In this document: piece by piece, positions 1 through 64,000 of the stretch
How positions within the stretch are numbered: the stretch's first letter is position 1
Layout of the letters: every line of letters begins with the position of its first letter
From: Longimicrobiales bacterium
GTDB lineage: Bacteria; Gemmatimonadota; Gemmatimonadetes; Longimicrobiales; Gaopeijiaceae
Length of the DNA stretch: 64,000 nucleotides
Direction: 5' to 3'
NCBI GenBank assembly: GCA_041690395.1
Contig: JAWLHJ010000004.1
Coordinates: 1 to 64,000 of the forward strand
Position numbers and translations under genes: made by a program
The notes under the pieces: generated by a model
Told to the model about the DNA's origin: nothing
The model's input: the letters and a program-made list of their open reading frames with translations, nothing else
Databases searched by the model: none

Positions 1-693
1 TTCACGCCCGAGCTCCGCGCCGAGGCGCTCGAGATCGTCAGCGAGTACCGCATGGGGCCCCTGTTCAACCCGCCCATGGTGTCCGGCCAGGGTGGCATCG
101 AGGCGGCCATCCACTGCCCCGGAGCCAACGGCGGCACCAACATCCCCGGCGGCACCGTCGCCGATCCCGAGACCGGCATCCTCTACACGGCCCACATCCG
201 GGCCTGCAGTGCGCCGAGGCTTCAGCCGGGCACGGACGTCGACCCCGAGTCGAACGTCGACTGGGTATCCGTCGGGCCGGGTGGTGTGAGAGGGCCCCAG
301 GGGCTCCCCCTCTACCGGCCGCCGTACTCCAGCATCACGGCCATCGACATGAACACGGGTGAGCACCTGTGGTCGATCCCGAACGGGTTCACGCCCGACC
401 GCATCAAGGACCACCCGGCGCTACAGGGCGTCGATATCGGCAACACCGGCACCACCGGCCACGCCACCGCCCTCGTGACCCGTAGCCTCTTCATCTACGC
501 GGAAGGGCGTGGCCAGAGGCCCGTCCTCTACGCCATCGACAAGCGCACCGCCGAGCCCATCGGTCAGGTCGACATCCCGGCGCCCACCAACACCGCGCCC
601 ATGACCTTCATGCACGACGGCGACCAGTACATCGTGCTGCCCGTCGGCTCCGGTGAGCTCCCGGGCTCCCTCGTCGCGCTCAAGCTGCCGTAA
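1..693 (+). CDS. PQQ-dependent (glucose/quinate-type) dehydrogenase, C-terminal part, 5'-truncated by the window edge
   Basis: Frame is open from base 1 (FTPELRAEALEIV...). Motifs PPYSSITAIDMNTGEHLW, LYAIDKRT and APMTFMHDGDQYIV match the PQQ beta-propeller C-terminus. Confidence 0.8.
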   Translation, partial: FTPELRAEALEIVSEYRMGPLFNPPMVSGQGGIEAAIHCPGANGGTNIPGGTVADPETGILYTAHIRACSAPRLQPGTDVDPESNVDWVSVGPGGVRGPQGLPLYRPPYSSITAIDMNTGEHLWSIPNGFTPDRIKDHPALQGVDIGNTGTTGHATALVTRSLFIYAEGRGQRPVLYAIDKRTAEPIGQVDIPAPTNTAPMTFMHDGDQYIVLPVGSGELPGSLVALKLP

Positions 694-768
694 CGTCGGC
701 GCCGCTCCCCGGGGCAGACAGTCCCCGGGGGCGGCCGACGCGTTCAATGGGCGCAGGCTAGTACGCTA

Positions 769-812
769 AACGTCCCCTCCGGAGAGCGGTACGGCTCTCC
801 GGAGGGGACGTT
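769..812. terminator. Perfect 19-bp hairpin between convergent genes, likely bidirectional terminator
   Basis: aacgtcccctccggagagc - ggtacg - gctctccggaggggacgtt. Confidence 0.7.
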
Positions 813-860
813 CGTCGCTCCGAGCCAGGGGAGGCCTGTCTCCCCCCATGGACTAGCCTC

Positions 861-2699
861 TCAGCAAACTGCGCAGTTGTGGTTGTTCTGGGATCCCAGT
901 GACTCCAGGAGCGCAAGGGCTTCCGGATGTACCGGCAGCCGCTGACCGGGCGAGTTGGCCATATCCGCCGTGGTTTGGCCCCGACGGCTGAGCAGCGTCA
1001 CGTCCGCCCCCTGCTCCACCAGATACTGAATCAGGGGCACGTCGCCGCGCGCCGCGGCGTGATGGAGCGCCGTGTAGCCATTGTGGTCGCGCGAGTTCAC
1101 ATCCGCGCCCAACTCCTCGACCAGATAGCGCACGGACGGGAGCCAGCCGCCGGGCGCATGCCGGTGGATGTTCCCCTCCGAGTAGTTCTCGCCGTATCCG
1201 ACACCGGAGGCTGCCTGGATCGGATAGGTGCCCGGCCCACCCGGGGGAACCGGGGGCAGCCCACTCGGATCGAGCTCGGGCGTCTCGGTCGAGTCGGGCT
1301 CGTTACGTGGCCGACGAGGCTCGGGGGCTCGCGTCGGGATCGCCGGATCGGCCCCGTGAGCCACGAGCAGACGCATCGCCGCCACATCCGTGCCGTACGC
1401 GGCCCGCCAGAACGGCGTGGCACCGGTCGCGTCACGCCCGCCCCAGCTGTACCAGAGGTCCTTCTCGAGCCGCACGTTCGGATCGGCCCCCGCCTCGAGC
1501 AACGCTTCCATCAAGGTCAGGTAATCGGCCTCCTGGAACTCGTGCGCCCGCGGCTGCGCGTACCGGGTCTTCGGCGCCCACTGGAGATTGATCGCCCCAT
1601 AAAGCGGCGTGGCGCCTGCATGGCTCGCGATGCGCGGATCCGCGCCCCGCTCGAGCAAGGTCATCGCCACGTCGAAGTGGCCATTGATGGTGGCAGCGAG
1701 CAACGGGCTGGTGCCGTCTCCGGCGCTCACCTGGTCGATGTCCGCACCGGCATCGAGGAGTGCCGTCGTGGCCTCGAAGTGCCCGCTCCGAGCCGCATGG
1801 ATCAGGGGCGTGAGGCCACCCCAGGCACCGACGGGGTGCTCCTCGATCTCCGGAGTCGTCCGCTCGCCCTCCTCTTTGTCCGCCTCGGCCGCGGCCGAGG
1901 CCTCGAGCGCGGCCACACCCTTGGCCTGGACCGAGCGGGCGATCTCGATGGCCGCCTGCGCCTGTTCAGCCGTGGGGCGCCACGTCCCTTCGACATTCAG
2001 AGCCCGCCTGAACCCGTCGAGCGTCTCGTGCAGTCGATCCTGGGCGAGCTCGTCCACCGCGGCCTGCTCGGAGACGTTGATGACCCGTGCCGTCGCACCC
2101 ACGTCCGCTCCCGCCGCGACGAGGGCCGAGATCGCATCGACCCGGTTCAGGTTCACGGCATAGAACAGGGGCGTATGACCCCAATGGTCGTCGCGCCCGT
2201 CCACGTCGGCACCCTTCGCCACGAGCAAGCGGATGGACTCGACGTCACCGGCTTCGGCGGCGAGATGCAGCGGAGACGCACCGGTCGTCGTGGCACGAGC
2301 GTTCGGATCCGCCCCACGCTCCAGGACCGCGGCAACCACTTCGTGGTGCCCGGCACGCGCGGCCACGTGCAGCGGCGTGTACCGTCCGATGCGCGTTCCG
2401 GCGCTCACGTTGGCGCCCGCGTCGAGGAGCAGCCGCGCCATCTCGGCGTGCCCGTTCCGGGCCGCCCAGTGGAGCGCCGTCATACCGTCACCCAACGGAG
2501 CATTCACGTCGAGGCCAGCCTCGACGTATCGCCTCACCCCCTCCAGGTCCCCCGCGCGAGCCGCCTCCGCTACGGGATCCTCCTGTAGCACGGTCCCGAG
2601 AACCTCGGCGGGCACGATCACCATCGTCGCGGCGGCCATCAGAAGGAGAAGCGGCGCCACGACGCCGACCCGACCGGAACCCAAGCCTCGGGACCTCAT
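861..2699 (-). CDS. Exported ankyrin-repeat protein with C-terminal CxxC
   Basis: Many ankyrin motifs (GMTALHWAA, TPLHVAA, SPLHLAA, TPLIHAA, TALHHAA) and a hydrophobic N-terminus. Its ATG overlaps the upstream stop (TAATG). Ends NNHNCAVC. Confidence 0.85.
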   Translation of the reverse strand: MRSRGLGSGRVGVVAPLLLLMAAATMVIVPAEVLGTVLQEDPVAEAARAGDLEGVRRYVEAGLDVNAPLGDGMTALHWAARNGHAEMARLLLDAGANVSAGTRIGRYTPLHVAARAGHHEVVAAVLERGADPNARATTTGASPLHLAAEAGDVESIRLLVAKGADVDGRDDHWGHTPLFYAVNLNRVDAISALVAAGADVGATARVINVSEQAAVDELAQDRLHETLDGFRRALNVEGTWRPTAEQAQAAIEIARSVQAKGVAALEASAAAEADKEEGERTTPEIEEHPVGAWGGLTPLIHAARSGHFEATTALLDAGADIDQVSAGDGTSPLLAATINGHFDVAMTLLERGADPRIASHAGATPLYGAINLQWAPKTRYAQPRAHEFQEADYLTLMEALLEAGADPNVRLEKDLWYSWGGRDATGATPFWRAAYGTDVAAMRLLVAHGADPAIPTRAPEPRRPRNEPDSTETPELDPSGLPPVPPGGPGTYPIQAASGVGYGENYSEGNIHRHAPGGWLPSVRYLVEELGADVNSRDHNGYTALHHAAARGDVPLIQYLVEQGADVTLLSRRGQTTADMANSPGQRLPVHPEALALLESLGSQNNHNCAVC

Positions 2700-4132
2700 T
2701 ACCGCGCCTCCGCCTGGGCGGTGGCTGCCGCCCCGCCAGCGTAGCTGATGGGCATCTCGCCGGTGCTGTCCCCGAAGGACTCGATATCGTCGTGTCCGAG
2801 CGCCTGCATCAGCGAGACGAACGTGTTCGCCATCGGCGTCCCGTCGGGTGCCTTGATGTGGAGGTTCCCGGTCAGCGCCCCGTTCCCACCGCCGAACAGG
2901 ACGAGCGGGCAGCGGCGATGGTTGTGCAGGTTCGCATCGCCCATGGGTGAGCCCCACACGATGGCCGTCTTGTCCAGCAGCGTCTGGTCGCCCTCGGTCG
3001 CCTGGTCGAGCTTCTCGAGGAAATAGGCCATCTGACCCATCCGGTACCGGCTGATCTTGTTGAACTCCAGAATCGACTCCTCCCGGCCACCGTGATGTGA
3101 GGCCGCGTGGAAGGCGGTGTCTGATTCGGACTCGGGGAAGATCCGGTTCGACGCGTCACGACCGGTCTTGAACGAGATGACCCGCGTCAGGTCGGTCTGG
3201 AGCGCCATGACCTGGAGATCGAACATGATCTCCATGTGCTCGGTGAAGGAGTCCGGCACGCCCGCTGGCGCTTCCGGGATCTCACGGGCCTCACCGCTGG
3301 TATTGTAGGCTTCGACCATCTGGATCTTCCGCTCGACCTCGCGCACGCCCTCGAGATAGCGATCCATCTCGACCCGGTCGTGGGTGCCCAACTGGCGCTT
3401 GAGCGCGCCGATCTCACCCGTCACCCAGTCCAGGATGCTCGCATTCGTGCGCCGGCGCGTCGCACGCTCTTCCTCCGTTCCGCCGGCTCCGAAGATCATG
3501 TCGAACGCGACTCTCGGATCCCGGACCATCGGCAGCGGATCGGTGGGTGACGCCCAACTGATCGAGTCCGTGTAGGCGCAGTGATAGTTGTACCAGCAGC
3601 CCCCGGACTGGTTGAGACTCTCGATGCAGAGCTGAAGCGACGGGAGGGCGTTGTCACGCCCGAAGCGCTGCGCGTGGAGCTGGTCGATCGACGTTCCCGC
3701 GTAGATGTCGGAGCCCTGCGTCTGCTTGGGGTGTGACTGCGTCAGGAAGACCACGCTCGAGCGAAAATGGTCGCCGCCGATCTCCCGCGAGTCGAACGCC
3801 TCGGCCATCCGCACGTCGGTGTTGCTGATGATCGTCATCTGATCCCGCCACGCCTCGAGCGGCTCCAGACAGCTGTCGGGATGGATCTCGAAGTCACGCC
3901 CCACCGTGCTCGGCGCGAAGAGGCCCTGCTCGTGCCCCCAGGTGTTGCACCCGGCCACGCCGTGCACTTCCTCGATACAGACCAGTCGCGTGGGGTCGGC
4001 CTCGTCGCTTCCGTTCCCTACCCCGCCCCTTCGACCCGCCGGCACCATCGCATCGAGAAACGGCAGGGCGACACTGGCACCGGCGCCGCGGAGAAACGTG
4101 CGGCGATGGATGTTCCGTCCGGTCAAGAACAT
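2699..4132 (-). CDS. DUF1552-family protein with twin-arginine signal
   Basis: HRRTFLRGAGASVALPFLDAM N-terminus; family-like motifs SIDQ, PSLQL, ISW, TRV, HAASHH, LLD; GGAGG RBS before the ATG at 4132. Confidence 0.85.
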   Translation of the reverse strand: MFLTGRNIHRRTFLRGAGASVALPFLDAMVPAGRRGGVGNGSDEADPTRLVCIEEVHGVAGCNTWGHEQGLFAPSTVGRDFEIHPDSCLEPLEAWRDQMTIISNTDVRMAEAFDSREIGGDHFRSSVVFLTQSHPKQTQGSDIYAGTSIDQLHAQRFGRDNALPSLQLCIESLNQSGGCWYNYHCAYTDSISWASPTDPLPMVRDPRVAFDMIFGAGGTEEERATRRRTNASILDWVTGEIGALKRQLGTHDRVEMDRYLEGVREVERKIQMVEAYNTSGEAREIPEAPAGVPDSFTEHMEIMFDLQVMALQTDLTRVISFKTGRDASNRIFPESESDTAFHAASHHGGREESILEFNKISRYRMGQMAYFLEKLDQATEGDQTLLDKTAIVWGSPMGDANLHNHRRCPLVLFGGGNGALTGNLHIKAPDGTPMANTFVSLMQALGHDDIESFGDSTGEMPISYAGGAAATAQAEAR

Positions 4133-4174
4133 GGTGGGGACCTCCAAGAGGTGTGGAAGAGTGTTCTTACGAGC

Positions 4175-6604
4175 TCAGTTCGACTGTGCGGCGTCGGTCG
4201 TGGCGCCGAGGGAAACCTTCTGCTGGAACGCGTCGCTGTTCACGACACCGAGAATGAACGAGGACATGCGGTACTCGTTCTGCGCCGCCTCGTCCGCGAT
4301 GGCCCGGATGGTCGGCTGGTCGTAGTACTCGATCCGTCGTCCGAGCGCGTAGGCCATCAGGTTGGTCGCGAACGTGCGGACCAGAGGAACCGGACGCTCG
4401 AGAAGAGCGTCCATGAGGTCGACGGGCGAAGAGACTTCCGTCCCGTCATAGAGCTCGCCCTGGGTGTCCACCGGCACACCGTTCTCCCGCAACCGCCAAC
4501 GGCCGGTCACATCGAAGTTCTCGAGCGCGATGCCGATCGGATCCATGAAGCGATGACACGCGTTGCACGTGGGATTGGCCCGGTGTTGCTCGAGCTTCTC
4601 GCGGGTGGTCAGCATGCGCGTTCCGTCCGCCTCCCCGACCTCGTCGAGCTCCGGGACATTGGGCGGCGGAGGCGGGGGTGGTGTGTTCAGGAGGACCTCC
4701 ATGACCCACTTACCGCGAAGCACCGGAGATGTCCGGTTACCCATGGACGTGAGCATGAGGACGCTACCGTGACCCAGGATGCCCTTCCGGGGCATCCCTT
4801 CCGGGTACGCGACCCGCTCGAAGTCCTCGCCGAGCGTCGCCGGGATGCCGTAGTGCGCCGCGAGCCGACGGTTGAGGAACGTGTAATCCGCCTCGTACAA
4901 CTCGAACAGGCTTCGGTCTTCGCGCACGAGGTGCTCGAAGAACAGCTCCGTCTCGTGCCTCATATCCTGCCCGAGCTGCTCATAGAAGTACGGGAACCAG
5001 AATGCGTCGGGCCGCACACGCTCCAGATCCGGCAGGCGAAGCCACTGGCTGGCGAACCGCGTGGCGAGAGCCTCGGAACGCGGATCGGCGAGCATTCGGC
5101 GCACCTGCCGCTCGAGTTCATCGCCGGACAACCGTCCCTCGTCCGCCACCCGCACGAGCTCCTCGTCCGGGGGTGATCCCCAGAGGAAGAAGGAAAGGCG
5201 TGAGGCGAGCGCGAGGTCGTCCAGATCGAAGGTCTCCCCAGCGCGCAGCCCCTCCGGCTCCGCCTCCAGGCGGAAGATGAAGTGGGGACTCGCCAGGATA
5301 CCCTCGATCGCGGTTCGGATACCGATCTCGAAGCCCCCCTCACCCAGACCCGACTCGAACAGCGACATGAGTCCCTCCGTGTCCTGTTCCGTCAGGGGAC
5401 GCCGGTACGCGCGGCGGGCCAGACGGGTCACGATCTCCTCGGCACACGGCTGCACCTCCTCGGGAACCGAGGGGCGACACGAGAAGATCCGCTCCCGGGC
5501 CTCCGTAGCGGACGACGCCCGGGGGTTCGTGGGGCCGATGATGGTCATGTCCCGCAGGTGCGGGAGCAGCGTGACGCCGTACTCGACCGGCTCCCGAGTG
5601 CCTGCGAGCGACCAGTCGTGCGGCTCCAGCACGTCATCGTAGGGGCCATCCACGTTGCGGATGAACGACACGGCCACCCTGCGCTGCCCACCTTCGATGA
5701 AGATCGGCTTCGTCTGCATGGTCCAGTCGGGCCCCAGGTCGTACCTGAAAAGCACCTCCAGCTCGACCAGGTCGACCCGCTCGCCGTCGATCGAGATGTC
5801 GAGATCCTCGTTGCGCGCGATGTCGCCCGCCCAGAGGGATACGTCGAAGACGTACTCACCGCTCGCGGGAAAATGATGATCGACCACGATGCCGCCTCGG
5901 GTGCCGTATGGCGCCCCGTCGACCTGGTCCCATGCATGCTGCGACTGGTAGACGGGCACACGGTACGTCTCGGACGTCGGGGCGGCCTCGCTGTGGCCTA
6001 GGGCCAGCCGGCTCACATCGTTCGCCGCCGTGAGGTAGGCCTCCAGCAGCGTGGAGGACAGCGTCTGAGCCACCGCCATGTTGTCGAAGTTGGCGAGCAA
6101 CATGTCCTGCGGGAGCCAGTTGCTGGCATCGACCTTGATCCCGAGCACATCCTCGATCGCGGCCTCGTATTCGGGGCGGTTGAGCCGCTGGAACCGCCTG
6201 GTCCCGGGATTCGGCTGACTGGCCGCCGCGCGGTCGACCACGTCCTCGAGGGTCTCGGTGAGCGCCAGAAGCGTATCGCCGGCGGGGCGCCGGGCGCCGG
6301 GCGGTGGCATCATCGCCGCGCGGAGCTTGTTGATCATCCGCTCCGTGGTCTCGGGCTGCTCGGCCGCGGCCTCGACCCGGAAGCCCTCCAGGGAGAGGTT
6401 GCCCGTGAGGCGTCGGTCGCTGTGACAGCGGACGCAATACTGGTCCACCGTCTCCGAGAGGTCGGCGGCCGAGGGGCGAGGAGCGTGCGCTGTCGCTACA
6501 CCCTCTGGAGAGGCCGTGACGGCCGGCAGGAGCGCTGGCGAAGACGACCAGCCCAGACCTACGAGAGTTGCGAATGTCACCCCTGTCCACACGGCCCTCG
6601 ACAT
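4175..6604 (-). CDS. DUF1592/1588/1595/1587/1585 multi-domain cytochrome c-like protein
   Basis: Two CxxCH motifs (CVRCH, CNACH); RLNRPEY, LASRLSFFLW, RTSPVLRGKWV, PPPPPPNVP; AGGAGG RBS. Confidence 0.85.
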   Translation of the reverse strand: MSRAVWTGVTFATLVGLGWSSSPALLPAVTASPEGVATAHAPRPSAADLSETVDQYCVRCHSDRRLTGNLSLEGFRVEAAAEQPETTERMINKLRAAMMPPPGARRPAGDTLLALTETLEDVVDRAAASQPNPGTRRFQRLNRPEYEAAIEDVLGIKVDASNWLPQDMLLANFDNMAVAQTLSSTLLEAYLTAANDVSRLALGHSEAAPTSETYRVPVYQSQHAWDQVDGAPYGTRGGIVVDHHFPASGEYVFDVSLWAGDIARNEDLDISIDGERVDLVELEVLFRYDLGPDWTMQTKPIFIEGGQRRVAVSFIRNVDGPYDDVLEPHDWSLAGTREPVEYGVTLLPHLRDMTIIGPTNPRASSATEARERIFSCRPSVPEEVQPCAEEIVTRLARRAYRRPLTEQDTEGLMSLFESGLGEGGFEIGIRTAIEGILASPHFIFRLEAEPEGLRAGETFDLDDLALASRLSFFLWGSPPDEELVRVADEGRLSGDELERQVRRMLADPRSEALATRFASQWLRLPDLERVRPDAFWFPYFYEQLGQDMRHETELFFEHLVREDRSLFELYEADYTFLNRRLAAHYGIPATLGEDFERVAYPEGMPRKGILGHGSVLMLTSMGNRTSPVLRGKWVMEVLLNTPPPPPPPNVPELDEVGEADGTRMLTTREKLEQHRANPTCNACHRFMDPIGIALENFDVTGRWRLRENGVPVDTQGELYDGTEVSSPVDLMDALLERPVPLVRTFATNLMAYALGRRIEYYDQPTIRAIADEAAQNEYRMSSFILGVVNSDAFQQKVSLGATTDAAQSN

Positions 6605-6814
6605 CGCAGCCTCCTGGCTGAACCCTTCACACTGAAAATAACGTAACCGAGCCCGCCCGAGAGGGGCAAGCTCAAGCTACACGGGGCGCCCCCTGATCCT
6701 TTATAAGACCCATAACGCGCGCTTTTTGTTGAAATCCGTCGACGGTCCCGGGGATGGACAGCACCCCATACGGCTCGGGTGGGGGCGCGCTCGGCTCTCC
6801 GGCCGCCCCGTGGA

Positions 6815-6849
6815 CGCGGCGCACCGGTAACCAGCACCGGTGCGCCGCG
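6815..6849. terminator. 14-bp perfect hairpin downstream of the first susD-like gene
   Basis: cgcggcgcaccggt - aaccagc - accggtgcgccgcg; no clear U-tract. Confidence 0.45.
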
Positions 6850-6889
6850 GGACCACGCACTGCTACTTCTTCAGGAGATCACCGCCGGC

Positions 6890-8194
6890 TCATCCACCCC
6901 CGCCGGCGATGTTCGGATTGTTGAACCGCTCCTGGACGGAGATCGGCCAACGCGGCTCGGTGCCGATATCGATGTTCCGCTGGATCCACGCGAGTGGGAT
7001 GATCTCGTAGTACCGATGGTCCTCCCACCGCCGACCTTCGAGCCAGAGCTCCGTGTCCCGCTCGTAGAGGAGCTGGTCCCAGATCTCCGCCTCGTCCGTG
7101 CTGGCGAAGGGATCCAGTCCGGAGCGCGCCCGCACCAGGTTGATGTAATCCACCGCCCCGTCCGGGTCGTCGTCGAGCAACCGCGCTTCCGCCACGATCA
7201 GCTCGGCCTCCGCCGCGCGGCTGGCCGGCAGGGGCGTCGCGCGTTCGGGGAACTTCATCTGGAGGTAACGGCTCTCGCCACGTGGCCCCGGCGTCTCGGG
7301 TGTGGGATTGAAGATGATCCGCGGGTCGACCTCACCGGTCACCGGGTCCAGCCGGAACGCGTACGACTCGTGCATCCGGTGGTACGGACCCTCCGTCAGT
7401 CCCGTGAAGTGGCCGTTCGACGTCCCCGGCTGACCATACCGCAGATTGAGCCGATAATCGTCATCGATACCCAGCGCCTGAAGCGCGTAGGTCTCGGCCT
7501 GGGCCATGTCCGCCGCACTTCCGCCGCCGGCGATCTCCGCCTCGTAATAGAGCGATCGCATGGCCCGAGCCGCACCACCGAGCGCGGCCGCCTGTAGGTT
7601 CGACTCCCCGGCGGCCCCCGCGATATCCGCGGCGCTCAGGAACCGGTCGCGCGCATCGGCGATGGCCTGCGCCGGCGGGATGGCCGGCCCTCCGTCGTAC
7701 ACCACGGCCTCATAGTAGGCAGCCGCGGTGATGCGGCCCAGCGCCCCCATGAAGTAGCTGTTTGCAATACCGGCGTGGGAGCCAGGGTTCGCGACCATCG
7801 CCGTGAGCCGCTCGACCATGTTGTCCGAGACCCAGATCGACGACATCAAGCCGTTGTAGAGGGATTCGGCGACCGAAATATCACGGTCCCGGTAACCCGC
7901 ATCGATCAGGAGCGCGAAGTCCTGTACCGAGGGGTGCCAGACGTGGTCTCCGAGCATCTCACCGTTCACGAGCGCCGACGCGAAAGGCCCCACCAGCGAG
8001 CCTTCCGCGGTGGTCGAGAGCGTTGACTCGAGGAACGGGACCTCGAGGTCCTCGTCCACGAGGCTGCCGGGGTTCTCGACCTCGAAGATGTCGTCGCAGG
8101 CGCCGAGCACGCTCAGCCCCATTGCGAGCACCAGGTACCGCCCCGCGCGGTCAAGGGACCGGGACGGCTTCCGAGCTGTGTTCATGAATGTCAT
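6890..8194 (-). CDS. SusD/RagB-like outer-membrane lipoprotein (copy 1)
   Basis: Lipobox LGAC; C-terminal AELIVAEA...INLVRAR...ERDTELWLEGRRWED; directly downstream of a SusC. An alternative GTG start lies at 8203. Confidence 0.8.
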   Translation of the reverse strand: MTFMNTARKPSRSLDRAGRYLVLAMGLSVLGACDDIFEVENPGSLVDEDLEVPFLESTLSTTAEGSLVGPFASALVNGEMLGDHVWHPSVQDFALLIDAGYRDRDISVAESLYNGLMSSIWVSDNMVERLTAMVANPGSHAGIANSYFMGALGRITAAAYYEAVVYDGGPAIPPAQAIADARDRFLSAADIAGAAGESNLQAAALGGAARAMRSLYYEAEIAGGGSAADMAQAETYALQALGIDDDYRLNLRYGQPGTSNGHFTGLTEGPYHRMHESYAFRLDPVTGEVDPRIIFNPTPETPGPRGESRYLQMKFPERATPLPASRAAEAELIVAEARLLDDDPDGAVDYINLVRARSGLDPFASTDEAEIWDQLLYERDTELWLEGRRWEDHRYYEIIPLAWIQRNIDIGTEPRWPISVQERFNNPNIAGGGG

Positions 8195-8199
8195 GGCCC

Positions 8200-11100
8200 T
8201 CACCTCGTGGTCCGGATGGAGAAGACGTACCGCCGGGGTGTGGGGGCGGAGATGTAGTCGATGTTCGACTCGAAGATGCTGCCTCCGAGGGACTGGCCGG
8301 CCGCCGAGACGCCGGGGTCGAGGAGCCCGCTGTAGCCCGTGAACGTGTGCAGGTTACGACCGCCCACCGAGATGCTGGTGCGGCCCAACCCAACGCGCTG
8401 CGAGAGTTCCAACGGGAGGTCGTAGCTGACGGACAACTCGCTGAACTTCAGGAAGTCGCCCTTCTCGAAGAAGGACGGAACGACCGCCCAGTGCTTCTCC
8501 CCGTACGCCTGCGCGGCGGCGGCTTTCTGCTCGGCCGTCGAGGCTGGGTCGGCCAGGATGCGGACGGTGTTCGCGCCGAACTCGTTGATGCCCAGAGACT
8601 GCCTGAGCACCTCGGTCTCGTTGGACATGAGGAAGCCGCCCGCACCCGTGAAGATCGTCCGGATGCTCAGGTTCTCCCCGAAGCGGAACGTGCTGCCGAA
8701 GTCCACCGTCCAGGACGGCAACGCGTCACCGTGCACCACCAACGCTTCACTCCCATCGTCGTTGCGGAGGACGTTGGGCTGGATCTGGCTCGTGCTGGTG
8801 AGGAGAGATGCGTCCGCTACGGTCAGCGTGTAGGGGTTCGCGGGATCCTGTTTCGGACCGATCAGCACGCCGGGACGATGTCCTTCGGCCAGCCAGCCCC
8901 AACGGCGCCGGGTCGAGAGCCGGATGTCCGGGATCCCGCCCATGTCGGTGATTTCCTGATCGATGTAGGTGTACGAGGCGTTGACGTCCCAGCCCAGGCC
9001 GGCGGACTCGATGATGCGCGCGTCGGCGATGAACTCGAGGCCCCAGGACTGCATCTCGCCGATGTTGCGGAGCTGGGTGGAGGTGAACCCGCTCGACGGC
9101 GGCGGGGAGACGCTCATGAGAGCGTCGCTGGTGGTCTGGTTGAAGTACACCGCCTCCAGGCCGATACGTCCACCCGCCAGGCCGGCCTCGATGGCCAGCT
9201 CCCGCTCGGTGGAGCGCTCCGGCTTCAGGTCCGGGTTACCGAGGTTGTTCGGCTCGATCTGGGGTACCCCGCCGGCGAACACACCGGGATCCCAGGTGCG
9301 CTGCGCGTCGAAGGCACCGGGCTGCAGCCCCGACGCGCCGATGGCGCCCCGAAGCCGGAACGACTCCACGCCCGGAATGCTGAAGAAGTCGTAGTCGGAC
9401 AGCACCCACGAGAACCCGACCTTCGGGTAGGTGGTGAGCCCGAAGTCCTCACCGAACGCGGAGTTGCCGTCCATCCGCAATCCGCCCGTGAGGAACAGCC
9501 TATCGTCGAAGCCGAACTGCTGCTGGACGAAGAAGCCGGCGTTGATCACGTCCTCCTGGTCCTCGGTGAGGCTCGAGATCACCGTGGCGCCCGAGAAGGT
9601 GCTCAGCGTCGGCGAAGAGAACTCGGACTTCTGCGCGTTCTCGCTGTTGATGCCTTCCCAGAAGCTCTGCCCGCCGACAGTCGTCGTCGACGAGATGCTC
9701 CCCGTGAGGTCCGTCGACCAGTTGATGCTACCGTCGAGCGTCGTGGCGTAGCTGCTGCGGTTCTGGATCTGGCGGACGCCGGGCCGGCCGGCGTAGTCGC
9801 CTTCCGCGGCGAACCGCGTGCGCTTCCGCACCACGTCGTTATGACCCACCCGGAAGGTGGCGGAGATGTCGTCGGTCACGTCGAAGAAGAGCGACGCGTT
9901 CAGCATGACGTTCGTGGTCACCATCTCGTCCTGCATGGTGAGCCGCTCGGCCACCGGCATCTCCGACTCACCGTGCGTGAACCGCTCGGTGGCGTTGGCG
10001 GGGTTCGCCAGCAGGAAGTCGGACGCGATGGACGACCAGGACGGCCACGATGCGGTCAGGTCGCTGCGCACGACACTCATGTCCACGGCGGACCGGAAGC
10101 GCTCGGAGTGCGTGAAGTCGAAGCCGGTGCGCAGCGAGCGATTCCCGGAGCCGTGGTTCGGGCTATGCCCGTCCTCGTCCTGCAAACGCCCGGAGACGGA
10201 ATACCGGATGCTCGGGCTCCCGCCACGAACCGCCATCGTGTAGTTCTGATAGTGACCGATGTCGATCCAGTCCTCGGCCGGGAGATCCGTCACCACCGTG
10301 CCGATGAGCGCAGGATTGCTCTGGCCTACGGCGCTGCTCGCGGAGACGTATCCAGCCTGCGGCTTCCACTTGCTGTTCGGCAGGTGGATGAGCTGCTGAT
10401 CGATGCCGAAGGTCCAGACCGGCGCCTGCACGGCGCCGCGCTTGGTGAAGATCTGGATGACGCCGCTGGACGCCTCGGTGCCGAACAGCGTGGCCGCCGC
10501 GGCGCCCTTGATGACCTCGATGCGCTCGATGTCCGCCGGGTTGATGTCCCCGAGACGGTTGGTGGCCGTTCCGCCCACGCTGTAGGTCCGGTTCTCCATC
10601 CGGACGCCGTCGACGTAGATGAGCGGCTCGTTACGGAGGGCCGTGTTCAGGGACGCTACACCGCGGAGGGTGATGGCCGTGGCCGCGCCCGACTCACCCA
10701 TCGCCTGGCCGCCGATCCCCGGGACCCGCCCGAAGAGCGCGTCGGCCACGCCCGTGATGGGAGCCTCTTCGAGCTCCTCGGCCCCCACCGAGTTGATGGT
10801 CTGCCCGAGCTGCCGACGCTGCGCCGGAGCGCCCGTGCCGGTGACCACGATCTCGTCGAGGTCGACGGCCTGGCTGCGGAGGGCGAAGTCGAGGGTGACG
10901 GAGCCACCCGCGGGTACCGTGACCGTCTGAGTCTCCGCGGCAAAGCCGATGAGCCGCACTTCGACCGTGACCTGGCCGGAGGGCACGCCCTCGACGCGGT
11001 ACTGACCCCGCACGTCACTCAGAGCGCCGATGTTCATCCCGGAGATGAACACCTGGGCCGAGTTCAACGGACGGAGTGTCGCCTGATCCGTCACCTGCCC

Positions 11101-11220
11101 CTGGATCACGCCTTCCTGCGCCACGGCTGGGACGGCGCCCAGCAACATGACAAGGAGCGCGACGGCTACTGCCCTCCCCCTCCCCCTCGCGATGCAACGC
11201 TGACTTCCCGGACTTCTCAT
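8200..11220 (-). CDS. SusC/RagA-type TonB-dependent transporter (copy 1)
   Basis: Signal peptide, N-terminal carboxypeptidase-reg-like domain, LDEIVVTG, PLIYVDGV, DINPADIERIEVIKGAAAATLFG, GNPDLKPERS; AAGGAGG RBS. Confidence 0.9.
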   Translation of the reverse strand: MRSPGSQRCIARGRGRAVAVALLVMLLGAVPAVAQEGVIQGQVTDQATLRPLNSAQVFISGMNIGALSDVRGQYRVEGVPSGQVTVEVRLIGFAAETQTVTVPAGGSVTLDFALRSQAVDLDEIVVTGTGAPAQRRQLGQTINSVGAEELEEAPITGVADALFGRVPGIGGQAMGESGAATAITLRGVASLNTALRNEPLIYVDGVRMENRTYSVGGTATNRLGDINPADIERIEVIKGAAAATLFGTEASSGVIQIFTKRGAVQAPVWTFGIDQQLIHLPNSKWKPQAGYVSASSAVGQSNPALIGTVVTDLPAEDWIDIGHYQNYTMAVRGGSPSIRYSVSGRLQDEDGHSPNHGSGNRSLRTGFDFTHSERFRSAVDMSVVRSDLTASWPSWSSIASDFLLANPANATERFTHGESEMPVAERLTMQDEMVTTNVMLNASLFFDVTDDISATFRVGHNDVVRKRTRFAAEGDYAGRPGVRQIQNRSSYATTLDGSINWSTDLTGSISSTTTVGGQSFWEGINSENAQKSEFSSPTLSTFSGATVISSLTEDQEDVINAGFFVQQQFGFDDRLFLTGGLRMDGNSAFGEDFGLTTYPKVGFSWVLSDYDFFSIPGVESFRLRGAIGASGLQPGAFDAQRTWDPGVFAGGVPQIEPNNLGNPDLKPERSTERELAIEAGLAGGRIGLEAVYFNQTTSDALMSVSPPPSSGFTSTQLRNIGEMQSWGLEFIADARIIESAGLGWDVNASYTYIDQEITDMGGIPDIRLSTRRRWGWLAEGHRPGVLIGPKQDPANPYTLTVADASLLTSTSQIQPNVLRNDDGSEALVVHGDALPSWTVDFGSTFRFGENLSIRTIFTGAGGFLMSNETEVLRQSLGINEFGANTVRILADPASTAEQKAAAAQAYGEKHWAVVPSFFEKGDFLKFSELSVSYDLPLELSQRVGLGRTSISVGGRNLHTFTGYSGLLDPGVSAAGQSLGGSIFESNIDYISAPTPRRYVFSIRTTR

Positions 11221-11340
11221 CGATCCCTCCTTGAGCGTGGGCAAACAACACGAGGTCGCAGTTCTCTTCCGTCCGTTCTCCTTGTCCGTTTGACTGGTCC
11301 GTATCCGCGCCTCGCCCCTACCTGGGCTGGCCTTCGAGCC

Positions 11341-11370
11341 TCAGATGGGCGTCCGATCCGCAAATGTCAA
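11341..11370 (-). promoter_or_regulatory. Possible sigma70-type promoter for susC1
   Basis: TTGACA - 17 nt - CATCTG; perfect -35, weak -10. Confidence 0.3.
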
Positions 11371-11450
11371 GGGGTGGCGACCGTCTCGGGTGCCATGGAT
11401 CGTATGCCCGCCAGATGTGCCTCGCTCTTCGCCGGGTCGATCCGGCCCGC

Positions 11451-11927
11451 TTACCAGCGGCCCGTGAACGGCGAGGTGTCGGGTGGCGGCTGCGGGGCGC
11501 GGCTCCCGCCCTCGCCCCGTATGTCGAAGAGATCCGCGATCATGACCACGGCAAGCACCGCGGCGCCTCCGACCAGGGCAAAGGTCCGTCCGCGGTGGAG
11601 GCTGGGGACGGTGACCTGGACGATCCCCGACCGCGGAAGGGTGACGGACTGCCGAAGGTCCTCCACGGTGGTGCTGAAGTAGGAAGGCACGCTCAGCTCG
11701 GTCGCGATCGTGAGCGAGTCCGTCGTGAGCCTGACGAACTCACCCCGGAACTCGGTGACACCGACCTGTGGCCGCCCCCCGTCCCCGGCACGCTCATCGG
11801 GGGTGACGAGTACGCGCACGTCCTCGCCGCGCCCTATGGTCGTGATATCCGCCGGAACGGGGACGTAGCAGGCCGCGAGGACGGGCACCAGGAAGACGAG
11901 GAACAGCCGGACGACCCAATTCTCCAT
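11451..11927 (-). CDS. Small putative lipoprotein with C-terminal hydrophobic helix (paralog of 17855-18349)
   Basis: GGAGGAG RBS; lipobox LAAC-YVP; C-terminal LHRGRTFALVGGAAVLAVVMIADLFD followed by a Pro-rich tail. Confidence 0.7.
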   Translation of the reverse strand: MENWVVRLFLVFLVPVLAACYVPVPADITTIGRGEDVRVLVTPDERAGDGGRPQVGVTEFRGEFVRLTTDSLTIATELSVPSYFSTTVEDLRQSVTLPRSGIVQVTVPSLHRGRTFALVGGAAVLAVVMIADLFDIRGEGGSRAPQPPPDTSPFTGRW

Positions 11928-12218
11928 ACACTCCTCCGTCGAGCCCGAGAATCCCCGCCCATCAAGGGACATGAGGGGCGGGTGAGACACCTTCGCACGA
12001 TCAGCGGATCCGCTCGTAGGCTGCGCAAACACGCTCTCCGAAAGCTCATGGCGTGCACCGCACGATGGCGTTCCTACCCAGGTACGCTCCCCACCGTCGC
12101 ACGGCAAGGGGGACCACGTCCGCGGCCCGGAGCGCGCCTTGCGGCGAGCCACGGGCATCCGCACTCTGAGGCCCTCGACCGAAGTCGGTACGCATCCCGG
12201 AGACTCAAGGGGGGGACC

Positions 12219-13175
12219 ATGAAGGCCTCTGTCGCGATTCCACTTCTCGCCGCCGCGCTCCTCGGCGCATGCGGCGGCTCGGACACCGCCGACCAGGCGC
12301 CCGACCAGACGCCGGACGCGGTCGAGGAGACCGCCAACCATCAGCTCGCCTGGGTCGATCGATCCGGCGAGGTCCTGGGGACGGTGGGGCCCAGGATGAA
12401 CTCGATCCTCGACCCGTCCATCGAGCCCGGGGGCACGAGGATCCTCGTGCGTGGCCGGGAGACGGAGGGGCAGACCGACTACCTCTATATACTGGAGGGA
12501 GCGAACGCCCGACGCCTCACGGACAACGAGGGCTTCGAGCGGCACATGATCTGGTCGCCGGACGGCTCTCGTGTCGCCTACTCGATCCAGAACCCGGGCG
12601 GCGTCTCGAACCTGTACGTCCGCGCGGTCGACGGCTCGGGCGGTGACCAGCCTCTGGTCGTGAGCGAGGGCATGCACAAGTGGTATCCGTCGTGGACGCC
12701 CGACGGTTCGACGGTGGTCTTCCACACCAACAACCCGGACACGCAGGCCAGGGACCTCTGGTACGCGGACGTGTCCACCGGAGAGACCGGCGTACTCGTC
12801 GACGACGACGGCATCCAGGCCCTGGCCCGGCTCTCTCGCGACGGGCGCTTCGTCGCCTACCAGTCCGATCAGACCGGCGAGACCGAGATCTGGGTGACCA
12901 CCTTCCCCGCCTCGGACGAGCGCTGGCAGGTCTCGACCAACGGGGGGACGTGGCCGAAGTGGAGCGACGACGAGCTCTTCTACTGGGAGGGCAACACGCT
13001 CATGGCGGTGCCCTTCACCGCCGACGGCGGGTTCAACCCGGGGACGCCCACCGCGCTCCTCACCGGCGCCGACGTCGGCATGGGTGCGGACAACATGATG
13101 ACGTCCTACAACCCGGAGTACGACGTGACGGCCGACGGGACCCGCTTCGTGGTGACCCAGCGACTCGACGGCTGA
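12219..13175 (+). CDS. TolB/PD40-like beta-propeller lipoprotein
   Basis: Lipobox LGAC; blade motifs WSPDGSRVAY, PSWTPDG, LSRDGRFVAY, YDVTADGTRF. Confidence 0.8.
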   Translation: MKASVAIPLLAAALLGACGGSDTADQAPDQTPDAVEETANHQLAWVDRSGEVLGTVGPRMNSILDPSIEPGGTRILVRGRETEGQTDYLYILEGANARRLTDNEGFERHMIWSPDGSRVAYSIQNPGGVSNLYVRAVDGSGGDQPLVVSEGMHKWYPSWTPDGSTVVFHTNNPDTQARDLWYADVSTGETGVLVDDDGIQALARLSRDGRFVAYQSDQTGETEIWVTTFPASDERWQVSTNGGTWPKWSDDELFYWEGNTLMAVPFTADGGFNPGTPTALLTGADVGMGADNMMTSYNPEYDVTADGTRFVVTQRLDG

Positions 13176-13193
13176 CCGTAGCGCAAAACGACT

Positions 13194-13237
13194 GGGCCCC
13201 GTGGGAGGCTGGCTCGCCTCCCGCGGGGCCCTTTCTT
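13194..13237 (+). terminator. Intrinsic terminator
   Basis: gggccccgtgggaggc / gcctcccgcggggccc stem followed by tttctt. Confidence 0.7.
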
Positions 13238-13268
13238 CATGCCTATTCGCCGCGTTGAGAGCGACTCG

Positions 13269-14687
13269 TCAGTTCACGTAGACCGTCCGCGCGATGTCCG
13301 GCGTCAGGTTCGGATTGTTCGAGATCTCGTCCGGCGACGGCGGCCAGCGCAGGTGGACACCCGCGTCCTGGTTCTGGGCAAACCACCGATAGGGCATGAT
13401 CTCGTAGTATCGCATGTCCTGCCAGCGACGCATCTCCATCCAGAACTCGGCTCTACGCTCATGGATGATCTGAGCCTGAATCTCCGCCTCGTCCGCGCTG
13501 GCGAAATCCGGTAGGTCGGAGATCGGACGCGCGGGTGGCCACCCCCTAGAGGCGGGAGCCCAGTCGCTCGCGCTGACACGGGCCCGTGCCGCCTCACGGA
13601 CCTCGTTGATCCAGTCCACGGCCTCGCCAGGCTCGCCGTCGAGCAACCGCGCCTCGGCGATGATGAGCATGGCTTCGGCAGCGCGGCTGATCGGCAACGG
13701 CGCCTCACGCGCGGCGAACTTCAGGTTGAAGGACGTGTTGCCGAGCGCCTCCGCGTAAACCGCGTCCTCCTCATGGGGCAGACGGGGATCCCAGTCACCG
13801 GTCACCGGGTCCTCGACGAAGAGGTAGCTCTCGTCCATCCGGTTCACGCCGCCGAACGGCCCGCCGAGCTCGGCCATGTCGTTCGAGCCGCCCGGGGCCC
13901 CGAACTCGAGCGCCACCTCGTAGTCGGGGTCCGCGGCGAGCGCGGCGAGCGCCGCGGCCTCCGCCTGCGCGAAGAGGCTCGGGTCGTCGTTACCCCGGAG
14001 ATGGAGCTCTTCGAAGTAGAGAGCCCGGTAGGCACGCGCCACCTGTCCGAGCGCGGCGGCCTCGTAGTTCGCGTCACCCGCGGCTCCGGCCACCGTGGCG
14101 GCGGCCTGGAACTTCGTGATGGCGTCCTCGATCACGTCGATGGGACCCCGGAGTCCGTCCTCGGGCCCGTACACGATCACGTTGTAGTGATCCGCCATGG
14201 CCATCCGGGCGACCCCACCGAAGAAGTGGGACTTCGCCACGCGCATGTCTGCCCCCGGATTCGGCACGAGCACCGAGATCCGCTCGACCATCTCGTCGGC
14301 CAGCCACCGGGCCTGCGCCAGGCCCCTCCAGTGTTCTTCCACCGACGAGTTCGACGCGAGGCGGTTGCCCCTCATGGCATCGATGTTCTCGAGCTGCGTG
14401 CTCGGGTGGAAGATCTCGCCGTTGAGCAGGCCGCTCCTGACGTTGAGGCTCGAATAGGTTCCTGTGATGTTGCCCTCGGCCGTGTTCCCGAGCGCATCCA
14501 ACAGCCCGGGCGCGGCGAGATCCTCATCCAGCAGGCTCCCCGGGTTCTCGACGTCGAAGATGCCGTCACATCCGGCGACCGACAGGGCCAAGCCCAGCGC
14601 AAGGGTACCGATGGCGTTCCTCATGATCCAACGCATCCGTCGACTCCCGGTTTTGGTTTCTGTGGTCTCCATGATTCGGGCCCTCAT
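13269..14687 (-). CDS. SusD/RagB-like outer-membrane lipoprotein (copy 2)
   Basis: Lipobox VAGC-DGIFDVENPGSL, similar to copy 1 (CDDIFEVENPGSL); ERRAEFWMEMRRWQD; TGATG overlap with susC2. The start could be 14672. Confidence 0.8.
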   Translation of the reverse strand: MRARIMETTETKTGSRRMRWIMRNAIGTLALGLALSVAGCDGIFDVENPGSLLDEDLAAPGLLDALGNTAEGNITGTYSSLNVRSGLLNGEIFHPSTQLENIDAMRGNRLASNSSVEEHWRGLAQARWLADEMVERISVLVPNPGADMRVAKSHFFGGVARMAMADHYNVIVYGPEDGLRGPIDVIEDAITKFQAAATVAGAAGDANYEAAALGQVARAYRALYFEELHLRGNDDPSLFAQAEAAALAALAADPDYEVALEFGAPGGSNDMAELGGPFGGVNRMDESYLFVEDPVTGDWDPRLPHEEDAVYAEALGNTSFNLKFAAREAPLPISRAAEAMLIIAEARLLDGEPGEAVDWINEVREAARARVSASDWAPASRGWPPARPISDLPDFASADEAEIQAQIIHERRAEFWMEMRRWQDMRYYEIMPYRWFAQNQDAGVHLRWPPSPDEISNNPNLTPDIARTVYVN

Positions 14688-17662
14688 CAGAAGGTGGCCC
14701 GGAGGGAGAAGACGAACCGCCGGGGAGGCGGTGTCTTGAGGTAGTCGACGTTCTGGGTGAAGACGTTGTCACCCGTCCCGGCCTCGAGCCCGCGGGTGCC
14801 CGGGTCGATCCAACCCTTCTTGTAGTCGCTGAAGTAGTCGGAGAAGACCACGACGTTGCGAACGCCCAGGCTCATGGTCATGCCCGACGCGCCCAGGCGG
14901 GACGCGAAGGTCTCCGGCAGACGATAGGCGAGATTGGCCTCCGCCCAGCGCAGGTAGTCGCCGGCGTAGATGGTGTTGCTGATGACGCCGTTGTGCTTCC
15001 GTCCATACTCGTCCACCAGGGCCTGCCTCTCCTCGAGAGGCACGTTCGAGTCCGGGTCCAGGGCCTGCTCGAGGCGGGCCACGAGCGGGCTGTTACCGAT
15101 GGCGTTGCGCAGGTGATCGGTCTCGTTGGAGACGATGAAGCCACCCGCGCCTTCGAAGACGTTACGGAACGAGAAGTTGCCGAAGTCCATGACGCTGCCG
15201 ATGTCGACGGTCCAGTTCGGCTGCGGCCGCCCGATGATGGCGAGGGAGTCGCCCCCGTTCGCGGCCTGGAGCAGATTCGGCGCGATGTCCTGGCGACTGG
15301 TGATCGTCTCGATGGGGCCGGAAAGGACATACGGTTGGTCCGGATCGACGATGGGCGCGATCCAGATCCCCGGCCACAGCCCCTCGTAGAGCGAGTGGAA
15401 GCGCCGCCGGCTTCCGAGGCGCATGTCGCCCAGGCCACCGAGGTCGTCGACCCACTGCTTCAGGTAGGTCGGGCTCAACGTCAGGGTCCAATTGAGCCCG
15501 GAGCCCTGGATGACCTGGGTCTGCGTGATCAGCTCGAGTCCCCAGCTCTTCAGCGTCCCGAGGTTCTGGAGCTGGGTCTCCGTGAACCCGGTGCCTGGCG
15601 AAGGCGGCACCGGCAGGAGCGCGTCGGTGGTCGTCTGGTTGAAGTAGATCAGCTCCGCGCCGAAGCGCCCGCCGAACATGCCGGTCTCGAGGGCGACCTC
15701 GATCTCCGTGGAGCGTTCCGGCTTGAGCTCCGAGTTGCCGAGATTCTCGGGCGTGATGTAGCCGCCGATGACACTGCTCTCGGGCTCCCACGTCCGCTGG
15801 GCGTCGAACGCCCCAGGCTGCAGGCCCGAGGAGCCGACGGCCGCGCGCAGCCTGAGCTCGTCCATGAAGCCGACGTTGAAGAAGTCGTGGTCGGAGACCA
15901 CCCAGGAAAGGCCGGCTTTGGGGTAGGCCTGGAGGCCGAAGTCGTCACCGAAGGCCGAGTTGCCGTCGAAGCGCGCGCCGACCGTGAGGAAGAGCAGGTC
16001 GTCCAGACCGACCTGTCCCTGCGCGAAGACACCCGCGTTGATGACCTCTTCGAAGTCCTCGGAGACGCCGGTGATCTGGGCGCCACCGCTCAGCGTCTTC
16101 AACGTCGGGGAGCCGAACTCCCGCACGGAAGACGATTCGGAGCTCCTCGCCTCGGCGAAGCTCTGACCGCCGAACGTCAGACTACCGGTCAGCCGGTTCG
16201 TGAGCTGGTTCTCCCAGTGCGTGCTGAAGTCGATCGTGGTCGTCGACCGCTGCCTGTTGGTCACACTGCGCGTTCCGGTGATCGACTCCGGCACGACGCC
16301 CTGCGGGAAGAAGCCGTCCTGCCGCGTATCGACCAGGTTGTACCCGACCTGCAGGGTCGAGCTGAGACCGTCCGCCCACTGATACCGGAGCTGGCCGCTC
16401 AGCAGCGTGTTGATGGAGTACTGGTAGTTCTCCGTCACGACCGAGGCGAGCGTCGGCGTGAACGTGCCGTTCGGGTTGCCCTCCGTCGCGAGCAGAGGGT
16501 TGCCGAGCATCAGGTTGCCGTAAAGGTCACCCCAGTTCGGCGTGGCCGACTGCAGGTTGCGGCGCACGACGCTCACGCTCACGTCGCTGGTGAGCCTCTC
16601 CGTGTGCGTGAAGTCGAAGGCCGCGCGCACCGACTGCATGGAAAGCTCGTTGTTCGGAGAGGGATTCACCTCGTCCATGACCCGCCCGGACACGTAGTAG
16701 CGCGTGCCCGGCGAGCCTCCCTGCACGGACAGCGTGTAGTTCTGGTGGTACCCGAACTCCTCGTAATCGCCGTAGGGATGGTCGCAAACGAGATTGTTCG
16801 CGTCCGAATCGTAGCCGCAGTTCTCCTCGAACTCCCGCGGGAACTGGAGATGCTGGAGGTCGGTGGAGAAGCTGTAGACCGGGGCGCCGGTCTGCCCGCG
16901 CTTGGTGAAAATCTGGATCACGCCACTCGAGGCCTCGGTGCCGAACAGTGTGGCGGCCGCCGCGCCCTTGATGATCTCGATGCGATCGATGTCCTGCGGG
17001 TTGATGTCCCCGAGACGGTCCGTCTGCACGGACTCGGCGCTCTCGGGGCTGTTCTCGATCCGCACGCCATCCACGTAGATCAGCGGACCCTGCCGCTGGC
17101 TGATGCTGGACGTGCCGCGCAGGATGATCTGGCTACCGGCGCCGGTCTGGCCACCGGACATCAGCCCCCGGGCACCCGGAAGGCGTCCCACCAGCGCGTC
17201 GCTCACGTTGCTGATCGGCGCCGTGTTGAGGGCTTCGCTCGACACCGATGTGATCGTCTGGCCGAGACGTCGGCGCTGCGTCGGCGCTCCGGTACCGGTC
17301 ACGACGATCTCATCGAGATCGAGGGCGACCGACTCGAGCGCCAGGTCCACCTCCGTGGTCCCGCCCGCGGTCACCGCCACCTCCTGCGTCGCCGTCCCGA
17401 ACCCGATGGACGACACCGAGAGGGTGTGCGTGCCGACCGGCACGGAGAGGAGCAAGAAGCGCCCATTCGCCTGGGTGAGGCTCCCGACGTTCAGGTCCTG
17501 AATGAAGACCTGGGCGCTGGCGACGGGCTGCCCTGAGGATTGCACGGTGACCCGACCGGTCACCGAGCCGGTCTCCTGGGCATGGAGAGCCCCGACCGGG
17601 AGGAAGGCGAGGGCGACGAACGCCGCCGGGATCCATGCCGCGCGTACTAGCCTCGGACGCAT
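14687..17662 (-). CDS. SusC/RagA-type TonB-dependent transporter (copy 2)
   Basis: Same motif set as copy 1; C-terminal Phe (FVFSLRATF); AAGGAGG RBS. Confidence 0.9.
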   Translation of the reverse strand: MRPRLVRAAWIPAAFVALAFLPVGALHAQETGSVTGRVTVQSSGQPVASAQVFIQDLNVGSLTQANGRFLLLSVPVGTHTLSVSSIGFGTATQEVAVTAGGTTEVDLALESVALDLDEIVVTGTGAPTQRRRLGQTITSVSSEALNTAPISNVSDALVGRLPGARGLMSGGQTGAGSQIILRGTSSISQRQGPLIYVDGVRIENSPESAESVQTDRLGDINPQDIDRIEIIKGAAAATLFGTEASSGVIQIFTKRGQTGAPVYSFSTDLQHLQFPREFEENCGYDSDANNLVCDHPYGDYEEFGYHQNYTLSVQGGSPGTRYYVSGRVMDEVNPSPNNELSMQSVRAAFDFTHTERLTSDVSVSVVRRNLQSATPNWGDLYGNLMLGNPLLATEGNPNGTFTPTLASVVTENYQYSINTLLSGQLRYQWADGLSSTLQVGYNLVDTRQDGFFPQGVVPESITGTRSVTNRQRSTTTIDFSTHWENQLTNRLTGSLTFGGQSFAEARSSESSSVREFGSPTLKTLSGGAQITGVSEDFEEVINAGVFAQGQVGLDDLLFLTVGARFDGNSAFGDDFGLQAYPKAGLSWVVSDHDFFNVGFMDELRLRAAVGSSGLQPGAFDAQRTWEPESSVIGGYITPENLGNSELKPERSTEIEVALETGMFGGRFGAELIYFNQTTTDALLPVPPSPGTGFTETQLQNLGTLKSWGLELITQTQVIQGSGLNWTLTLSPTYLKQWVDDLGGLGDMRLGSRRRFHSLYEGLWPGIWIAPIVDPDQPYVLSGPIETITSRQDIAPNLLQAANGGDSLAIIGRPQPNWTVDIGSVMDFGNFSFRNVFEGAGGFIVSNETDHLRNAIGNSPLVARLEQALDPDSNVPLEERQALVDEYGRKHNGVISNTIYAGDYLRWAEANLAYRLPETFASRLGASGMTMSLGVRNVVVFSDYFSDYKKGWIDPGTRGLEAGTGDNVFTQNVDYLKTPPPRRFVFSLRATF

Positions 17663-17710
17663 ATTCCCTCCTTGGCGATGTCAACAAAGGCCGAATGGCC
17701 GGGGGCCGTA

Positions 17711-17732
17711 TTAACATCTTCCTTACATCTTT
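17711..17732. promoter_or_regulatory. 11-bp-period direct repeat, candidate transcription-factor site
   Basis: TTAACATCTTC / CTTACATCTTT in an AT-rich patch next to TTGCAA, between divergent genes. Confidence 0.4.
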
Positions 17733-17854
17733 GCAAGAGGGTTCAGGCACCCGTTCAGCGCCGTTGCCGCGCGCCGTTGCCGCGCCCCGCCGCGCCCCGT
17801 ACCATCATCCGTGGCGTCGACTTCGGTTCACTGCTCCAATGCCCGTGAGGCCCC

Positions 17855-18349
17855 ATGACGTTGCTGTGCAACGCGAGAGCCCTCCGGAGGAAGACGGTCC
17901 TCCTCCTTCTCCCGCTCGTCGTGCTGGGGTGCTACGTGCCCGAGCTCACCGATCCCACCTCGCTCCCTCCGGGAGAAAGCCTCAGGCTCGTGCTCACGCC
18001 CGAGGGGACCGCGCGCCTGGACGAGTTCACGCCGATCGGAGGACGGGAAGTCGCCGGGCAGCTGGTCAGCGCGACAGGCGACTCGCTCACGCTCACCGCA
18101 CGGCTCACGGGACCGTCGCGCGTCGGGGGGACCTCGTCCACGCTCAGGCAGACGCTGACGTTCTCGCGGATGGACATCCAGCAGGCGACGGTTCCCCGGC
18201 TCCACGTGGGTCGCACGGCCGCGGTCGTCGGCGGGGCCCTCGTGATCGCCGGTCTCCTGATCGCCGACGTCTTCGACTTCCGGGGAAACAGCCCGCCGGG
18301 GGATCCAGGTCCGGTGCCTCCCACGCCGTTCAGGCCCGGGTCCTACTAG
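17855..18349 (+). CDS. Small putative lipoprotein with C-terminal hydrophobic helix (paralog of 11451-11927)
   Basis: Lipobox VLGC-YVP; LHVGRTAAVVGGALVIAGLLIADVFDFRG followed by a Pro-rich tail. Confidence 0.7.
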   Translation: MTLLCNARALRRKTVLLLLPLVVLGCYVPELTDPTSLPPGESLRLVLTPEGTARLDEFTPIGGREVAGQLVSATGDSLTLTARLTGPSRVGGTSSTLRQTLTFSRMDIQQATVPRLHVGRTAAVVGGALVIAGLLIADVFDFRGNSPPGDPGPVPPTPFRPGSY

Positions 18350-18374
18350 CTCCCGCGGATAGCCCGTGAAGCAG

Positions 18375-18416
18375 GAAGGGCCGGACCCGCCTCGAGAGAG
18401 GCGAGCCCGGCCCTTC
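18375..18416. terminator. Hairpin between convergent genes
   Basis: gaagggccgg..cgcctc - gaga - gaggcg..ccggcccttc. Confidence 0.55.
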
Positions 18417-18450
18417 ACATCATTGTGACGCCGATGTGCGAGGCGTGCGC

Positions 18451-18933
18451 CTACTGGATTCGGTGGTAGGTCGCGTGCCCGACTCCGGTGATCTTCCCAT
18501 CCGCGTCCAAGCGGACGTATTCGTTCTCGATCCTGTTTCCGTCCGCGGACAGCGTATTGATGATGACCTGTGTCACCCGACCGTTCCGCCGATTCGTGAT
18601 CCTAGTGCTGCGATCGTCGACGAACTCCACCGCGGTTTCGGAGCCTTCCTGGCCGCGAACCTCCCGGAAGACGCCATCGAAGAGCGTGACGTAACCCCAC
18701 TCGTTCACTTCCCCGCGGGCGTTGGTGATCGTCACCGTGATATCCATGCCCCCGTCCTGATAGGGCGCGTACGTCATGATGTTGCTCGTGGGAGCCGGTG
18801 CGTCCTGCTGGATCCTCCAGACGCCGTATCGATCGGCCGCATCCTGAGCGGATGCGCCGGTCGGCATCACCGAGACCCCGAGAAGCAGGAACGCGAAAAC
18901 CCCGAAGGGCAGAGTGAAGGGGGTGGCGCGCAT
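18451..18933 (-). CDS. Secreted hypothetical protein, beta-rich (possibly lipocalin-like)
   Basis: AGGAG RBS; signal peptide ending ASA-Q; GVW near the N-terminus; LSADG and a terminal YHR. TTGCAG-17-TATCTG lies upstream at 18979-19007. Confidence 0.7.
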   Translation of the reverse strand: MRATPFTLPFGVFAFLLLGVSVMPTGASAQDAADRYGVWRIQQDAPAPTSNIMTYAPYQDGGMDITVTITNARGEVNEWGYVTLFDGVFREVRGQEGSETAVEFVDDRSTRITNRRNGRVTQVIINTLSADGNRIENEYVRLDADGKITGVGHATYHRIQ

Positions 18934-19178
18934 GCTGACTCCTGGTTGTGGTGACAGTCGCCCTCGAGGCGTCCCTACCAGATACGGTGCCCGCACTCGA
19001 ACTGCAAGAGGCGGCTCATGTCGACGGGTTCGGCTCGACGCGTTCGGCCACGAGTGCGGGCCGGCCTTCCCCCGACCCCTCGACTGCTTCTGGCGCCTCG
19101 CGGGTCCCGCGAGCATCTTGCGCACCGCCAGGCGCCCCGCGTCGATCGCCCGTTCGCTCCCCCTCACCCACCCCATCC

Positions 19179-20185
<1,007 letters not shown>

Positions 20186-20189
<4 letters not shown>

Positions 20190-21112
20190 CGTCCTCCGAG
20201 CCCGACCAGCTCCTATCCCCCGAATTCCTCGACGGGCTCGACGACCTGGAGTGGGCCGCCCGCATGGTGGCGCGCGGCCTGACGCACGGGGTTCATCCGT
20301 CCGCCCTCCAGGGACGGAGCGGCGAGTTCGACCGCCACCGCGCGTATCAGCAGGGAGACGATCTCCGCCATCTGGATTGGCGCCTGCTCGCGCGCACGGA
20401 CCGCCTCTACGTCCGCCGCTTCCGGGAGACGTCCAACCTCGAGACCATGTTCGTCGTGGATGCCACCCCCTCCATGGACTTCTCGGGCGAGGGGGGAAGC
20501 CCGACCAAGCTGAGATGTGCCGTGCTGCTCGCGGCCGCACTCGGGCACGTGGCCCGTGGCGCGGGCGACCTTCCCGGTCTCGTCGTGACCGGCGGGCCGG
20601 ATGGGGAGCCCGCCGCGCTCCTCCCCGCCCGGGCGGGCCGTGAGCGCTGGCGGGCCTTCCTCCACGCGCTCCAGCGCACCGTGCCGGGAGCGCCGGCATC
20701 GCTCGCCCGGGCGGTCGAGCTGACGGGCGATCTACTCCCTCGGGGCGGCCGCGTGGTCATCCTCTCGGACTTCCTCGACGAAGACGATCTTCCCGCGCTC
20801 GTGAAGGCGACCGGGCAGCTGCGGGCCGGGGGCGCGGAGGTGATGGCCGTGCGGATCCTCACGCCGGAGGAGCTCGGTGAGAAGGGCGGCGACGACGCGC
20901 TCTGGGCCGACCCCGAGGATCCCGAGCGCCCGGTTCCGGGAGCGCCCTCCAAGGACGCGGCCTACCTCACCCGTCTCCACGCCTACTACCGGACGTGGGC
21001 TGCCCACCTCCGGGAGCAGGGCGTGCTCTGGCACGAGGCGCGCACGACGGACCCGTTGATCCCCCTGGTCCGCGCATGGATCCGGGAGGGCGCCGGCGGG
21101 CAGCCGCGGTGA
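20186..21112 (+). CDS. DUF58 (VWA-like) protein
   Basis: EFDRHRAYQQGDDLRHLDW..LARTDRLYVRRF; MIDAS-like DATPS; ILSDF; TTGA overlap with moxR. Confidence 0.9.
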
Positions 21113-22500
21113 TCGATCTCGCGCGACCCGGCTTTCTCTGGGCGGGAGCGCTGCTCACGCTCGGGCCGCTCATCCTGCACCTGCTCCGGCCGGTCGAGCG
21201 ATCCAGGAAGGTGTTGCCCACGAGCCGCTTTCTGACGCCCGATCCGAAGCGCCGCGTCCGGCTGCACCGCATGCCGGACGAGCGCACCCTGCTGCTCCTG
21301 AGAATGCTGCTGTGCCTTCTGCTGGGCGCGGCGTTCGCGGGAGTCGGATGGGTGGGCGCCGAGCGCGGCGTCGCGACGCTCGTCGTGGTCGACGGCGGGG
21401 GTGCGATGCGCGACGACTGGGCGCGAGCGCGAGACGTACTCGTGGGACAGCTCGATGGACGGAGCGCTCACGTCGTGATCGTGCGTCCGACGTCCGGTGC
21501 CCTGCCCGACCTCGAGCGGCTGGAGGCCGACATCCCGTCGGAGCCCCGCTGGGCCGAGCTCTCGCCCGGGATCGACGACGGAAACGTCCGGCTGGCGCAC
21601 CTGCTACGCGCGGTTCGGACCGCCGCGGAGCGTACGGTCGGCTACGACTCGATCGCGGCGATGGTTCTCACCGATCCGTCCTGGCGAGCCTGGTCGGCCG
21701 GCAGCGCGACGCTCCGCGAGCGCCTCTGGCCGGGGCGGATCCGGTTGGTGGTGCCCGCGGGCCGGACGGCTCCCGAGGGGGGCGCCGCGGGGGGGGAGGG
21801 TGCTCGGGCGGCCCCGCTCACCGTCGCGCTCCGAGCTCCCCCGGCGCTACGCCGCCCGTTCGCCGAAGCGCTCTCGGTCCTGGGGGCGACCGTCGATACG
21901 ACGGTTGCGGCGCCGTCATCCGGCCCCGACACGTCGACCGGTCTGCCCGGCCGGGACACTCCGGGCGAGATCATCCTGTCGGTCGGTCCCGACGCCGACG
22001 GATGGGACGGGCTCTGGCTGGCCGGCGAAAGGGACGCCGGCGCTCCCCCACACGACGCCTTTCTCCTTCTGGACGGGCGGACATTCCCGGGTGCGGGCTC
22101 GGCTCCCGGCGGGACCCCTGCGCCCGGAACGACGGTATCTCTCCTGAGGGTCGGCGGCCGGCCGGCCGCCGCGGCCCGGCGTGCGGACGCCGGGTGTCGA
22201 GTGGTCCTTCCCCTCGACCCGGAAGCACCGATCACGGGCTCGGCGGACCTACCCCTCGTCCTGGAAGGGGTGCTGGAGGCCGGCTGCGGCGTTCTACCCG
22301 AGCCACCGGGCGCGGAAGCAGCGTTCCGCCGCCTGCTGGAAGAAGGGAGCTACCCGGCGACGGTCGCGACAGCGGAGATCCGGGACGCGGGGGCAGGACG
22401 ACCGCTCGGGCGGTGGATTCTCCTGCTCGCGCTCCTGATCGCCGTGGCGGAGACGTGGACGAGCCGCGGGATCGAGGCGAGACGGCATGGGCGGGACTGA
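21109..22500 (+). CDS. BatA N-terminal domain membrane protein with a degenerate VWA-like region
   Basis: PGFLW..LGPLILHLL..LPTSRFL..LLLLRMLLCLLL; C-terminal TM LLLALLIAVAETW; GTGA overlap. Confidence 0.8.
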   Translation: MIDLARPGFLWAGALLTLGPLILHLLRPVERSRKVLPTSRFLTPDPKRRVRLHRMPDERTLLLLRMLLCLLLGAAFAGVGWVGAERGVATLVVVDGGGAMRDDWARARDVLVGQLDGRSAHVVIVRPTSGALPDLERLEADIPSEPRWAELSPGIDDGNVRLAHLLRAVRTAAERTVGYDSIAAMVLTDPSWRAWSAGSATLRERLWPGRIRLVVPAGRTAPEGGAAGGEGARAAPLTVALRAPPALRRPFAEALSVLGATVDTTVAAPSSGPDTSTGLPGRDTPGEIILSVGPDADGWDGLWLAGERDAGAPPHDAFLLLDGRTFPGAGSAPGGTPAPGTTVSLLRVGGRPAAAARRADAGCRVVLPLDPEAPITGSADLPLVLEGVLEAGCGVLPEPPGAEAAFRRLLEEGSYPATVATAEIRDAGAGRPLGRWILLLALLIAVAETWTSRGIEARRHGRD

Positions 22501-22524
22501 CGTAACGGTACTGACGAGAGCGGC

Positions 22525-25500
22525 ATGAACGGATCGACGACCGAGCTGGGCGGCTTCCTGGCCACATCGCGCGCCCTGTGGCGTCGCCGCACGGTAGCGC
22601 GCGGCGCCCTCCGGGGCGTCCTGGCCGGCGCCTGTGCCGTGGTCGTCCTTCTCGGAGCCGCGGCGCTGGACCTCGTTCCGGCGGCCTCGCAGCCTTGGTT
22701 GAGGTGGGCGCCATTGCTGCTCGTTGCGGTCCTTCCCTTTCTCGGGCTCCTGAGGGCCCTCGTTCGAACTCCGAGCGAGCGTTCGTTCGCGCTCAGGGCC
22801 GAAGAAGCGGTCCCCGAGCTCGAACACCTGCCGACGACGCTCCTCGATCTGCCGCAGGATCACCCATACGCGCCCGACCTCGAGCGTCGTGCCGGGGACC
22901 GGCTCCGTGGCGTCGGGCCCGGCCGCCTATTCGATCCGATCTGGTCCCGCGGCAGGGCACTCGGCGGAGGCATGATCGCCCTGCTGGCGTTGGTCGCGCT
23001 GACGACCTCCGGCGGGCCGACGACGGTGTGGGCGTCATGGGGAGGGTCGGTGGATCTCGGGCAGGGCCCCGAGCCGACGGCCGCGTCCGCGCCAGACGCG
23101 CGGTCGGAGCCGCTCGCAAGCCTGAGGGTCCGGGTCGTTCCACCGGACTACACCGGACTGTCCGTGACGGAGACGCCACTCGACGGCGTCGTCACGGCGA
23201 TCGCGGGCAGCCGCGTCGAGCTGAGCGGAACCGGGGGCGGGCCGGGCCTGGACGTGGCCCTCGTGCGCGGCGAGGGAGAGCGGGCGTCGCTGCCGTTGCG
23301 GCGGGAGTCGGCGCGCTGGGCGTCCGGCTGGACGCTCGAGGCCGGCGACCGCGGGGTGGTGCTGACCGACGACGAGGGGCGCGAGCGGGTCGTTCCGCTC
23401 TCGGCCCTGGACGACCCGCCGCCGACGGTCGAGCTCGTCGAGCCGGACCGTGACTTCGTGCTCGCGACCGGCACCGGCGCCATCGACTTCCATGCGCGGG
23501 CGACTGACCCGCTCGGTCTCGCCGAGTTCCAGCTCACCTGGGTCCACACGCGCGGGAGCGGTGAGTCGTTCGACTTCCGCGAGGGAACGGCGTCGTGGAC
23601 GTCACGCGAGCAGACGGCCGATGGGGTGGAGGGGCGCCTGGTGCTGAACCTCGCGGACCTGGAGCTCGGGCCTGGCGACGTGCTCCATCTCAGGGCGGTC
23701 GCCACCGACCGCAACGACGTCACCGGTCCGGGGACCGGCGTCTCCGAGACCCGCCAGATCCGGATCATCCGCGAGGGCGAGGAGATGTCGGTCGACGCCC
23801 TCGTCGGCTTCCCGCTCGAGCTCGATCAGCGACCGGTCCTGTCCCAACGCATGATCCTCCTGATGACCGAGGAGCTGCTCGAACGGGCCCCCGAGCTGTC
23901 CGCGGCGGCGTTCCGCGCCGAGGCCGAAGCGATCGGCGACGAGCAGGCGCGACTCCGGATGCAGGTCGCCGATCAGATCTACTCGCGCGCGACCGGAGCC
24001 ATGGAATCGGTGGAGACCCATCTGGGACACGAGGGCCTCTCGCCGGTCGCCGAGGCCGACGCACATGCCCACGAGCCACCCGCTGCCCCCGAGCCCTCCG
24101 GATCGCGATACGGCGTCGCGAGCGTGTTCGACCCGGCCAGCGAGGAGCCTTCGGAGCGCGAGGCCGAGCCCTTGCCGCCCGACCCGACCGAGGACCCGGA
24201 CCCCGCCGGAACGCAGGTCGGCAGCTACGAGGTCGGCGGCGCCGGGGCACTGCCCACCGGCTTCGGCGAGCTCGACGACCTGGGCCACGACCACGACTCC
24301 GACCCGGTGCTCTCGGTCAACCGGCCCCTACTGGCGATCCACGACGCGATGTGGGCGTCGGAGGGCGAGCTCCGCGTGATCGACCCTGCCGCGTCGCTCC
24401 CGCATCAGCGACTCGCGCTCGAGCGTCTCCAAGCGCTGCGCGATAGCGAGCGGGTCTTCCCGCGCGGCCAGGTGACCGTGCCACCGGTGGACGTGGCGGC
24501 GGCCCGGGGCACCGGCGAGGTGGACGACGCCGATCCGGCCCACCGCTCGGCCTGGTCCGGAGAGCGCGAGGCCGCTCGCTGGCTCCGCCGGCTCGAAGAG
24601 GTGCTCGGCGACCTCGCGAACGGTGCGCCGACCCTTCAGGGCGCCCTCGAACGGCTGGCCGTCGAGCTCGTTGCCGATCCCGCGGTCGATCCGGCGGTCG
24701 TCGCCCCTGTAGCCCGCGCCACCGAGCGGCTTCGGGCGGGTGACGCGGACGGCGTGCGGACCGACCTGCTCGAGGCCCGGGCCCTGCTCGACCCGAGGGG
24801 CGAGCGCGTCGCGTCCGACCCGGTATCGTCCTGGCCGGGCTCGCCTTCCAGCGCCCTGGCGGTTCCGAACTCCCCGGGGCCCGACGGTCCGCCGTCGGAC
24901 GATCGGCCGGTGGCGGAGGCCTCCGCGAAGCCCTTCGTGTTCGCCACGCTCCGCTACGAGTCGGGCAACTGGGACTCGGCTCCGCTCGTCCCGCAGAATC
25001 TGATCCACACGCTGGCGCAGTACACGGAGCTGCCGGTCGCTCCGGAAGGGGTGGTGGTCGACCTGTCCTCGAGGGAGATCTTCCAGTACCCGGTGCTCTA
25101 CCTGACCGGACACCTGCCGGTGCGCTTCTCCAGCGAGGAGAGCCGCAACCTCCGGGAGTACGTCGAGCGTGGCGGCTTCGTCTTCATGGACGACCACAAC
25201 CACGACATCGACGGCGCCTTCCACCGGACCGCCACCGCGGAGCTCGAGCGCATCTTCGGCCGGGAGGCTCTGGAGGCGCTCCCCGCCGATCACGAGATCT
25301 ACCGGGCCTTCTTCCACTTCGAGGACGGGCCGCCGATCACCGCGCACGAGCTCTCCGGTTGGGGAGACGGCCTGATTCACCGCGAGCTCTTCGCGGTCGT
25401 GCGCGACGGCCGGATCGGTGTCCTGTACTCGAACAAGGACTACTCGTCGGAGTGGAGCTACCACGCCGTAAACAAACGTTTCCTGGCCGTGGACAATACC

Positions 25501-25542
25501 CGGTTCGGCGTCAACATCCTTCTCTACGCGCTGACCCGGTGA
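22525..25542 (+). CDS. Membrane-anchored DUF4175-like scaffold fused to a C-terminal DUF4159 domain
   Basis: N-terminal TMs; PPDYTGL, DPPPTVELVEP, LGPGDVL..ATDRN. From about 24931: LRYESGNWD, YPVLYLTGH, GGFVFMDD, RFGVNILLYAL. One uninterrupted 1005-aa ORF. Confidence 0.75.
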   Translation: MNGSTTELGGFLATSRALWRRRTVARGALRGVLAGACAVVVLLGAAALDLVPAASQPWLRWAPLLLVAVLPFLGLLRALVRTPSERSFALRAEEAVPELEHLPTTLLDLPQDHPYAPDLERRAGDRLRGVGPGRLFDPIWSRGRALGGGMIALLALVALTTSGGPTTVWASWGGSVDLGQGPEPTAASAPDARSEPLASLRVRVVPPDYTGLSVTETPLDGVVTAIAGSRVELSGTGGGPGLDVALVRGEGERASLPLRRESARWASGWTLEAGDRGVVLTDDEGRERVVPLSALDDPPPTVELVEPDRDFVLATGTGAIDFHARATDPLGLAEFQLTWVHTRGSGESFDFREGTASWTSREQTADGVEGRLVLNLADLELGPGDVLHLRAVATDRNDVTGPGTGVSETRQIRIIREGEEMSVDALVGFPLELDQRPVLSQRMILLMTEELLERAPELSAAAFRAEAEAIGDEQARLRMQVADQIYSRATGAMESVETHLGHEGLSPVAEADAHAHEPPAAPEPSGSRYGVASVFDPASEEPSEREAEPLPPDPTEDPDPAGTQVGSYEVGGAGALPTGFGELDDLGHDHDSDPVLSVNRPLLAIHDAMWASEGELRVIDPAASLPHQRLALERLQALRDSERVFPRGQVTVPPVDVAAARGTGEVDDADPAHRSAWSGEREAARWLRRLEEVLGDLANGAPTLQGALERLAVELVADPAVDPAVVAPVARATERLRAGDADGVRTDLLEARALLDPRGERVASDPVSSWPGSPSSALAVPNSPGPDGPPSDDRPVAEASAKPFVFATLRYESGNWDSAPLVPQNLIHTLAQYTELPVAPEGVVVDLSSREIFQYPVLYLTGHLPVRFSSEESRNLREYVERGGFVFMDDHNHDIDGAFHRTATAELERIFGREALEALPADHEIYRAFFHFEDGPPITAHELSGWGDGLIHRELFAVVRDGRIGVLYSNKDYSSEWSYHAVNKRFLAVDNTRFGVNILLYALTR

Positions 25543-27206
25543 GCGACGCCCCGACTCCGGCGAAGCGCGAAGGCCGCGACCTCGCGGGCCTGCTGCGCGG
25601 CATCACGCTCGGCGTGCTCCTGGCGCTGATCCTCGTTGGACTTCCGGGGAGCGGTACGGGCTCGGAAGGGGTTCTGGGCTCGCCTCCGGCCCGGGCGGTC
25701 TCCGCCGCGTCCCTCGAGGCGGAAGGCTGGGGCGACATCCTGGAGCACGCCGCGGAGGCACCCCTGACGGCCGTCGTCTCCGGACGTCCCCCGCCCGTCG
25801 TCGTCGAGCCTCCCCGGCGGGTGCGGGCGGAGCGGACATCGGCCCTGCGGGTCCGAGCGCTCGAGCGGGCGGAGATCACGCTCGGGCACCCCGACGGGAC
25901 CGCGGACACACTGCGACTCGAGGCCGGCGAGATGGGCGCGTTCCTGCTCCGGCCCTTCTCCCCGGGCTGGAGGTCCTGGCGCCTGGGCGTCGTGCCGGAC
26001 GGCCGGGAGCCCTCCGGGACGGAATGGGCCGCGCTCGTCCGTCCCGCCCGGCCGGTCCGGGTGCTGGCCATCTCGGGACCGCCGGGCCCGGAGCCCCGTG
26101 CGGCCATGAGGGCGCTCGAGGAATCCGGCGAGGCCGTGGAGGGCTGGACGCGCCTCGGGAGAGGGCTGTGGATCGGGCATGGCGGAGAGGATCTCCCCAC
26201 CGACCCCGTGGCATACGAGGGCTTCGACGTCGTGGTGCTCTTTCCCGGCGTCGCCGTGCCCCCTGCGTCGGCACGCGCGCTGCTCGCCGCGGTGACGGAT
26301 CAGGGCAAGGGACTCCTGCTGGCCGGCGCGACAGGCGATGCTCCCGAGCTCCAGACCGTCATCGCCGGCGTCACGGGGCGAGCCGCCTGGAGCGACGAGA
26401 TCGCCGTCGCCGCGGATAGGCTGACCTGGCGAATCCCTCCCGAGGTGACGCCCCTCCCGCCGCTGACGCTCGATACGCGCATGCTCGTCTCCGCGACCCG
26501 CCCGCCCGACGACCCCGTGTCGGCGCGGCCGGCCCTGGCCCTCGGCACCCTCGGACGGGGACGTGTGGGGGCGCTGGCCCTCCCCGACACGTGGATCTGG
26601 CGCATGACCGCCGGCGCAGAGGAAGGACACCGAACCTTTTGGCGCGACCAGGTCTCATGGCTGGCGGAGGGCTTCCAGGAGGACCCGATCCTGGAGCTTC
26701 TGGCGGCCGACGTGCGCCGCGGTGAGCGGGTACTCGTGCGTCGTATGGATGGTGGGCCGGATCCGGAGGCCCCGGGCGACGTTGCGTCGGGCCCACCGCC
26801 CGCGTTCAACGTCCGCGGCCCGAGCGAAGCGTGGACCGCCGAGGCCGCTCCCATCCGCTCGACCCCGACGGCGAGGATGTCGCTGGCGGCGTTCGCGGCC
26901 ACCGAGACGGGGGCCTATGTGCTCGGCGACGACGCCACGCCGGAGGCCGCCCTCGCGGCCGACCGCGAACCCGTGTTGGCCGTCGGAGTCAGATCAGAAA
27001 GCGCCCCGGGGCTCGATCCGGAGGGCCGTCTCGCGCGCATCGCGCTCGCTTCACCCGGCGGATCGGTGGTCGTCGACGCGGCCAGCGCCGCCGGCATCCC
27101 AGCAGGCACCGGCCCCGGGTGGCCGTGGCGGGCGTTCATCTTCTCGCTTCTCGCCGTCCTCCTGACCGCCGAATGGCTCCGGCGCCGCCTGACGGCCCGC
27201 CCGTGA
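25539..27206 (+). CDS. Membrane protein of MoxR/BatA clusters, probable non-catalytic GATase-like domain
   Basis: GTGA overlap; VRVLAISG, FDVVVL, GKGLLLAG, GRGRVG..DTWIWRM..HRTFW; C-terminal TM with AEWLRRR. Confidence 0.65.
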   Translation: MSDAPTPAKREGRDLAGLLRGITLGVLLALILVGLPGSGTGSEGVLGSPPARAVSAASLEAEGWGDILEHAAEAPLTAVVSGRPPPVVVEPPRRVRAERTSALRVRALERAEITLGHPDGTADTLRLEAGEMGAFLLRPFSPGWRSWRLGVVPDGREPSGTEWAALVRPARPVRVLAISGPPGPEPRAAMRALEESGEAVEGWTRLGRGLWIGHGGEDLPTDPVAYEGFDVVVLFPGVAVPPASARALLAAVTDQGKGLLLAGATGDAPELQTVIAGVTGRAAWSDEIAVAADRLTWRIPPEVTPLPPLTLDTRMLVSATRPPDDPVSARPALALGTLGRGRVGALALPDTWIWRMTAGAEEGHRTFWRDQVSWLAEGFQEDPILELLAADVRRGERVLVRRMDGGPDPEAPGDVASGPPPAFNVRGPSEAWTAEAAPIRSTPTARMSLAAFAATETGAYVLGDDATPEAALAADREPVLAVGVRSESAPGLDPEGRLARIALASPGGSVVVDAASAAGIPAGTGPGWPWRAFIFSLLAVLLTAEWLRRRLTARP

Positions 27207-27275
27207 ACGACTTGTCGCACCCTCATCCGACCCGCACATTGCGGCTCGCTCGACCACCCGTTCCGTGGAGTCGTA

Positions 27276-28898
27276 ATGAAACGACGTGATTTCATCCGTC
27301 ACTCGGCCGTAGCGGCCGCGGGCCTGACGGTCTTCCCCCGCCCCGAGCTGCTGCACGGTGTGCTCTCGCCGGTCGCGCACGGGCCGGTCGTACAGGACGC
27401 CGCCAGGCGCGAGCTCGCGTCCCGCGCGTTGGAAGCGGCCCGCTCGGCGGGCGCCGACTGGGCGGACATCCGTATCAACACCAACCGCAACCAGGGGATC
27501 TCCACGCGGGAGCGGCGGATCACCGGGGTCTCCGACAACGTCACCTCCGGCTTCGGCGTCCGCGTGCTGGTCGACGGCACCTGGGGCTTCGCGGCGAGCG
27601 GGAACGTCACGAACGACGAGGTCGTGCGGGTGGCCCGGCAAGCCGTGACGCAGGCCCGGGCGAACCGTGCGGCGCAGCGCGAGCCCGTCCGGCTCGCTCC
27701 CGCCGACGTCGAGCCGAACGGCGTGTGGAGGAGCCCCATCCGCACGGATCCGTTCGAGATCCCGATCGAGGACAAGGTCGAGTACCTCTTCGCGGCGAAC
27801 GAGGCCGCCCTTACCGTCTCGGGCTCCCGCTTCGTGAACTCGTCGATGTTCTTCCTCCGAGAGGACAAGTTCTACGGGAACTCCGAGGGGACCTTCACGG
27901 ACCAGACCATCTACCGGGCCTACCCACGGATGACGGTCACCGCCGTCTCGTCTGACGGAGCGGACTTCCAGTCGCGCGCATCGACGGACATCGCGCCCCG
28001 GGCGCTGGGCTGGGAGCACGTCACGGACTCCGACATGCTCGGGCTCGCCCCGATGTTCGCCGAGGAGGCGGTCGAGAAGCTGTCCGCCCGCTCCGTCGAT
28101 CCCGGGGAGTACGACCTCGTGCTTCTCCCCACCCACCTCTGGCTCACGCTCCACGAGGCCATCGCGCATCCGACCGAGCTCGACCGGATCATGGGCTTCG
28201 AGGCCAACTACGCGGGCACCTCGTTCATCTACCCGCTCGAGGACTACCTCGGGACGTTCCGCTACGGCCCCGAGTTCATGAACGTCGTTGGCGAGCGCTC
28301 CTCGCCGGGCGCGCTCTCCACCGTCGGTTGGGACGACGAAGGGGTCGCTCCGCGGGACTACCACATCATCCGCGACGGCGTGCTGAACGACCTGCAGACG
28401 ACCCGCGAGCAGGCGCTCTGGCTGGAGGACTGGTACCGCAGCCAGGGCCGGGAAGCGCGCTCCCACGGGAACTCCTACGCGCAGTCGTGGGCGGACGTGC
28501 AGTTCCAGCGCATGCCGAACATCAACCTCGAGCCCTACCCCGACCGGGACGTCTCGCTCGAGGAGCTCATCGGCGACATCGACCGCGGCATCATCATCGA
28601 TGGGGACGGCTCGTTCTCCATCGATCAGCAGCGCTACAACGCGCAGTTCGGCGGACAGACCTTCCGCGAGATCCGGAACGGACGTGTGGAGGGCATGCTC
28701 AAGGACGTGGCGTATCAGATCCAGACGCCGCAGTTCTGGAACGCCATGGACCTCTGCGGCGGTCCCAGCACGTACTTCATGGGCGGCGCCTTCGGCGACG
28801 GCAAGGGTCAGCCAGCGCAGTCCAACGCCATCTCGCACGGGTGCCCCGCGACCCGTCATCGCAACATCACCGTCATCAACACAGCCAGGAGCGTCTGA
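27276..28898 (+). CDS. tldD: TldD-family metalloprotease with Tat signal (copy 1)
   Basis: MKRRDFIRH signal; GFGVRVLVDGTWGFAAS; HEAIAH zinc motif; GWDDEGV; RMPN; C-terminal GKGQP..HGCP. Confidence 0.9.
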   Translation: MKRRDFIRHSAVAAAGLTVFPRPELLHGVLSPVAHGPVVQDAARRELASRALEAARSAGADWADIRINTNRNQGISTRERRITGVSDNVTSGFGVRVLVDGTWGFAASGNVTNDEVVRVARQAVTQARANRAAQREPVRLAPADVEPNGVWRSPIRTDPFEIPIEDKVEYLFAANEAALTVSGSRFVNSSMFFLREDKFYGNSEGTFTDQTIYRAYPRMTVTAVSSDGADFQSRASTDIAPRALGWEHVTDSDMLGLAPMFAEEAVEKLSARSVDPGEYDLVLLPTHLWLTLHEAIAHPTELDRIMGFEANYAGTSFIYPLEDYLGTFRYGPEFMNVVGERSSPGALSTVGWDDEGVAPRDYHIIRDGVLNDLQTTREQALWLEDWYRSQGREARSHGNSYAQSWADVQFQRMPNINLEPYPDRDVSLEELIGDIDRGIIIDGDGSFSIDQQRYNAQFGGQTFREIRNGRVEGMLKDVAYQIQTPQFWNAMDLCGGPSTYFMGGAFGDGKGQPAQSNAISHGCPATRHRNITVINTARSV

Positions 28899-28901
28899 GT
28901 C

Positions 28902-30245
28902 ATGGCCTTTCTTTCCGAAAGCGAAGCCCGGGAGCTGACACGACGCGTGCTGGCGCTGTCGCAGGCGGACCATTGCCGGGTCAACATCAGCAGCGACATG
29001 GAGGGCAACACCCGCTTCGCCCAGAACCAGATGAGCACCTCGGGCGACATCCAGAACACGACGCTAACCGTGAACAGCGCGTTCGGGCTGCAGGTGGCGT
29101 CGTCCACGACGAATCGCTTCGACGATGCGTCGCTCGAACAGGTCGTCCGCACGTCGGAGGCGCTCGCGCGCCTCGCGCCGGAGGACCGCGAGTACATGGG
29201 CGAGCTCGGGGCCCAGGCGTACCCGGACTCCCGGTCGTACTACGAGTCCACGGCGAACCTCGAGCCGGACGTGCGGGCCCGCGCCATCGCCGAGGTGACC
29301 GAGCAGTCGGTCGCCGAGGACCTCATCTCCACGGGCTTCCTGACGCACCGGTCGGGCGCCAGCTGCGTGGCGACCTCCGCGGGGCTGTTCGCGTACACCA
29401 CCGACAGCCGGGCCAACTTCACGACGACCATCCGCACCCCGGACGGGACGGGGTCCGGCTGGGCGGGGACCAGCGTCAATGACTGGAACGACCTCAGGAC
29501 CGGCGAGCTCGGGAGTATCGCGGTGCAGAAGGCGATCCAGAGCCGGGAGCCCCGCGACGTCGAGCCCGGCCGCTGGACGGTGGTCATGGAGCCGACGGCG
29601 GTCGGGAACATGGTCAACCTGATGATGAACTCGCTCTCGGCACGCGCCGCGGACGAGGGGCGCTCGTTCTTCTCGTCGCCGGGTGGCGGGAACAAGATCG
29701 GAGAGCAGTTCGTGGATTCGAGGGTCACCATCCACTCCGACCCCGAAGACCGGCGCATCCACTCCACTCCCTTCAACAACGAGGGCCTGCCCAACCGCCG
29801 GACCGTCTGGGTCCAGGACGGCGTTCTCCAGGAGCTCAACTACGACCGCTACTGGGCCGAGCAGAACGGCCGGGAGCCCACGGGCTTCCCGTCCGGCTGG
29901 TACATGGCCGGTGGGTCGGACACGCTCGAGGAGATGATCGCGTCGACGGAGCGGGGACTGCTCCTCACGCGCTTCTGGTACATCCGGGGCGTGGACCCGC
30001 GGACGATCCTGTTCACGGGGCTCACCCGCGACGGGACGTTCCTCATCGAGAACGGGCGGATCTCGCACCCCGTGAAGAATCTGCGCTGGAACGAGACCCC
30101 CATCTTCATGCTCAACAACATCGAGATGATGGGCGCGCCCGTGCGGATCTCGTCCGGTGAGTCCGCCGGCCTCACGCCGACCGTGATCGTGCCGCCGTTG
30201 AAGGTGCGCGACTTCGCCTTCACGTCGACCTCGGACGCCATCTAG
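28902..30245 (+). CDS. TldE/PmbA-family partner subunit, no signal peptide
   Basis: NTRFAQN, EPGRWTVVMEP, FNNEGLP, TGLTRDGTFLIENG; no HExxxH motif. Confidence 0.85.
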   Translation: MAFLSESEARELTRRVLALSQADHCRVNISSDMEGNTRFAQNQMSTSGDIQNTTLTVNSAFGLQVASSTTNRFDDASLEQVVRTSEALARLAPEDREYMGELGAQAYPDSRSYYESTANLEPDVRARAIAEVTEQSVAEDLISTGFLTHRSGASCVATSAGLFAYTTDSRANFTTTIRTPDGTGSGWAGTSVNDWNDLRTGELGSIAVQKAIQSREPRDVEPGRWTVVMEPTAVGNMVNLMMNSLSARAADEGRSFFSSPGGGNKIGEQFVDSRVTIHSDPEDRRIHSTPFNNEGLPNRRTVWVQDGVLQELNYDRYWAEQNGREPTGFPSGWYMAGGSDTLEEMIASTERGLLLTRFWYIRGVDPRTILFTGLTRDGTFLIENGRISHPVKNLRWNETPIFMLNNIEMMGAPVRISSGESAGLTPTVIVPPLKVRDFAFTSTSDAI

Positions 30246-30259
30246 AAGGGGCAGCAGCC

Positions 30260-31882
30260 ATGAAGCGACGAGACTTCCTCCGACACTCCGCCGTGACCGC
30301 GGCGGGCCTGACGGTCCTCGGCCGTCCGGAGCTCCTCCACGGTGTGCTGTCTCCCGTCGCGCACGGCCCCGTCGTGCAGGACGCCGAGCGACGGGACCTG
30401 GCCGAGCGCGCGCTCGAGGCCGCACGGTCCGCGGGGGCCGAGTGGGCCGACGTGCGGATCAACACGAACCGCAGCCAGGGGATCTCGACCCGCGACCGCA
30501 GGATCACCGGGGTGGCCGACAACATCACGTCGGGCTTCGGGGTGCGGGTGCTCGTCGGCGGCACGTGGGGCTTCGCCGCGAGCGGGACGGTGACGCGCGA
30601 CGAGATGGTGCGGGTCGCTCGCCAGGCCGTCGCCCAGGCGAGCGCGAACCGGGCCGCGCAGCGCGAGCCCGTCCAGCTCGCGCCGGCGGAGGTGGAGCCG
30701 AACGGCGTCTGGCGGAGCCCCATCCGTACGGACCCGTTCGACATCGCCATCGAGGACAAGGTCGAGTACCTGTTCCAGGCGAACGAGGCGGCGCTGGCGG
30801 TATCCGGAGCGCGGCTCGCCTCGTCGAACCTCCGCTTCCTGCGGGAGGAGAAGTTCTACGCGAACAGCGAAGGGACGGTGACAGACCAGGTCGTCTACCA
30901 GTCGTATCCGACCATGAGCGTGACCGCGGTCTCTTCCGACGGCTCGGACTTCCAGTCGCGGAACTCGACCGACATCCCGCCGCTCGCCCTCGGCTGGGAG
31001 CACGTGGTCGACTCCGACATGGTGGGGCTGGCCCCGATGTTCGCCGAGGAGGCGGTCGAGAAGCTGTCGGCCCGCTCGGTCGAGCCCGGGGAGTACGACC
31101 TGGTGCTCCTCCCGAGCCACCTCGGCCTGACGCTGCACGAGTCCGTCGCGCATCCGACCGAGCTCGACCGCATCATGGGCTTCGAGGCCAACTACGCGGG
31201 CACGTCGTTCATCTACCCGCTCGAGGACTACCTGGGCAGCTTCCGGTACGGCCCCGAGTTCATGAACGTCGTGGGCGAGCGCTCGACACCGGGCGCGCTC
31301 TCCACTGTCGGCTGGGACGACGAAGGGGTCGCTCCGCGCGACTACCACATCGTGCGGGACGGCGTCCTGAACGACCTGCAGACGACGCGCGAGCAGGCGC
31401 TCTGGCTGTCGGACTGGTACGAGAGCCAGGGTCGCGAAGTGCGCTCGCACGGCAACTCCTACGCGCAGTCCTGGGCGGACGTGCAGTTCCAGCGCATGCC
31501 GAACATCAACCTCATGCCGTATCCCGATCGCGACGTGTCGGTCGAGGAGCTCGTCAGCGACATCGACCGCGGCATCATCATCGACGGGCGGGGCTCGTTC
31601 TCCATCGACCAGCAGCGCTACAACGCGCAGTTCGGCGGCCAGACGTTCCGCGAGATCCGGAACGGACGCGTGGAGGGCATGCTCAAGGACGTCGCGTACC
31701 AGATCCGGACGCCGGAGTTCTGGAACGCCATGGACCTGTGTGGCGGGCCGAGCACCTACCAGATGTACGGCACCGTCGGTGACGGTAAGGGTCAGCCGTC
31801 ACAGTCGAACGCGGTCACGCACGGATGCCCCGCGACACGGCACCGCGGCATCACGGTGATCAATACGGCCAGGAGCGTGTGA
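30260..31882 (+). CDS. tldD: TldD-family metalloprotease with Tat signal (copy 2)
   Basis: Same length as copy 1 (540 aa), about 86% identical by manual count; HESVAH motif. Confidence 0.9.
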   Translation: MKRRDFLRHSAVTAAGLTVLGRPELLHGVLSPVAHGPVVQDAERRDLAERALEAARSAGAEWADVRINTNRSQGISTRDRRITGVADNITSGFGVRVLVGGTWGFAASGTVTRDEMVRVARQAVAQASANRAAQREPVQLAPAEVEPNGVWRSPIRTDPFDIAIEDKVEYLFQANEAALAVSGARLASSNLRFLREEKFYANSEGTVTDQVVYQSYPTMSVTAVSSDGSDFQSRNSTDIPPLALGWEHVVDSDMVGLAPMFAEEAVEKLSARSVEPGEYDLVLLPSHLGLTLHESVAHPTELDRIMGFEANYAGTSFIYPLEDYLGSFRYGPEFMNVVGERSTPGALSTVGWDDEGVAPRDYHIVRDGVLNDLQTTREQALWLSDWYESQGREVRSHGNSYAQSWADVQFQRMPNINLMPYPDRDVSVEELVSDIDRGIIIDGRGSFSIDQQRYNAQFGGQTFREIRNGRVEGMLKDVAYQIRTPEFWNAMDLCGGPSTYQMYGTVGDGKGQPSQSNAVTHGCPATRHRGITVINTARSV

Positions 31883-32493
31883 AGAAGGACGCCGAGACGG
31901 AGCTCGAGTCCGCAGGCGCGCCCCAGCCGGTGACCCCGAACGCGCCGACGCGGTCGTTCCGGTGGCGGACCTGGCTCGAGTGGGCGTTCACGCTCGGCGT
32001 GCTGGCCTTCGCCGTGCACCGGCTCGGCCCACAGCTCGGTGCGCTCGCCGGGGTCGGACCCGACCTCGGGCGGGCTCCGGACTTCACGGTCGTCACGCTC
32101 GACGGTGACACGCTGCGGTCGGCCGAGCTCGAGGGCCAGGTCGTCGTGGTCAACTTCTGGGCGACGTGGTGCGGCCCGTGCCGTCTCGAGATGCCCTCGC
32201 TCCAGTCGCTTCACGAGGACCGGGCCGACGAGGGCGTCGTCGTGATCGGGCTCTCCACCGACGTCGGCTCCGCCGAGCCGATCCGGGCCTACGCCGAGGA
32301 GCTCGACATCACCTTCCCCGTCGCCCGCGCGACGAACGATCATCGACGTGCCTTCGGCGGCATCCAGGGGATTCCGACGACGTTCCTGATCGACCGAACC
32401 GGCGTCGTGAGGCACCGCGTCGTGGGCTACTTCACCCCCCCGGCGCTCCGACTGGCGGTCGGGCGGCTCGTGGACGAAGGCCCGCGCCCTTGA
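31879..32493 (+). CDS. TlpA/ResA-type thiol-disulfide oxidoreductase
   Basis: VVVNFWATWCGPCRLEMP, GIPTTFLID; N-terminal membrane anchor; GTGA overlap with tldD2. Confidence 0.9.
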   Translation: MKKDAETELESAGAPQPVTPNAPTRSFRWRTWLEWAFTLGVLAFAVHRLGPQLGALAGVGPDLGRAPDFTVVTLDGDTLRSAELEGQVVVVNFWATWCGPCRLEMPSLQSLHEDRADEGVVVIGLSTDVGSAEPIRAYAEELDITFPVARATNDHRRAFGGIQGIPTTFLIDRTGVVRHRVVGYFTPPALRLAVGRLVDEGPRP

Positions 32494-32594
32494 GCCACTC
32501 GCCGACCGCCGTACCTTCAGGGGCGGCCACCCGCACGCACAGCCCTCGAGCCGGCTCATCCGGCCCGAATCCCGCAACGGAGTCACGAGTCGTC

Positions 32595-32978
32595 ATGGAC
32601 CTCAGGATCACCGGAAAGATCACGCAAATCCTCGAAGAGATGTCCGGCGAGGGCCGGAACGGCCCCTGGAGGAAGCAGGAATTCATCCTCCAGACCGAGG
32701 GCGACTACCCCAAGGACGTGTGCATCGTCCAGTGGGGCGACAACATCGATCAGTTCGCGATCAAGGAAGGCGAGCGGCTGACCGCGCACATCGACATCCA
32801 GAGCCGCGAGTTCAAGGGCAAGTGGTACACCGACGTGAAGGCCTGGCGCATCGAGCGCGAGGGCGACGCAGCCGCCCGGCCGCAGGCCCAGGGCAAGGCA
32901 CAGCCCGCCGGGCCGTCGGCGAACTTCCCCGAGGAGCCGACGGACACCACGGACTACGACGACGACCTGCCGTTCTGA
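32595..32978 (+). CDS. DUF3127-family OB-fold/SSB-like protein
   Basis: GPWRKQEFIL..YPK, IDIQSREFKGKWYTDVKAWRIE; acidic tail DDDLPF. Confidence 0.85.
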   Translation: MDLRITGKITQILEEMSGEGRNGPWRKQEFILQTEGDYPKDVCIVQWGDNIDQFAIKEGERLTAHIDIQSREFKGKWYTDVKAWRIEREGDAAARPQAQGKAQPAGPSANFPEEPTDTTDYDDDLPF

Positions 32979-32989
32979 GGCACCCGTAG

Positions 32990-33048
32990 GACGGGCACAA
33001 AAGGGGGGCGTCGCTTGTTTGGCGAACGCCCCCCTTCTGTGTCCTGTC
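32990..33048. terminator. Hairpin between convergent DUF3127 and purH
   Basis: cacaaaaggggggcgt..acgccccccttctgtg. Confidence 0.7.
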
Positions 33049-33114
33049 GTGTCCGCTGCGGCGACCCACGCCACCACGCGCTGCGCGACGGGTGCCGCCC
33101 GCACGCAACCGGGC

Positions 33115-34782
33115 TCAGTGCCGGAACAGCCTCCGGCCCGTGAACACCATCGCGATGCCGTGCTCGTTGGCCGCGTCGATGACCTCCTGGTCGCGCATCG
33201 AGCCGCCCGGCTGGATCACCGCGCGCACACCGGCTTCGGCGGCGGCGTCGACCCCGTCCCGGAACGGGAAGAACGCGTCCGACGCGAGGACCGAGCCATC
33301 GAGCGTGAGGCCGGCGTCGGCCGCCTTCCGAACCGCGATCTTCGACGAGTCGACGCGGCTCATCTGTCCGGCCCCGATCCCGAGCACGGCGCCGTCTCGC
33401 GCCATCAGGATAGCGTTCGACTTCACCCCGAAGATCGCCGCCCAGGCGAACGCCAGGTCGTCGGCCTCCCGGTCACTCGGCGCACGCTCCGTGACCACAT
33501 TCCAGTCGTGGTCCGCAAGCCCGTAGAACGGCGGCACCGGCGGCGTCTGGACCAGTAGCCCCCCGTACACCGAGCGGAGCGCCCGCGGCTGCGGCACGGC
33601 GCCGTGCACCGCCAGGAACGCGATCTGTCCGAGCCCGTCGGGATCGCCCTCCCAAGCTTCCGACACCCATTCGGGGACGCCGGACTCCAGCTCCGGGAAG
33701 GTCAACAGCCTGATGTTCTTCTTCTCCGTCAGACGGGCCATCGCCTCGCGATCGTATCCCGGCGCCACGACGCACTCGATGAAGAGCTCGGACATCAGCT
33801 CGGCGGTGTCGGCGTCGACCTCGCGGTTCACCGCGATCACCGATCCGAACGCGCTGGTCGGGTCGGTCGCGAGCGCCTTCCGGTAGGCGTCGGCCAGGTC
33901 TTCGGAGACCCCCAGCCCGCACGGCGTCGTGTGCTTCACGATGCAGACCGCGGCACGGGTCGAGAGCGCGAACGGAGCCAGGCTGAGCAGGGCGCCGTCC
34001 AGGTCCAGGAAGTTGTTGTAGCTGAGCTCCTTTCCGTGATGCTGCTCGAGCGCGGACAGCCCGGCCGGTGCCCCCGCGGGGCGGTAGAACGCGGCTTCCT
34101 GGTCGGGGTTCTCGCCGTAACGGAGCGTCTGAACGCGGGTGTACGACAGGTCCAGGCTGGCGGGCGTCGGGTCGAAGTCGGCCTCGTCGTCCTGCTCCAG
34201 ATAGTCCGCCACCGCCGCATCGTAGGCGCTGATGTGCCGGAACACCTTCGCGGCGAGCCTGCGTCCGAGGCCGGCGCTGTCCTCGGCGTCGCCCTCACCA
34301 TCCTCCGCGGCGTCGAGCGCGTCGAGCACCGCAGCGTAGTCGGCGGGATCGACGACGACCAGGACGTCCCTGTGGCTCTTCGCGGCCGCGCGGATCATGG
34401 TCGGCCCCCCGATGTCCACCTTCTCCATCGCCTCGACGACGGACACGTCTCCCTGCGACACGGTCTCGCGGAACGGATACAGGTTGACGGCCACGAGATC
34501 GATCGGGCCGTAGCCGTGCGACTCCAGGGCTTCGAGATCGTCGGGCCGGTCGCGCCGGGCCAGGAGTCCCGCGTGGATGGCCGGATGCAGCGTCTTCACG
34601 CGGCCGTCCATCATCTCGGGGTGCCCGGTCACGTCGGAGACGCTGGTCACGTCCAACCCTGCGTCTCGCAGTGTGCGCGCGGTTCCGCCGGTCGAGAGCA
34701 GCTCCCAGCCGCGCTCGGCCAGGGCCTTCCCGAAGTCCACGATGCCGCTCTTGTCGGATACGCTGAGGAGCGCCCGCTTCAT
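33115..34782 (-). CDS. purH: Bifunctional AICAR transformylase/IMP cyclohydrolase
   Basis: RALLSVSDK, GRVKTLHP, DIGGPTM, LRYGENP, GAGQMSRVDS, ASDAFFPF, RLFRH. Confidence 0.97.
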   Translation of the reverse strand: MKRALLSVSDKSGIVDFGKALAERGWELLSTGGTARTLRDAGLDVTSVSDVTGHPEMMDGRVKTLHPAIHAGLLARRDRPDDLEALESHGYGPIDLVAVNLYPFRETVSQGDVSVVEAMEKVDIGGPTMIRAAAKSHRDVLVVVDPADYAAVLDALDAAEDGEGDAEDSAGLGRRLAAKVFRHISAYDAAVADYLEQDDEADFDPTPASLDLSYTRVQTLRYGENPDQEAAFYRPAGAPAGLSALEQHHGKELSYNNFLDLDGALLSLAPFALSTRAAVCIVKHTTPCGLGVSEDLADAYRKALATDPTSAFGSVIAVNREVDADTAELMSELFIECVVAPGYDREAMARLTEKKNIRLLTFPELESGVPEWVSEAWEGDPDGLGQIAFLAVHGAVPQPRALRSVYGGLLVQTPPVPPFYGLADHDWNVVTERAPSDREADDLAFAWAAIFGVKSNAILMARDGAVLGIGAGQMSRVDSSKIAVRKAADAGLTLDGSVLASDAFFPFRDGVDAAAEAGVRAVIQPGGSMRDQEVIDAANEHGIAMVFTGRRLFRH

Positions 34783-34792
34783 GGCTGTCTCT

Positions 34793-35473
34793 CTATCTAT
34801 CGTTGAGGTTCTGCGATTCGGATGCCGCGGCGCCGTCCGGACGGAACGCATCGCCCGCCAGGTCCACCGGCTCGACGTCCCTGCCCTGGCGCCAGAACGG
34901 CACGAGGTGATCCACCACCCGGGGGTAGAGCCAGTGTTCCACCTCGAGCACCCGGGCCGCCACCGCCTCGGCCGTGTCGTTCGGCCTGACCGGCACCGGC
35001 CACTGCGCGAGGATACGGCCCCGGTCGTACACCTCGTCGGCCAGATGGACGGTCGGCCCCGTGACGCGGACGCCGGACTCGAGCACCGCCCGGTGCACGT
35101 TCATGCCGTACATCCCCTTCCCCCCGAACGACGGAAGGAGCGCCGGATGGATGTTCACGATCCGGCCGCGATACCGCATGACGACCCCGGCGGGTACGAG
35201 CTTCAGGTAACCCGCGAGGAGCACGAAATCGATGTCGTGCCGGTCGAGGGCCGCCAGCATGCGTGCCTCCACTGGCTCCCCGTCCGGATCGTGGGCGACG
35301 ACCGCGCGGGGCACGCCCGCTCGTTCCGCACGGGCCAGGGCGCCCGCGTCGGGACGGTTGGAAAGAACCAGCCCCACCCGCCAAGCCGCGTCGTCCGTCG
35401 CGTGGTCCAGAAGGGCCTGGAGGTTCGTGCCGCCGCCCGATGCGAAGACCGCGGCGCGGAGCGGCCGCGTCAC
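34793..35473 (-). CDS. purN: Phosphoribosylglycinamide formyltransferase
   Basis: FASGGGTNLQAL, LAGYLK, NIHPALLP, GPTVH..YDRG. Confidence 0.95.
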   Translation of the reverse strand: MTRPLRAAVFASGGGTNLQALLDHATDDAAWRVGLVLSNRPDAGALARAERAGVPRAVVAHDPDGEPVEARMLAALDRHDIDFVLLAGYLKLVPAGVVMRYRGRIVNIHPALLPSFGGKGMYGMNVHRAVLESGVRVTGPTVHLADEVYDRGRILAQWPVPVRPNDTAEAVAARVLEVEHWLYPRVVDHLVPFWRQGRDVEPVDLAGDAFRPDGAAASESQNLNDR

Positions 35474-36123
35474 GCCAGCTCGCCCCCGTAGTGCGGAATC
35501 AGGAACGGATTCGTGGCGCGCTCGTCACCGACGGTGGTGGCCGGCCCGTGTCCGGGATACAGCACGGTTTCGTCCGGGAGCGAGAGCACCTCGCCACGGA
35601 TCGACCGCATGAGCGTCTTGAAGTCGCCACCGGGAAGGTCGGTACGGCCGATCGAGCCCTGGAAGACCACATCGCCCACGAGGGCGACGCCGTGGTCGGC
35701 GGCCACCAGGATCACGTGGCCGGGAGCGTGGCCCGGCGTGAAGCGGATGTCGAAGCCGGTGTTCCCGAACTCGAAGCGCTCGCCGGGCGTGAGCTCGCCG
35801 GTGGGCTCGGGCTGCGGCTCGGCCCGGAGTCCGAACATCGCGGCCTGCTCGGGAAGCGAGCGGTAGAGACCCTCGTCCGCCGGGTGGAGGAGGATCGGCA
35901 CGTCCGGTGCGAACGCCCGGACGGTATGAACGCCCTCGACATGATCGAGGTGGGCGTGCGTCAGGAGGATGGCGTCGAGAGACCGACCTTCACGCTCGAG
36001 GTCGGCGACCATGATCTCCGCACCCGCTCCGGGATCGATCGCGACCGCCGCGCCGGTCTCCTCGCACTCGGCCAGATATGCGTTCTCGCCGAATACTCCG
36101 CCGGTGTACGTCCGAATGCGCAC
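35470..36123 (-). CDS. MBL-fold metallo-hydrolase (glyoxalase II-like)
   Basis: THAHLDH, TPGHAPG, GD..GSIGRTDLPGG, YPGHG. Confidence 0.92.
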   Translation of the reverse strand: MRIRTYTGGVFGENAYLAECEETGAAVAIDPGAGAEIMVADLEREGRSLDAILLTHAHLDHVEGVHTVRAFAPDVPILLHPADEGLYRSLPEQAAMFGLRAEPQPEPTGELTPGERFEFGNTGFDIRFTPGHAPGHVILVAADHGVALVGDVVFQGSIGRTDLPGGDFKTLMRSIRGEVLSLPDETVLYPGHGPATTVGDERATNPFLIPHYGGELA

Positions 36124-36150
36124 GGCGCTACCGCACGCCGGGGCGGTGGG

Positions 36151-36477
36151 TCAAACCGTGAAGGAGCTACCGCACCCGCAACCGCCGGCGGCGTTCGGAT
36201 TGCGGAAGGAGAATCCCTGACCCATGAAGCTGGTCACGTAGTCGATCTCGACGCCCTCGAGGTACTGGGCGCTGAAGGGGTCGACGAAGACGCGAATCCC
36301 CTCGACATCCAGGATCTCGTCGTCGTCCTCGGGTCCGTCCTCGATGTTCAGGCCGTACTGGAAGCCCGAGCATCCTCCGGGCAGAACCGCTACGCGAAGC
36401 CCCGTGTCGCCTTGGACACCGTGCTCGTGGATGAACTCGTGGACCTTCTGGGTCGCGGTCTTCGTCAGTGTGACCAT
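36151..36477 (-). CDS. A-type Fe-S carrier (IscA/ErpA/HesB family)
   Basis: GGCSGFQY and NPNA.GGCGCGSSF. Confidence 0.95.
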   Translation of the reverse strand: MVTLTKTATQKVHEFIHEHGVQGDTGLRVAVLPGGCSGFQYGLNIEDGPEDDDEILDVEGIRVFVDPFSAQYLEGVEIDYVTSFMGQGFSFRNPNAAGGCGCGSSFTV

Positions 36478-36552
36478 GATATCGACTTCTCTCCCGGCCT
36501 TCCGGAGGGGTCTTTGATTCGTGGGTCGTCGTTACGACCCTCGCCAACTGTT

Positions 36553-36573
36553 ACCCGTTGGTTGATAACGGGT
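36553..36573. promoter_or_regulatory. Inverted repeat upstream of the Fe-S carrier, candidate operator
   Basis: ACCCGTT-N7-AACGGGT in an AT-richer intergenic patch. Confidence 0.4.
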
Positions 36574-36615
36574 TTCACCTGGCTGGCCGAAAGCTATCCG
36601 AGGCCCCTGACAGGG

Positions 36616-37175
36616 TCAACGGCCGCCATGGTGCTCGAGGATCCAGCGCACGGCGGCGGCGAGGTCGTCCACGACCTCGATGTCCGGGCCGACATCGGCT
36701 TCGTGCCTCCGGCCGTATCCGGTCCGCACCAGGATCCCGGAGCCACCGAGCACGCGCGCAGGCTCGATGTCGCTCGCCTTGTCGCCGACGTAGAACGAGC
36801 GCCCCAGGTCGAGTCCGTGCTCGGCGGCGGTGCTCCGGTGCATCCCGGTGTCGGGCTTCCGGCAGTCGCACGGGCCGCTCACGTCGGGGTGGTGCGGGCA
36901 GTGGCGCGTCGCTTCGGGAGGGACGCCAGCGCTCTCGAGGATCTCCTGCAGGCGGGCCGCGACCGCTCGGTAGTCTTCCTCCGAGTAGAGTCCGCGGGCG
37001 ATCCCCGACTGGTTCGTCACGATCACGTACGGAAGACCGGCCTCCCGCAGCGCGGCGAGGGCCTCCAGAGTTCCGGGCACGAGCTCGACCCCGTCCGGAT
37101 CGGCCAGGTAGCTCTTCTCACGGATGATCGTGCCGTCCCGATCGAGGAAGACCGCCGGACGCGGAGCCGAGGCGC

Positions 37176-37179
<4 letters not shown>
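36616..37179 (-). CDS. gmhB: D,D-heptose 1,7-bisphosphate phosphatase (HAD IIIA)
   Basis: AVFLDRDGT, TNQSGIARG, CPHHP..CDCRKP, VGDKASD; GTGA overlap with selA. Confidence 0.88.
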
Positions 37180-38569
<1,390 letters not shown>

Positions 38570-38573
<4 letters not shown>

Positions 38574-39958
38574 CGTGATCCCCCGGGGGGGGCGACGGGG
38601 GGCCCGGCCCCGTCGAGCCACTCGGCGGGGACCTCGCCTCCTCCGCCCTCGCGGCCCGCCAGATTCACCACGCCATCGACCGAGACCGTGTACGCCTCGC
38701 TCGCGTCGAGAGGCTCCTCGAGCACGATCACGATACGCCGCCCCGGCAGGACACGGTCGCGTGCGAGCGCCTGGTCGAGCCCCTGGATACCGCCGCCCGG
38801 AAGGAGTGGTGGCCCGAGACGCCGGTCGGCTTGGGGTGTACGGGCATCCGCGCCGGGCAAGGCGAGGGAGTCGGCGGCCGGGAGGGTATCGGCGGCCGGC
38901 AGCGAATCGGTGGCCAGCAGGGTGTCAGCCGCGGCGAGAGTGTCGGTCGACGGGAGCGTGTCGGCCGGGGCGGCATCGCCCGCGGGGGGCGCCTGAGCGC
39001 GCGCGACCGAGTCCGCGCGGGCGAGCGAGTCCGCGACGCTGTCGGCATAACGGATCCATTCGGCCGCGTGGTACCTGCGCTGCACTGCCGGCCCTTCCCC
39101 GCTCTCGCTCACGATCGACACCGACACGTCGTCGAGCGCGCTGGCGGGATCCACGTAGTCGTCGAAGCGGAGCGCCAGCGTGACCGAATCCATCACCTCC
39201 GCGCCGAGCAACACGGCCGCCGTCGTGTCCGGCGCGACGACGGGAACGTCGACGAAAAGCGTGTCGCCGGGCGCCACGTCGAGCGTGAAGGTGCCGCGTG
39301 TTTCGCTGGGGCCGGGCTCCCCGTCACGGTTCTGGTCGTCGAACGCGGTGACTCCGTACGTTCCCGCCGGCAGGTACCGGAAGGCGTAGATACCGCCCTC
39401 CGACGACGAGGCCAGGTAGACGAGCGAATCCTCGGACACCGCGTTCAGGCTGTACCCCCCCACGCCCCGTCCCGTGATGCGGTCCCACACCTCGCCGGCG
39501 ACGGCCGTCTCCTCCGGCTCACCGCCGGTGCTGAACACCAGCTCGAACGGGTCCTGGAGCGCGTTGCCGAACAGGTCGCGCACGACCGGGAGCAGGGTGA
39601 CCCGGTAGACGATACCCGGCCTGAAGCCGCCATCGACCTCCACCGACAGGCTGCGGCGGCCGTGTCCGACCCGGACCCGACCGGTCCGCGGCGAAACCGT
39701 GACGGCCTCGTCGAGTGGGCCGGCGCCGCCCTGCTCGCTGATGCGCTCGTCGAACTCGAAGCGCACGGGGCCCGTGAAGTCGGGGACGTCGGCCAACGCC
39801 TCGGGCGTCGTGCGGATCACCACCGGCGGGCGGGCGTCCGGCGGGCCACCGGGCGGCGCGCTCTGGCGCGCGCAGGCGGCGAACAGCAACCCGCACGCCA
39901 ACGCCGCCGGCAGCACCACCCGACCGGCTCGCCGCGCCCCCGTCCATCCGTCGGGCAT
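38570..39958 (-). CDS. Ig-like (Big_5) domain lipoprotein with D-S/T-rich repeats
   Basis: Lipobox FAAC-ARQSAPPGGPPD..PPVV, FDERI, DLFGN..FSTG. Confidence 0.75.
38861..38966 (-). repeat. Six degenerate 18-bp tandem units encoding [AT]D[ST]Lxx
   Basis: ADTLPS TDTLAA ADTLLA TDSLPA ADTLPA ADSLAL. Confidence 0.8.
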
Positions 39959-39963
39959 CGTGG

Positions 39964-42795
39964 TCAGCCGCCTTCCAGGCTCGCCAGCTTCTCCCGCAGC
40001 TTGCCGCCCTGCTCCTCGAGCTGGGTTGCCTTGTCACGCTCCTTCTGGACCACGTCCGCGGGTGCGTTCTGCGTGAACTTCTCGTTGGCCAGCCGTCCGC
40101 GGGTGCCCTCGAGTTGCCCCTCGACCCGGTCGATCTCGTCGCGAAGGCGACCCGCCTCCCGCTCGATGTCGATGACCCCCTCCAGCGGGACGAACAGCTC
40201 GGCACCGCTCTCGAGCACCGCGTGGGCTCCGACGCCCGTTCCTGCGCTCGACTCCACTCTTCCAACGCGCGCCATGCGCTCGAGGGCGATGGCCTGTGCG
40301 GCGAGGGCATCCATGAGCGCCGCCCCGGCGCCGGTGACGTGCACGGTGATCCGCTCCCCCTCGGCGATCCCGTACTCCTTGCGGAGCCTCCGGACCTCGC
40401 CGACGAGCGACTGAACCTCGGCCATCCCGCGCCCCGCTTCGGCGTCGGCAAAGCCGTCGGCCCCGTCCGGCCACGCCGCCACGATCAGGTCCTCGGGTCG
40501 CGACTCGCCGGCGGGCCAAGGCAACCTGGACCAAAGCTCGGCGGTGACGAACGGCACCACCGGATGCAGCAGGCGGAAGGCCCGGTCCAACACCGTCACG
40601 AGGGTCGTGCGCGCGGCCTCGCGGCTCGCGGGATCCGACTCCGGCCCGAGCCTGCCCTTCACGAGCTCCAGGTACCAGTCGCAGATGTCACCCCAGAAGA
40701 AGTGGTAGAGCCCCTCCGCGGCGTCGTGCAGGCGGAAGCGCTCGAGCGCGCTCGTGGCGGCGCGCCCCGCCTCCGTGGTGCGGGTCAGGATCCAGCGGTC
40801 CTCGAGCTCGAGATCTCCCTCGACCTCCGACAGCGGGCGCACCGGGGCCTCGCCGAGGCTGAGCAGCGCGAAGCGTCCCGCGTTCCAGATCTTGTTGGCG
40901 AAGTTGCGGCCGTTCGCGAAGGCGGCCTCGACGTCTTCGTGGTCCAGGCTGATGTCCGTGCCGACGGCGCACTGGCTGACGATCGTATAGCGCATGGCGT
41001 CGGCGCCGAATCGCTCCACCACCTCCAGTGGGTCGATGCCGTTGCCCAGCGACTTGGACATCTTCCGTCCCTGCGCGTCCCGCACCGTGCCGTGCAGGTA
41101 GATCTGGCTGAACGGCGCCTCGCCGTGAAACTCGTATCCCATCATGACCATGCGGGCGACCCAGAAGAACAGGATCTCGGGCGCCGTCACCATGGCGTGT
41201 CCCGGATAGAACGCCTTCAGGTCGTCGGTCTGCTCGGGCCATCCGAACACGGAGAAGGGCCAGAGCTGCGAGCTGAACCACGTATCGAGCACGTCCGGAT
41301 CCTGCTCGAGCTCCGTGCCCCCGCACTTCGGGCAGGCATCGGGATCTTCGCGGGCCACGATCGTCTCGCCGCAGGCGCAGTACCAGACGGGAATGCGGTG
41401 CCCCCACCAGAGCTGTCGGGAGATGCACCAGTCGCGGATGTTCTCCATCCAGTGCTCGTAAACACGCTTCCAGTGCGGCGGCGTGAACGTGATCGAGCCG
41501 TCCCGCGCCGCCTCGAGCGCGGGCTCGGCGAGCGGCTTCATCTTCACGAACCATTGGTCGGACAGCCGCGGCTCCACCACGGTGCCGCACCGGTAGCAAT
41601 GCGGCACGGAGTGGGCGTGGTCCTCGCGGCCCCCGACGAGCCCTTCCTTCTCGAGCGCGGACAGGACCGCCTTGCGAGCCTCGAAGCGGTCGACGCCACG
41701 GAAGGGCGCCGGGACCGCGTCGTTGAGCGTCGCGTCCGGGTTCATCACGTCGAGCACGTCCAGGCCCGTCCGCCCGGCGATCTCGAAGTCGTTCACGTCG
41801 TGTGCGGGCGTGACTTTCACCATCCCGGACCCGAAGGTCGGGTCGACGTAGTCGTCGGCGACGATGGGGATGCGGCGTCCGGTGAGGGGCAGCTCGATGT
41901 CCGCGCCGACCAGAGCCTGATAGCGCTCGTCGTCCGGATGGACGGCGACGCCCGTGTCTCCGAGCATCGTCTCCGGCCGCGTCGTCGAGACGGTGACGTA
42001 CCAGCGACCGTCGTCGAAGCGGCCTATGCCGATGGGGGCGGGCGTCTCGGGCTCCTCCGCCTCGGGCTCCTCCGCCTCGGCCTCGTCCCCGTCGGCCTGC
42101 TCTGCCCTCAGAGCGAGCGCCGCCTCGTACGCCGTCTCCGCCGCCCCGTAGGCCTCCTCGGCCAACGGATATCGGAAGTGCCACAACGAGCCCGCCGTCT
42201 CCTCGCCCTCGGCCTCCTCGTTGGAGAGCGCCGTGAGGCAGCGCGGACACCAGTTGATGATGTACTCGCCCCGGTAGATCAGCCCCTTCTCGTAGAGGTG
42301 CACGAACACCTCTCGCACCGCGCGGCTGAGCTCCGGGTCGAGGGTGAAGCGCGTCCGCCCCCAGTCGCACGACGCGCCGATCGCCTTGAGCTGGTCGAGG
42401 ATGACGGGCCCCGTCTCGTTGACGAAGTCCCAGACACGCTCGACGAACTTCTCACGCCCCAGGTCGTCGCGGTGCTTCCCTTCGGCCGCCAGCTGACGCT
42501 CCACCACGTTCTGCGTCGCGATGCCCGCATGATCGGTGCCCGGCACCCAGACCGCGGCGCGACCCTGCATGCGACGCCACCGGATGAGCACGTCCTGCAC
42601 GGTGTTGTTGAGCCCGTGCCCCATGTGGAGCACGGCCGTCACGTTCGGTGGCGGGATGACGATGACGTACGGCTCCCGGCCTTCCTCGAGGACCGCGTCG
42701 GCGGAGACGTGGAAGTATCCACCCTCCTGCCAGGCTCGGTAACGCGGGGGCTCGATCGCGCGGGGGTCCAGACGGGGGGCGAGCTCCTGACTCAC
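39964..42795 (-). CDS. valS: Valine--tRNA ligase
   Basis: PPPNVT..HMGH, PGTDHAGIATQ, TTRPET, DWCISRQLWWGH, KMSKS, C-terminal coiled coil; GTG start. Confidence 0.97.
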   Translation of the reverse strand: MSQELAPRLDPRAIEPPRYRAWQEGGYFHVSADAVLEEGREPYVIVIPPPNVTAVLHMGHGLNNTVQDVLIRWRRMQGRAAVWVPGTDHAGIATQNVVERQLAAEGKHRDDLGREKFVERVWDFVNETGPVILDQLKAIGASCDWGRTRFTLDPELSRAVREVFVHLYEKGLIYRGEYIINWCPRCLTALSNEEAEGEETAGSLWHFRYPLAEEAYGAAETAYEAALALRAEQADGDEAEAEEPEAEEPETPAPIGIGRFDDGRWYVTVSTTRPETMLGDTGVAVHPDDERYQALVGADIELPLTGRRIPIVADDYVDPTFGSGMVKVTPAHDVNDFEIAGRTGLDVLDVMNPDATLNDAVPAPFRGVDRFEARKAVLSALEKEGLVGGREDHAHSVPHCYRCGTVVEPRLSDQWFVKMKPLAEPALEAARDGSITFTPPHWKRVYEHWMENIRDWCISRQLWWGHRIPVWYCACGETIVAREDPDACPKCGGTELEQDPDVLDTWFSSQLWPFSVFGWPEQTDDLKAFYPGHAMVTAPEILFFWVARMVMMGYEFHGEAPFSQIYLHGTVRDAQGRKMSKSLGNGIDPLEVVERFGADAMRYTIVSQCAVGTDISLDHEDVEAAFANGRNFANKIWNAGRFALLSLGEAPVRPLSEVEGDLELEDRWILTRTTEAGRAATSALERFRLHDAAEGLYHFFWGDICDWYLELVKGRLGPESDPASREAARTTLVTVLDRAFRLLHPVVPFVTAELWSRLPWPAGESRPEDLIVAAWPDGADGFADAEAGRGMAEVQSLVGEVRRLRKEYGIAEGERITVHVTGAGAALMDALAAQAIALERMARVGRVESSAGTGVGAHAVLESGAELFVPLEGVIDIEREAGRLRDEIDRVEGQLEGTRGRLANEKFTQNAPADVVQKERDKATQLEEQGGKLREKLASLEGG
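42046..42075. repeat. Perfect 15-bp tandem duplication inside a valS insertion
   Basis: ctcgggctcctccgc x2, encoding AEEPE twice. Confidence 0.85.
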
Positions 42796-42881
42796 GTGTG
42801 CTTTCCGAGGTTCTTGGGGATCGGATCGGGAGAACCCGTAAGATGGCGCCCCCGCCGTGCGTTCGGAACCGGCGTCCTGCG

Positions 42882-43709
42882 TCAGCCGCCCGGCCTGCGC
42901 AGGGAGTCGGCGGACGCGCGCTCCAGGTCCCGGCGGGCACGGATCGCCTCCGAGCGCTCGCGCCACGAGTCGCGCAGCTCCATCTGCCGGCCCTGCCGCT
43001 GGATCTCGTCGAACTGATACAGGCGCATGTTCACCTCGGCCCGGTTCGCCGGGTTCACCCCGAAGTCGAACGGGAGCGGAAGCGAGAAGTCGCCGAGATA
43101 GACGCGCCCGTCGGCGACCCCCCAGCGCTTCCCCGAGTCGTCGGTGAAGGTCCAGTCCGTCAGCGCGCGTTCGGCGTCCTGCGCGACGAGCACGGAGTCG
43201 TACCACTCCTGGAGCCGACCGGAGGCCAACAGCTCTTCGCGGTGCGCGGGGGTCAGCTCGCCGAGCGCCCGGTCGAGAGGCGCCCAGATGCGGGCGTCGG
43301 TCAGCCTCGGCCTGAGCCGCTCGGCCGCCGTCGGCCCAGGGGGCGGCAGGTCGAGGGCGACGGGAGCGCTGAGGTCGGGCAGATCGATCGAGCCCACGGG
43401 AACGGTCGGCTCGATGGCCTCCTCGGGCTCCTCGGGCGGCTCCGTCGTCTCGGCCTCCTCCTCGTCGAGCTCGACGAGCGTGATGACTTCGACGCCGTCC
43501 AGCGCATCGGTCGAGGCCGACACCGGGAACGACACCGCTTCCGGCCTCAGGCTGTCGAAGAGGAGGGGGTAGATCGCAATTCCGACCAGGTGGAGCGCGG
43601 CCGAGATCCCGAAGGCCCACGCGAGGAGACGGCGCGATCCCTTGTCCGGACGCCGCGGGTGGGCCGCCCGGTCCGAGGTGCTGTCGTCTCCGCCGGCCCG
43701 ATCAATCAT
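42882..43709 (-). CDS. Hypothetical single-pass membrane protein with a TonB/TolA-like anchor
   Basis: TM AFGISAALHLVG followed by a Glu/Pro-rich linker. The start is uncertain. Confidence 0.65.
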   Translation of the reverse strand: MIDRAGGDDSTSDRAAHPRRPDKGSRRLLAWAFGISAALHLVGIAIYPLLFDSLRPEAVSFPVSASTDALDGVEVITLVELDEEEAETTEPPEEPEEAIEPTVPVGSIDLPDLSAPVALDLPPPGPTAAERLRPRLTDARIWAPLDRALGELTPAHREELLASGRLQEWYDSVLVAQDAERALTDWTFTDDSGKRWGVADGRVYLGDFSLPLPFDFGVNPANRAEVNMRLYQFDEIQRQGRQMELRDSWRERSEAIRARRDLERASADSLRRPGG

Positions 43710-43770
43710 GTAGCGTGCTAACCCGTGCCGGGAGTGCGGTTCCTCGGGACCGGCTGCGGGCGGGCGCCGT

Positions 43771-44937
43771 TCAGAGGAGTGCGCCCAGTCGCCGGCCGGC
43801 CTCGGCGAGACGCTCTTCCGGGCCCGTGAGCGCCAGCCGGAAGAAGCCCTCCCCGCCGGCCCCGAGTGTGGCACCGGGTAGAACGATAACCCCCTGCTCC
43901 TCCAGGGCCCGTCGACCGAACTCCTCGGACGAGCCCACCCCGGGCGGGATCGGAACCCAGAGATACATCGTGGCTTTGGGGACCCTCACGTCGAAGCCGG
44001 ACTCTGTGAGCGCGGCGGCGAGCGCGTCGCGGCGGCGACGGAACGTCTCGACGTTGCCGGGCACCCAAGCGTCAGCGCCCTCGAGCGCCGCGGCGGCGCC
44101 CGCCTGGATCCCAAGGAACTGACCCGTATCGACGAACGTCTTCACCGTCTGCAGGGCCCCGACCAGCTCCGCGCGTCCGGCGACCCATCCGAGACGCCAG
44201 CCCGTCATGTTGAACGTCTTGGACATCGAGTGGAACTCGAGCGCGACCTCCCTGGCTCCGTCGAACTCGAAGATGCTCCTTGGCCGGTAACCGTCGAACG
44301 CCAGCTCCGAATAGGCGTTGTCGTGCACCAGAAGCGCCCCGCGCTCCCTGCAGAAGTCGATCGCCTGCCGGTAGTAGGCGTCGGGCGCGACGGCCGTCGT
44401 CGGGTTGTTCGGATAGTTCAGATAGAGAATCCGCGTGCGGGCAGCCACGTCGTCCGGAAGCTCTTCGAGCTGGATCAGGAAGTCGTGCTCCGGGCGCAAC
44501 GGCACCAGATGGGGCTCACCTCCGGCCAAGGTCACGCCGCCGACATAGGGCGTGTAGCCGGGATCCGGGATCACCGCCACGTCACCGGCGTCCATGAAGG
44601 CGAACGGCACGTGCGCGATGCCGTCCTTGGAGCCGACGAGAGGCAGGAGCTCCGACCAGGGATCGATCTCCAGACCGAAGCGACGACCCATCCAGGCCGC
44701 CGCCGCTTCACGGAACGCCGGGAGGCCCCGTTGGAACGGGTAGCTGGAGTAGGCCGGGTCGTCCACGACCTCCTTCAGTCGAGCCACCGCGGACGGCGGA
44801 GGCGCCAGCCCCGAGTCTCCGGCGCCCAGGTCGATCACGTCGACCCCCTCCGCCTCCAGCCGGGCCCGAGTGGCCTTCATCTGCGCCAACGGGAAGGCCG
44901 GGAGCCGCCCGAAGCGCGCGCTGGTACGGACCGTCAC
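43771..44937 (-). CDS. Class I/II PLP aminotransferase (LL-DAP aminotransferase-like)
   Basis: GSKDGI, PDPGY, LNYPNNPT, HDNAYSE, EFHSMSKTFNMTGWRLG. Confidence 0.88.
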   Translation of the reverse strand: MTVRTSARFGRLPAFPLAQMKATRARLEAEGVDVIDLGAGDSGLAPPPSAVARLKEVVDDPAYSSYPFQRGLPAFREAAAAWMGRRFGLEIDPWSELLPLVGSKDGIAHVPFAFMDAGDVAVIPDPGYTPYVGGVTLAGGEPHLVPLRPEHDFLIQLEELPDDVAARTRILYLNYPNNPTTAVAPDAYYRQAIDFCRERGALLVHDNAYSELAFDGYRPRSIFEFDGAREVALEFHSMSKTFNMTGWRLGWVAGRAELVGALQTVKTFVDTGQFLGIQAGAAAALEGADAWVPGNVETFRRRRDALAAALTESGFDVRVPKATMYLWVPIPPGVGSSEEFGRRALEEQGVIVLPGATLGAGGEGFFRLALTGPEERLAEAGRRLGALL

Positions 44938-45016
44938 GCGAGGCACAGGCCGAAGGGGACACGGCTGCGGACCGTCACGCAGCGAGGGTCCGGCCACCGG
45001 AGGCTCATGTGGCGGG

Positions 45017-45637
45017 TCAGTCCCCCACCACCGGGTTGGAAACCTTGCCCACGCCCGTGACCTCGACCTCGACGCGGTCTCCGGGCTTCAGCGGCCCGAT
45101 GCCGTCCGGGGTTCCCGTGGCGACGATGTCGCCCGGCTCGAGCGTCATGAACCGCGTCACGTACTCCAACACGGCCGGAATCGGGAAGACCATGTCCCCG
45201 ATCGCGCCGCGCTGCCGGATCTCCCCGTTCACCCGGGTGATCACCTCGAGGGCGTCGATGTCCACCTGCTCGATCGGGATCACCCGACCGACGGGGCAGA
45301 ACGTGTCGAAGCCCTTGGCGCGACTCCACTGGTTGTCGGACGCCTGGAGGTCGCGGGCGGTCACGTCGTTGAGCGGCAGCACGCCGCCGACGTAGTCCCA
45401 AGCCTCGTCGGCCGACACCTTGGTGGCCCTTCGCCCGATCACGACGGCGATCTCGCCCTCGTAGTCGACGCGACCGGCCCAGGACGGCATGACGATCTCG
45501 TCGCCCTCGCCGATGAGCGCGGATGGCGCCTTGAGGAAGATCAAGGGCTCCGCCGGCACGTCGCCACCCATCTCGGCGGCGTGCTTCGCGTAGTTCTTCC
45601 CGACGCAGACGATCTTGGACGGCCTGAGATCGCTCAT
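45017..45637 (-). CDS. Fumarylacetoacetate hydrolase family protein
   Basis: KIVCVGKNYAKH, FLKAPS, DYEGE, LNDVTARD, AKGFDTF, ATGTP. Confidence 0.92.
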   Translation of the reverse strand: MSDLRPSKIVCVGKNYAKHAAEMGGDVPAEPLIFLKAPSALIGEGDEIVMPSWAGRVDYEGEIAVVIGRRATKVSADEAWDYVGGVLPLNDVTARDLQASDNQWSRAKGFDTFCPVGRVIPIEQVDIDALEVITRVNGEIRQRGAIGDMVFPIPAVLEYVTRFMTLEPGDIVATGTPDGIGPLKPGDRVEVEVTGVGKVSNPVVGD

Positions 45638-45834
45638 GAGGAGGTCGGCCGCGTGTGCAGGTAGGTCCCGATGAGCGCGCCGAGCGCCGCTATGGTGAGG
45701 AGCACCCCGATGACCGTCCACCAGAAGCCCAGGTCCGCGTGCCCGGCCTCCCAGCCGCTGCTCGCGTTCCGGTACGCCCCGAACGCGATGCCGAGGTAGA
45801 CGACGCCGACCGCCATGCCGAAGATGCGTTTCAT
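45634..45834 (-). CDS. Small two-TM membrane protein (66 aa)
   Basis: Two hydrophobic segments; stop overlaps the FAH start (ATGA); promoter-like element upstream. Confidence 0.65.
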   Translation of the reverse strand: MKRIFGMAVGVVYLGIAFGAYRNASSGWEAGHADLGFWWTVIGVLLTIAALGALIGTYLHTRPTSS

Positions 45835-45887
45835 GAAGCTGCTGGGTCTTGGGTCCAAGTCTGGCCAGATGAGGCCCGGATCGGCTG

Positions 45888-45916
45888 AATCTACGACCCG
45901 CCCGCGCCTTGTCCAA
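45888..45916 (-). promoter_or_regulatory. Sigma70-like promoter
   Basis: TTGGAC - 17 nt - TAGATT. Confidence 0.5.
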
Positions 45917-45943
45917 GAAGGGTGAGGAACAACGCCCCTCCGC

Positions 45944-48580
45944 TCAGACTCCGTAGAAGGCGCGCACCCTGCGCGTCAGGTCGGTCCACGCCCCCTTCAC
46001 CAACGGCGCCGGCGGCAGCGACCCCTGGAGGTAGCGGCCGTAACGGCGCGTGACGAGGCGGTCGTCCAGAACCAGCACCACGCCCCGATCGGACTGGCTG
46101 CGGACGAGCCGCCCGAACCCCTGCTTGAGCCGGAGCGCGGCATGCGGGAGCATGAAGTCCCGGAAGGAGTCGCCCCCCGCGGCCTCCACGGCCTCCATGC
46201 GAGCGGCGGTGATCGGTTCGGTCGGCACCCTGAAGGGCAGCTTGTGGATGATGAGCGCGCGAAGCGGCTCCCCCGGGACGTCGACCCCCTCCCAGAACGA
46301 GCTGGTCCCGAGCAGGACGCCTCGGCCGGAGGTGACGAAGCGCTCGACGAGCCGGTGCCGGGCGTCCTCCCCTTGTACGAAGAGCGGCCACCGGGTATCC
46401 GCGCCCATCTTCCGCAGGACGTCCGCGGCTCTCCGCAGCGCCGCGTGCGACGTGAAGAGCACGAAGATCCCGCCGTCCGTGACGTCGGCCATCTCCACGA
46501 CGGTGTCCGCGACCCCGTCGCCGGAACTCCGCAGGGTTCGCTCCCAGGCTTCTCCGCCCCCCGCGGACCTGAAGCCCCCCGACGCGGCCCCCCGATCCGT
46601 GGGGACGACCAGGAGCGTGTTGTGCTCGAAGTCGAACGGGGAGTCGATGACCCGCTCGCGGACGGCGCCGATCTCCTCCATGGCGTCCGGGCCGGCGTCA
46701 CGCTCGCTGAGCCCGAGCCGGCCCTTCAGGAAGTCGAACGACCCACGGGTGGTGAGCGTCGCGGAGGTCAGGACGGTGGTCTCGGCCTTCGAGAACAGCG
46801 ATTCGCGGAGGACCTCGCCGAGCTCGATCGGCGCCGCGGCGAGCGCCAGGTTCCGCGATCGTCCGGATCCGCTCCTCCGCCCCTCCATCCAGCGGACGTA
46901 GCGCCCGCCTTCCTCGCCGGGAACGAGCACGAGGCGGAGCCCCTGCACCGCCGCGGCGATCCGGCGCTCGATGGAGCGGAGGTCGAGGAGCCGGCCTTCG
47001 AGGCGATCGGAGAGCTCCTCCTGCATCTCCAGTCGAGCCCTGAGCTCGGCGACCTCCCGCTCGAGCAGGGACAGCGCGGACACGGCCGCCCGCAGGGCCT
47101 CCTGCACGTCCATCCGCTCCGCCGGCTCACCGACACCCTTCGGTCCCAACCGCGCGACGGTCTCGTCTCCGTCCACCAACATCTCGAGCCGATCGACGAG
47201 CCCTTCGAGCGCCGCCCGCCCCTTCGAAGCAGCGGGACGTACCCGGTTCTCGAGCCGCTCCCGGAGCGGCACGGCGTCACGGGTGCCGGCGAGTGCCTCA
47301 TGGACGGCGGTGAGGACGCCCCGGCCCCGTCGGTCGAGACGCGACAGCATCCGGTACAGTCCCGAGCGGGTCAGCTCGACACCGAGGTGCGACGTCGCCG
47401 CGTCCTCGACGTTGTGGGCCTCGTCGAGGATCACCCGCTTATACGGAGGGAGTACGGCGGAGTGCGTGTAGTTCTGCGTCGCGCGCCGGACCGCCAGGTC
47501 GGTGAACAGGAGGTGGTGGTTCACCACGAGGAGCTGGGCAGAGGCCGCGTTCCGCCGCGAGCGCTGGTAGAAGCACTGTTGGAAGTGCGGACAGCGCGCC
47601 CGGAGGCACATGTCCGGATCGCTCCGGACCTCGTCCCACACGTCGTCCGAAGGGGTGAAGTCCAGATCGGACAGCGAGCCGTCGTCGGTCGCGTCGATCC
47701 AGGACAGGAGCGCCTTCAGCTCCGCCGAGCGGTCGTCCTCGAACAGGCTGGCCTGCCCCTCCGCCGCCAGCAGCGCCCGCCGGATCGAGACGTAGTTGCC
47801 CCGTCCCTTCACGAGCGCCCAGGACACCTCGCCGACCAGCCGCTCGACGAGTGGGAGATCCTTCCCGACGAGCTGCTCCTGGAGGTTGATCGTGTTCGTC
47901 GACAGCACGGTCCGCTCGCCGTTGCGGAGCGCCCACAGCGCGGCAGGGACCAGGTACGCCAGCGACTTCCCCGTTCCGGTGCCCGCTTCCACCAGCGTCA
48001 CGCCGCCTTCGTTGAACGACTCGGCGACCAGCGCCGCCATCGCTCGTTGGCCGGGTCGGTCCTCGTAACCCCGCATGCCCCGTTCGAGCGCCCCGCCCGC
48101 GCCGAGCACGGCCTCGACCTCGCCCGCCTCGATCGGCTCCACGACCCGTGGCGCGGGAGGCTCGACGACGACGTAGAGGCGCTCCGCCTCGTTGTCCACG
48201 ATCGCCGTGCCGAGGCCCTGCTCGTAGAGGAGCGAGGCGACGCGCATGTCCGCGTCGGACGGCTCCAGGACACCCGAAGGATGGTTGTGCACCATCACTC
48301 CGCCCTGGGGGGCATCCCGCGCGGCGACCAGCACGGCCTCGTAGTTGCCGCGGGCGACCGCCCTCGGGTCGCGCACCACCCGGGCGTCGTCCACCGTTGC
48401 CAGAAAGCAGACCTCCCGCCCACCCGCCCGCCGAACCTCGGCGCGTATGCGGGCGGCGGACTCGGGCGCGAGCGTCAGCTCGCGTGCGGGACCGCCCGTG
48501 CGACCTCCGGGCTTCTCGTCCGGCTCGTGCTCCTCGAGCCCGTCCAAGCCGACGAGGAAGGCGCCTTCGGGAAGGGTCAC
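45944..48580 (-). CDS. DinG/YoaA-family helicase with N-terminal JAB/RadC-like domain
   Basis: EVCF..HNHPSG..PSDAD; RPGQ, EAGTGTGKS, ILDEAH, TSATL, SFWEGVD, LKQGFGRLVR; GTGA overlap. Confidence 0.9.
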   Translation of the reverse strand: MTLPEGAFLVGLDGLEEHEPDEKPGGRTGGPARELTLAPESAARIRAEVRRAGGREVCFLATVDDARVVRDPRAVARGNYEAVLVAARDAPQGGVMVHNHPSGVLEPSDADMRVASLLYEQGLGTAIVDNEAERLYVVVEPPAPRVVEPIEAGEVEAVLGAGGALERGMRGYEDRPGQRAMAALVAESFNEGGVTLVEAGTGTGKSLAYLVPAALWALRNGERTVLSTNTINLQEQLVGKDLPLVERLVGEVSWALVKGRGNYVSIRRALLAAEGQASLFEDDRSAELKALLSWIDATDDGSLSDLDFTPSDDVWDEVRSDPDMCLRARCPHFQQCFYQRSRRNAASAQLLVVNHHLLFTDLAVRRATQNYTHSAVLPPYKRVILDEAHNVEDAATSHLGVELTRSGLYRMLSRLDRRGRGVLTAVHEALAGTRDAVPLRERLENRVRPAASKGRAALEGLVDRLEMLVDGDETVARLGPKGVGEPAERMDVQEALRAAVSALSLLEREVAELRARLEMQEELSDRLEGRLLDLRSIERRIAAAVQGLRLVLVPGEEGGRYVRWMEGRRSGSGRSRNLALAAAPIELGEVLRESLFSKAETTVLTSATLTTRGSFDFLKGRLGLSERDAGPDAMEEIGAVRERVIDSPFDFEHNTLLVVPTDRGAASGGFRSAGGGEAWERTLRSSGDGVADTVVEMADVTDGGIFVLFTSHAALRRAADVLRKMGADTRWPLFVQGEDARHRLVERFVTSGRGVLLGTSSFWEGVDVPGEPLRALIIHKLPFRVPTEPITAARMEAVEAAGGDSFRDFMLPHAALRLKQGFGRLVRSQSDRGVVLVLDDRLVTRRYGRYLQGSLPPAPLVKGAWTDLTRRVRAFYGV

Positions 48581-49845
48581 TGGGTCTTCAGCGTCCGTTT
48601 CTTCGCCGCCGGGAACAGGACGTTGTTGAGGATCAGGCGATACCCGGGCGAGTTCGGGTGGAGCGCCAGATCCGTCGCCGGATCCCCGATCTGGTGCTCG
48701 GGATCCTCGGGGTCGTGACCACCGAAGTACGTGAAGGTGCCCTCCCCCACGTTGCCGTGGACGTACTTGGCCCAAGGCCCCTCCTCGGCCAGCACGACCA
48801 CGCTCGGCTGCAGACGGTCCTTACGGAACGACGTCGTGAGACCGTAGAAGTCGGGCAGGATCGACTCGTGGTTCTGCGTCAGCATGGACGGGACCGGGTC
48901 GAACTTCGCCGAGAAGTCGAAGAGCGAGAACGCCCCCAACTCCTCGCGCCACGCCGTGTTCACCTGATGGCCGTCGATGTCGGAGAAGGAGCTGACCGAC
49001 GGATTCACCTGAACGTCCGCGTCGGTGAACGCCATCGCCCGGTCCCACTGCATGCGGGCCGAGGCGTCCGGATCGGGCGGCGTACCGTCCGCATAGCTCG
49101 CCGCGATGTCGACTTCCGGCCCGGCGGCCAGCGCCAGCTCGAGCGTCTCCGTCGCCGAGCACATCGCGAAAAGGAAGCCTCCGCCCTCGATGTAGTCGCG
49201 GATACGCTGGGCGACGGCCTTCTTCAGGTCGGGCACCGTCGCGTAACCGTGCTCCCGGGCCACCGCGCGGTTCCGCGCGACTTCGTCCTGGAGCCAGGGC
49301 GCGCCGGAGTAGGTCAGATAGAACTTCGAGTACTGACCGGTGAAGTCCTCGTGATGCAGATGGATCCACTCGTACTCCGACAGGTCGCCGGTGAGCACCT
49401 CCGGATCCCAGATCGTCTCGTACTCGATCTCAGCGTACTCGAGCGCCATCGTCACGGCGTCGTCCCACGGGGTCGAGTTGGGTGGCGTGTAGACCGCGAC
49501 CCGCGGAGCCCGCTCGAGCGGCACCGCCTCCATATTGGACTCGGCGATCGTCGCCCGGATGCTCGCTTCGGCGGCGGCGTCGACCGGCACGATCGTCACG
49601 CCACGGAGCGCCGCCTGGCGCCGCACATCCGCGAGATCGGGAAGCAGGAACGAGCCGTTCCGATAATTCAGCAGCCACTCCGCGCTGAGCTCCTGGACGA
49701 GCACCCAATGCGTGAGTCCGTAAGCTTTGAGATGATTGCTCTGGCTCCGGTCCATGGGAACCAGCAACCGTTGAGCCGACAGCCCGGCAGGCGCGAAGAG
49801 CGTGCCGGCCAGGAGGAGCATGACGAAGGTTCGGATAAGGCTCAT
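48577..49845 (-). CDS. Secreted class I GATase-like protein (family often labelled asparagine synthetase B)
   Basis: Signal peptide ending LSA-Q; HLKAYG, PWDDAV, LHHEDFTGQY, GGFLFAMCSA, GHDPED, SPGYRLILNN. It lacks the real AsnB architecture. Confidence 0.7.
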   Translation of the reverse strand: MSLIRTFVMLLLAGTLFAPAGLSAQRLLVPMDRSQSNHLKAYGLTHWVLVQELSAEWLLNYRNGSFLLPDLADVRRQAALRGVTIVPVDAAAEASIRATIAESNMEAVPLERAPRVAVYTPPNSTPWDDAVTMALEYAEIEYETIWDPEVLTGDLSEYEWIHLHHEDFTGQYSKFYLTYSGAPWLQDEVARNRAVAREHGYATVPDLKKAVAQRIRDYIEGGGFLFAMCSATETLELALAAGPEVDIAASYADGTPPDPDASARMQWDRAMAFTDADVQVNPSVSSFSDIDGHQVNTAWREELGAFSLFDFSAKFDPVPSMLTQNHESILPDFYGLTTSFRKDRLQPSVVVLAEEGPWAKYVHGNVGEGTFTYFGGHDPEDPEHQIGDPATDLALHPNSPGYRLILNNVLFPAAKKRTLKTQ

Positions 49846-51608
49846 GGAGTTCCCCTCAAGCGCGACAGCTCGGCCCGTGCGCTCGGTACGATGGCGGCAT
49901 TGGGTCTCGACGCGATGAGCTCCTCCAGAATCTCGATCGCGCGCGGACGCCCCCCGTCCCGGGAGGCGTGGAAGCGCGCGAGCGCGAGGGCGGCCTCCGG
50001 AACGGACGGGTCGTCCGGGTACGCTTCGAGCAGCGTCGTCCGCAGCCGGGCTGCCTCGGTCGGCTCACCCCCGTCCTCGGCGAGCCTCGCCGCGTGGGCC
50101 AGAAGCGCAGCGCGTTCCCGGTCGTCCGCCACGCCCTCGCCCGACTCGAGGAGCTCGATCGCCGGGTCGAGCTCCCCTCGATGCGCGGCCGCGACGGCAC
50201 GGGCCAGCGTCTCCGCGCCGCTCGGAGACATGCGGCCGAGCAGCCCCACCAGCCGGATGGTTCCCGTGGCGTCGGAGGGCGACAGCCCCTCCACCGCCAC
50301 GGTCAGGAGGTTCCGGGCCTCGTCGATGCGCCCGGCATCGAGCAGCAGGTAGGCCCGCTCCGCGGCGCTCCGGGGACCTTCCGAGCTCTCGGCCACGGCG
50401 AGCGCACCTTCCGGGTCGCCGTGCGCCTGCAGCGCGCGGGCCACGCCGGCCGCGAGCTCGTCGAGCTCCGGGGCGCTCGGGAACTCCGCCACGAACCCGT
50501 CAAACGACTCCCTCAGCGCCTCGGGCCCCATGGCGCCCAGGCCCAGACGAAGGGCGCGGAGCGTCGCCTGCCGACGGTCCGTCGAGCCCTCCGGGTAGGA
50601 ACGCGCGATCCGCCGTACCGCTTCCGCCGCCGCGAGCGTGTCCCCGGCCGTGAGCGAGACCTCGGCCAACCGCTCGTCGAATGCCCTCCGCTCGGCGGGT
50701 GAGCGCGCGTCCTGACCGAGCTCGTCGTACGCCCATTTCGCGACGCTCCCGACGGACAGCTCGCTGGCCCGGTCACCGATCTCCGCCAGGAAGGCCGACC
50801 TCGCCCGTCCGCCCAGCTCGTCCGCCACGGCGCGTGTCAGCTCGAGCGCGCGGTCGTCCATGCGAAGCTCGACGGCGAGTTCGGCGGCGGCCCGGCGGCG
50901 CGCGAAGACGGGGGAGGACGAAAGCCGATCGATCACCTGGCTTGCGGTCCGGTCCGATCGGTCCTCCGGGAGGTCCCGGATACGCCGGGCCATGGGCGCG
51001 ACCCCCGAGCCGTCGTCACCGACCCCGACGACCCATTCGGCGAGCGCACCCTGCGCATCTCCCGACAGCCACAGGAGGTCGCCCATCTCGAACGCGAGGA
51101 GATCCTCGTCTCCGGTCGCGCTCCTCCCGCGCCGCAACAGCTCCAATGCCTCGTCCCCACCGAACGTCGTCTCGTACAGCACGACCAGCTCCCGATAGGT
51201 CGACGGCGACGGATCGTCGGTCGCCCACTCCGATGCCCGGCGGCGCACCGCGTCCAGGGAGTCGACCTCGGCGAGCACGCGCAGCTCCAGGAGGCGCACC
51301 TGGGCTCGTCCGGGGTCCGCGCTCAGGAAGTCGCGCACGACCGGAAGCACGGCCTCGGGCTCACCCTGCGACCGGAGCACCCGCTCCAGGGCGAAGAGCG
51401 CACCTGTCGCCCGCGGATCGCGCTCCAGAACGTGGCGGAGCACACGCTCGGCTCCTTCCAGGTCGCCGCTCGCCTCCAGCCCCGCCGCTTCCCGGAGCAT
51501 CCCATTCGTGGTGCCACCGCCCCTCGCCTGAGCTGCGGCCGGCCATGGAGCCAGCACGGTCGCCGCCAGACAGACGATCAGGCAGATGCCCGGCACGCGG
51601 ACCTTCAT
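49842..51608 (-). CDS. Secreted TPR/helical-repeat protein
   Basis: Signal peptide ending AAA-Q; TPR-like helices (GDLEGAERVL..DP, LLEAYPDDP, LIASRPNA). Confidence 0.7.
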   Translation of the reverse strand: MKVRVPGICLIVCLAATVLAPWPAAAQARGGGTTNGMLREAAGLEASGDLEGAERVLRHVLERDPRATGALFALERVLRSQGEPEAVLPVVRDFLSADPGRAQVRLLELRVLAEVDSLDAVRRRASEWATDDPSPSTYRELVVLYETTFGGDEALELLRRGRSATGDEDLLAFEMGDLLWLSGDAQGALAEWVVGVGDDGSGVAPMARRIRDLPEDRSDRTASQVIDRLSSSPVFARRRAAAELAVELRMDDRALELTRAVADELGGRARSAFLAEIGDRASELSVGSVAKWAYDELGQDARSPAERRAFDERLAEVSLTAGDTLAAAEAVRRIARSYPEGSTDRRQATLRALRLGLGAMGPEALRESFDGFVAEFPSAPELDELAAGVARALQAHGDPEGALAVAESSEGPRSAAERAYLLLDAGRIDEARNLLTVAVEGLSPSDATGTIRLVGLLGRMSPSGAETLARAVAAAHRGELDPAIELLESGEGVADDRERAALLAHAARLAEDGGEPTEAARLRTTLLEAYPDDPSVPEAALALARFHASRDGGRPRAIEILEELIASRPNAAIVPSARAELSRLRGTP

Positions 51609-54600
51609 CGCCCACCTCCGGGTGATCCGGGCGTCCGGTTCAGGCGCTCGAAGTAGTCGAGGATCATCCGGCGCACACCGGGGCTCAGATCGCGCAACTG
51701 GTCCGCGTCGGGCATCCGGAACGGAAGCACGCCCAGGTCACCCTCCTCGAGCGGCAACACGGAGCCGCGCTCGAAGGTCCCGGCCTCCTCGGACTCCCGT
51801 TCCTCGGAGAACTCCTCACGCTCCAGCGACCTGCCCGCGTCGAGCAGGCGGTGGAAGAGCCGCTCCTGTCGGCGCACGGTCTCGGGATCGAGGCGGCCTT
51901 CCGAAAGCGCCTGCGCGAGCTCCGCGGCCTCGGCGGCGAGCTGTTGGAGGTCACCGAGCGCCCCTTCGGAAGAAGGCTGGTTGGAGAGGTCGCCGAGCTG
52001 ATCGGAGATGGACTGCTGGCCCTCCGACATCTGCTGGGTCTGCTCCGACATCGCCTGCTGGCCGAGCTGCATGGGCACGATCTGCCCCGCCTGATTCACG
52101 AGGTCGCCCTGTTGCTGGGCCAGCTCCTCCAGCGCCTGCTGCATCTCCTGGCCCTGCTGCTCGGCCCCTTCTCCGCCCTGACCCATCTGCTCCGCGCCCG
52201 CCATGGCCATCATCGCGAGTCGGTTGAGATCTCCGACGGCCCGCTCGGCCTCGGCAGACGGCGATCCGCTCAGACTGCGCGGACGGTCCATCGCCGACAC
52301 CGTGCGCTGGAGCGACTCCATGGCCCGCCCCATCTGCGTGGAGATCTCCCGCGCTCCGGGGATCTGCCCTTCGGTGGCGACCTGGAGGTTCTCGGCGAGG
52401 TTCTCGACGCCCTGGACGAGCGACGCCTCGCGGGCCCGCATCTCGACGATCTGCTCGCTGCTGGCGTTACGCATCTCCTCGCGGAGCTCGCTCTGGCGCC
52501 GGGCCAGGGCGAGCGCGTCGTCCGCCGCCTGTTCCAGAGCCTGTTGCGCCTGCTGCATGCGCTGCTGGGCCATGCTCTGCTGCGCCTGCTGGAGCTCCCG
52601 GGCGGCCTCGTCCAAGCGGTCGGAGGCCTGCTCGGCCCGCTCCGCTGCGTCTTCGGCGCTTCCCTCACCGGCCTGGCGCTGGGCCTCACGCATCTCGCCC
52701 GCGGCCTGTTGTGCGCTCTCGCCCGCCTCACGCACGCCGCTGGCGGCGTTCTCCTCCCCGAGCTCGCTCAGCCGCTCTTCCAGCCGCTCCAGCTGTGACT
52801 CCAGGTCCTCCGCGCGTTCGGCGAGGGCGCGCTGCTGCTCGGCCCGCATCTCACCGCCGGGCTCCTCGCGCATGGTTTCGGCCAGCGCACGTTCCTGGCG
52901 TGCGAGCTCCTCCGCCTCGGTGCGGGTTGCGCGGAAGTCCTGCTCCGCCGCGGCCCGGCGGAACCGCTCGAGCGACTCCTCCAGCCGCTCACGGAAGCGC
53001 TCCTGCTCCTCGGCCAGCTCCTCGAGCGTGCGTTCGGCCTCGGCCGCGTCGTCGCGCTCCAGCGCCTCCGAGAGACGGTCGGTCTGGGCCTGGAGGTCCT
53101 CATCCCCGACCTGCTGGAGGAGGGACTGGAGCTCCCGGAGCTGGGCGCGCATCTCGGGGTCGGCCTGACCGGCCTCGGCCATCCGACGCTCCATCTGGTC
53201 GAGCTCGCGTCCGAGGGAGTCGACGGTCGACGCCATGTTCCGCTGCTCATCGAGCGCACGCTGCAGCTCCTCGCGCTCCTCGAAACCCGCGCTCGCCTCA
53301 CCCGCCTGCCCCGTCTCCTGGGACTGCGACCGGTCGCCACGACCGAGCTGCCGCTCGCGGGCGGCCTGACGGTTCTCCTCCGCCCGCTCGCCGGCCGCCT
53401 CGGCCAACTCGGAGAGCCGGTCGGCCGCGTCGTCGAGTGCCTCGTCCACGCCCCGTCGGAGCTCGTCGGCCGACGGCATGCTGAGCACGTATTCCCGGGT
53501 CTCGGTCCACTGCTCGGCGGGGCTGTTGTCGGAGACGCGGACGAGGTACCGCACTTCATCCCCCGGCATGAGCCCCCATGACTGGAAGCTCAGCACAGGC
53601 CTCGCCGACGCCAGCCGTGCACCACCGATGTCGAACGCCTGGACCACGGGCTCCCGACGCTCGCCGAGAGCCGTGACCCGGTACGCGACGATCTCCATCT
53701 GGGCGAGACCGTAATCGTCGGCCGCCTCGATGCCGATCGGTTGGCGGAGATCCAGCGACAGCACCGTGTCGACCCCCGGTTCCAGGATGTCCACGAACGG
53801 CGCCGCGTCGGGAACGAGCTCCACCTCGAGGGGCTCGGGCACGACCTCGGGCCGGCCGCCCTGGGCGTCGAGGAAGGTCCAGGTGTAGCGTCCACCCGCC
53901 CGGGGCACCCACCGCCCGGCGAACGACCTGCCGTTCACGTCGAGCGTGAACGCATCGCTTCCCTCGTCGTCGGTGAGCTGGACCGACGCCAGGGGCCTGT
54001 TCGCGTCGCCTTCGAAGCCGAACCGGGTACCCGCCGGCACGCGGAGCATCGGCGCTGCCCCCCGGTATTCCTCCGGCGCGAGTCCCGTGTGCGGTGGGAA
54101 CTCGACGTCGATCTCCAGGGCGCTGACGAAGAGGGGGTCGACCGGCGTGATGCGGAAGTCCGCCGATGTCGAACCGTCGTCACCGGTCGCGCGATAGTCC
54201 GTCGGCGCCGAGACGTCGGCGAGCACGAGCTCGGCCCTTCCCTCGACGACCTCCAGGACCTCCGTCCGGGCGACATCGCCCACCTCCTGCCAACGGATCT
54301 CCAGGGTGCGCCGGCCGGGCGCGACGACCTCGACGCGCACGTCGCTCCCGCGCATGACCTCCACGTTCCCGGGTGAGACGGCCATCGCGGGGAGCACCGG
54401 CCCGTTCAAGACCCGCAGCGGTGACGCCAGACCCGACCACGCGGCCGTGGAGCGGCTCGGCTGGGCCACTGTGAGCGCCACGATCGCGAGCGTCGCGACC
54501 ACCAGCGCGCCGGAGCCGCGACGCACCCAGCGCGTGACCGTCCGGCCGAGATCGCCGGCCAGCTCGGGGTCGGGCCGATCGCCGAGACGCTCGAGGGCCC

Positions 54601-54985
54601 CCTGGGACGCCCGCGCGGCGAGCGACGTGGACACGCCTTCCGGGAGGGCACGAGCGAGTTCGAGTGGGCCGCGCAGCTCGCCCCGCCGCAGCGCGACGGC
54701 GCGCTCCATGGCGCCGGCGAGCCGCTCCTCGTCCAGCGAGCGGGTCGCGGCCCGACGGAAGACCAGGCCTCCGGCTACGATCCCGAGCACCACCAGAGCG
54801 TCGAGGACCAGCGGGACGACGCTTCCCGATCGCCATCCGGCTTCGCCGGACCACAACCATGCGACCACCCAGGCGAGCCCGATTCCGGCGAGCATCCAAG
54901 CCGCCGCGCCGAGGATCGAGCGCCGGTACAGGTAGCGGCGGACCGCGGCGACCCTGGCCGTGAGATCCCTCGCGTGAGGACTCAT
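51605..54985 (-). CDS. DUF4175-like membrane-anchored scaffold with long Q/E-rich coiled coil
   Basis: Three N-terminal TMs; FPPHTGL, PDAAPFV..EP, DDYGL, LMPGDEVRY..SDN; C-terminal RLLDAGRSL and DYFERL. Confidence 0.75.
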   Translation of the reverse strand: MSPHARDLTARVAAVRRYLYRRSILGAAAWMLAGIGLAWVVAWLWSGEAGWRSGSVVPLVLDALVVLGIVAGGLVFRRAATRSLDEERLAGAMERAVALRRGELRGPLELARALPEGVSTSLAARASQGALERLGDRPDPELAGDLGRTVTRWVRRGSGALVVATLAIVALTVAQPSRSTAAWSGLASPLRVLNGPVLPAMAVSPGNVEVMRGSDVRVEVVAPGRRTLEIRWQEVGDVARTEVLEVVEGRAELVLADVSAPTDYRATGDDGSTSADFRITPVDPLFVSALEIDVEFPPHTGLAPEEYRGAAPMLRVPAGTRFGFEGDANRPLASVQLTDDEGSDAFTLDVNGRSFAGRWVPRAGGRYTWTFLDAQGGRPEVVPEPLEVELVPDAAPFVDILEPGVDTVLSLDLRQPIGIEAADDYGLAQMEIVAYRVTALGERREPVVQAFDIGGARLASARPVLSFQSWGLMPGDEVRYLVRVSDNSPAEQWTETREYVLSMPSADELRRGVDEALDDAADRLSELAEAAGERAEENRQAARERQLGRGDRSQSQETGQAGEASAGFEEREELQRALDEQRNMASTVDSLGRELDQMERRMAEAGQADPEMRAQLRELQSLLQQVGDEDLQAQTDRLSEALERDDAAEAERTLEELAEEQERFRERLEESLERFRRAAAEQDFRATRTEAEELARQERALAETMREEPGGEMRAEQQRALAERAEDLESQLERLEERLSELGEENAASGVREAGESAQQAAGEMREAQRQAGEGSAEDAAERAEQASDRLDEAARELQQAQQSMAQQRMQQAQQALEQAADDALALARRQSELREEMRNASSEQIVEMRAREASLVQGVENLAENLQVATEGQIPGAREISTQMGRAMESLQRTVSAMDRPRSLSGSPSAEAERAVGDLNRLAMMAMAGAEQMGQGGEGAEQQGQEMQQALEELAQQQGDLVNQAGQIVPMQLGQQAMSEQTQQMSEGQQSISDQLGDLSNQPSSEGALGDLQQLAAEAAELAQALSEGRLDPETVRRQERLFHRLLDAGRSLEREEFSEERESEEAGTFERGSVLPLEEGDLGVLPFRMPDADQLRDLSPGVRRMILDYFERLNRTPGSPGGGR

Positions 54986-55650
54986 GACGCCGACTGCCCG
55001 AGCACGTAGAGCACGAGGTTGACGCCCATGCGCAGCGCGTCTTCGCGGACTTCCTGGGCGTCACCGTGCACATCCGGGTCCTCCCAGCCATCCCCGAGGT
55101 CGGACTCGTAGCTGTAGAAGACGATCAGCCGACCCTCGTGAAACAGCCCGAGGGCCTGAGGCGCCGCGCCGTCGTGCTCGTGAATCTTGGGAAGCCCTTC
55201 CGGAAACTCGTAGAAGACTCTGAACACGGGGTGGTCCGCGGGGATCTCCGTCAGCTCGAGCTCCGGGAAGACCTGCGCGATCTCCCGCCGGAACGACTCG
55301 TCCAGACCGTAGTTGTCGTCCGCGTGGAGGAATCCTCCGCCGGTCAGATACGACCGTAGGCGGGCCCGCTCCTCCGCAGTGAACCGGACCTCGCCATGGC
55401 CGGTCATGTAGAGGTACGGATAGTCGGGTAGGCGCGGGTCGAGCAGGGTCAGGGCGTCGGCTCGGCGGGCCGCGACGATGCCGGTTCGCTCGCGCACGGC
55501 TCCGAGCAGATTCGGGAGCGACGACGGGTTCGCGTACCAGTCACCCCCACCCCCGTACTCGAGGCGGGCGATGCGCAACGAATCCGCCTGCGCGGCGACG
55601 GAGGAGGGCAGCATCGTCACGAGAAGGGTCCAGAGCAAGACATGGATCAT
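54982..55650 (-). CDS. DUF4159-domain protein with signal peptide
   Basis: IARLEYGGGGDWYANP, YPYLYMTGHG, GGFLHADDNYG, PKIHEHDG, RMGVN. Confidence 0.88.
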   Translation of the reverse strand: MIHVLLWTLLVTMLPSSVAAQADSLRIARLEYGGGGDWYANPSSLPNLLGAVRERTGIVAARRADALTLLDPRLPDYPYLYMTGHGEVRFTAEERARLRSYLTGGGFLHADDNYGLDESFRREIAQVFPELELTEIPADHPVFRVFYEFPEGLPKIHEHDGAAPQALGLFHEGRLIVFYSYESDLGDGWEDPDVHGDAQEVREDALRMGVNLVLYVLGQSAS

Positions 55651-56489
55651 CCCGTGTTCGACTCCAATTCGTGGACGATGCGGTACGCGTCATTTCGAGG
55701 CATGCCGAGCTGGCGGGCGAGCTCTTTGGCGACCCCCGATGGGCGCATGCCTCCCCCGAGCAGGGTCATGGCCAGCTCACGGATCTCGGCGTCGTCGGGG
55801 AGGGCCTCGGCCCCTTCCGGGCGCGCCTCGACGACCACGGTCACCTCGCCCCTGGCCGGGTTCTCTTCATAGTAGGCGGCTGCCTCGGCGAGGGTTCCAC
55901 GGAAGAACTCCTCGTGCAGCTTGGTCAGCTCCCGGGCGACGGCCACCCGCCGCTCCGGCCCGCACGCGTCAGCGAGATCCGCCAGCAGCCTCGGGAGTCG
56001 CACCGGAGACTCGAAGAGAACGACGGTTTCGCTCGCCCCGGCGACCCGCTCCAGGAGCGCCCCCCGGGCGGCCCCCTTTCGATCGGGGAAGCCGAGGAAG
56101 GTGAACCGCTCACCGGGTAGACCCGAGGCCACCAGGGCGGCCAGGACCGCGCTCGCTCCAGGGATCGGCACCACCGTGTGTCCCGCCTTGACGACGGCTC
56201 CGACCACGCGTCCACCCGGGTCGGAGACGAGCGGCGTGCCGGCATCGGACACCAGGGCGAGGTCCTCGCCCGCGTCCAGCCATTCGAGAATGCGGTCGAT
56301 CCGCTCGCGCTCGTTGTGCTGGTGGAGAGAGACGAGCGGCGCGGACGACCCCGCGCGCTCGGCGAGCACGCGGGAGCGCCGCGTGTCCTCCGCGAGGATC
56401 CGGGAGACGGACACGAGGGTCTCGGCCGCGCGCGGAGACAGGTCTCCGAGGTTGCCGATGGGCGTGCTGACGAGGAAGAGCGTGGACAC
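55647..56489 (-). CDS. rsmI: 16S rRNA (cytidine1402-2'-O)-methyltransferase
   Basis: LVSTPIGNLGDLSPRA, AEDTR, VSDAGTP..DPG, FESP, ARELTKLHEE. Confidence 0.95.
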   Translation of the reverse strand: MSTLFLVSTPIGNLGDLSPRAAETLVSVSRILAEDTRRSRVLAERAGSSAPLVSLHQHNERERIDRILEWLDAGEDLALVSDAGTPLVSDPGGRVVGAVVKAGHTVVPIPGASAVLAALVASGLPGERFTFLGFPDRKGAARGALLERVAGASETVVLFESPVRLPRLLADLADACGPERRVAVARELTKLHEEFFRGTLAEAAAYYEENPARGEVTVVVEARPEGAEALPDDAEIRELAMTLLGGGMRPSGVAKELARQLGMPRNDAYRIVHELESNTG

Positions 56490-56620
56490 ACGGGAAGATA
56501 GTCCACCGGGCCGGACCCGAAAACGAGACGCCCGGACCAGCTCGGAGGAGCCGGCCCGGGCGTCGATCGGACCACGTCCTCCCGGAACGGCGCAACGGGC
56601 CGCACGGGAGTGGTCACCGA

Positions 56621-56956
56621 TCAGATGTGCTGCTTGATCTTCTCTTCGAGATGGGGCCTCGGTACCGCGCCGACGACCCGCTCGACCAGCTCTCCGTCCT
56701 TGAAGAAGAGGATGCTCGGGATGGACGTCACGCGGAATCGGGCGGTCGTGCTCGGATTCGAGTCCACGTCCAGCTTTCCTACCCGAAGTCCCTTGTCCTT
56801 GTACTCGTCCGCGAGCTCGCTGACGATCGGGGCGACCATGCGGCAGGGCCCACACCATTCGGCCCAGAAGTCCACCATCTGGAGTCCGTCGCCCTGTTCG
56901 ATCTCCGCGACGAAGTTGTCGTCGTTGACTTCCAGGATCGCGTCACTCGTTGCCAT
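56621..56956 (-). CDS. trxA: Thioredoxin
   Basis: VDFWAEWCGPC, SIP; AAGGAG RBS. Confidence 0.96.
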   Translation of the reverse strand: MATSDAILEVNDDNFVAEIEQGDGLQMVDFWAEWCGPCRMVAPIVSELADEYKDKGLRVGKLDVDSNPSTTARFRVTSIPSILFFKDGELVERVVGAVPRPHLEEKIKQHI

Positions 56957-57040
56957 CTAGATTCTCCTTTAAGTTGTGCGGGCTCGCCGATTCCGGCCCG
57001 AACCCGAGCCCCGCACTCGAACGCACAGGACCTTGATTCC

Positions 57041-57445
57041 ATGCAAATGCTACAGGCGACACGTCCTCTCGATCATGTCGGCATCGCGGTGCCGTCCATC
57101 GAGGACCACCGTGTGCATTACGAATCCCTCACGGGCGAGACTTGTTCCGCTCCCGTGACCATCGAGTCGCAGGGCGTACGCGTCGCGTTCGTGGGGATGA
57201 TCGAGCTGCTGGAGCCCACCGGCCCGGAAACGACCGTGGGTCGGTTCCTCGCGAAGCGCGGCCCCGGCCTTCACCACATCGCCTACCGGACGCCCGACAT
57301 CGCGGCCGAGTTGGAGCGAGCCCGCGCCCGCGGCCTGCGCCTCGTGGATGAGACGCCCCGCCCCGGCGCGCACGGCCTCGTCGCGTTCATCCACCCTTCC
57401 AGCACCGGAGGCGTGCTGATGGAGCTCGTCCAGCGCGGCGAGTGA
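57041..57445 (+). CDS. mce: Methylmalonyl-CoA epimerase (VOC family)
   Basis: LDHVGIAV, IELLEP, GPGLHHIAY, AFIHPSSTGGVLMELV. Confidence 0.88.
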   Translation: MQMLQATRPLDHVGIAVPSIEDHRVHYESLTGETCSAPVTIESQGVRVAFVGMIELLEPTGPETTVGRFLAKRGPGLHHIAYRTPDIAAELERARARGLRLVDETPRPGAHGLVAFIHPSSTGGVLMELVQRGE

Positions 57446-57450
57446 CGGGA

Positions 57451-57960
57451 TCACGATCCCGCCATCACTCTCTGGAGATCGACCTCCTGGACGAGCCAGC
57501 GGCCGTCTCCACCGTGGACGACCACGAACGGGACACCGCGCACCACCCTCTCGCGGTCGATCCGGAGATCGACCACGACCTGGCTGGTGGGATGATCCCG
57601 CCCGGCCACCATCCGCTGCTGGGTCACCGTGTAGTCCTGATGCCTCAGGATCGAGGCGATGGCGTCCATCCGTAGCTCGACCTCCTGCCGCGTTCGACAC
57701 GCCTGTCCGCCGAACCACGACCCGATCTTCTTGAAGGCGCAGCCGAAGGTGCTCCCGGTGTCGCCGTAGGACCCCTCGGCGGTGCCGAACAGGCGCCCCA
57801 TGGCATCGAGATCACGCTGGTTCGCCGCCTGCAGGAAGCGCTCGACCGACAGCTGGGGCTCGAGCGCCGTCGCCGGGTTCACCCGGGCCGAGGACGAAGA
57901 CGCACACGCGGGCAGGAAGGCGAGCGCCAGCACCGCCACCCACTTTCGGACTCCGGTCAT
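57451..57960 (-). CDS. Hypothetical lipoprotein
   Basis: Lipobox-like LPAC; GAGG RBS; internal Cys pair. Confidence 0.65.
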   Translation of the reverse strand: MTGVRKWVAVLALAFLPACASSSSARVNPATALEPQLSVERFLQAANQRDLDAMGRLFGTAEGSYGDTGSTFGCAFKKIGSWFGGQACRTRQEVELRMDAIASILRHQDYTVTQQRMVAGRDHPTSQVVVDLRIDRERVVRGVPFVVVHGGDGRWLVQEVDLQRVMAGS

Positions 57961-58050
57961 CGCGATCCCTCGGTTGTCATGGGTGCAGGAGCCCGAATCT
58001 GGACAAAACGCCGGACCGCCGGAAGCCCCGCGCGCGATGGAGCACGCCCG

Positions 58051-60663
58051 TCATGCTCCGTCGCTCCCCGTGCTCCCGGTCGAGAGCGTGAGCGCGCTCC
58101 CGTCCGGGGCGAGATCCACCACGACCCGGGTTCCCTCCGCGATCTCCTCGTCGAGTAGCAGCAGCGCTAGTGGATCCTGCACGTGCCGCTGTATGGAGCG
58201 CTTGAGCGGACGCGCGCCGAACACCGGATCGTAGCCCTCCTCGGCGAGGAAGCCCCGGGCCGCGTCGGTCACGTCCAGCACGACGCCGACGTCGGCCGCC
58301 AGGGCGACGACCCGCTCGAGCTGGAGGTCGACGATCCGCCTCAGCTCCGCCTCTCCGAGCGGCCTGAAGACCACGATGTCGTCGATCCGGTTCAGGAACT
58401 CGGGTCGGAAGTGATGATGCAGCTGCTGCCGCACGTCCTTCTCGACCGCGTCCCAGTCCGCCGCAGGTCCCGCCGCGAGGATGTTCTGGCTCCCGATGTT
58501 CGACGTCATGATGATGACGACGTTGCGGAAGTCCACGGTTCGGCCATGCGAGTCGGTGAGGCGTCCGTCGTCCAGGATCTGGAGGAGGACGTTGAACACC
58601 TCGGGGTGCGCCTTCTCGATCTCGTCGAAGAGAACGACCGCGTGGGGGCGGCGGCGGACCGCCTCCGTGAGCTGTCCCCCCTCCTCGAAGCCGACGTACC
58701 CGGGGGGCGCCCCGATCAGCCGCGCGACGGCATGCTTCTCCATGTACTCGGACATGTCGATGCGGACCATCGCCCGCTCGTCGTCGAAGATGAACTCCGC
58801 CAGCGCCCGCGCCGTCTCGGTCTTGCCCACGCCGGTCGGGCCGAGGAAGACGAACGAGCCCACGGGCCGGTTCGGGTCCTGGAGGCCGGCCCGGGAGCGG
58901 CGAACCGCGTTCGACACCGCCGTGACGGCCTCGTCCTGCCCGACCACCCGCTCGCCGAGGTGGTCCTCGAGATGCGTGAGCCGCTGGCGCTCCGATTCGA
59001 GCAGCCTGGACACCGGGATGCCCGTCCATTCCCCGACCACCATGGCGATGTCGTCGGCGTCGACCTCTTCGCGGAGGTACTTCTGGTCCTTCTGGAGCTC
59101 CGCCAGCCGGGCGGCGTGCTCCTCGATCTCGGTCTCGGCCTTCGGGATCTCCCCGTAGTTGATCTCCGCCGCGCGGGTGAGGTCCCCCGTGCGGGTGGCG
59201 CGCTCCGCCTCGATCCGCAGCTCGTCCACACGGGAACGGAGCGCCTGGATCTCCTCGATGACGTCCTTCTCCGCCTGCCAGCGCGCCTTCATCCCCTGGC
59301 TCTTCTCGCGCAGCTCGGCGAGCTCTTCCTCGATGGCTGTGCGGCGCTCCCGCGCGGCGCCGTCCGCTTCCTTCTGGAGCGCCTGGCGCTCGATCTCGAG
59401 CTGGACGATGCGGCGCTCCACCTCGTCGATCTCCTGCGGAAGCGAGTCGATCTCGATGCGGAGCCGGCTGGCGGCCTCGTCGATGAGGTCGATCGCCTTG
59501 TCCGGCAGGAAGCGCCCGCCGATGTAGCGGTCCGAAAGCTTGGCGGCCGCGATGACGGCATCGTCCGTGATGCGGACCCCGTGGTGGACCTCGTAGCGCT
59601 CCTTCAGCCCGCGGAGGATCGCGACGGCGTCCTCAACCGACGGTGGTGCGACGAACACGGGCTGGAAGCGGCGCTCGAGGGCGGGGTCCTTCTCGATGTG
59701 CTTGCGGTACTCGTCGAGCGTCGTGGCGCCCACGACCCGGAGCTCACCACGAGCGAGCGCCGGCTTGAGCATGTTCCCGGCGTCGACGGCACCTTCGGCC
59801 GCTCCGGCGCCCACGATCGTGTGCATCTCGTCGATGAAGATGACGTAGCGGCCCTCCGCTTCCGTGATCTCCTTGAGCACCGCCTTCATGCGCTCCTCGA
59901 ACTCGCCGCGGTACTTGGCTCCAGCCAGCATCGCGGAGATGTCGAGCATCAGGAGCTTCTTGTTGCTGAGCGAGGTGGGGATGTCGCCCTCGACCATGCG
60001 CTGGGCGAGGCCCTCGACGATGGCCGTCTTGCCGACACCCGGCTCGCCGATGAGCACCGGATTGTTCTTGGTACGGCGGGCCAGGACCTTGATGACACGG
60101 CGGATCTCCTCGTCGCGGCCGATGACGGGATCGAGCTTCCCCCTGCGGGCTTGCTCCGTGAGGTCCGTCGAGAAGCGCGCGAGAGCCTGGAAGCTGTCCT
60201 CCGGCGTCTGGTCCGTTACCCGGTGCGACCCGCGCACCGCGTCGGTCGCGGCCCGGACCTCGGACAGGTTCGCGCCGGCGTCCCGTAGGATCCGTCCCGC
60301 ATCGTCCTTCTCGCCGGTCAGCCCGAGCAGCAGATGCTCGGTGGAGACGTACTCGTCTCCCAGCTCACGGGCGGCGTCCTGAGCCGCGTCCAGGGCCTTG
60401 CGCAGATCGCGTGAAAGATGGGGCTCCGCGCCGCCCTCGACCCGGGCCATCCGGTCCAGCGCCTCGCCGACGCGCTCGCGGATCAGTCCGATCGGGACTT
60501 CCAGCTTCTGGAGGATCGGGACGACGATCCCGTCCTGCTGCTGGAGCAGCGCGTGGAGCAGATGCGCCCCATGCACCTCCGCGTTGCCGCGGTGACGGGC
60601 CTCCTCGCCGGCCGCCTGTAGCGCCTCGGCGGACTTCACGGTCAATCTATCGGCACTGAGCAT
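58051..60663 (-). CDS. clpB: ATP-dependent chaperone ClpB
   Basis: Two AAA modules ([16 protein letters not shown]), [11 protein letters not shown], full M-domain, GAPPGYVG. Confidence 0.97.
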
Positions 60664-60770
60664 CGCTTCCCCTTTCCGGCCTCGAGTTCTCGGTCATGGC
60701 CTGCCACTTCGGCAGACCCGCACGTCCATCGCCTTATAAGAACTCAAGATCCGGGCCGCCCGCTCGAAGC

Positions 60771-62207
60771 TCAGGGCAGCGGCTCCCCCAGGACCCACTT
60801 GATGCGATGCCCGGCCGGGAGGACCTCCTGCGGCGTCACCCGGTTGATACGCGCCAGCGTCTCGATCGATGCGGGAGACGGGTTGCTCTGCAGGTACGTG
60901 GAGAGCGAGGTCGCGCCACCGAGGCTCCGGATGTCGATCCGCCAGGGCTGAACGGCCAGGATGGCGCGATCGGTGAGGGGCCGGAAGCTGGTGATGGTCG
61001 CCGCGACCCTTCCAGCATGGCTCGACCACGCGGCCGCGCTCGCCCCGTAGCCGAGCATCCGGTATGTCACGCCGCCGTGGCGGACGAACGCCACCTCGCC
61101 TCGAACCGTTCCGCCCTCGGTCGTCGCCTCGAAGTCCGCCCTCGCCTTCTCTACTCCGTCCGTCGATTCCTGACGGACGGCGCCCCCCGCGATCCCCTCC
61201 TGAGCGAGGAACTCGCGCAGCGCGGCCGCTGGATCTGGCGCGTCCTGCGCCACCTCGACGGTCATGACCGCCTCTTCGCCGGGGTCGATCGCCGCCACGA
61301 CCGTGCGCTGGTTGATCGTCCGCCAGCCCGAAGGGAACGTCAGCTCGAACTCGAGATCGGGATGCACGAACCGCGTGTCCTTGAAGTATCCCTGACGGGG
61401 GTCTTCGCCGAAGAGCATGCCATCGAGGTGATCCAGGTACTGATCCCGAGCCACCGTCCCGTCGGTCGGAAAGCCCTCCGCGGCAATCTCTTCGCGGATA
61501 TTGTCCGCCCGGTTCTCCGGGTACGGGTGGGTCAGCTGCCACTCCGGAATCCGACCCTCGCCCCCGCCGCCCGCCTCCGCCAGCATCTCGAACACGCCGA
61601 TCATCGAGGTCGGGTCGTAGCCGAGACGGGAGATGTAGCGGAGCCCGAGCTCGTCCGACTGCGTCTCGTCACCTCGTGAGTAGCTGAGGTTCATGAGCTG
61701 CATGCCGGCGCTCAACAGCCCCCCGACCCTGCGGATGTCCTCGGAGAGCACCATTCCGACCCCGAGGCCGATCTGCTGGAGTTGCTGCCTGCTGATCTGC
61801 GACACCGAGTGGCGGGCGGTCACGTGTCCGATCTCATGGCCCAGAACGCCCGCGAGCTCCGCTTCCGAGTCGAAGTGCGCCAGGATGCCGCGCGTCACAT
61901 AGATGAAGCCGCCGGGAAGCGCGAAAGCGTTCACGATCGGATCGTCGATGACACGGAACGTCCACGGCAGGTCGGGACGCTCGGATACGGCCGCCAGCCT
62001 GAGGCCCAGATCCGACACGTAGCTCTGCAGCTCGGGATTCTCCACCAGGCCGAGTTGCGCGCTGATCTGCGGGTCGGCTTCCCGTCCCATCTCGATCTCC
62101 TGGGACTCGCTGACGAGCGACAGCTCGCGACGCCCTGTCGCGGGGTTGACCGAACAGGCGCCGACGACGAGCAGGAGTGCGACGAGAAGAGAGCGTTTGA
62201 GCTTCAT
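60771..62207 (-). CDS. M48-family zinc metalloprotease lipoprotein (BepA-like)
   Basis: VGAC-SVNPATG, NAFALPGG, GHEIGH, YSRGDETQSD, THP. Confidence 0.9.
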   Translation of the reverse strand: MKLKRSLLVALLLVVGACSVNPATGRRELSLVSESQEIEMGREADPQISAQLGLVENPELQSYVSDLGLRLAAVSERPDLPWTFRVIDDPIVNAFALPGGFIYVTRGILAHFDSEAELAGVLGHEIGHVTARHSVSQISRQQLQQIGLGVGMVLSEDIRRVGGLLSAGMQLMNLSYSRGDETQSDELGLRYISRLGYDPTSMIGVFEMLAEAGGGGEGRIPEWQLTHPYPENRADNIREEIAAEGFPTDGTVARDQYLDHLDGMLFGEDPRQGYFKDTRFVHPDLEFELTFPSGWRTINQRTVVAAIDPGEEAVMTVEVAQDAPDPAAALREFLAQEGIAGGAVRQESTDGVEKARADFEATTEGGTVRGEVAFVRHGGVTYRMLGYGASAAAWSSHAGRVAATITSFRPLTDRAILAVQPWRIDIRSLGGATSLSTYLQSNPSPASIETLARINRVTPQEVLPAGHRIKWVLGEPLP

Positions 62208-62298
62208 GGTACGGTCTCGCTTCGGCTTGGAGGTCGGGCATTCCGATGTTCTAATGTGCATGGATCGCATCTACACCGCATCAACCGGGCCACGCATC

Positions 62299-62631
62299 AT
62301 GCGAAACACCTTCCATACCCTCGGGGTCGTCGCCCTGTGCCTCCTGGTCGTGTCCGGATGCGACGATCGCCCCAGTGAGCGGGACCTCGCGGTCTCCCGG
62401 GCCCGCTTCGTCGACACCTACGTGGACCTCAGGGTCGAGGCGCTCCGCGCCGAAACCGAAACGCTGACCGACAGCGCACGCGCGACAGTGCTGCGCCGGC
62501 ACGGCGTAACGGAGGACGAGCTGCTCGACTTCGCCGAAGCGATGGGCGGGGACCTCGACTACATGCGGGACGTCTGGAACGAGATCGAAGCCCGCCTCGA
62601 CTCCCTCCCCCCGACGACGGAAACGCCCTGA
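62299..62631 (+). CDS. Small hypothetical lipoprotein (possibly DUF4296-like)
   Basis: Lipobox VSGC; helical; VLRRHGVTED. Confidence 0.6.
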   Translation: MRNTFHTLGVVALCLLVVSGCDDRPSERDLAVSRARFVDTYVDLRVEALRAETETLTDSARATVLRRHGVTEDELLDFAEAMGGDLDYMRDVWNEIEARLDSLPPTTETP

Positions 62632-62634
62632 GCC

Positions 62635-63234
62635 TCAGCTCGGCAGCTTGAACCCGACGGCCAAGGCGTCCCGGTCGCCGAACGTGGCGCCGAAGCGGAT
62701 CATCCAGCCAGACGTCAGGACGATGTCACCGCCGACATCGAAGGCGCCGGCGAAATCGACGCTATCACCGTCTCCGGACGCGAAGTCGAGGGCCACGTGC
62801 CCCCCTCCGTAGGGGCTGAAGATGACCCCGCTGTCGGACGATCCGCTCCACCCTACGATGATCCCGAGCGGCACGCTGACGACCGTCTCGTTCCCCACCC
62901 CGGCTCCAAGCCCGGACCACCAGGCCACGTCGATGTCGGCGTTCTCCACGCCGCGGGCGAGGAAGCCGGAGACGTCCACGCCACCGGCGATGACCGCATC
63001 GCCGGGATCGTACTCCTCGGTCACGGCGAAGCGGTAGCCGAGACCCACGGGGCCGGCTTCGTGTCGAAGGGTGGCCAGCACCCCGAGGCGGTCGCCGGTC
63101 CCGTTCAGGAAGAAGAGGCTCATTCCGGAGGGAGCGACCGGGCTGATGAACGCAGGGCTGTCCCACGCGATCTGGGCCGAAGCCGGCGTGGCCAGCACGA
63201 GGACGGCGAATAGGGCGAGGACGGACCGTTTCAA
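62635..63234 (-). CDS. Secreted beta-strand-rich protein, possible small outer-membrane barrel
   Basis: TTG start with GGAG RBS; signal ending ASA-Q; alternating hydrophobic, Gly-rich strands. Confidence 0.6.
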   Translation of the reverse strand: MKRSVLALFAVLVLATPASAQIAWDSPAFISPVAPSGMSLFFLNGTGDRLGVLATLRHEAGPVGLGYRFAVTEEYDPGDAVIAGGVDVSGFLARGVENADIDVAWWSGLGAGVGNETVVSVPLGIIVGWSGSSDSGVIFSPYGGGHVALDFASGDGDSVDFAGAFDVGGDIVLTSGWMIRFGATFGDRDALAVGFKLPS

Positions 63235-63314
63235 GGAACTCTCCCGGGGTTCACGAGGTAGCGTGCGGCGCGGTATGCGCCTGGTATCGAACATTCCTAC
63301 ACGTGAGGTTGCAA

Positions 63315-63707
63315 GTGGCGTTCCAACGTGTCTACACGGGTGCACCCTGGGAAGAGCGGGTCGGGTATTGCCGGGCGCTGCGCGCGGGCGAACGGATCTT
63401 CGTGACGGGAACCGTGGCGGTGGAGCCCGACGGCTCGGTTCACGGCCCCGGCGACGGGTACCGGCAGGCGGTTCGCGCGCTCGAGATCATCCGCGGCGCG
63501 CTCGAGGAGCTCGGCGCCGGCCCCGAGCACGTGACACGCACGCGCATGTTCGTCACGGACATCGAGCGCTGGGAGGAATACGGGCGCGCCCACGCCGAAT
63601 TCTTCGGGGAGCACCGCCCGGCCACGACGATGGTCGAGGTGAGCCGGCTCATGGACCCGGCCATGCTCATCGAGATCGAGGCGGACGCGGTGGTCCTGCA
63701 GGAGTGA
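63315..63707 (+). CDS. RidA/YjgF family protein
   Basis: WEERVGYCRA, VTRTRMFVTD, RPATTMVEV..LIEIEADA. Confidence 0.9.
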   Translation: MAFQRVYTGAPWEERVGYCRALRAGERIFVTGTVAVEPDGSVHGPGDGYRQAVRALEIIRGALEELGAGPEHVTRTRMFVTDIERWEEYGRAHAEFFGEHRPATTMVEVSRLMDPAMLIEIEADAVVLQE

Positions 63708-63720
63708 CGCGCCCCCGCGC

Positions 63721-64000
63721 TCACTCCCACTCGATCGTGGCCGGCGGCTTCGAGCTGATGTCGTAGGTCACCCGGTTCACGCCCCGCACCTCGTTGATGA
63801 TACGCGTCGAGATCCGCGCGAGCACGTCGTGCGGGAACGGGTACCAGTCCGCGGTCATGCCGTCGCGTGACGTGACGGCCCGGAGAGCGAGCACGTTCTC
63901 ATAGGTGCGGGCGTCGCCCATGACGCCCACCGACTGGACCGGAAGCAGCACCGCGAACGCCTGCCAGATCTCGTCGTACAGACCCGCTTCGCGGATCTCC
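63721..64000 (-). CDS. guaA: GMP synthase, C-terminal part (5'-truncated by the window edge)
   Basis: [40 protein letters not shown]. Confidence 0.97.

What the first reader, a model, noticed from the sequence alone, without database searches (positions are those of the whole stretch)
22525..25542. Rosetta-stone pair inside the window: DUF4175-like and DUF4159 fused here, separate at 51605-55650
Seen: the N-terminal part shares ordered motifs with 51605-54985 (PPDYTGL/PPHTGL, DPPPTVELVEP/DAAPFVDILEP, ATDPLGL/AADDYGL, LGPGDVL..ATDRN/LMPGDEV..VSDN). The C-terminal domain aligns with 54982-55650 (YPVLYLTGH/YPYLYMTGH, GGFVFMDD/GGFLHADD, PADH/PADH, GVNILLY/GVNLVLY). Inference: DUF4159 and the scaffold are physical partners forming a common core. 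That core is used with two different catalytic payloads: TldD/E in one module and a GATase-like enzyme in the other.
Basis: partly seen in the sequence, partly recalled or inferred. Interest (0 to 1): 0.7.

Follow-up and report, generated by a model that had tools for sequence, protein, structure and literature searches.

The report
Real scaffold–DUF4159 fusion in MoxR module
In one group of Gemmatimonadota bacteria a single gene joins a predicted membrane-anchored scaffold protein to an uncharacterised DUF4159 domain that most relatives encode as the next gene, so the two likely work as parts of one unstudied cell-envelope machine that likely serves a protease predicted to be exported.

Summary
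The fusion is real. It is one 1005-aa frame, 94 of 103 homologues carry both parts, and contigs from three other studies bridge the junction. The in-window split pair (module B) is only a distant paralogue: the scaffolds share the membrane anchor and two Ig domains (hhalign 98.7%) but not their helical tails, and the gene order is reversed. The true Rosetta pairs lie in other genomes, where the same operon (MoxR–DUF58–BatA–scaffold–DUF4159–GAT-like) is split in 67 fetched loci, 58 of 64 parsed with a 4-nt stop/start overlap. Direct binding gets only weak support (0.48 against 0.00 for controls). Two cautions apply: type-B DUF4159 also fuses to unrelated neighbours (RsmI, RsmE), and 54 of 64 free type-A copies lack a signal peptide. 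The shared core is larger than proposed, since an orphan DUF58–BatA pair tracks scaffold B in 39 of 41 genomes. TldE tracks module A even when unlinked. Best guess: a MoxR-driven envelope machine that matures or activates exported TldD/E, with DUF4159 as a His/Asp-rich periplasmic head. New variant of a known, uncharacterised kind.

The parts
22525..25542 (+). Fusion gene, 1005 aa: DUF4175-like scaffold (type A) joined to DUF4159
22606..23013 (+). Three predicted transmembrane helices (about aa 28-50, 58-80, 143-163); inferred N-in, C-out
   Evidence: hydropathy; helices in model; orientation inferred from flanking Arg residues
23122..23772 (+). Two predicted Ig-like domains (aa 200-416), homologous to Ig domains 2-3 of scaffold B
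   Evidence: generic Ig matches, Z about 8; hhalign 98.8%
23845..24816 (+). Predicted helical bundles (aa 441-764) with a long low-confidence insert; no detectable homology to the tail of scaffold B
24286..24297 (+). HxHD motif (aa 588-591), found in 50 of 50 fused and 10 of 47 split scaffolds
24817..24924 (+). Low-confidence Pro/Ser-rich linker where split orthologues have their stop/start overlap
24940..25533 (+). DUF4159 domain (class I glutaminase-like clan). H863, D890, H891, D894, D896, E942, D948, H952 and D972 are invariant in 97 of 97 type-A rows
   Evidence: (4I66, Z 21.6, rmsd 2.2, 188 aligned)
19179..20189 (+). MoxR AAA+ ATPase (probable ATG start; the open frame begins at 18948)
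20186..21112 (+). DUF58 / VWA-like adaptor
21109..22500 (+). BatA-N double-transmembrane protein with a degenerate MIDAS
25539..27206 (+). GAT-like membrane protein with no Cys seen at the nucleophile position; start overlaps the fusion's stop (GTGA)
   Evidence: only sub-threshold DUF4350 hits in orthologues; fold not tested
27276..28898 (+). TldD 1 with Tat signal and HExxxH (HEAIAH)
28902..30245 (+). TldE/PmbA, no signal peptide, no HExxxH
30260..31882 (+). TldD 2 with Tat signal and HESVAH; 86% identical to TldD 1
54982..55650 (-). Module B: free DUF4159 with Sec-like signal peptide
51605..54985 (-). Module B: scaffold B, 1126 aa; three transmembrane helices, three Ig domains and a long helical region predicted
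49842..51608 (-). Module B: TPR protein with signal-like N-terminus
48577..49845 (-). Module B: 422-aa protein (Atlas name 'asparagine synthetase B', no Pfam family); GGFLxAMC in 12 of 12 loci and GGHD; glutaminase-like by motif only

Best explanation
The gene is a real, inherited fusion of a predicted membrane-anchored scaffold and a DUF4159 domain that likely act as subunits of one MoxR-powered envelope machine, which likely matures or activates a TldD/E protease predicted to be exported. Shown: the fusion, its spread in one Longimicrobiales clade, the split form of the same operon elsewhere, and the co-occurrence with TldE. Inferred: MoxR and DUF58 act on the cytoplasmic side. The scaffold's three helices anchor it, and its Ig domains and helical bundles reach into the periplasm and hold DUF4159. 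DUF4159 is a glutaminase-clan fold with Asp at the nucleophile position and an invariant His/Asp/Glu set, likely a metal-holding or client-contacting head. By analogy with MxaRSACKL and NorQD, ATP-driven remodelling would load metal into, or release, the client enzyme. Module B would be a paralogous machine with a different client (the 422-aa Cys protein), using the orphan DUF58-BatA pair elsewhere on the chromosome.
For: Fusion conserved in 94 of 103 homologues. Fused rows group on the DUF4159 tree beside the signal-bearing split forms (SH-aLRT 92-94, quick tree). The same operon is split in 67 fetched loci, and 58 of 64 parsed have the DUF4159 start overlapping the scaffold stop by 4 nt. The scaffold gene is in the locus in 68 of 68 cases with enough upstream DNA and MoxR plus DUF58 in 52 of 52 (these loci were ranked by likeness to the whole fusion, which favours this). 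All 6 loci taken from the phylum search, which used the DUF4159 domain alone, also had a scaffold within about 6 kb. Complex prediction of the two halves: weak support, 0.48 against a best control of 0.00; runs agree in at least 47% of contacts; partner pLDDT at least 83. The mark was reached by 116 of 157 solved and 2 of 215 mismatched pairs, but at 0.60 or under by only 18 solved pairs and both mismatches. The sequence and fold searches returned no solved complex of this kind, only 4I66 alone. TldD/E is adjacent in 11 of 11 fused loci with 6 kb downstream. TldE is present in 9 of 10 module-A genomes and 2 of 31 others, and in 29 of 30 split-form genomes where it is not adjacent. Precedents: MxaR, S, A, C, K and L are needed for Ca2+ loading of periplasmic methanol dehydrogenase (PMC12276312, passages); NorQD inserts metal (PMC13036017, abstract); TldD is a Zn/Fe enzyme (PMC5810440, abstract and section 12).
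Against: The binding score is in the weak band, no interface was given, and 50 of the 97 rows in each alignment were fused proteins. Type-B DUF4159 fuses to RsmI (21) or RsmE (10) in 31 of 59 longer hits, so this domain fuses with unrelated neighbours. 54 of 64 free type-A copies have no signal peptide, although their scaffolds show the same N-terminal hydrophobic pattern, which does not fit a simply periplasmic subunit. Tat substrates usually leave the cytoplasm with cofactor already bound (general knowledge, recalled), which weakens periplasmic metal loading of TldD. TldD/E is adjacent in only 8 of 45 split loci, and G025 has module A without TldE. The BatA-like subunit lacks an intact MIDAS. 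The 29 of 30 count has no control from that family, and kin are not independent.
Confidence: 0.45

Rival explanations
1. The fusion is a tether and export convenience. DUF4159 needs to be near the outer face of the membrane and fuses with whichever gene precedes it; its true binding partner is the GAT-like neighbour or TldD/E, not the scaffold.
For: RsmI-DUF4159 and RsmE-DUF4159 fusions, many keeping a hydrophobic stretch before the domain. The GAT-like gene is present in 66 of 67 loci with 2.5 kb downstream. DUF4159 copies with Tat-like signals sit next to TldD/E in G032, G091 and G131. Signal-less copies could ride out with Tat-exported TldD, as signal-less TldE must if it is exported (inference). 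The linker is long and low-confidence.
Against: The fusion is kept across a whole clade with a fairly constant spacing (133-535 aa, median 146, from the last scaffold motif, 87 proteins). The complex prediction passed its mark, weakly. A monomer pTM of 0.65 for a five-domain chain hints at fixed packing (inference).
Confidence: 0.3
2. The module is a periplasmic peptide-processing assembly in which DUF4159 is itself a metal-dependent hydrolase working beside TldD/E (module A) or the Cys enzyme (module B); MoxR assembles or recycles the complex rather than maturing a client.
For: Invariant His/Asp/Glu residues in 97 of 97 type-A rows, and Asp-Asp at the elbow position in all 5 DUF4159 copies of this genome. 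Glutaminase I clan (PMC4702930, section 12). E. coli TldD/E trims unfolded peptides without sequence specificity (PMC5810440, abstract).
Against: The His residues are not kept in three of the genome's five DUF4159 copies nor in 4I66. No catalytic activity is on record for the family in the papers found. Spatial clustering of the residues was not checked.
Confidence: 0.2
3. The fused frame is an assembly or sequencing artefact.
For: Such artefacts occur in this family: L079 and the two DUF4159-scaffold-B read-throughs P0244 and P0260 look frameshifted. No run held half of the window's words, so the source reads were not seen.
Against: 94 independent fused homologues at 39-92% identity, bridging contigs from three studies, and even codon bias across the junction.
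Confidence: 0.01

Closest known systems
TldD-TldE-DUF4159-MoxR-DUF58-BatA-scaffold-membrane protein operon
   Same: The paper lists MoxR, two TldD proteins, a membrane protein, a putative protease and hypothetical genes in one co-regulated operon. G091 has the order TldD-TldE-DUF4159-MoxR-DUF58-scaffold. That the Stenotrophomonas operon is this module is my inference; I did not fetch it.
   Different: Here DUF4159 follows the scaffold and is fused to it, TldD is duplicated, and TldD/E lies at the 3' end.
Pfam DUF4175 (PF13779)
   Same: Predicted N-terminal membrane anchor, Ig domains and helical tail; 3 of 6 type-A homologues scanned pass the cut-off.
   Different: Neither window protein passes (fusion: no hit at E up to 1; scaffold B: E 0.02). 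The type-A tail is shorter and carries DUF4159.
Pfam DUF4159 (PF13709), PDB 4I66 Hoch_4089, Glutaminase I clan CL0014
   Same: Passes the cut-off; the model matches 4I66 at Z 21.6.
   Different: Type A has a DDHNHD/TGH/HE residue set that 4I66 lacks, and here it is a C-terminal domain of a membrane protein.
MxaR-MxaS-MxaA-MxaC-MxaK-MxaL (PMC12276312, passages) and NorQD (PMC13036017, abstract)
   Same: A MoxR ATPase with VWA-type partners, genetically tied to a metalloenzyme.
   Different: No homology of scaffold or DUF4159 to Mxa or Nor proteins was tested; the client and metal are unproven; the BatA-like VWA lacks a MIDAS.
Bat-type MoxR-DUF58-BatA operons (Borrelia bb0170-bb0176, PMC5700661, passages)
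   Same: MoxR, DUF58 and a BatA-N membrane protein; BB0173 is reported to face its VWA domain to the periplasm.
   Different: No BatB/C/D/E genes were detected; scaffold, DUF4159, GAT-like protein and TldD/E take their place.
E. coli TldD/TldE (PMC5810440, abstract and section 12)
   Same: HExxxH in both TldD copies and none in TldE.
   Different: Tat signals on both TldD copies; scores far below the NCBIfam equivalog cut-offs; substrate unknown.

Membership tests
DUF4159 (PF13709) | Pfam gathering score 25.9 | tested here: met
   177 bits (fusion) and 229 bits (module B)
DUF4159 (PF13709) | Fold of 4I66 | tested here: met
   Z 21.6, rmsd 2.2, 188 of 200 aligned
DUF4175 (PF13779) | Pfam gathering score 27.3 | tested here: not met
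   No hit for the fusion's N-part; 13.4 bits for scaffold B. Homologues P0029, P0045, P0025, P0213 and this genome's scaffold C pass, so 'DUF4175-like'.
DUF4175-like scaffold | N-terminal membrane helices, Ig domains, helical tail | tested here: met
   Predicted for both scaffolds; profile match over anchor and Ig domains; Atlas neighbour cluster with DUF4175 on 10% of members (a lead)
Rosetta-stone pair (orthologous split form exists) | The same two domains as separate genes in other genomes | tested here: met
   67 split loci; 58 of 64 parsed with a 4-nt overlap
Rosetta-stone pair (orthologous split form exists) | The domain is not promiscuous in fusions | tested here: not met
   31 of 59 longer type-B hits are RsmI or RsmE fusions; tested for type B only
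Rosetta-stone pair (orthologous split form exists) | Direct physical interaction | tested here: inconclusive
   Weak support, 0.48 vs 0.00, no interface given; module B pair not tested
Class I glutamine amidotransferase (active enzyme): DUF4159 domain | Cys nucleophile after the GGxxxxx strand | tested here: not met
   Asp in 97 of 97 type-A rows and in all 5 genome copies; the position was assigned by motif analogy (recalled), not by superposition
Class I glutamine amidotransferase (active enzyme): 422-aa module B protein | Cys nucleophile, catalytic His and glutaminase fold | tested here: inconclusive
   GGFLxAMC and GGHD in 12 of 12; no Pfam or PDB hit; nearest Atlas clusters with a family (BPL_N, GATase_3, ThuA) score 0.81 or less; not folded
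MoxR-VWA chaperone systems | MoxR AAA+ with Walker motifs next to a VWA-type gene | tested here: met
   AAA_3 E 7e-63, GVPGLAKT and DEINR; DUF58 adjacent
MoxR-VWA chaperone systems | Intact MIDAS in a VWA partner | tested here: inconclusive
   DUF58 has DxSxS in 52 of 63 hits (window copy DATPS); the BatA-like protein has no canonical MIDAS in the 32 hits listed
MoxR-VWA chaperone systems | ATP-dependent metal insertion or client remodelling | not testable with these tools
   Needs biochemistry
TldD/TldE metalloprotease | HExxxH in TldD, absent from TldE | tested here: met
   PMC5810440 section 12

The most novel reading that the evidence does not exclude
These operons encode an undescribed trans-membrane maturation machine in which a cytoplasmic MoxR/DUF58 motor works through BatA and the scaffold to load metal into, or switch on, an exported enzyme. 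DUF4159 is a glutaminase fold re-tooled as a His/Asp metal-holding head, delivered by four interchangeable routes: fused to the scaffold, Sec signal, Tat signal, or signal-less hitch-hiking on TldD. Paralogous copies in one genome each serve their own client.
Probability: 0.25. Interest if true: 0.75.

Novelty: new variant of a known kind. Interest (0 to 1): 0.42.

Why it matters
MoxR-DUF58-BatA envelope operons are widespread and unexplained. DUF4159 appears in one paper of the library, as a name in a Pfam figure legend. The fusion ties two unknown domains together, fixes the side of the membrane on which DUF4159 must work in this clade, and gives a one-gene construct for structure work. The natural fused, Sec, Tat and signal-less series, together with the invariant His/Asp set, gives direct tests of location, partner and metal binding. 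It does not reveal the machine's function, and the module itself has been noted before.

Tried and rejected
Assembly artefact: rejected. An independent second fusion in L079: rejected as a frameshifted record, since the linker is out-of-frame sequence and the scaffold is broken into two frames; I moved it to the split class for but it stayed labelled fused in the tree. G173's 959-aa open frame: checked, it is split. DUF4159-scaffold-B fusions P0244 and P0260: single records with out-of-frame linkers, not counted as real. Programmed frameshifting as a way to fuse the split genes: the 58 overlaps are ordinary NTGA couplings, mostly preceded by purine-rich stretches, and I saw no shared slippery run by eye. 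Homology of the scaffolds' helical tails: none found. My first counts of the GAT-like gene were spoiled by hits to an overlapping wrong-frame start and were redone with a profile. Fold searches of both scaffolds gave only generic Ig matches. NCBIfam gave no family for scaffold or DUF4159. The search of 50%-identity representatives could not be run, so the range outside Gemmatimonadota and the fusion partners of type-A DUF4159 were not surveyed. Sequencing runs held at most 0.20 of the words, so no habitat claim is made. The careful tree did not finish; the quick tree has very long outgroup branches, so fusion versus fission is not settled. Literature: TldD+TldE+twin-arginine 0 papers; Hoch_4089 0; at least 3 of MoxR/DUF58/BatA/TldD 2 papers, neither with TldD; TldD+MoxR 3; DUF4175 4, of which I read passages of one, on the Acinetobacter division protein AdvA. 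Supplements were not searched and may list the operon.
Full report
Observation. The ORF at 22525-25542 is a single 1005-aa frame with steady third-position GC across its length. Pfam finds DUF4159 at aa 806-1003 and in the 222-aa gene at 54982-55650; the two domains are 33% identical. The N-terminal part matches the 1126-aa protein at 51605-54985 only marginally by BLASTP (E 0.001). The homology covers the membrane anchor and two Ig domains. The helical tails gave probabilities under 3% in 4 of 4 comparisons, and scaffold B has a third Ig domain. Neither window protein passes the DUF4175 cut-off, though several homologues do, so 'DUF4175-like' is the right label.

The fusion is real. Of 103 homologues, 94 carry a scaffold motif and DUF4159 in one chain and 9 lack DUF4159; the named ones are mostly Gemmatimonadota or Longimicrobiales. 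Contigs of related strains from three studies, one of them an RNA library, span the junction. The model (mean pLDDT 79.7, pTM 0.65) shows an N-terminal helical anchor, two Ig domains, helical bundles, a low-confidence linker and the DUF4159 domain, which matches PDB 4I66 (Z 21.6). Hydropathy gives three membrane helices, and Arg-rich flanks imply the rest faces the periplasm (inference).

Where the real Rosetta pairs are. The gene sits in an operon MoxR-DUF58-BatA-fusion-GAT-like-TldD-TldE-TldD (module A). Of these, 14 are fused, 67 are split, 1 (L079) is a frameshifted record, 5 are cut by contig ends, and 1 (G032) is a divergent arrangement. In 58 of the 64 split loci that could be parsed, the DUF4159 start overlaps the scaffold stop by 4 nt. 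Among 151 genomes drawn from the phylum, 36 have a type-A DUF4159, and only this genome's frame is fused; the one other long frame was checked and is split. On a quick tree the fused rows group together beside the signal-bearing split forms of Longimicrobium type, with two split loci nested inside. The root is unreliable, so the direction of change is not settled. The in-window pair (module B) is a different subfamily: DUF4159 first, then scaffold and the 422-aa protein in 12 of 12 loci (12 of the 29 scaffold-B genomes), with the TPR gene between them found in 11. Among 59 longer relatives of its DUF4159, no credible fusion to scaffold B was found.

Do they bind? I folded the scaffold's outer part (aa 195-764) with the DUF4159 domain, each with a 97-row alignment (47 split loci prepared, one dropped). 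The verdict was weak support: 0.48 against a best control of 0.00, runs agreeing in at least 47% of contacts, partner pLDDT at least 83. That mark was reached by 116 of 157 solved and 2 of 215 mismatched pairs, but at 0.60 or under by only 18 solved pairs and by both mismatches; no interface was given. Two results cut against a simple reading. First, type-B DUF4159 is fused to RsmI in 21 and RsmE in 10 of 59 longer hits, often through a hydrophobic stretch, so this domain fuses with unrelated neighbours. Second, free type-A DUF4159 has a Sec-like leader in 10 loci and none in 54, although the scaffolds of those loci show the same N-terminal hydrophobic pattern. Other copies have Tat-like leaders next to TldD/E. 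Hitch-hiking on Tat-exported TldD, as signal-less TldE would need, would reconcile this, but it is untested.

Core and payload. In module A the GAT-like membrane gene is present in 66 of 67 loci with enough downstream DNA, and MoxR plus DUF58 in 52 of 52 with enough upstream DNA (selection favours complete loci). TldD/E is adjacent in 11 of 11 fused but only 8 of 45 split loci. TldE is nevertheless present in 9 of 10 module-A genomes and 2 of 31 others, and in 29 of 30 split-form genomes where it is not adjacent (includes unpublished G049; no within-family control). Module B has no MoxR, DUF58 or BatA beside it. An orphan DUF58-BatA pair elsewhere on the contig matches scaffold B in 39 of 41 genomes: 27 both, 12 neither, and 2 misses in incomplete genomes; G019 and G022 were scored as lacking B because their hits were weak and paralogue-like. 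Its 422-aa protein keeps GGFLxAMC and GGHD in 12 of 12 loci but has no Pfam or PDB match, so 'GATase-like' rests on motif analogy.

How it most likely works. DUF4159 belongs to the Glutaminase I clan (PMC4702930, section 12). At the position where the 422-aa protein has Cys it has Asp, and type A keeps H863, D890, H891, D894, D896, E942, D948, H952 and D972 in 97 of 97 rows. That suggests a metal or substrate site; I could not check their clustering in the model. MoxR/VWA systems with known roles load metal into enzymes: MxaRSACKL for a periplasmic dehydrogenase (PMC12276312, passages) and NorQD (PMC13036017, abstract). TldD is a Zn/Fe enzyme with HExxxH (PMC5810440, abstract and section 12), a motif present in both window copies. 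My best reading (0.45) is a MoxR-driven envelope machine, with scaffold and DUF4159 as subunits, that matures or activates TldD/E. The rivals are a tethering fusion with another true partner (0.30) and a multi-enzyme peptide-processing assembly in which DUF4159 is catalytic (0.20).

Novelty. A paper notes an uncharacterised Stenotrophomonas operon with MoxR and two TldD genes, some of whose genes are down-regulated in biofilms (PMC7688217, passage). Three earlier notes of this scan describe the module in other genomes (unchecked AI notes). Searches for DUF4159 (1 paper), DUF4175 (4), the MoxR/DUF58/BatA/TldD set, TldD+MoxR, TldD+TldE+twin-arginine (0) and Hoch_4089 (0) returned nothing on the fusion, judged from listings and the passages named; one search was seen as a listing only, apart from the two papers cited from it. 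Look-ups in earlier findings by sequence, place and words returned no note of the fusion; only 8 of the 199 notes that hold the word DUF4159 were shown. The library lacks most subscription papers, and supplements were not searched. Verdict: a real, clade-wide fusion and a new variant of a known but unexplained envelope module; useful as an experimental handle, moderate interest (0.42).

Noticed in passing
G060 (genome of locus L103), many contigs: 56 TldE-like matches at E 1e-40 or better in a 3.3-Mb genome, against 0-4 in the other 29 genomes searched: an extreme expansion of the TldD/E family.
   Followed up: no
P0224-P0235 and others; P0245, P0248-P0252, P0254-P0257: Recurrent fusions of the rRNA methyltransferases RsmI (21 hits) and RsmE (10 hits) to a following DUF4159, many through a hydrophobic stretch. 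In the window, rsmI overlaps the DUF4159-B start by ATGA at 55647-55650.
   Followed up: partly
G000:C4:218767-221659 (L030): Orphan DUF58-BatA/VWA pair whose presence matches scaffold B in 39 of 41 genomes; the two misses are 71% and 78% complete. Likely the missing part of module B. An orphan MoxR lies at C4:280961-282130, untested.
   Followed up: partly
G000:C6:304318-320050 (L029): A third module: DUF4159, GAT-like membrane protein, TPR protein with a sub-threshold Peptidase_MA_2 hit, second DUF4159, MoxR, DUF58, BatA-VWA and a scaffold that passes DUF4175. A fifth, lone DUF4159 lies at C3:301987-303060.
   Followed up: partly
window 19179-31882: Module A was not found in 6 same-genus or 24 same-family genomes. 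Five congeners match the right flank (from about 31975 or 33100) but not the genes between moxR and it. It behaves as an accessory island here, while module B is in 21 of 24 family genomes as an orthologue.
   Followed up: partly
L043, L022: Split loci nested inside the fused clade on the quick tree; L043 has a purine-rich stretch, an ATGA overlap and no signal peptide: possible secondary fissions.
   Followed up: partly
P0107, P0138: Long single records (1713 and 1393 aa) joining scaffold B to the following TPR protein; P0138 looks frameshifted.
   Followed up: no
window 6890-17662: Two tandem SusC/SusD-like pairs (TonB-dependent receptor plus SusD), and a DUF1592/DUF1552/ankyrin cluster at 861-6604.
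   Followed up: no
window 37176-38621: selA (selenocysteine synthase) is present. Earlier notes report selenocysteine-bearing DUF4159 proteins elsewhere; the two DUF4159 domains in the window have no in-frame TGA.
   Followed up: no

Follow-up and report, generated by a model that had tools for sequence, protein, structure and literature searches.

Few TldD/E proteins have an established physiological role, and the model enzyme is regarded as nearly blind to sequence. Escherichia coli TldD/TldE (PmbA; MEROPS M103; PDB 5NJ5/5NJ9/5NJC series; Ghilarov et al. 2017, PMC5810440) holds peptides by contacts with their backbone and shows hardly any sequence specificity; the same paper noted that Asp replaces Cys454 in Gemmatimonas. 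A sequence-selective TldD/E does exist: Amm12/Amm13 from ammosamide biosynthesis is a heterodimer that selectively removes a C-terminal dipeptide (PMC12424672). BipI is a TldD-family enzyme which works without TldE (PMC12707348). LmbIH/LmbQ and CcbIH/CcbQ are PmbA_TldD superfamily pairs (PMC4351081), and an uncharacterised operon of Stenotrophomonas maltophilia with two TldD proteins and a MoxR-like ATPase is down in biofilm (PMC7688217).

The window analysed here, a stretch of 64,000 nucleotides from a Longimicrobiales bacterium (Gemmatimonadota), contains a predicted MoxR/DUF58/BatA/DUF4159 operon that ends with tldD-W, tldE and tldD-G (Table 1). We consider it reasonably probable that the last three genes specify two Tat-exported TldD/E heterodimers which are built on one shared TldE and differ in substrate preference. 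The junctions between the upstream genes (19167..27206) are overlapping or short, and the linkage of the MoxR/DUF58/BatA/DUF4159 genes to tld genes recurs in many relatives. No sigma-70-like promoter and no excess of terminators were seen in a promoter/terminator scan. Contigs from RNA runs touch the locus, but such contigs are uninformative on expression or co-transcription.

Like E. coli TldD/E, the locus combines the fold, HExxxH and tether equivalents with a catalytic subunit and a motif-less partner. Unlike it, the TldD copies are only 21-24% identical to E. coli TldD, have Asp where it has Cys454, are predicted to be exported by Tat, and come as two catalytic subtypes per TldE, linked to a MoxR/DUF4159 operon. 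Amm12/13 and BipI are, like this locus, departures from the E. coli pattern within the TldD family; they differ in being pathway enzymes of biosynthetic clusters, and no partner-sharing paralog pair is mentioned in the accessible parts of those sources. A motif search in one supplement of PMC12424672 gave no match. The Lmb and Ccb pairs, which were compared by description only, share the superfamily but are Streptomyces pathway proteins (PMC4351081). The S. maltophilia operon resembles the locus in having two TldD proteins (D+D or D+E) and a MoxR-like ATPase, but it is a transcriptome mention only, with no analysis of export, subtypes or partner (PMC7688217). Searches of the open-access literature turned up nothing on Tat export of TldD or on subtypes among TldD paralogs, topics that subscription journals could cover.

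Table 1. Features of the tld locus and the predicted operon upstream (positions in the window)
Feature	Position	Strand	Remarks
MoxR AAA ATPase	19167..20189	+	Pfam; predicted operon
DUF58/VWA	20186..21112	+	Pfam; predicted operon
BatA-domain protein	to 22500	+	Pfam; predicted operon
DUF4159 fusion	22525..25542	+	Pfam; predicted operon
555-aa membrane protein	25539..27206	+	predicted operon; directly upstream of tldD-W
tldD, W-type (tldD-W)	27276..28898	+	540 aa; RRxF signal; HExxxH 293-298; Asp508 at third-ligand position; signature W289, D444, G503
tldD-W predicted twin-arginine (Tat) signal	27276..27386	+	about residues 1-37
tldD-W codons 181-245, densest subtype-specific block	27816..28010	+	N-domain strands 184-202, 207-224, 231-235
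tldD-W codons 246-498, inferred gene-conversion tract	28011..28769	+	
tldD-W W289 through HExxxH	28140..28169	+	HEAIAH
tldD-W clamp strand, G503 to Asp508	28782..28799	+	
tldE/pmbA	28902..30245	+	447 aa; without HExxxH, without signal peptide
tldD, G-type (tldD-G)	30260..31882	+	540 aa; G289, R444, Y503, T505, V506; further signature N190-L191-R192, Q214-S215, P240-L242
tldD-G predicted Tat signal	30260..30370	+	
tldD-G codons 181-245, subtype-specific block	30800..30994	+	
tldD-G codons 246-498, partner tract	30995..31753	+	keeps G289, R444 (31589-31591)
tldD-G G289 through HExxxH	31124..31153	+	HESVAH
tldD-G clamp strand, Y503 to Asp508	31766..31783	+	model strand 501-510
TlpA/ResA-like thioredoxin	31879..32493	+	GTG start overlaps tldD-G stop

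Pfam analysis revealed PF01523, PF19290 and PF19289 above cut-off in both tldD copies. Since they score only 26.5 and 37.9 bits against NF008006, the NCBIfam equivalog for E. coli-type TldD (cut-off 513), they are not E. coli-type orthologs. The structural model is that of tldD-G only (AF2, pLDDT 92.3, low at residues 11-35), single-sequence AF2 of tldD-W having given a pLDDT of 35.6; its best match is E. coli TldD (5NJF chain C; Z 35.3, rmsd 2.9, 456 residues aligned). HExxxH occupies residues 293-298 in both copies, on helix 285-300 of the model, and H293/E294/H298 align to E. coli H262/E263/H267, with W289 aligning to G258. Asp508 aligns to Cys454, the third metal-ligand position, and is present in both copies and in all 124 ungapped homologs (of 128). 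The E. coli tethers E270, D272, K456 and R362 correspond to the clamp/brace residues E301, D303 and K510, which are invariant among 111 sequences, and R412, which is nearly so. As judged from these residues, both tldD genes are intact catalytic copies.

The N-termini of both copies, read directly from the sequence, contain RRxF and a hydrophobic stretch. As a pattern, RRxF was found in 132 of the 135 N-complete TldD homologs and in none of the 104 TldE proteins, and tatC is present in the genome. The sequence features of a Tat hitchhiker are thus all found, namely a twin-arginine signal on TldD, none on TldE, and a Tat system. Each TldD would fold with TldE in the cytoplasm and then carry it through Tat.

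The first-pass annotation described two tldD genes without indels and with about 73 differences; the count is exactly 73 (86% amino acid identity), with 271 nucleotide differences (83.3% identity). All four contrasts that it singled out (DGDGSF/DGRGSF, YFMGGAFG/YQMYGTVG, RFVNSSMFF/RLASSNLRF and the W/G before HExxxH) are present. Its view that radical changes cluster near the catalytic motifs was half right: the differences are clustered non-randomly, with 16 in one 40-residue window (permutation p=0.002), but the densest cluster is residues 181-245 of the N-terminal domain. In this block tldD-G shares 91% identity with another G copy (P0006) and 69% with tldD-W; at residues 246-498 tldD-W and tldD-G are 92% identical. 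Among the 18 BLOSUM62-negative changes, eight are subtype-diagnostic and ten are lineage noise. The long identical tracts reported earlier exist in the proteins but not in the DNA, where the longest identical run is 42 nt. This run, and contigs from other soil runs that bridge tldE to tldD-G (X1 record 6, 30104-31175; X2 record 12) and tldD-G to the next gene (X1 record 7), rule out assembly artefact or collapse; among the pieces listed no contig covers the whole stretch. A 97%-identical G copy in another assembly (P0005) points the same way.

Recent duplication, one of two origins suggested in the first pass, is ruled out by synonymous sites at saturation in codons 1-245 and 499-540; within codons 1-245, identical codons make up 107 of the 195 that encode the same residue, against 52% expected. 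The other suggestion, gene conversion, has fared better, and homogenisation of codons 246-498 by this process is well supported. Here 177 of 220 same-residue codons are identical (80% versus 57.6% expected) and dS is 0.35, versus 0.88-1.17 outside. A single clade of G copies is rejected for this tract (p-AU 0.0004) and not for codons 100-245 (p-AU 0.84). Both W289G and D444R survive inside the homogenised tract. In the other groups, copies from one genome exceed copies from different genomes in identity by little, some 0.5 to 3.5 points. The windowed dN/dS comparison proposed earlier gave no sign of positive selection, since the pairwise ratio is 0.14 overall and at most 0.4 in every window tested. 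Gene conversion likely keeps the shared scaffold alike, and selection likely keeps the subtype residues apart.

The first-pass annotation also proposed a search for W- and G-type copies together elsewhere, and W289 and G289 copies were found together in eight genomes of the family. A quick tree places the G copies of nine genomes in a single clade (SH-aLRT 96), and 21 of the 73 differences are diagnostic of subtype in other genomes too. Judging from their distribution, W289 and G289 copies are old, long-kept subtypes. The exact G lineage is narrow, because a strict G-type DNA motif, run against 301 genomes of the phylum, matched only three, each from the window's family; the W protein had no match in four same-genus genomes. 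The single TldE beside two TldD proteins, already noted in the first pass, holds for the genome (98% complete), where three Tld genes were found, two tldD and one tldE. Among 29 genomes selected for having at least two tldD, 25 likewise have one tldE (including the single-contig G045, G165 and G213) and the remaining four have three tldD and two tldE. Within the order, 33 tldD copies have tldE directly after them and every one of these is W-type; none of the 27 non-W copies has this neighbour, so that the second tldD is without a partner gene of its own.

Three positions vary together across the family. R444 is found in 46 of 49 sequences lacking W289, versus 16 of 103 with it. Among 13 independent pairs, about 10 likewise combine a lost W289 with R444 and none shows the opposite (p about 0.002), although gene conversion makes these pairs less independent than the test assumes. 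Residue 503 is aromatic in all 21 G289 sequences versus 3 of 99 W289 sequences, and G503 occurs in none of 64 distant relatives with A, G or S at 289. In a mutual-information scan 503 was the second-best partner of 289 (z 5.6), which supports the pairing weakly because the top global pairs look like phylogenetic noise.

Residues were placed by a 24%-identity profile alignment to E. coli TldD and predicted secondary structure. By this alignment position 289 lies between the E. coli S1' residues W256 and V259, position 444 precedes G394 by three residues on the substrate-binding strand, and positions 501-506 lie between channel-mouth K446 and metal ligand C454. Over the equivalents of all named E. 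coli S1'/S2 wall residues the two copies differ at one position, I519V, and this change is not subtype-diagnostic. Mapped by homology, as had been proposed, the differences would fall on prime-side strands, the channel and the cavity face. The earlier claim of different substrate pockets is weakened, because apart from I519V the S1'/S2 walls do not differ and G503Y offsets W289G.

Overall, we infer that TldE is shared and that specificity differs. The W-type and G-type zinc peptidases are likely rivals for the one TldE, which has no signal of its own, and would leave the cytoplasm with it as either of two heterodimers whose peptide preferences probably differ. In the periplasm these would thread unfolded peptides through the channel to the Zn site (His293, His298 and Asp508, with Glu294 as base), like E. 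coli TldD/E. The core S1'/S2 walls would be alike in both heterodimers, and the prime-side exit and channel are predicted to differ. In the G type the aromatic ring beside S1' would sit on the clamp strand (Y503) and no longer on the central helix (W289), an arginine would stand at position 444 in place of Asp/Ser, and the cavity-face charges would shift, with R214 lost and R192 gained. From these changes it would follow that on the prime side the G type prefers an acidic residue or a free carboxylate.

Might both heterodimers cleave one and the same set of peptides, with subtype residues that are structural changes compensating each other and copies kept for dosage, stability or different regulation? 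The S1'/S2 wall equivalents are unchanged, the E. coli enzyme has relaxed specificity, and because 289/503 compensation holds family-wide, the swap may preserve packing and not change the pocket. Separate regulation would also be feasible in most relatives, where the G copy is at a separate locus. In the window, however, both copies are in one predicted operon and the signature is kept inside the converted tract; R444 repeatedly accompanies loss of W289; and at residues 181-245 conservation is higher among non-W than among W copies in three of the four groups, which fits a kept function. On balance we regard equal cleavage as unlikely. We give still less credit to a G-type copy that acts without TldE, either as a homodimer or in a W/G TldD pair with two active sites. 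None of the nine G copies in the order is directly followed by tldE, E. coli TldD is able to homodimerise, and BipI is active alone (PMC12707348). Against this, E. coli TldD has no activity by itself and forms an unstable homodimer, and the C-terminal barrel region, which supplies a large part of the interface in E. coli, hardly differs between the two copies. Moreover, the G state is compatible with a TldE, since outside the order G types directly precede tldE at several Bacteroidota and Gemmatimonadaceae loci (L086, L098, L140, L147-L149).

Lincosamide TldD/E pairs act as N-deacetylases. TldD/E N-deacetylases are also reportedly the subject of Vobruba et al. 2022, to go by its title, and one or both subtypes could accordingly hydrolyse a non-peptide amide, such as an N-acyl group, with no peptide trimming. 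With a cytoplasmic actinobacterial TldD the W type shares 41% identity, against only about 24% with E. coli TldD. Annotation of neighbouring genes and domains, however, revealed no biosynthetic cluster around the locus, and we think this activity very improbable.

Returning to the exported heterodimers with a shared TldE, a broader proposal can be made, which we advance tentatively and hold to be possible though not probable. The locus would encode a self-compartmentalised peptidase of the periplasm that changes specificity when one catalytic subunit replaces the other on the shared TldE. The second subtype (no Trp289, Arg444, and an aromatic 503 if Gly289) would have emerged, or been retained, several times in Gemmatimonadota, Acidobacteriota and Bacteroidota, and selection would keep it distinct in the face of continuing gene conversion. 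In exported TldD/E enzymes, positions 289, 444 and 503 would then encode specificity, and the Arg type would recognise acidic residues or C-termini.

Should the dimers prove equal in what they cleave, the locus would amount to an ordinary duplicated peptidase with compensating changes. The locus is a clear bacterial example of gene conversion sparing a few functional sites. With two closely similar copies in one operon, probably one partner and about 20 subtype-defining residues, it offers a clean test of whether, and how, TldD/E gains specificity, and the pair could reveal what an exported TldD/E does for the uncharacterised MoxR/DUF58/BatA/DUF4159 module.

The two tldD copies, called W and G after residue 289 (residue numbers are those of the 540-aa proteins unless E. 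coli is stated), differ at exactly 73 residues with no indels, in line with the approximate count of a first-pass annotation, and at 271 nt, the longest run of DNA identity being 42 nt. Gemmatimonadota are the source of the closest named homologs. No further Tld genes were found in the 98%-complete genome by tblastn or with PF19289. Upstream of tldD-W are genes for MoxR, DUF58, a BatA-domain protein, a DUF4159 fusion and a membrane protein, with overlapping or short junctions; a passage of PMC7688217 mentions a Stenotrophomonas operon with two TldD and MoxR. Other soil runs yielded contigs that join tldE to the second tldD, and the second tldD to tlpA, with none covering the full stretch. Since a TlpA-like gene is close to tldD/E in few other loci (L104, L130, L151), its link to these genes may be incidental.

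Features of the tldD/E region and its surroundings
Feature	Coordinates	Strand	Remarks
TonB-dependent receptor + SusD-like pair	6890-11220	-	tandem with next pair, divergent from MoxR operon; assigned by resemblance
TonB-dependent receptor + SusD-like pair	13269-17662	-	confirmed by Pfam
Upstream genes of predicted MoxR operon	19167-27206	+	
555-aa membrane protein	25539-27206	+	no Pfam match; its Atlas neighbours are clusters without names, one having GATase1_like in 10% of its members
tldD, W copy	27276-28898	+	540 aa; all three PmbA_TldD domains
Third metal ligand, W copy	28797-28799	+	Asp
tldE	28902-30245	+	447 aa, TldE-type, without HExxxH
tldD, G copy	30260-31882	+	540 aa; all three PmbA_TldD domains
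Third metal ligand, G copy	31781-31783	+	Asp
TlpA-like thioredoxin	31879-32493		overlaps, and is coupled to, the tldD-G stop codon

The W and G copies are old subtypes. Matches to the TldD protein were found in 37 of the 151 genomes of the family, and many of these contain two or three copies. Typed by residue 289, W and G copies coexist in the window's genome (G000) and, as the annotation had proposed to check, in other genomes (G136, G043, G091, G030, G036, G039, G023 and G331); in some others W is paired with an F or A copy. The F-type tldD of G045 (L055, G045:C1:2501932-2503563) has a single in-frame TGA within an otherwise intact match, the possibilities being a pseudogene, a sequencing error or readthrough. 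Ten G copies, taken from nine genomes, group as one clade in a quick tree (SH-aLRT 96). Set against 11 other W and up to nine other G copies, groups which position 289 itself defines, 21 of the 73 differences are diagnostic (72, 79, 110, 186, 190-192, 211, 212, 214, 215, 220, 235, 240, 242, 286, 289, 444, 503, 505 and 506); non-diagnostic sites account for 10 of the 18 radical changes. When the window pair is compared with a closer pair from another assembly (P0006/P0009), 18 sites split by type and 10 by genome.

Gene conversion or recent duplication had been offered for the long identical tracts. Recent duplication was rejected: identity in codons 1-245 is at the chance level (107 of 195 same-residue codons, where codon usage predicts 52%; p=0.23), and synonymous sites are saturated again in codons 499-540. 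Conversion was borne out by the tract between them (codons 246-498), where 177 of 220 same-residue codons are identical against 57.6% expected (p=6e-13) and dS is 0.35, compared with 0.88-1.17 outside; cross-genome pairs have no such step (mean identity 0.58 and 0.61). Among 20 family sequences, the AU test rejects a grouping of all G copies in one clade for the tract (p-AU 0.0004), in which the two G000 genes come out as sisters with support 99, but does not reject it for codons 100-245 (p-AU 0.84). W-type residues occur at 348 and 539 of the G copy, as expected under W-to-G conversion, and W289G and D444R are retained within the tract. Because the same-genome identity excess is small in other groups, strong conversion is shown mainly for the window lineage, where the genes are neighbours.

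TldE was sought in 33 genomes, 29 of them chosen for at least two tldD. At E 1e-10, where a distant TldE family may escape, 25 of these 29 have a single tldE, including the single-contig G045, G165 and G213, and the remaining four have three tldD and two tldE. Within the order, tldE lies directly 3' of 33 tldD, all W-type, and of none of the 27 non-W copies whose 3' flank is available; outside it, a G-type tldD directly 5' of tldE does occur, and some Bacteroidota have G-W-E-W-E arrays. Bacteroidota loci L137, L139, L142 and L146 contain a G-type tldD followed by a W-type tldD and tldE, often with a second W/tldE pair and DUF4159. The G copy adjoins tldE convergently, on the opposite strand, in L045 (G036) and L150 (G331); among the family loci fetched, the same-strand W-E-G order occurs in the window only.

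The twin-arginine pattern RRxF marks 132 of the 135 N-complete TldD and none of the 104 TldE, and tatC was found in the window's genome, which suggests that the folded TldD/TldE heterodimer would be co-exported. The third-ligand position is Asp in 8 of 12 RRxF representatives and Cys in 77 of 79 without RRxF, counts that ignore phylogeny; it is also Cys in a signal-less actinobacterial W-type relative (L173, 41% identical). Perhaps the Asp of the RRxF proteins is an adaptation to the oxidising periplasm. According to a section of PMC5810440, Asp can stand in for E. coli Cys454 in Gemmatimonas. Locus L065 (G053:C1:2792374-2795733) has a tandem pair of Tat-signal TldD-like genes without HExxxH (~36% identity to the W copy), possibly non-catalytic exported TldD, and then a tldE-like frame that is long or fused. 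Searches of the open-access literature yielded no paper describing exported TldD or the W/G subtypes.

The G copy was modelled with AF2 (111-sequence alignment, pLDDT 92.3), and the best match of the model is E. coli TldD (Foldseek E 6e-36; Z 35.3, rmsd 2.9, 456 aligned). Sections of Ghilarov et al. 2017 (PMC5810440) describe the E. coli S1' walls (H262, W256, V259, V463, V465), S2 walls (F273, V396, I398, K456, H267) and channel mouth (R232, R305, K446), with peptide bound via its backbone. In a profile alignment at 24% identity, the S1' equivalents (H293, H287, L290, I/V519, H521) and S2 equivalents (A310 or R304, I449, Q451, K510, H298) are alike in both copies except for I519V, which speaks against the simple form of the earlier proposal of different substrate pockets. 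The diagnostic residues align just outside this core. Residue 289 corresponds to E. coli G258, one turn ahead of the first His; in matrix metalloproteases, S1' is gated by the residue four positions before their own first His. Residue 444 corresponds to E. coli F391, three residues ahead of G394 on the substrate-binding strand and thus toward the prime side, and 501-506 cover the stretch between the equivalent of E. coli K446 and the metal ligand. Positions 186, 190, 192, 212, 214 and 220 alternate on one face of the N-domain sheet, which would line the cavity. We infer these placements relative to pocket and channel.

Among 152 homologs, F, Y or W occupies 503 in 21/21 G289 sequences versus 3/99 with W289, and R444 is found in 46/49 non-W289 versus 16/103 W289 sequences. 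All six independent pairs agree in direction for 289/503 (p=0.031), as do about 10 of 13 for 289/444 with 0 opposite (p ~0.002), although the independence of these pairs is weakened by gene conversion; the tree requires at least 15 changes between W and non-W at 289. In a partly overlapping set of 121, R444 and Y503 occur together in 17/17 G289 sequences, and R444 in 0/77 W289. Of 119 distant HExxxH representatives, the 64 with A, G or S at 289 have G503 in none and an aromatic residue or His in 53, while those with W289 have G503 in 13/21. This pattern suggests that 289 and 503 probably pack together, a ring being passed from helix to clamp; the transfer may keep the fold while the wall shifts, and W289G is not a simple opening of the pocket. 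Bacteroidota G types (45-48% identity to the window copies) share with the window G type 289, 444 and aromatic 503 and no others, a pattern that either convergence or an ancient signature carried on converted scaffolds would explain. The sliding-window dN/dS scan proposed in the annotation gave 0.14 overall between W and G, never above 0.4.

The near-identical walls favour the reading that both heterodimers have equal specificity, the subtype residues being structural compensation; we consider this rather unlikely. A G copy working TldE-free has a precedent in the partner-free enzyme BipI (in a portion of PMC12707348) and would fit the lack of an adjoining 3' tldE within the order; we regard it as improbable. 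Non-peptide amidase activity appears the least probable. For selective TldD enzymes, part of PMC12424672 provides a precedent in Amm12/13. We lean, with some confidence, toward two peptidases with one partner: each TldD copy would assemble with the single TldE, the heterodimers would be exported via Tat, and they would trim periplasmic peptides by an E. coli-type mechanism with Asp as third ligand, the W and G forms putatively differing in prime-side or channel preferences.
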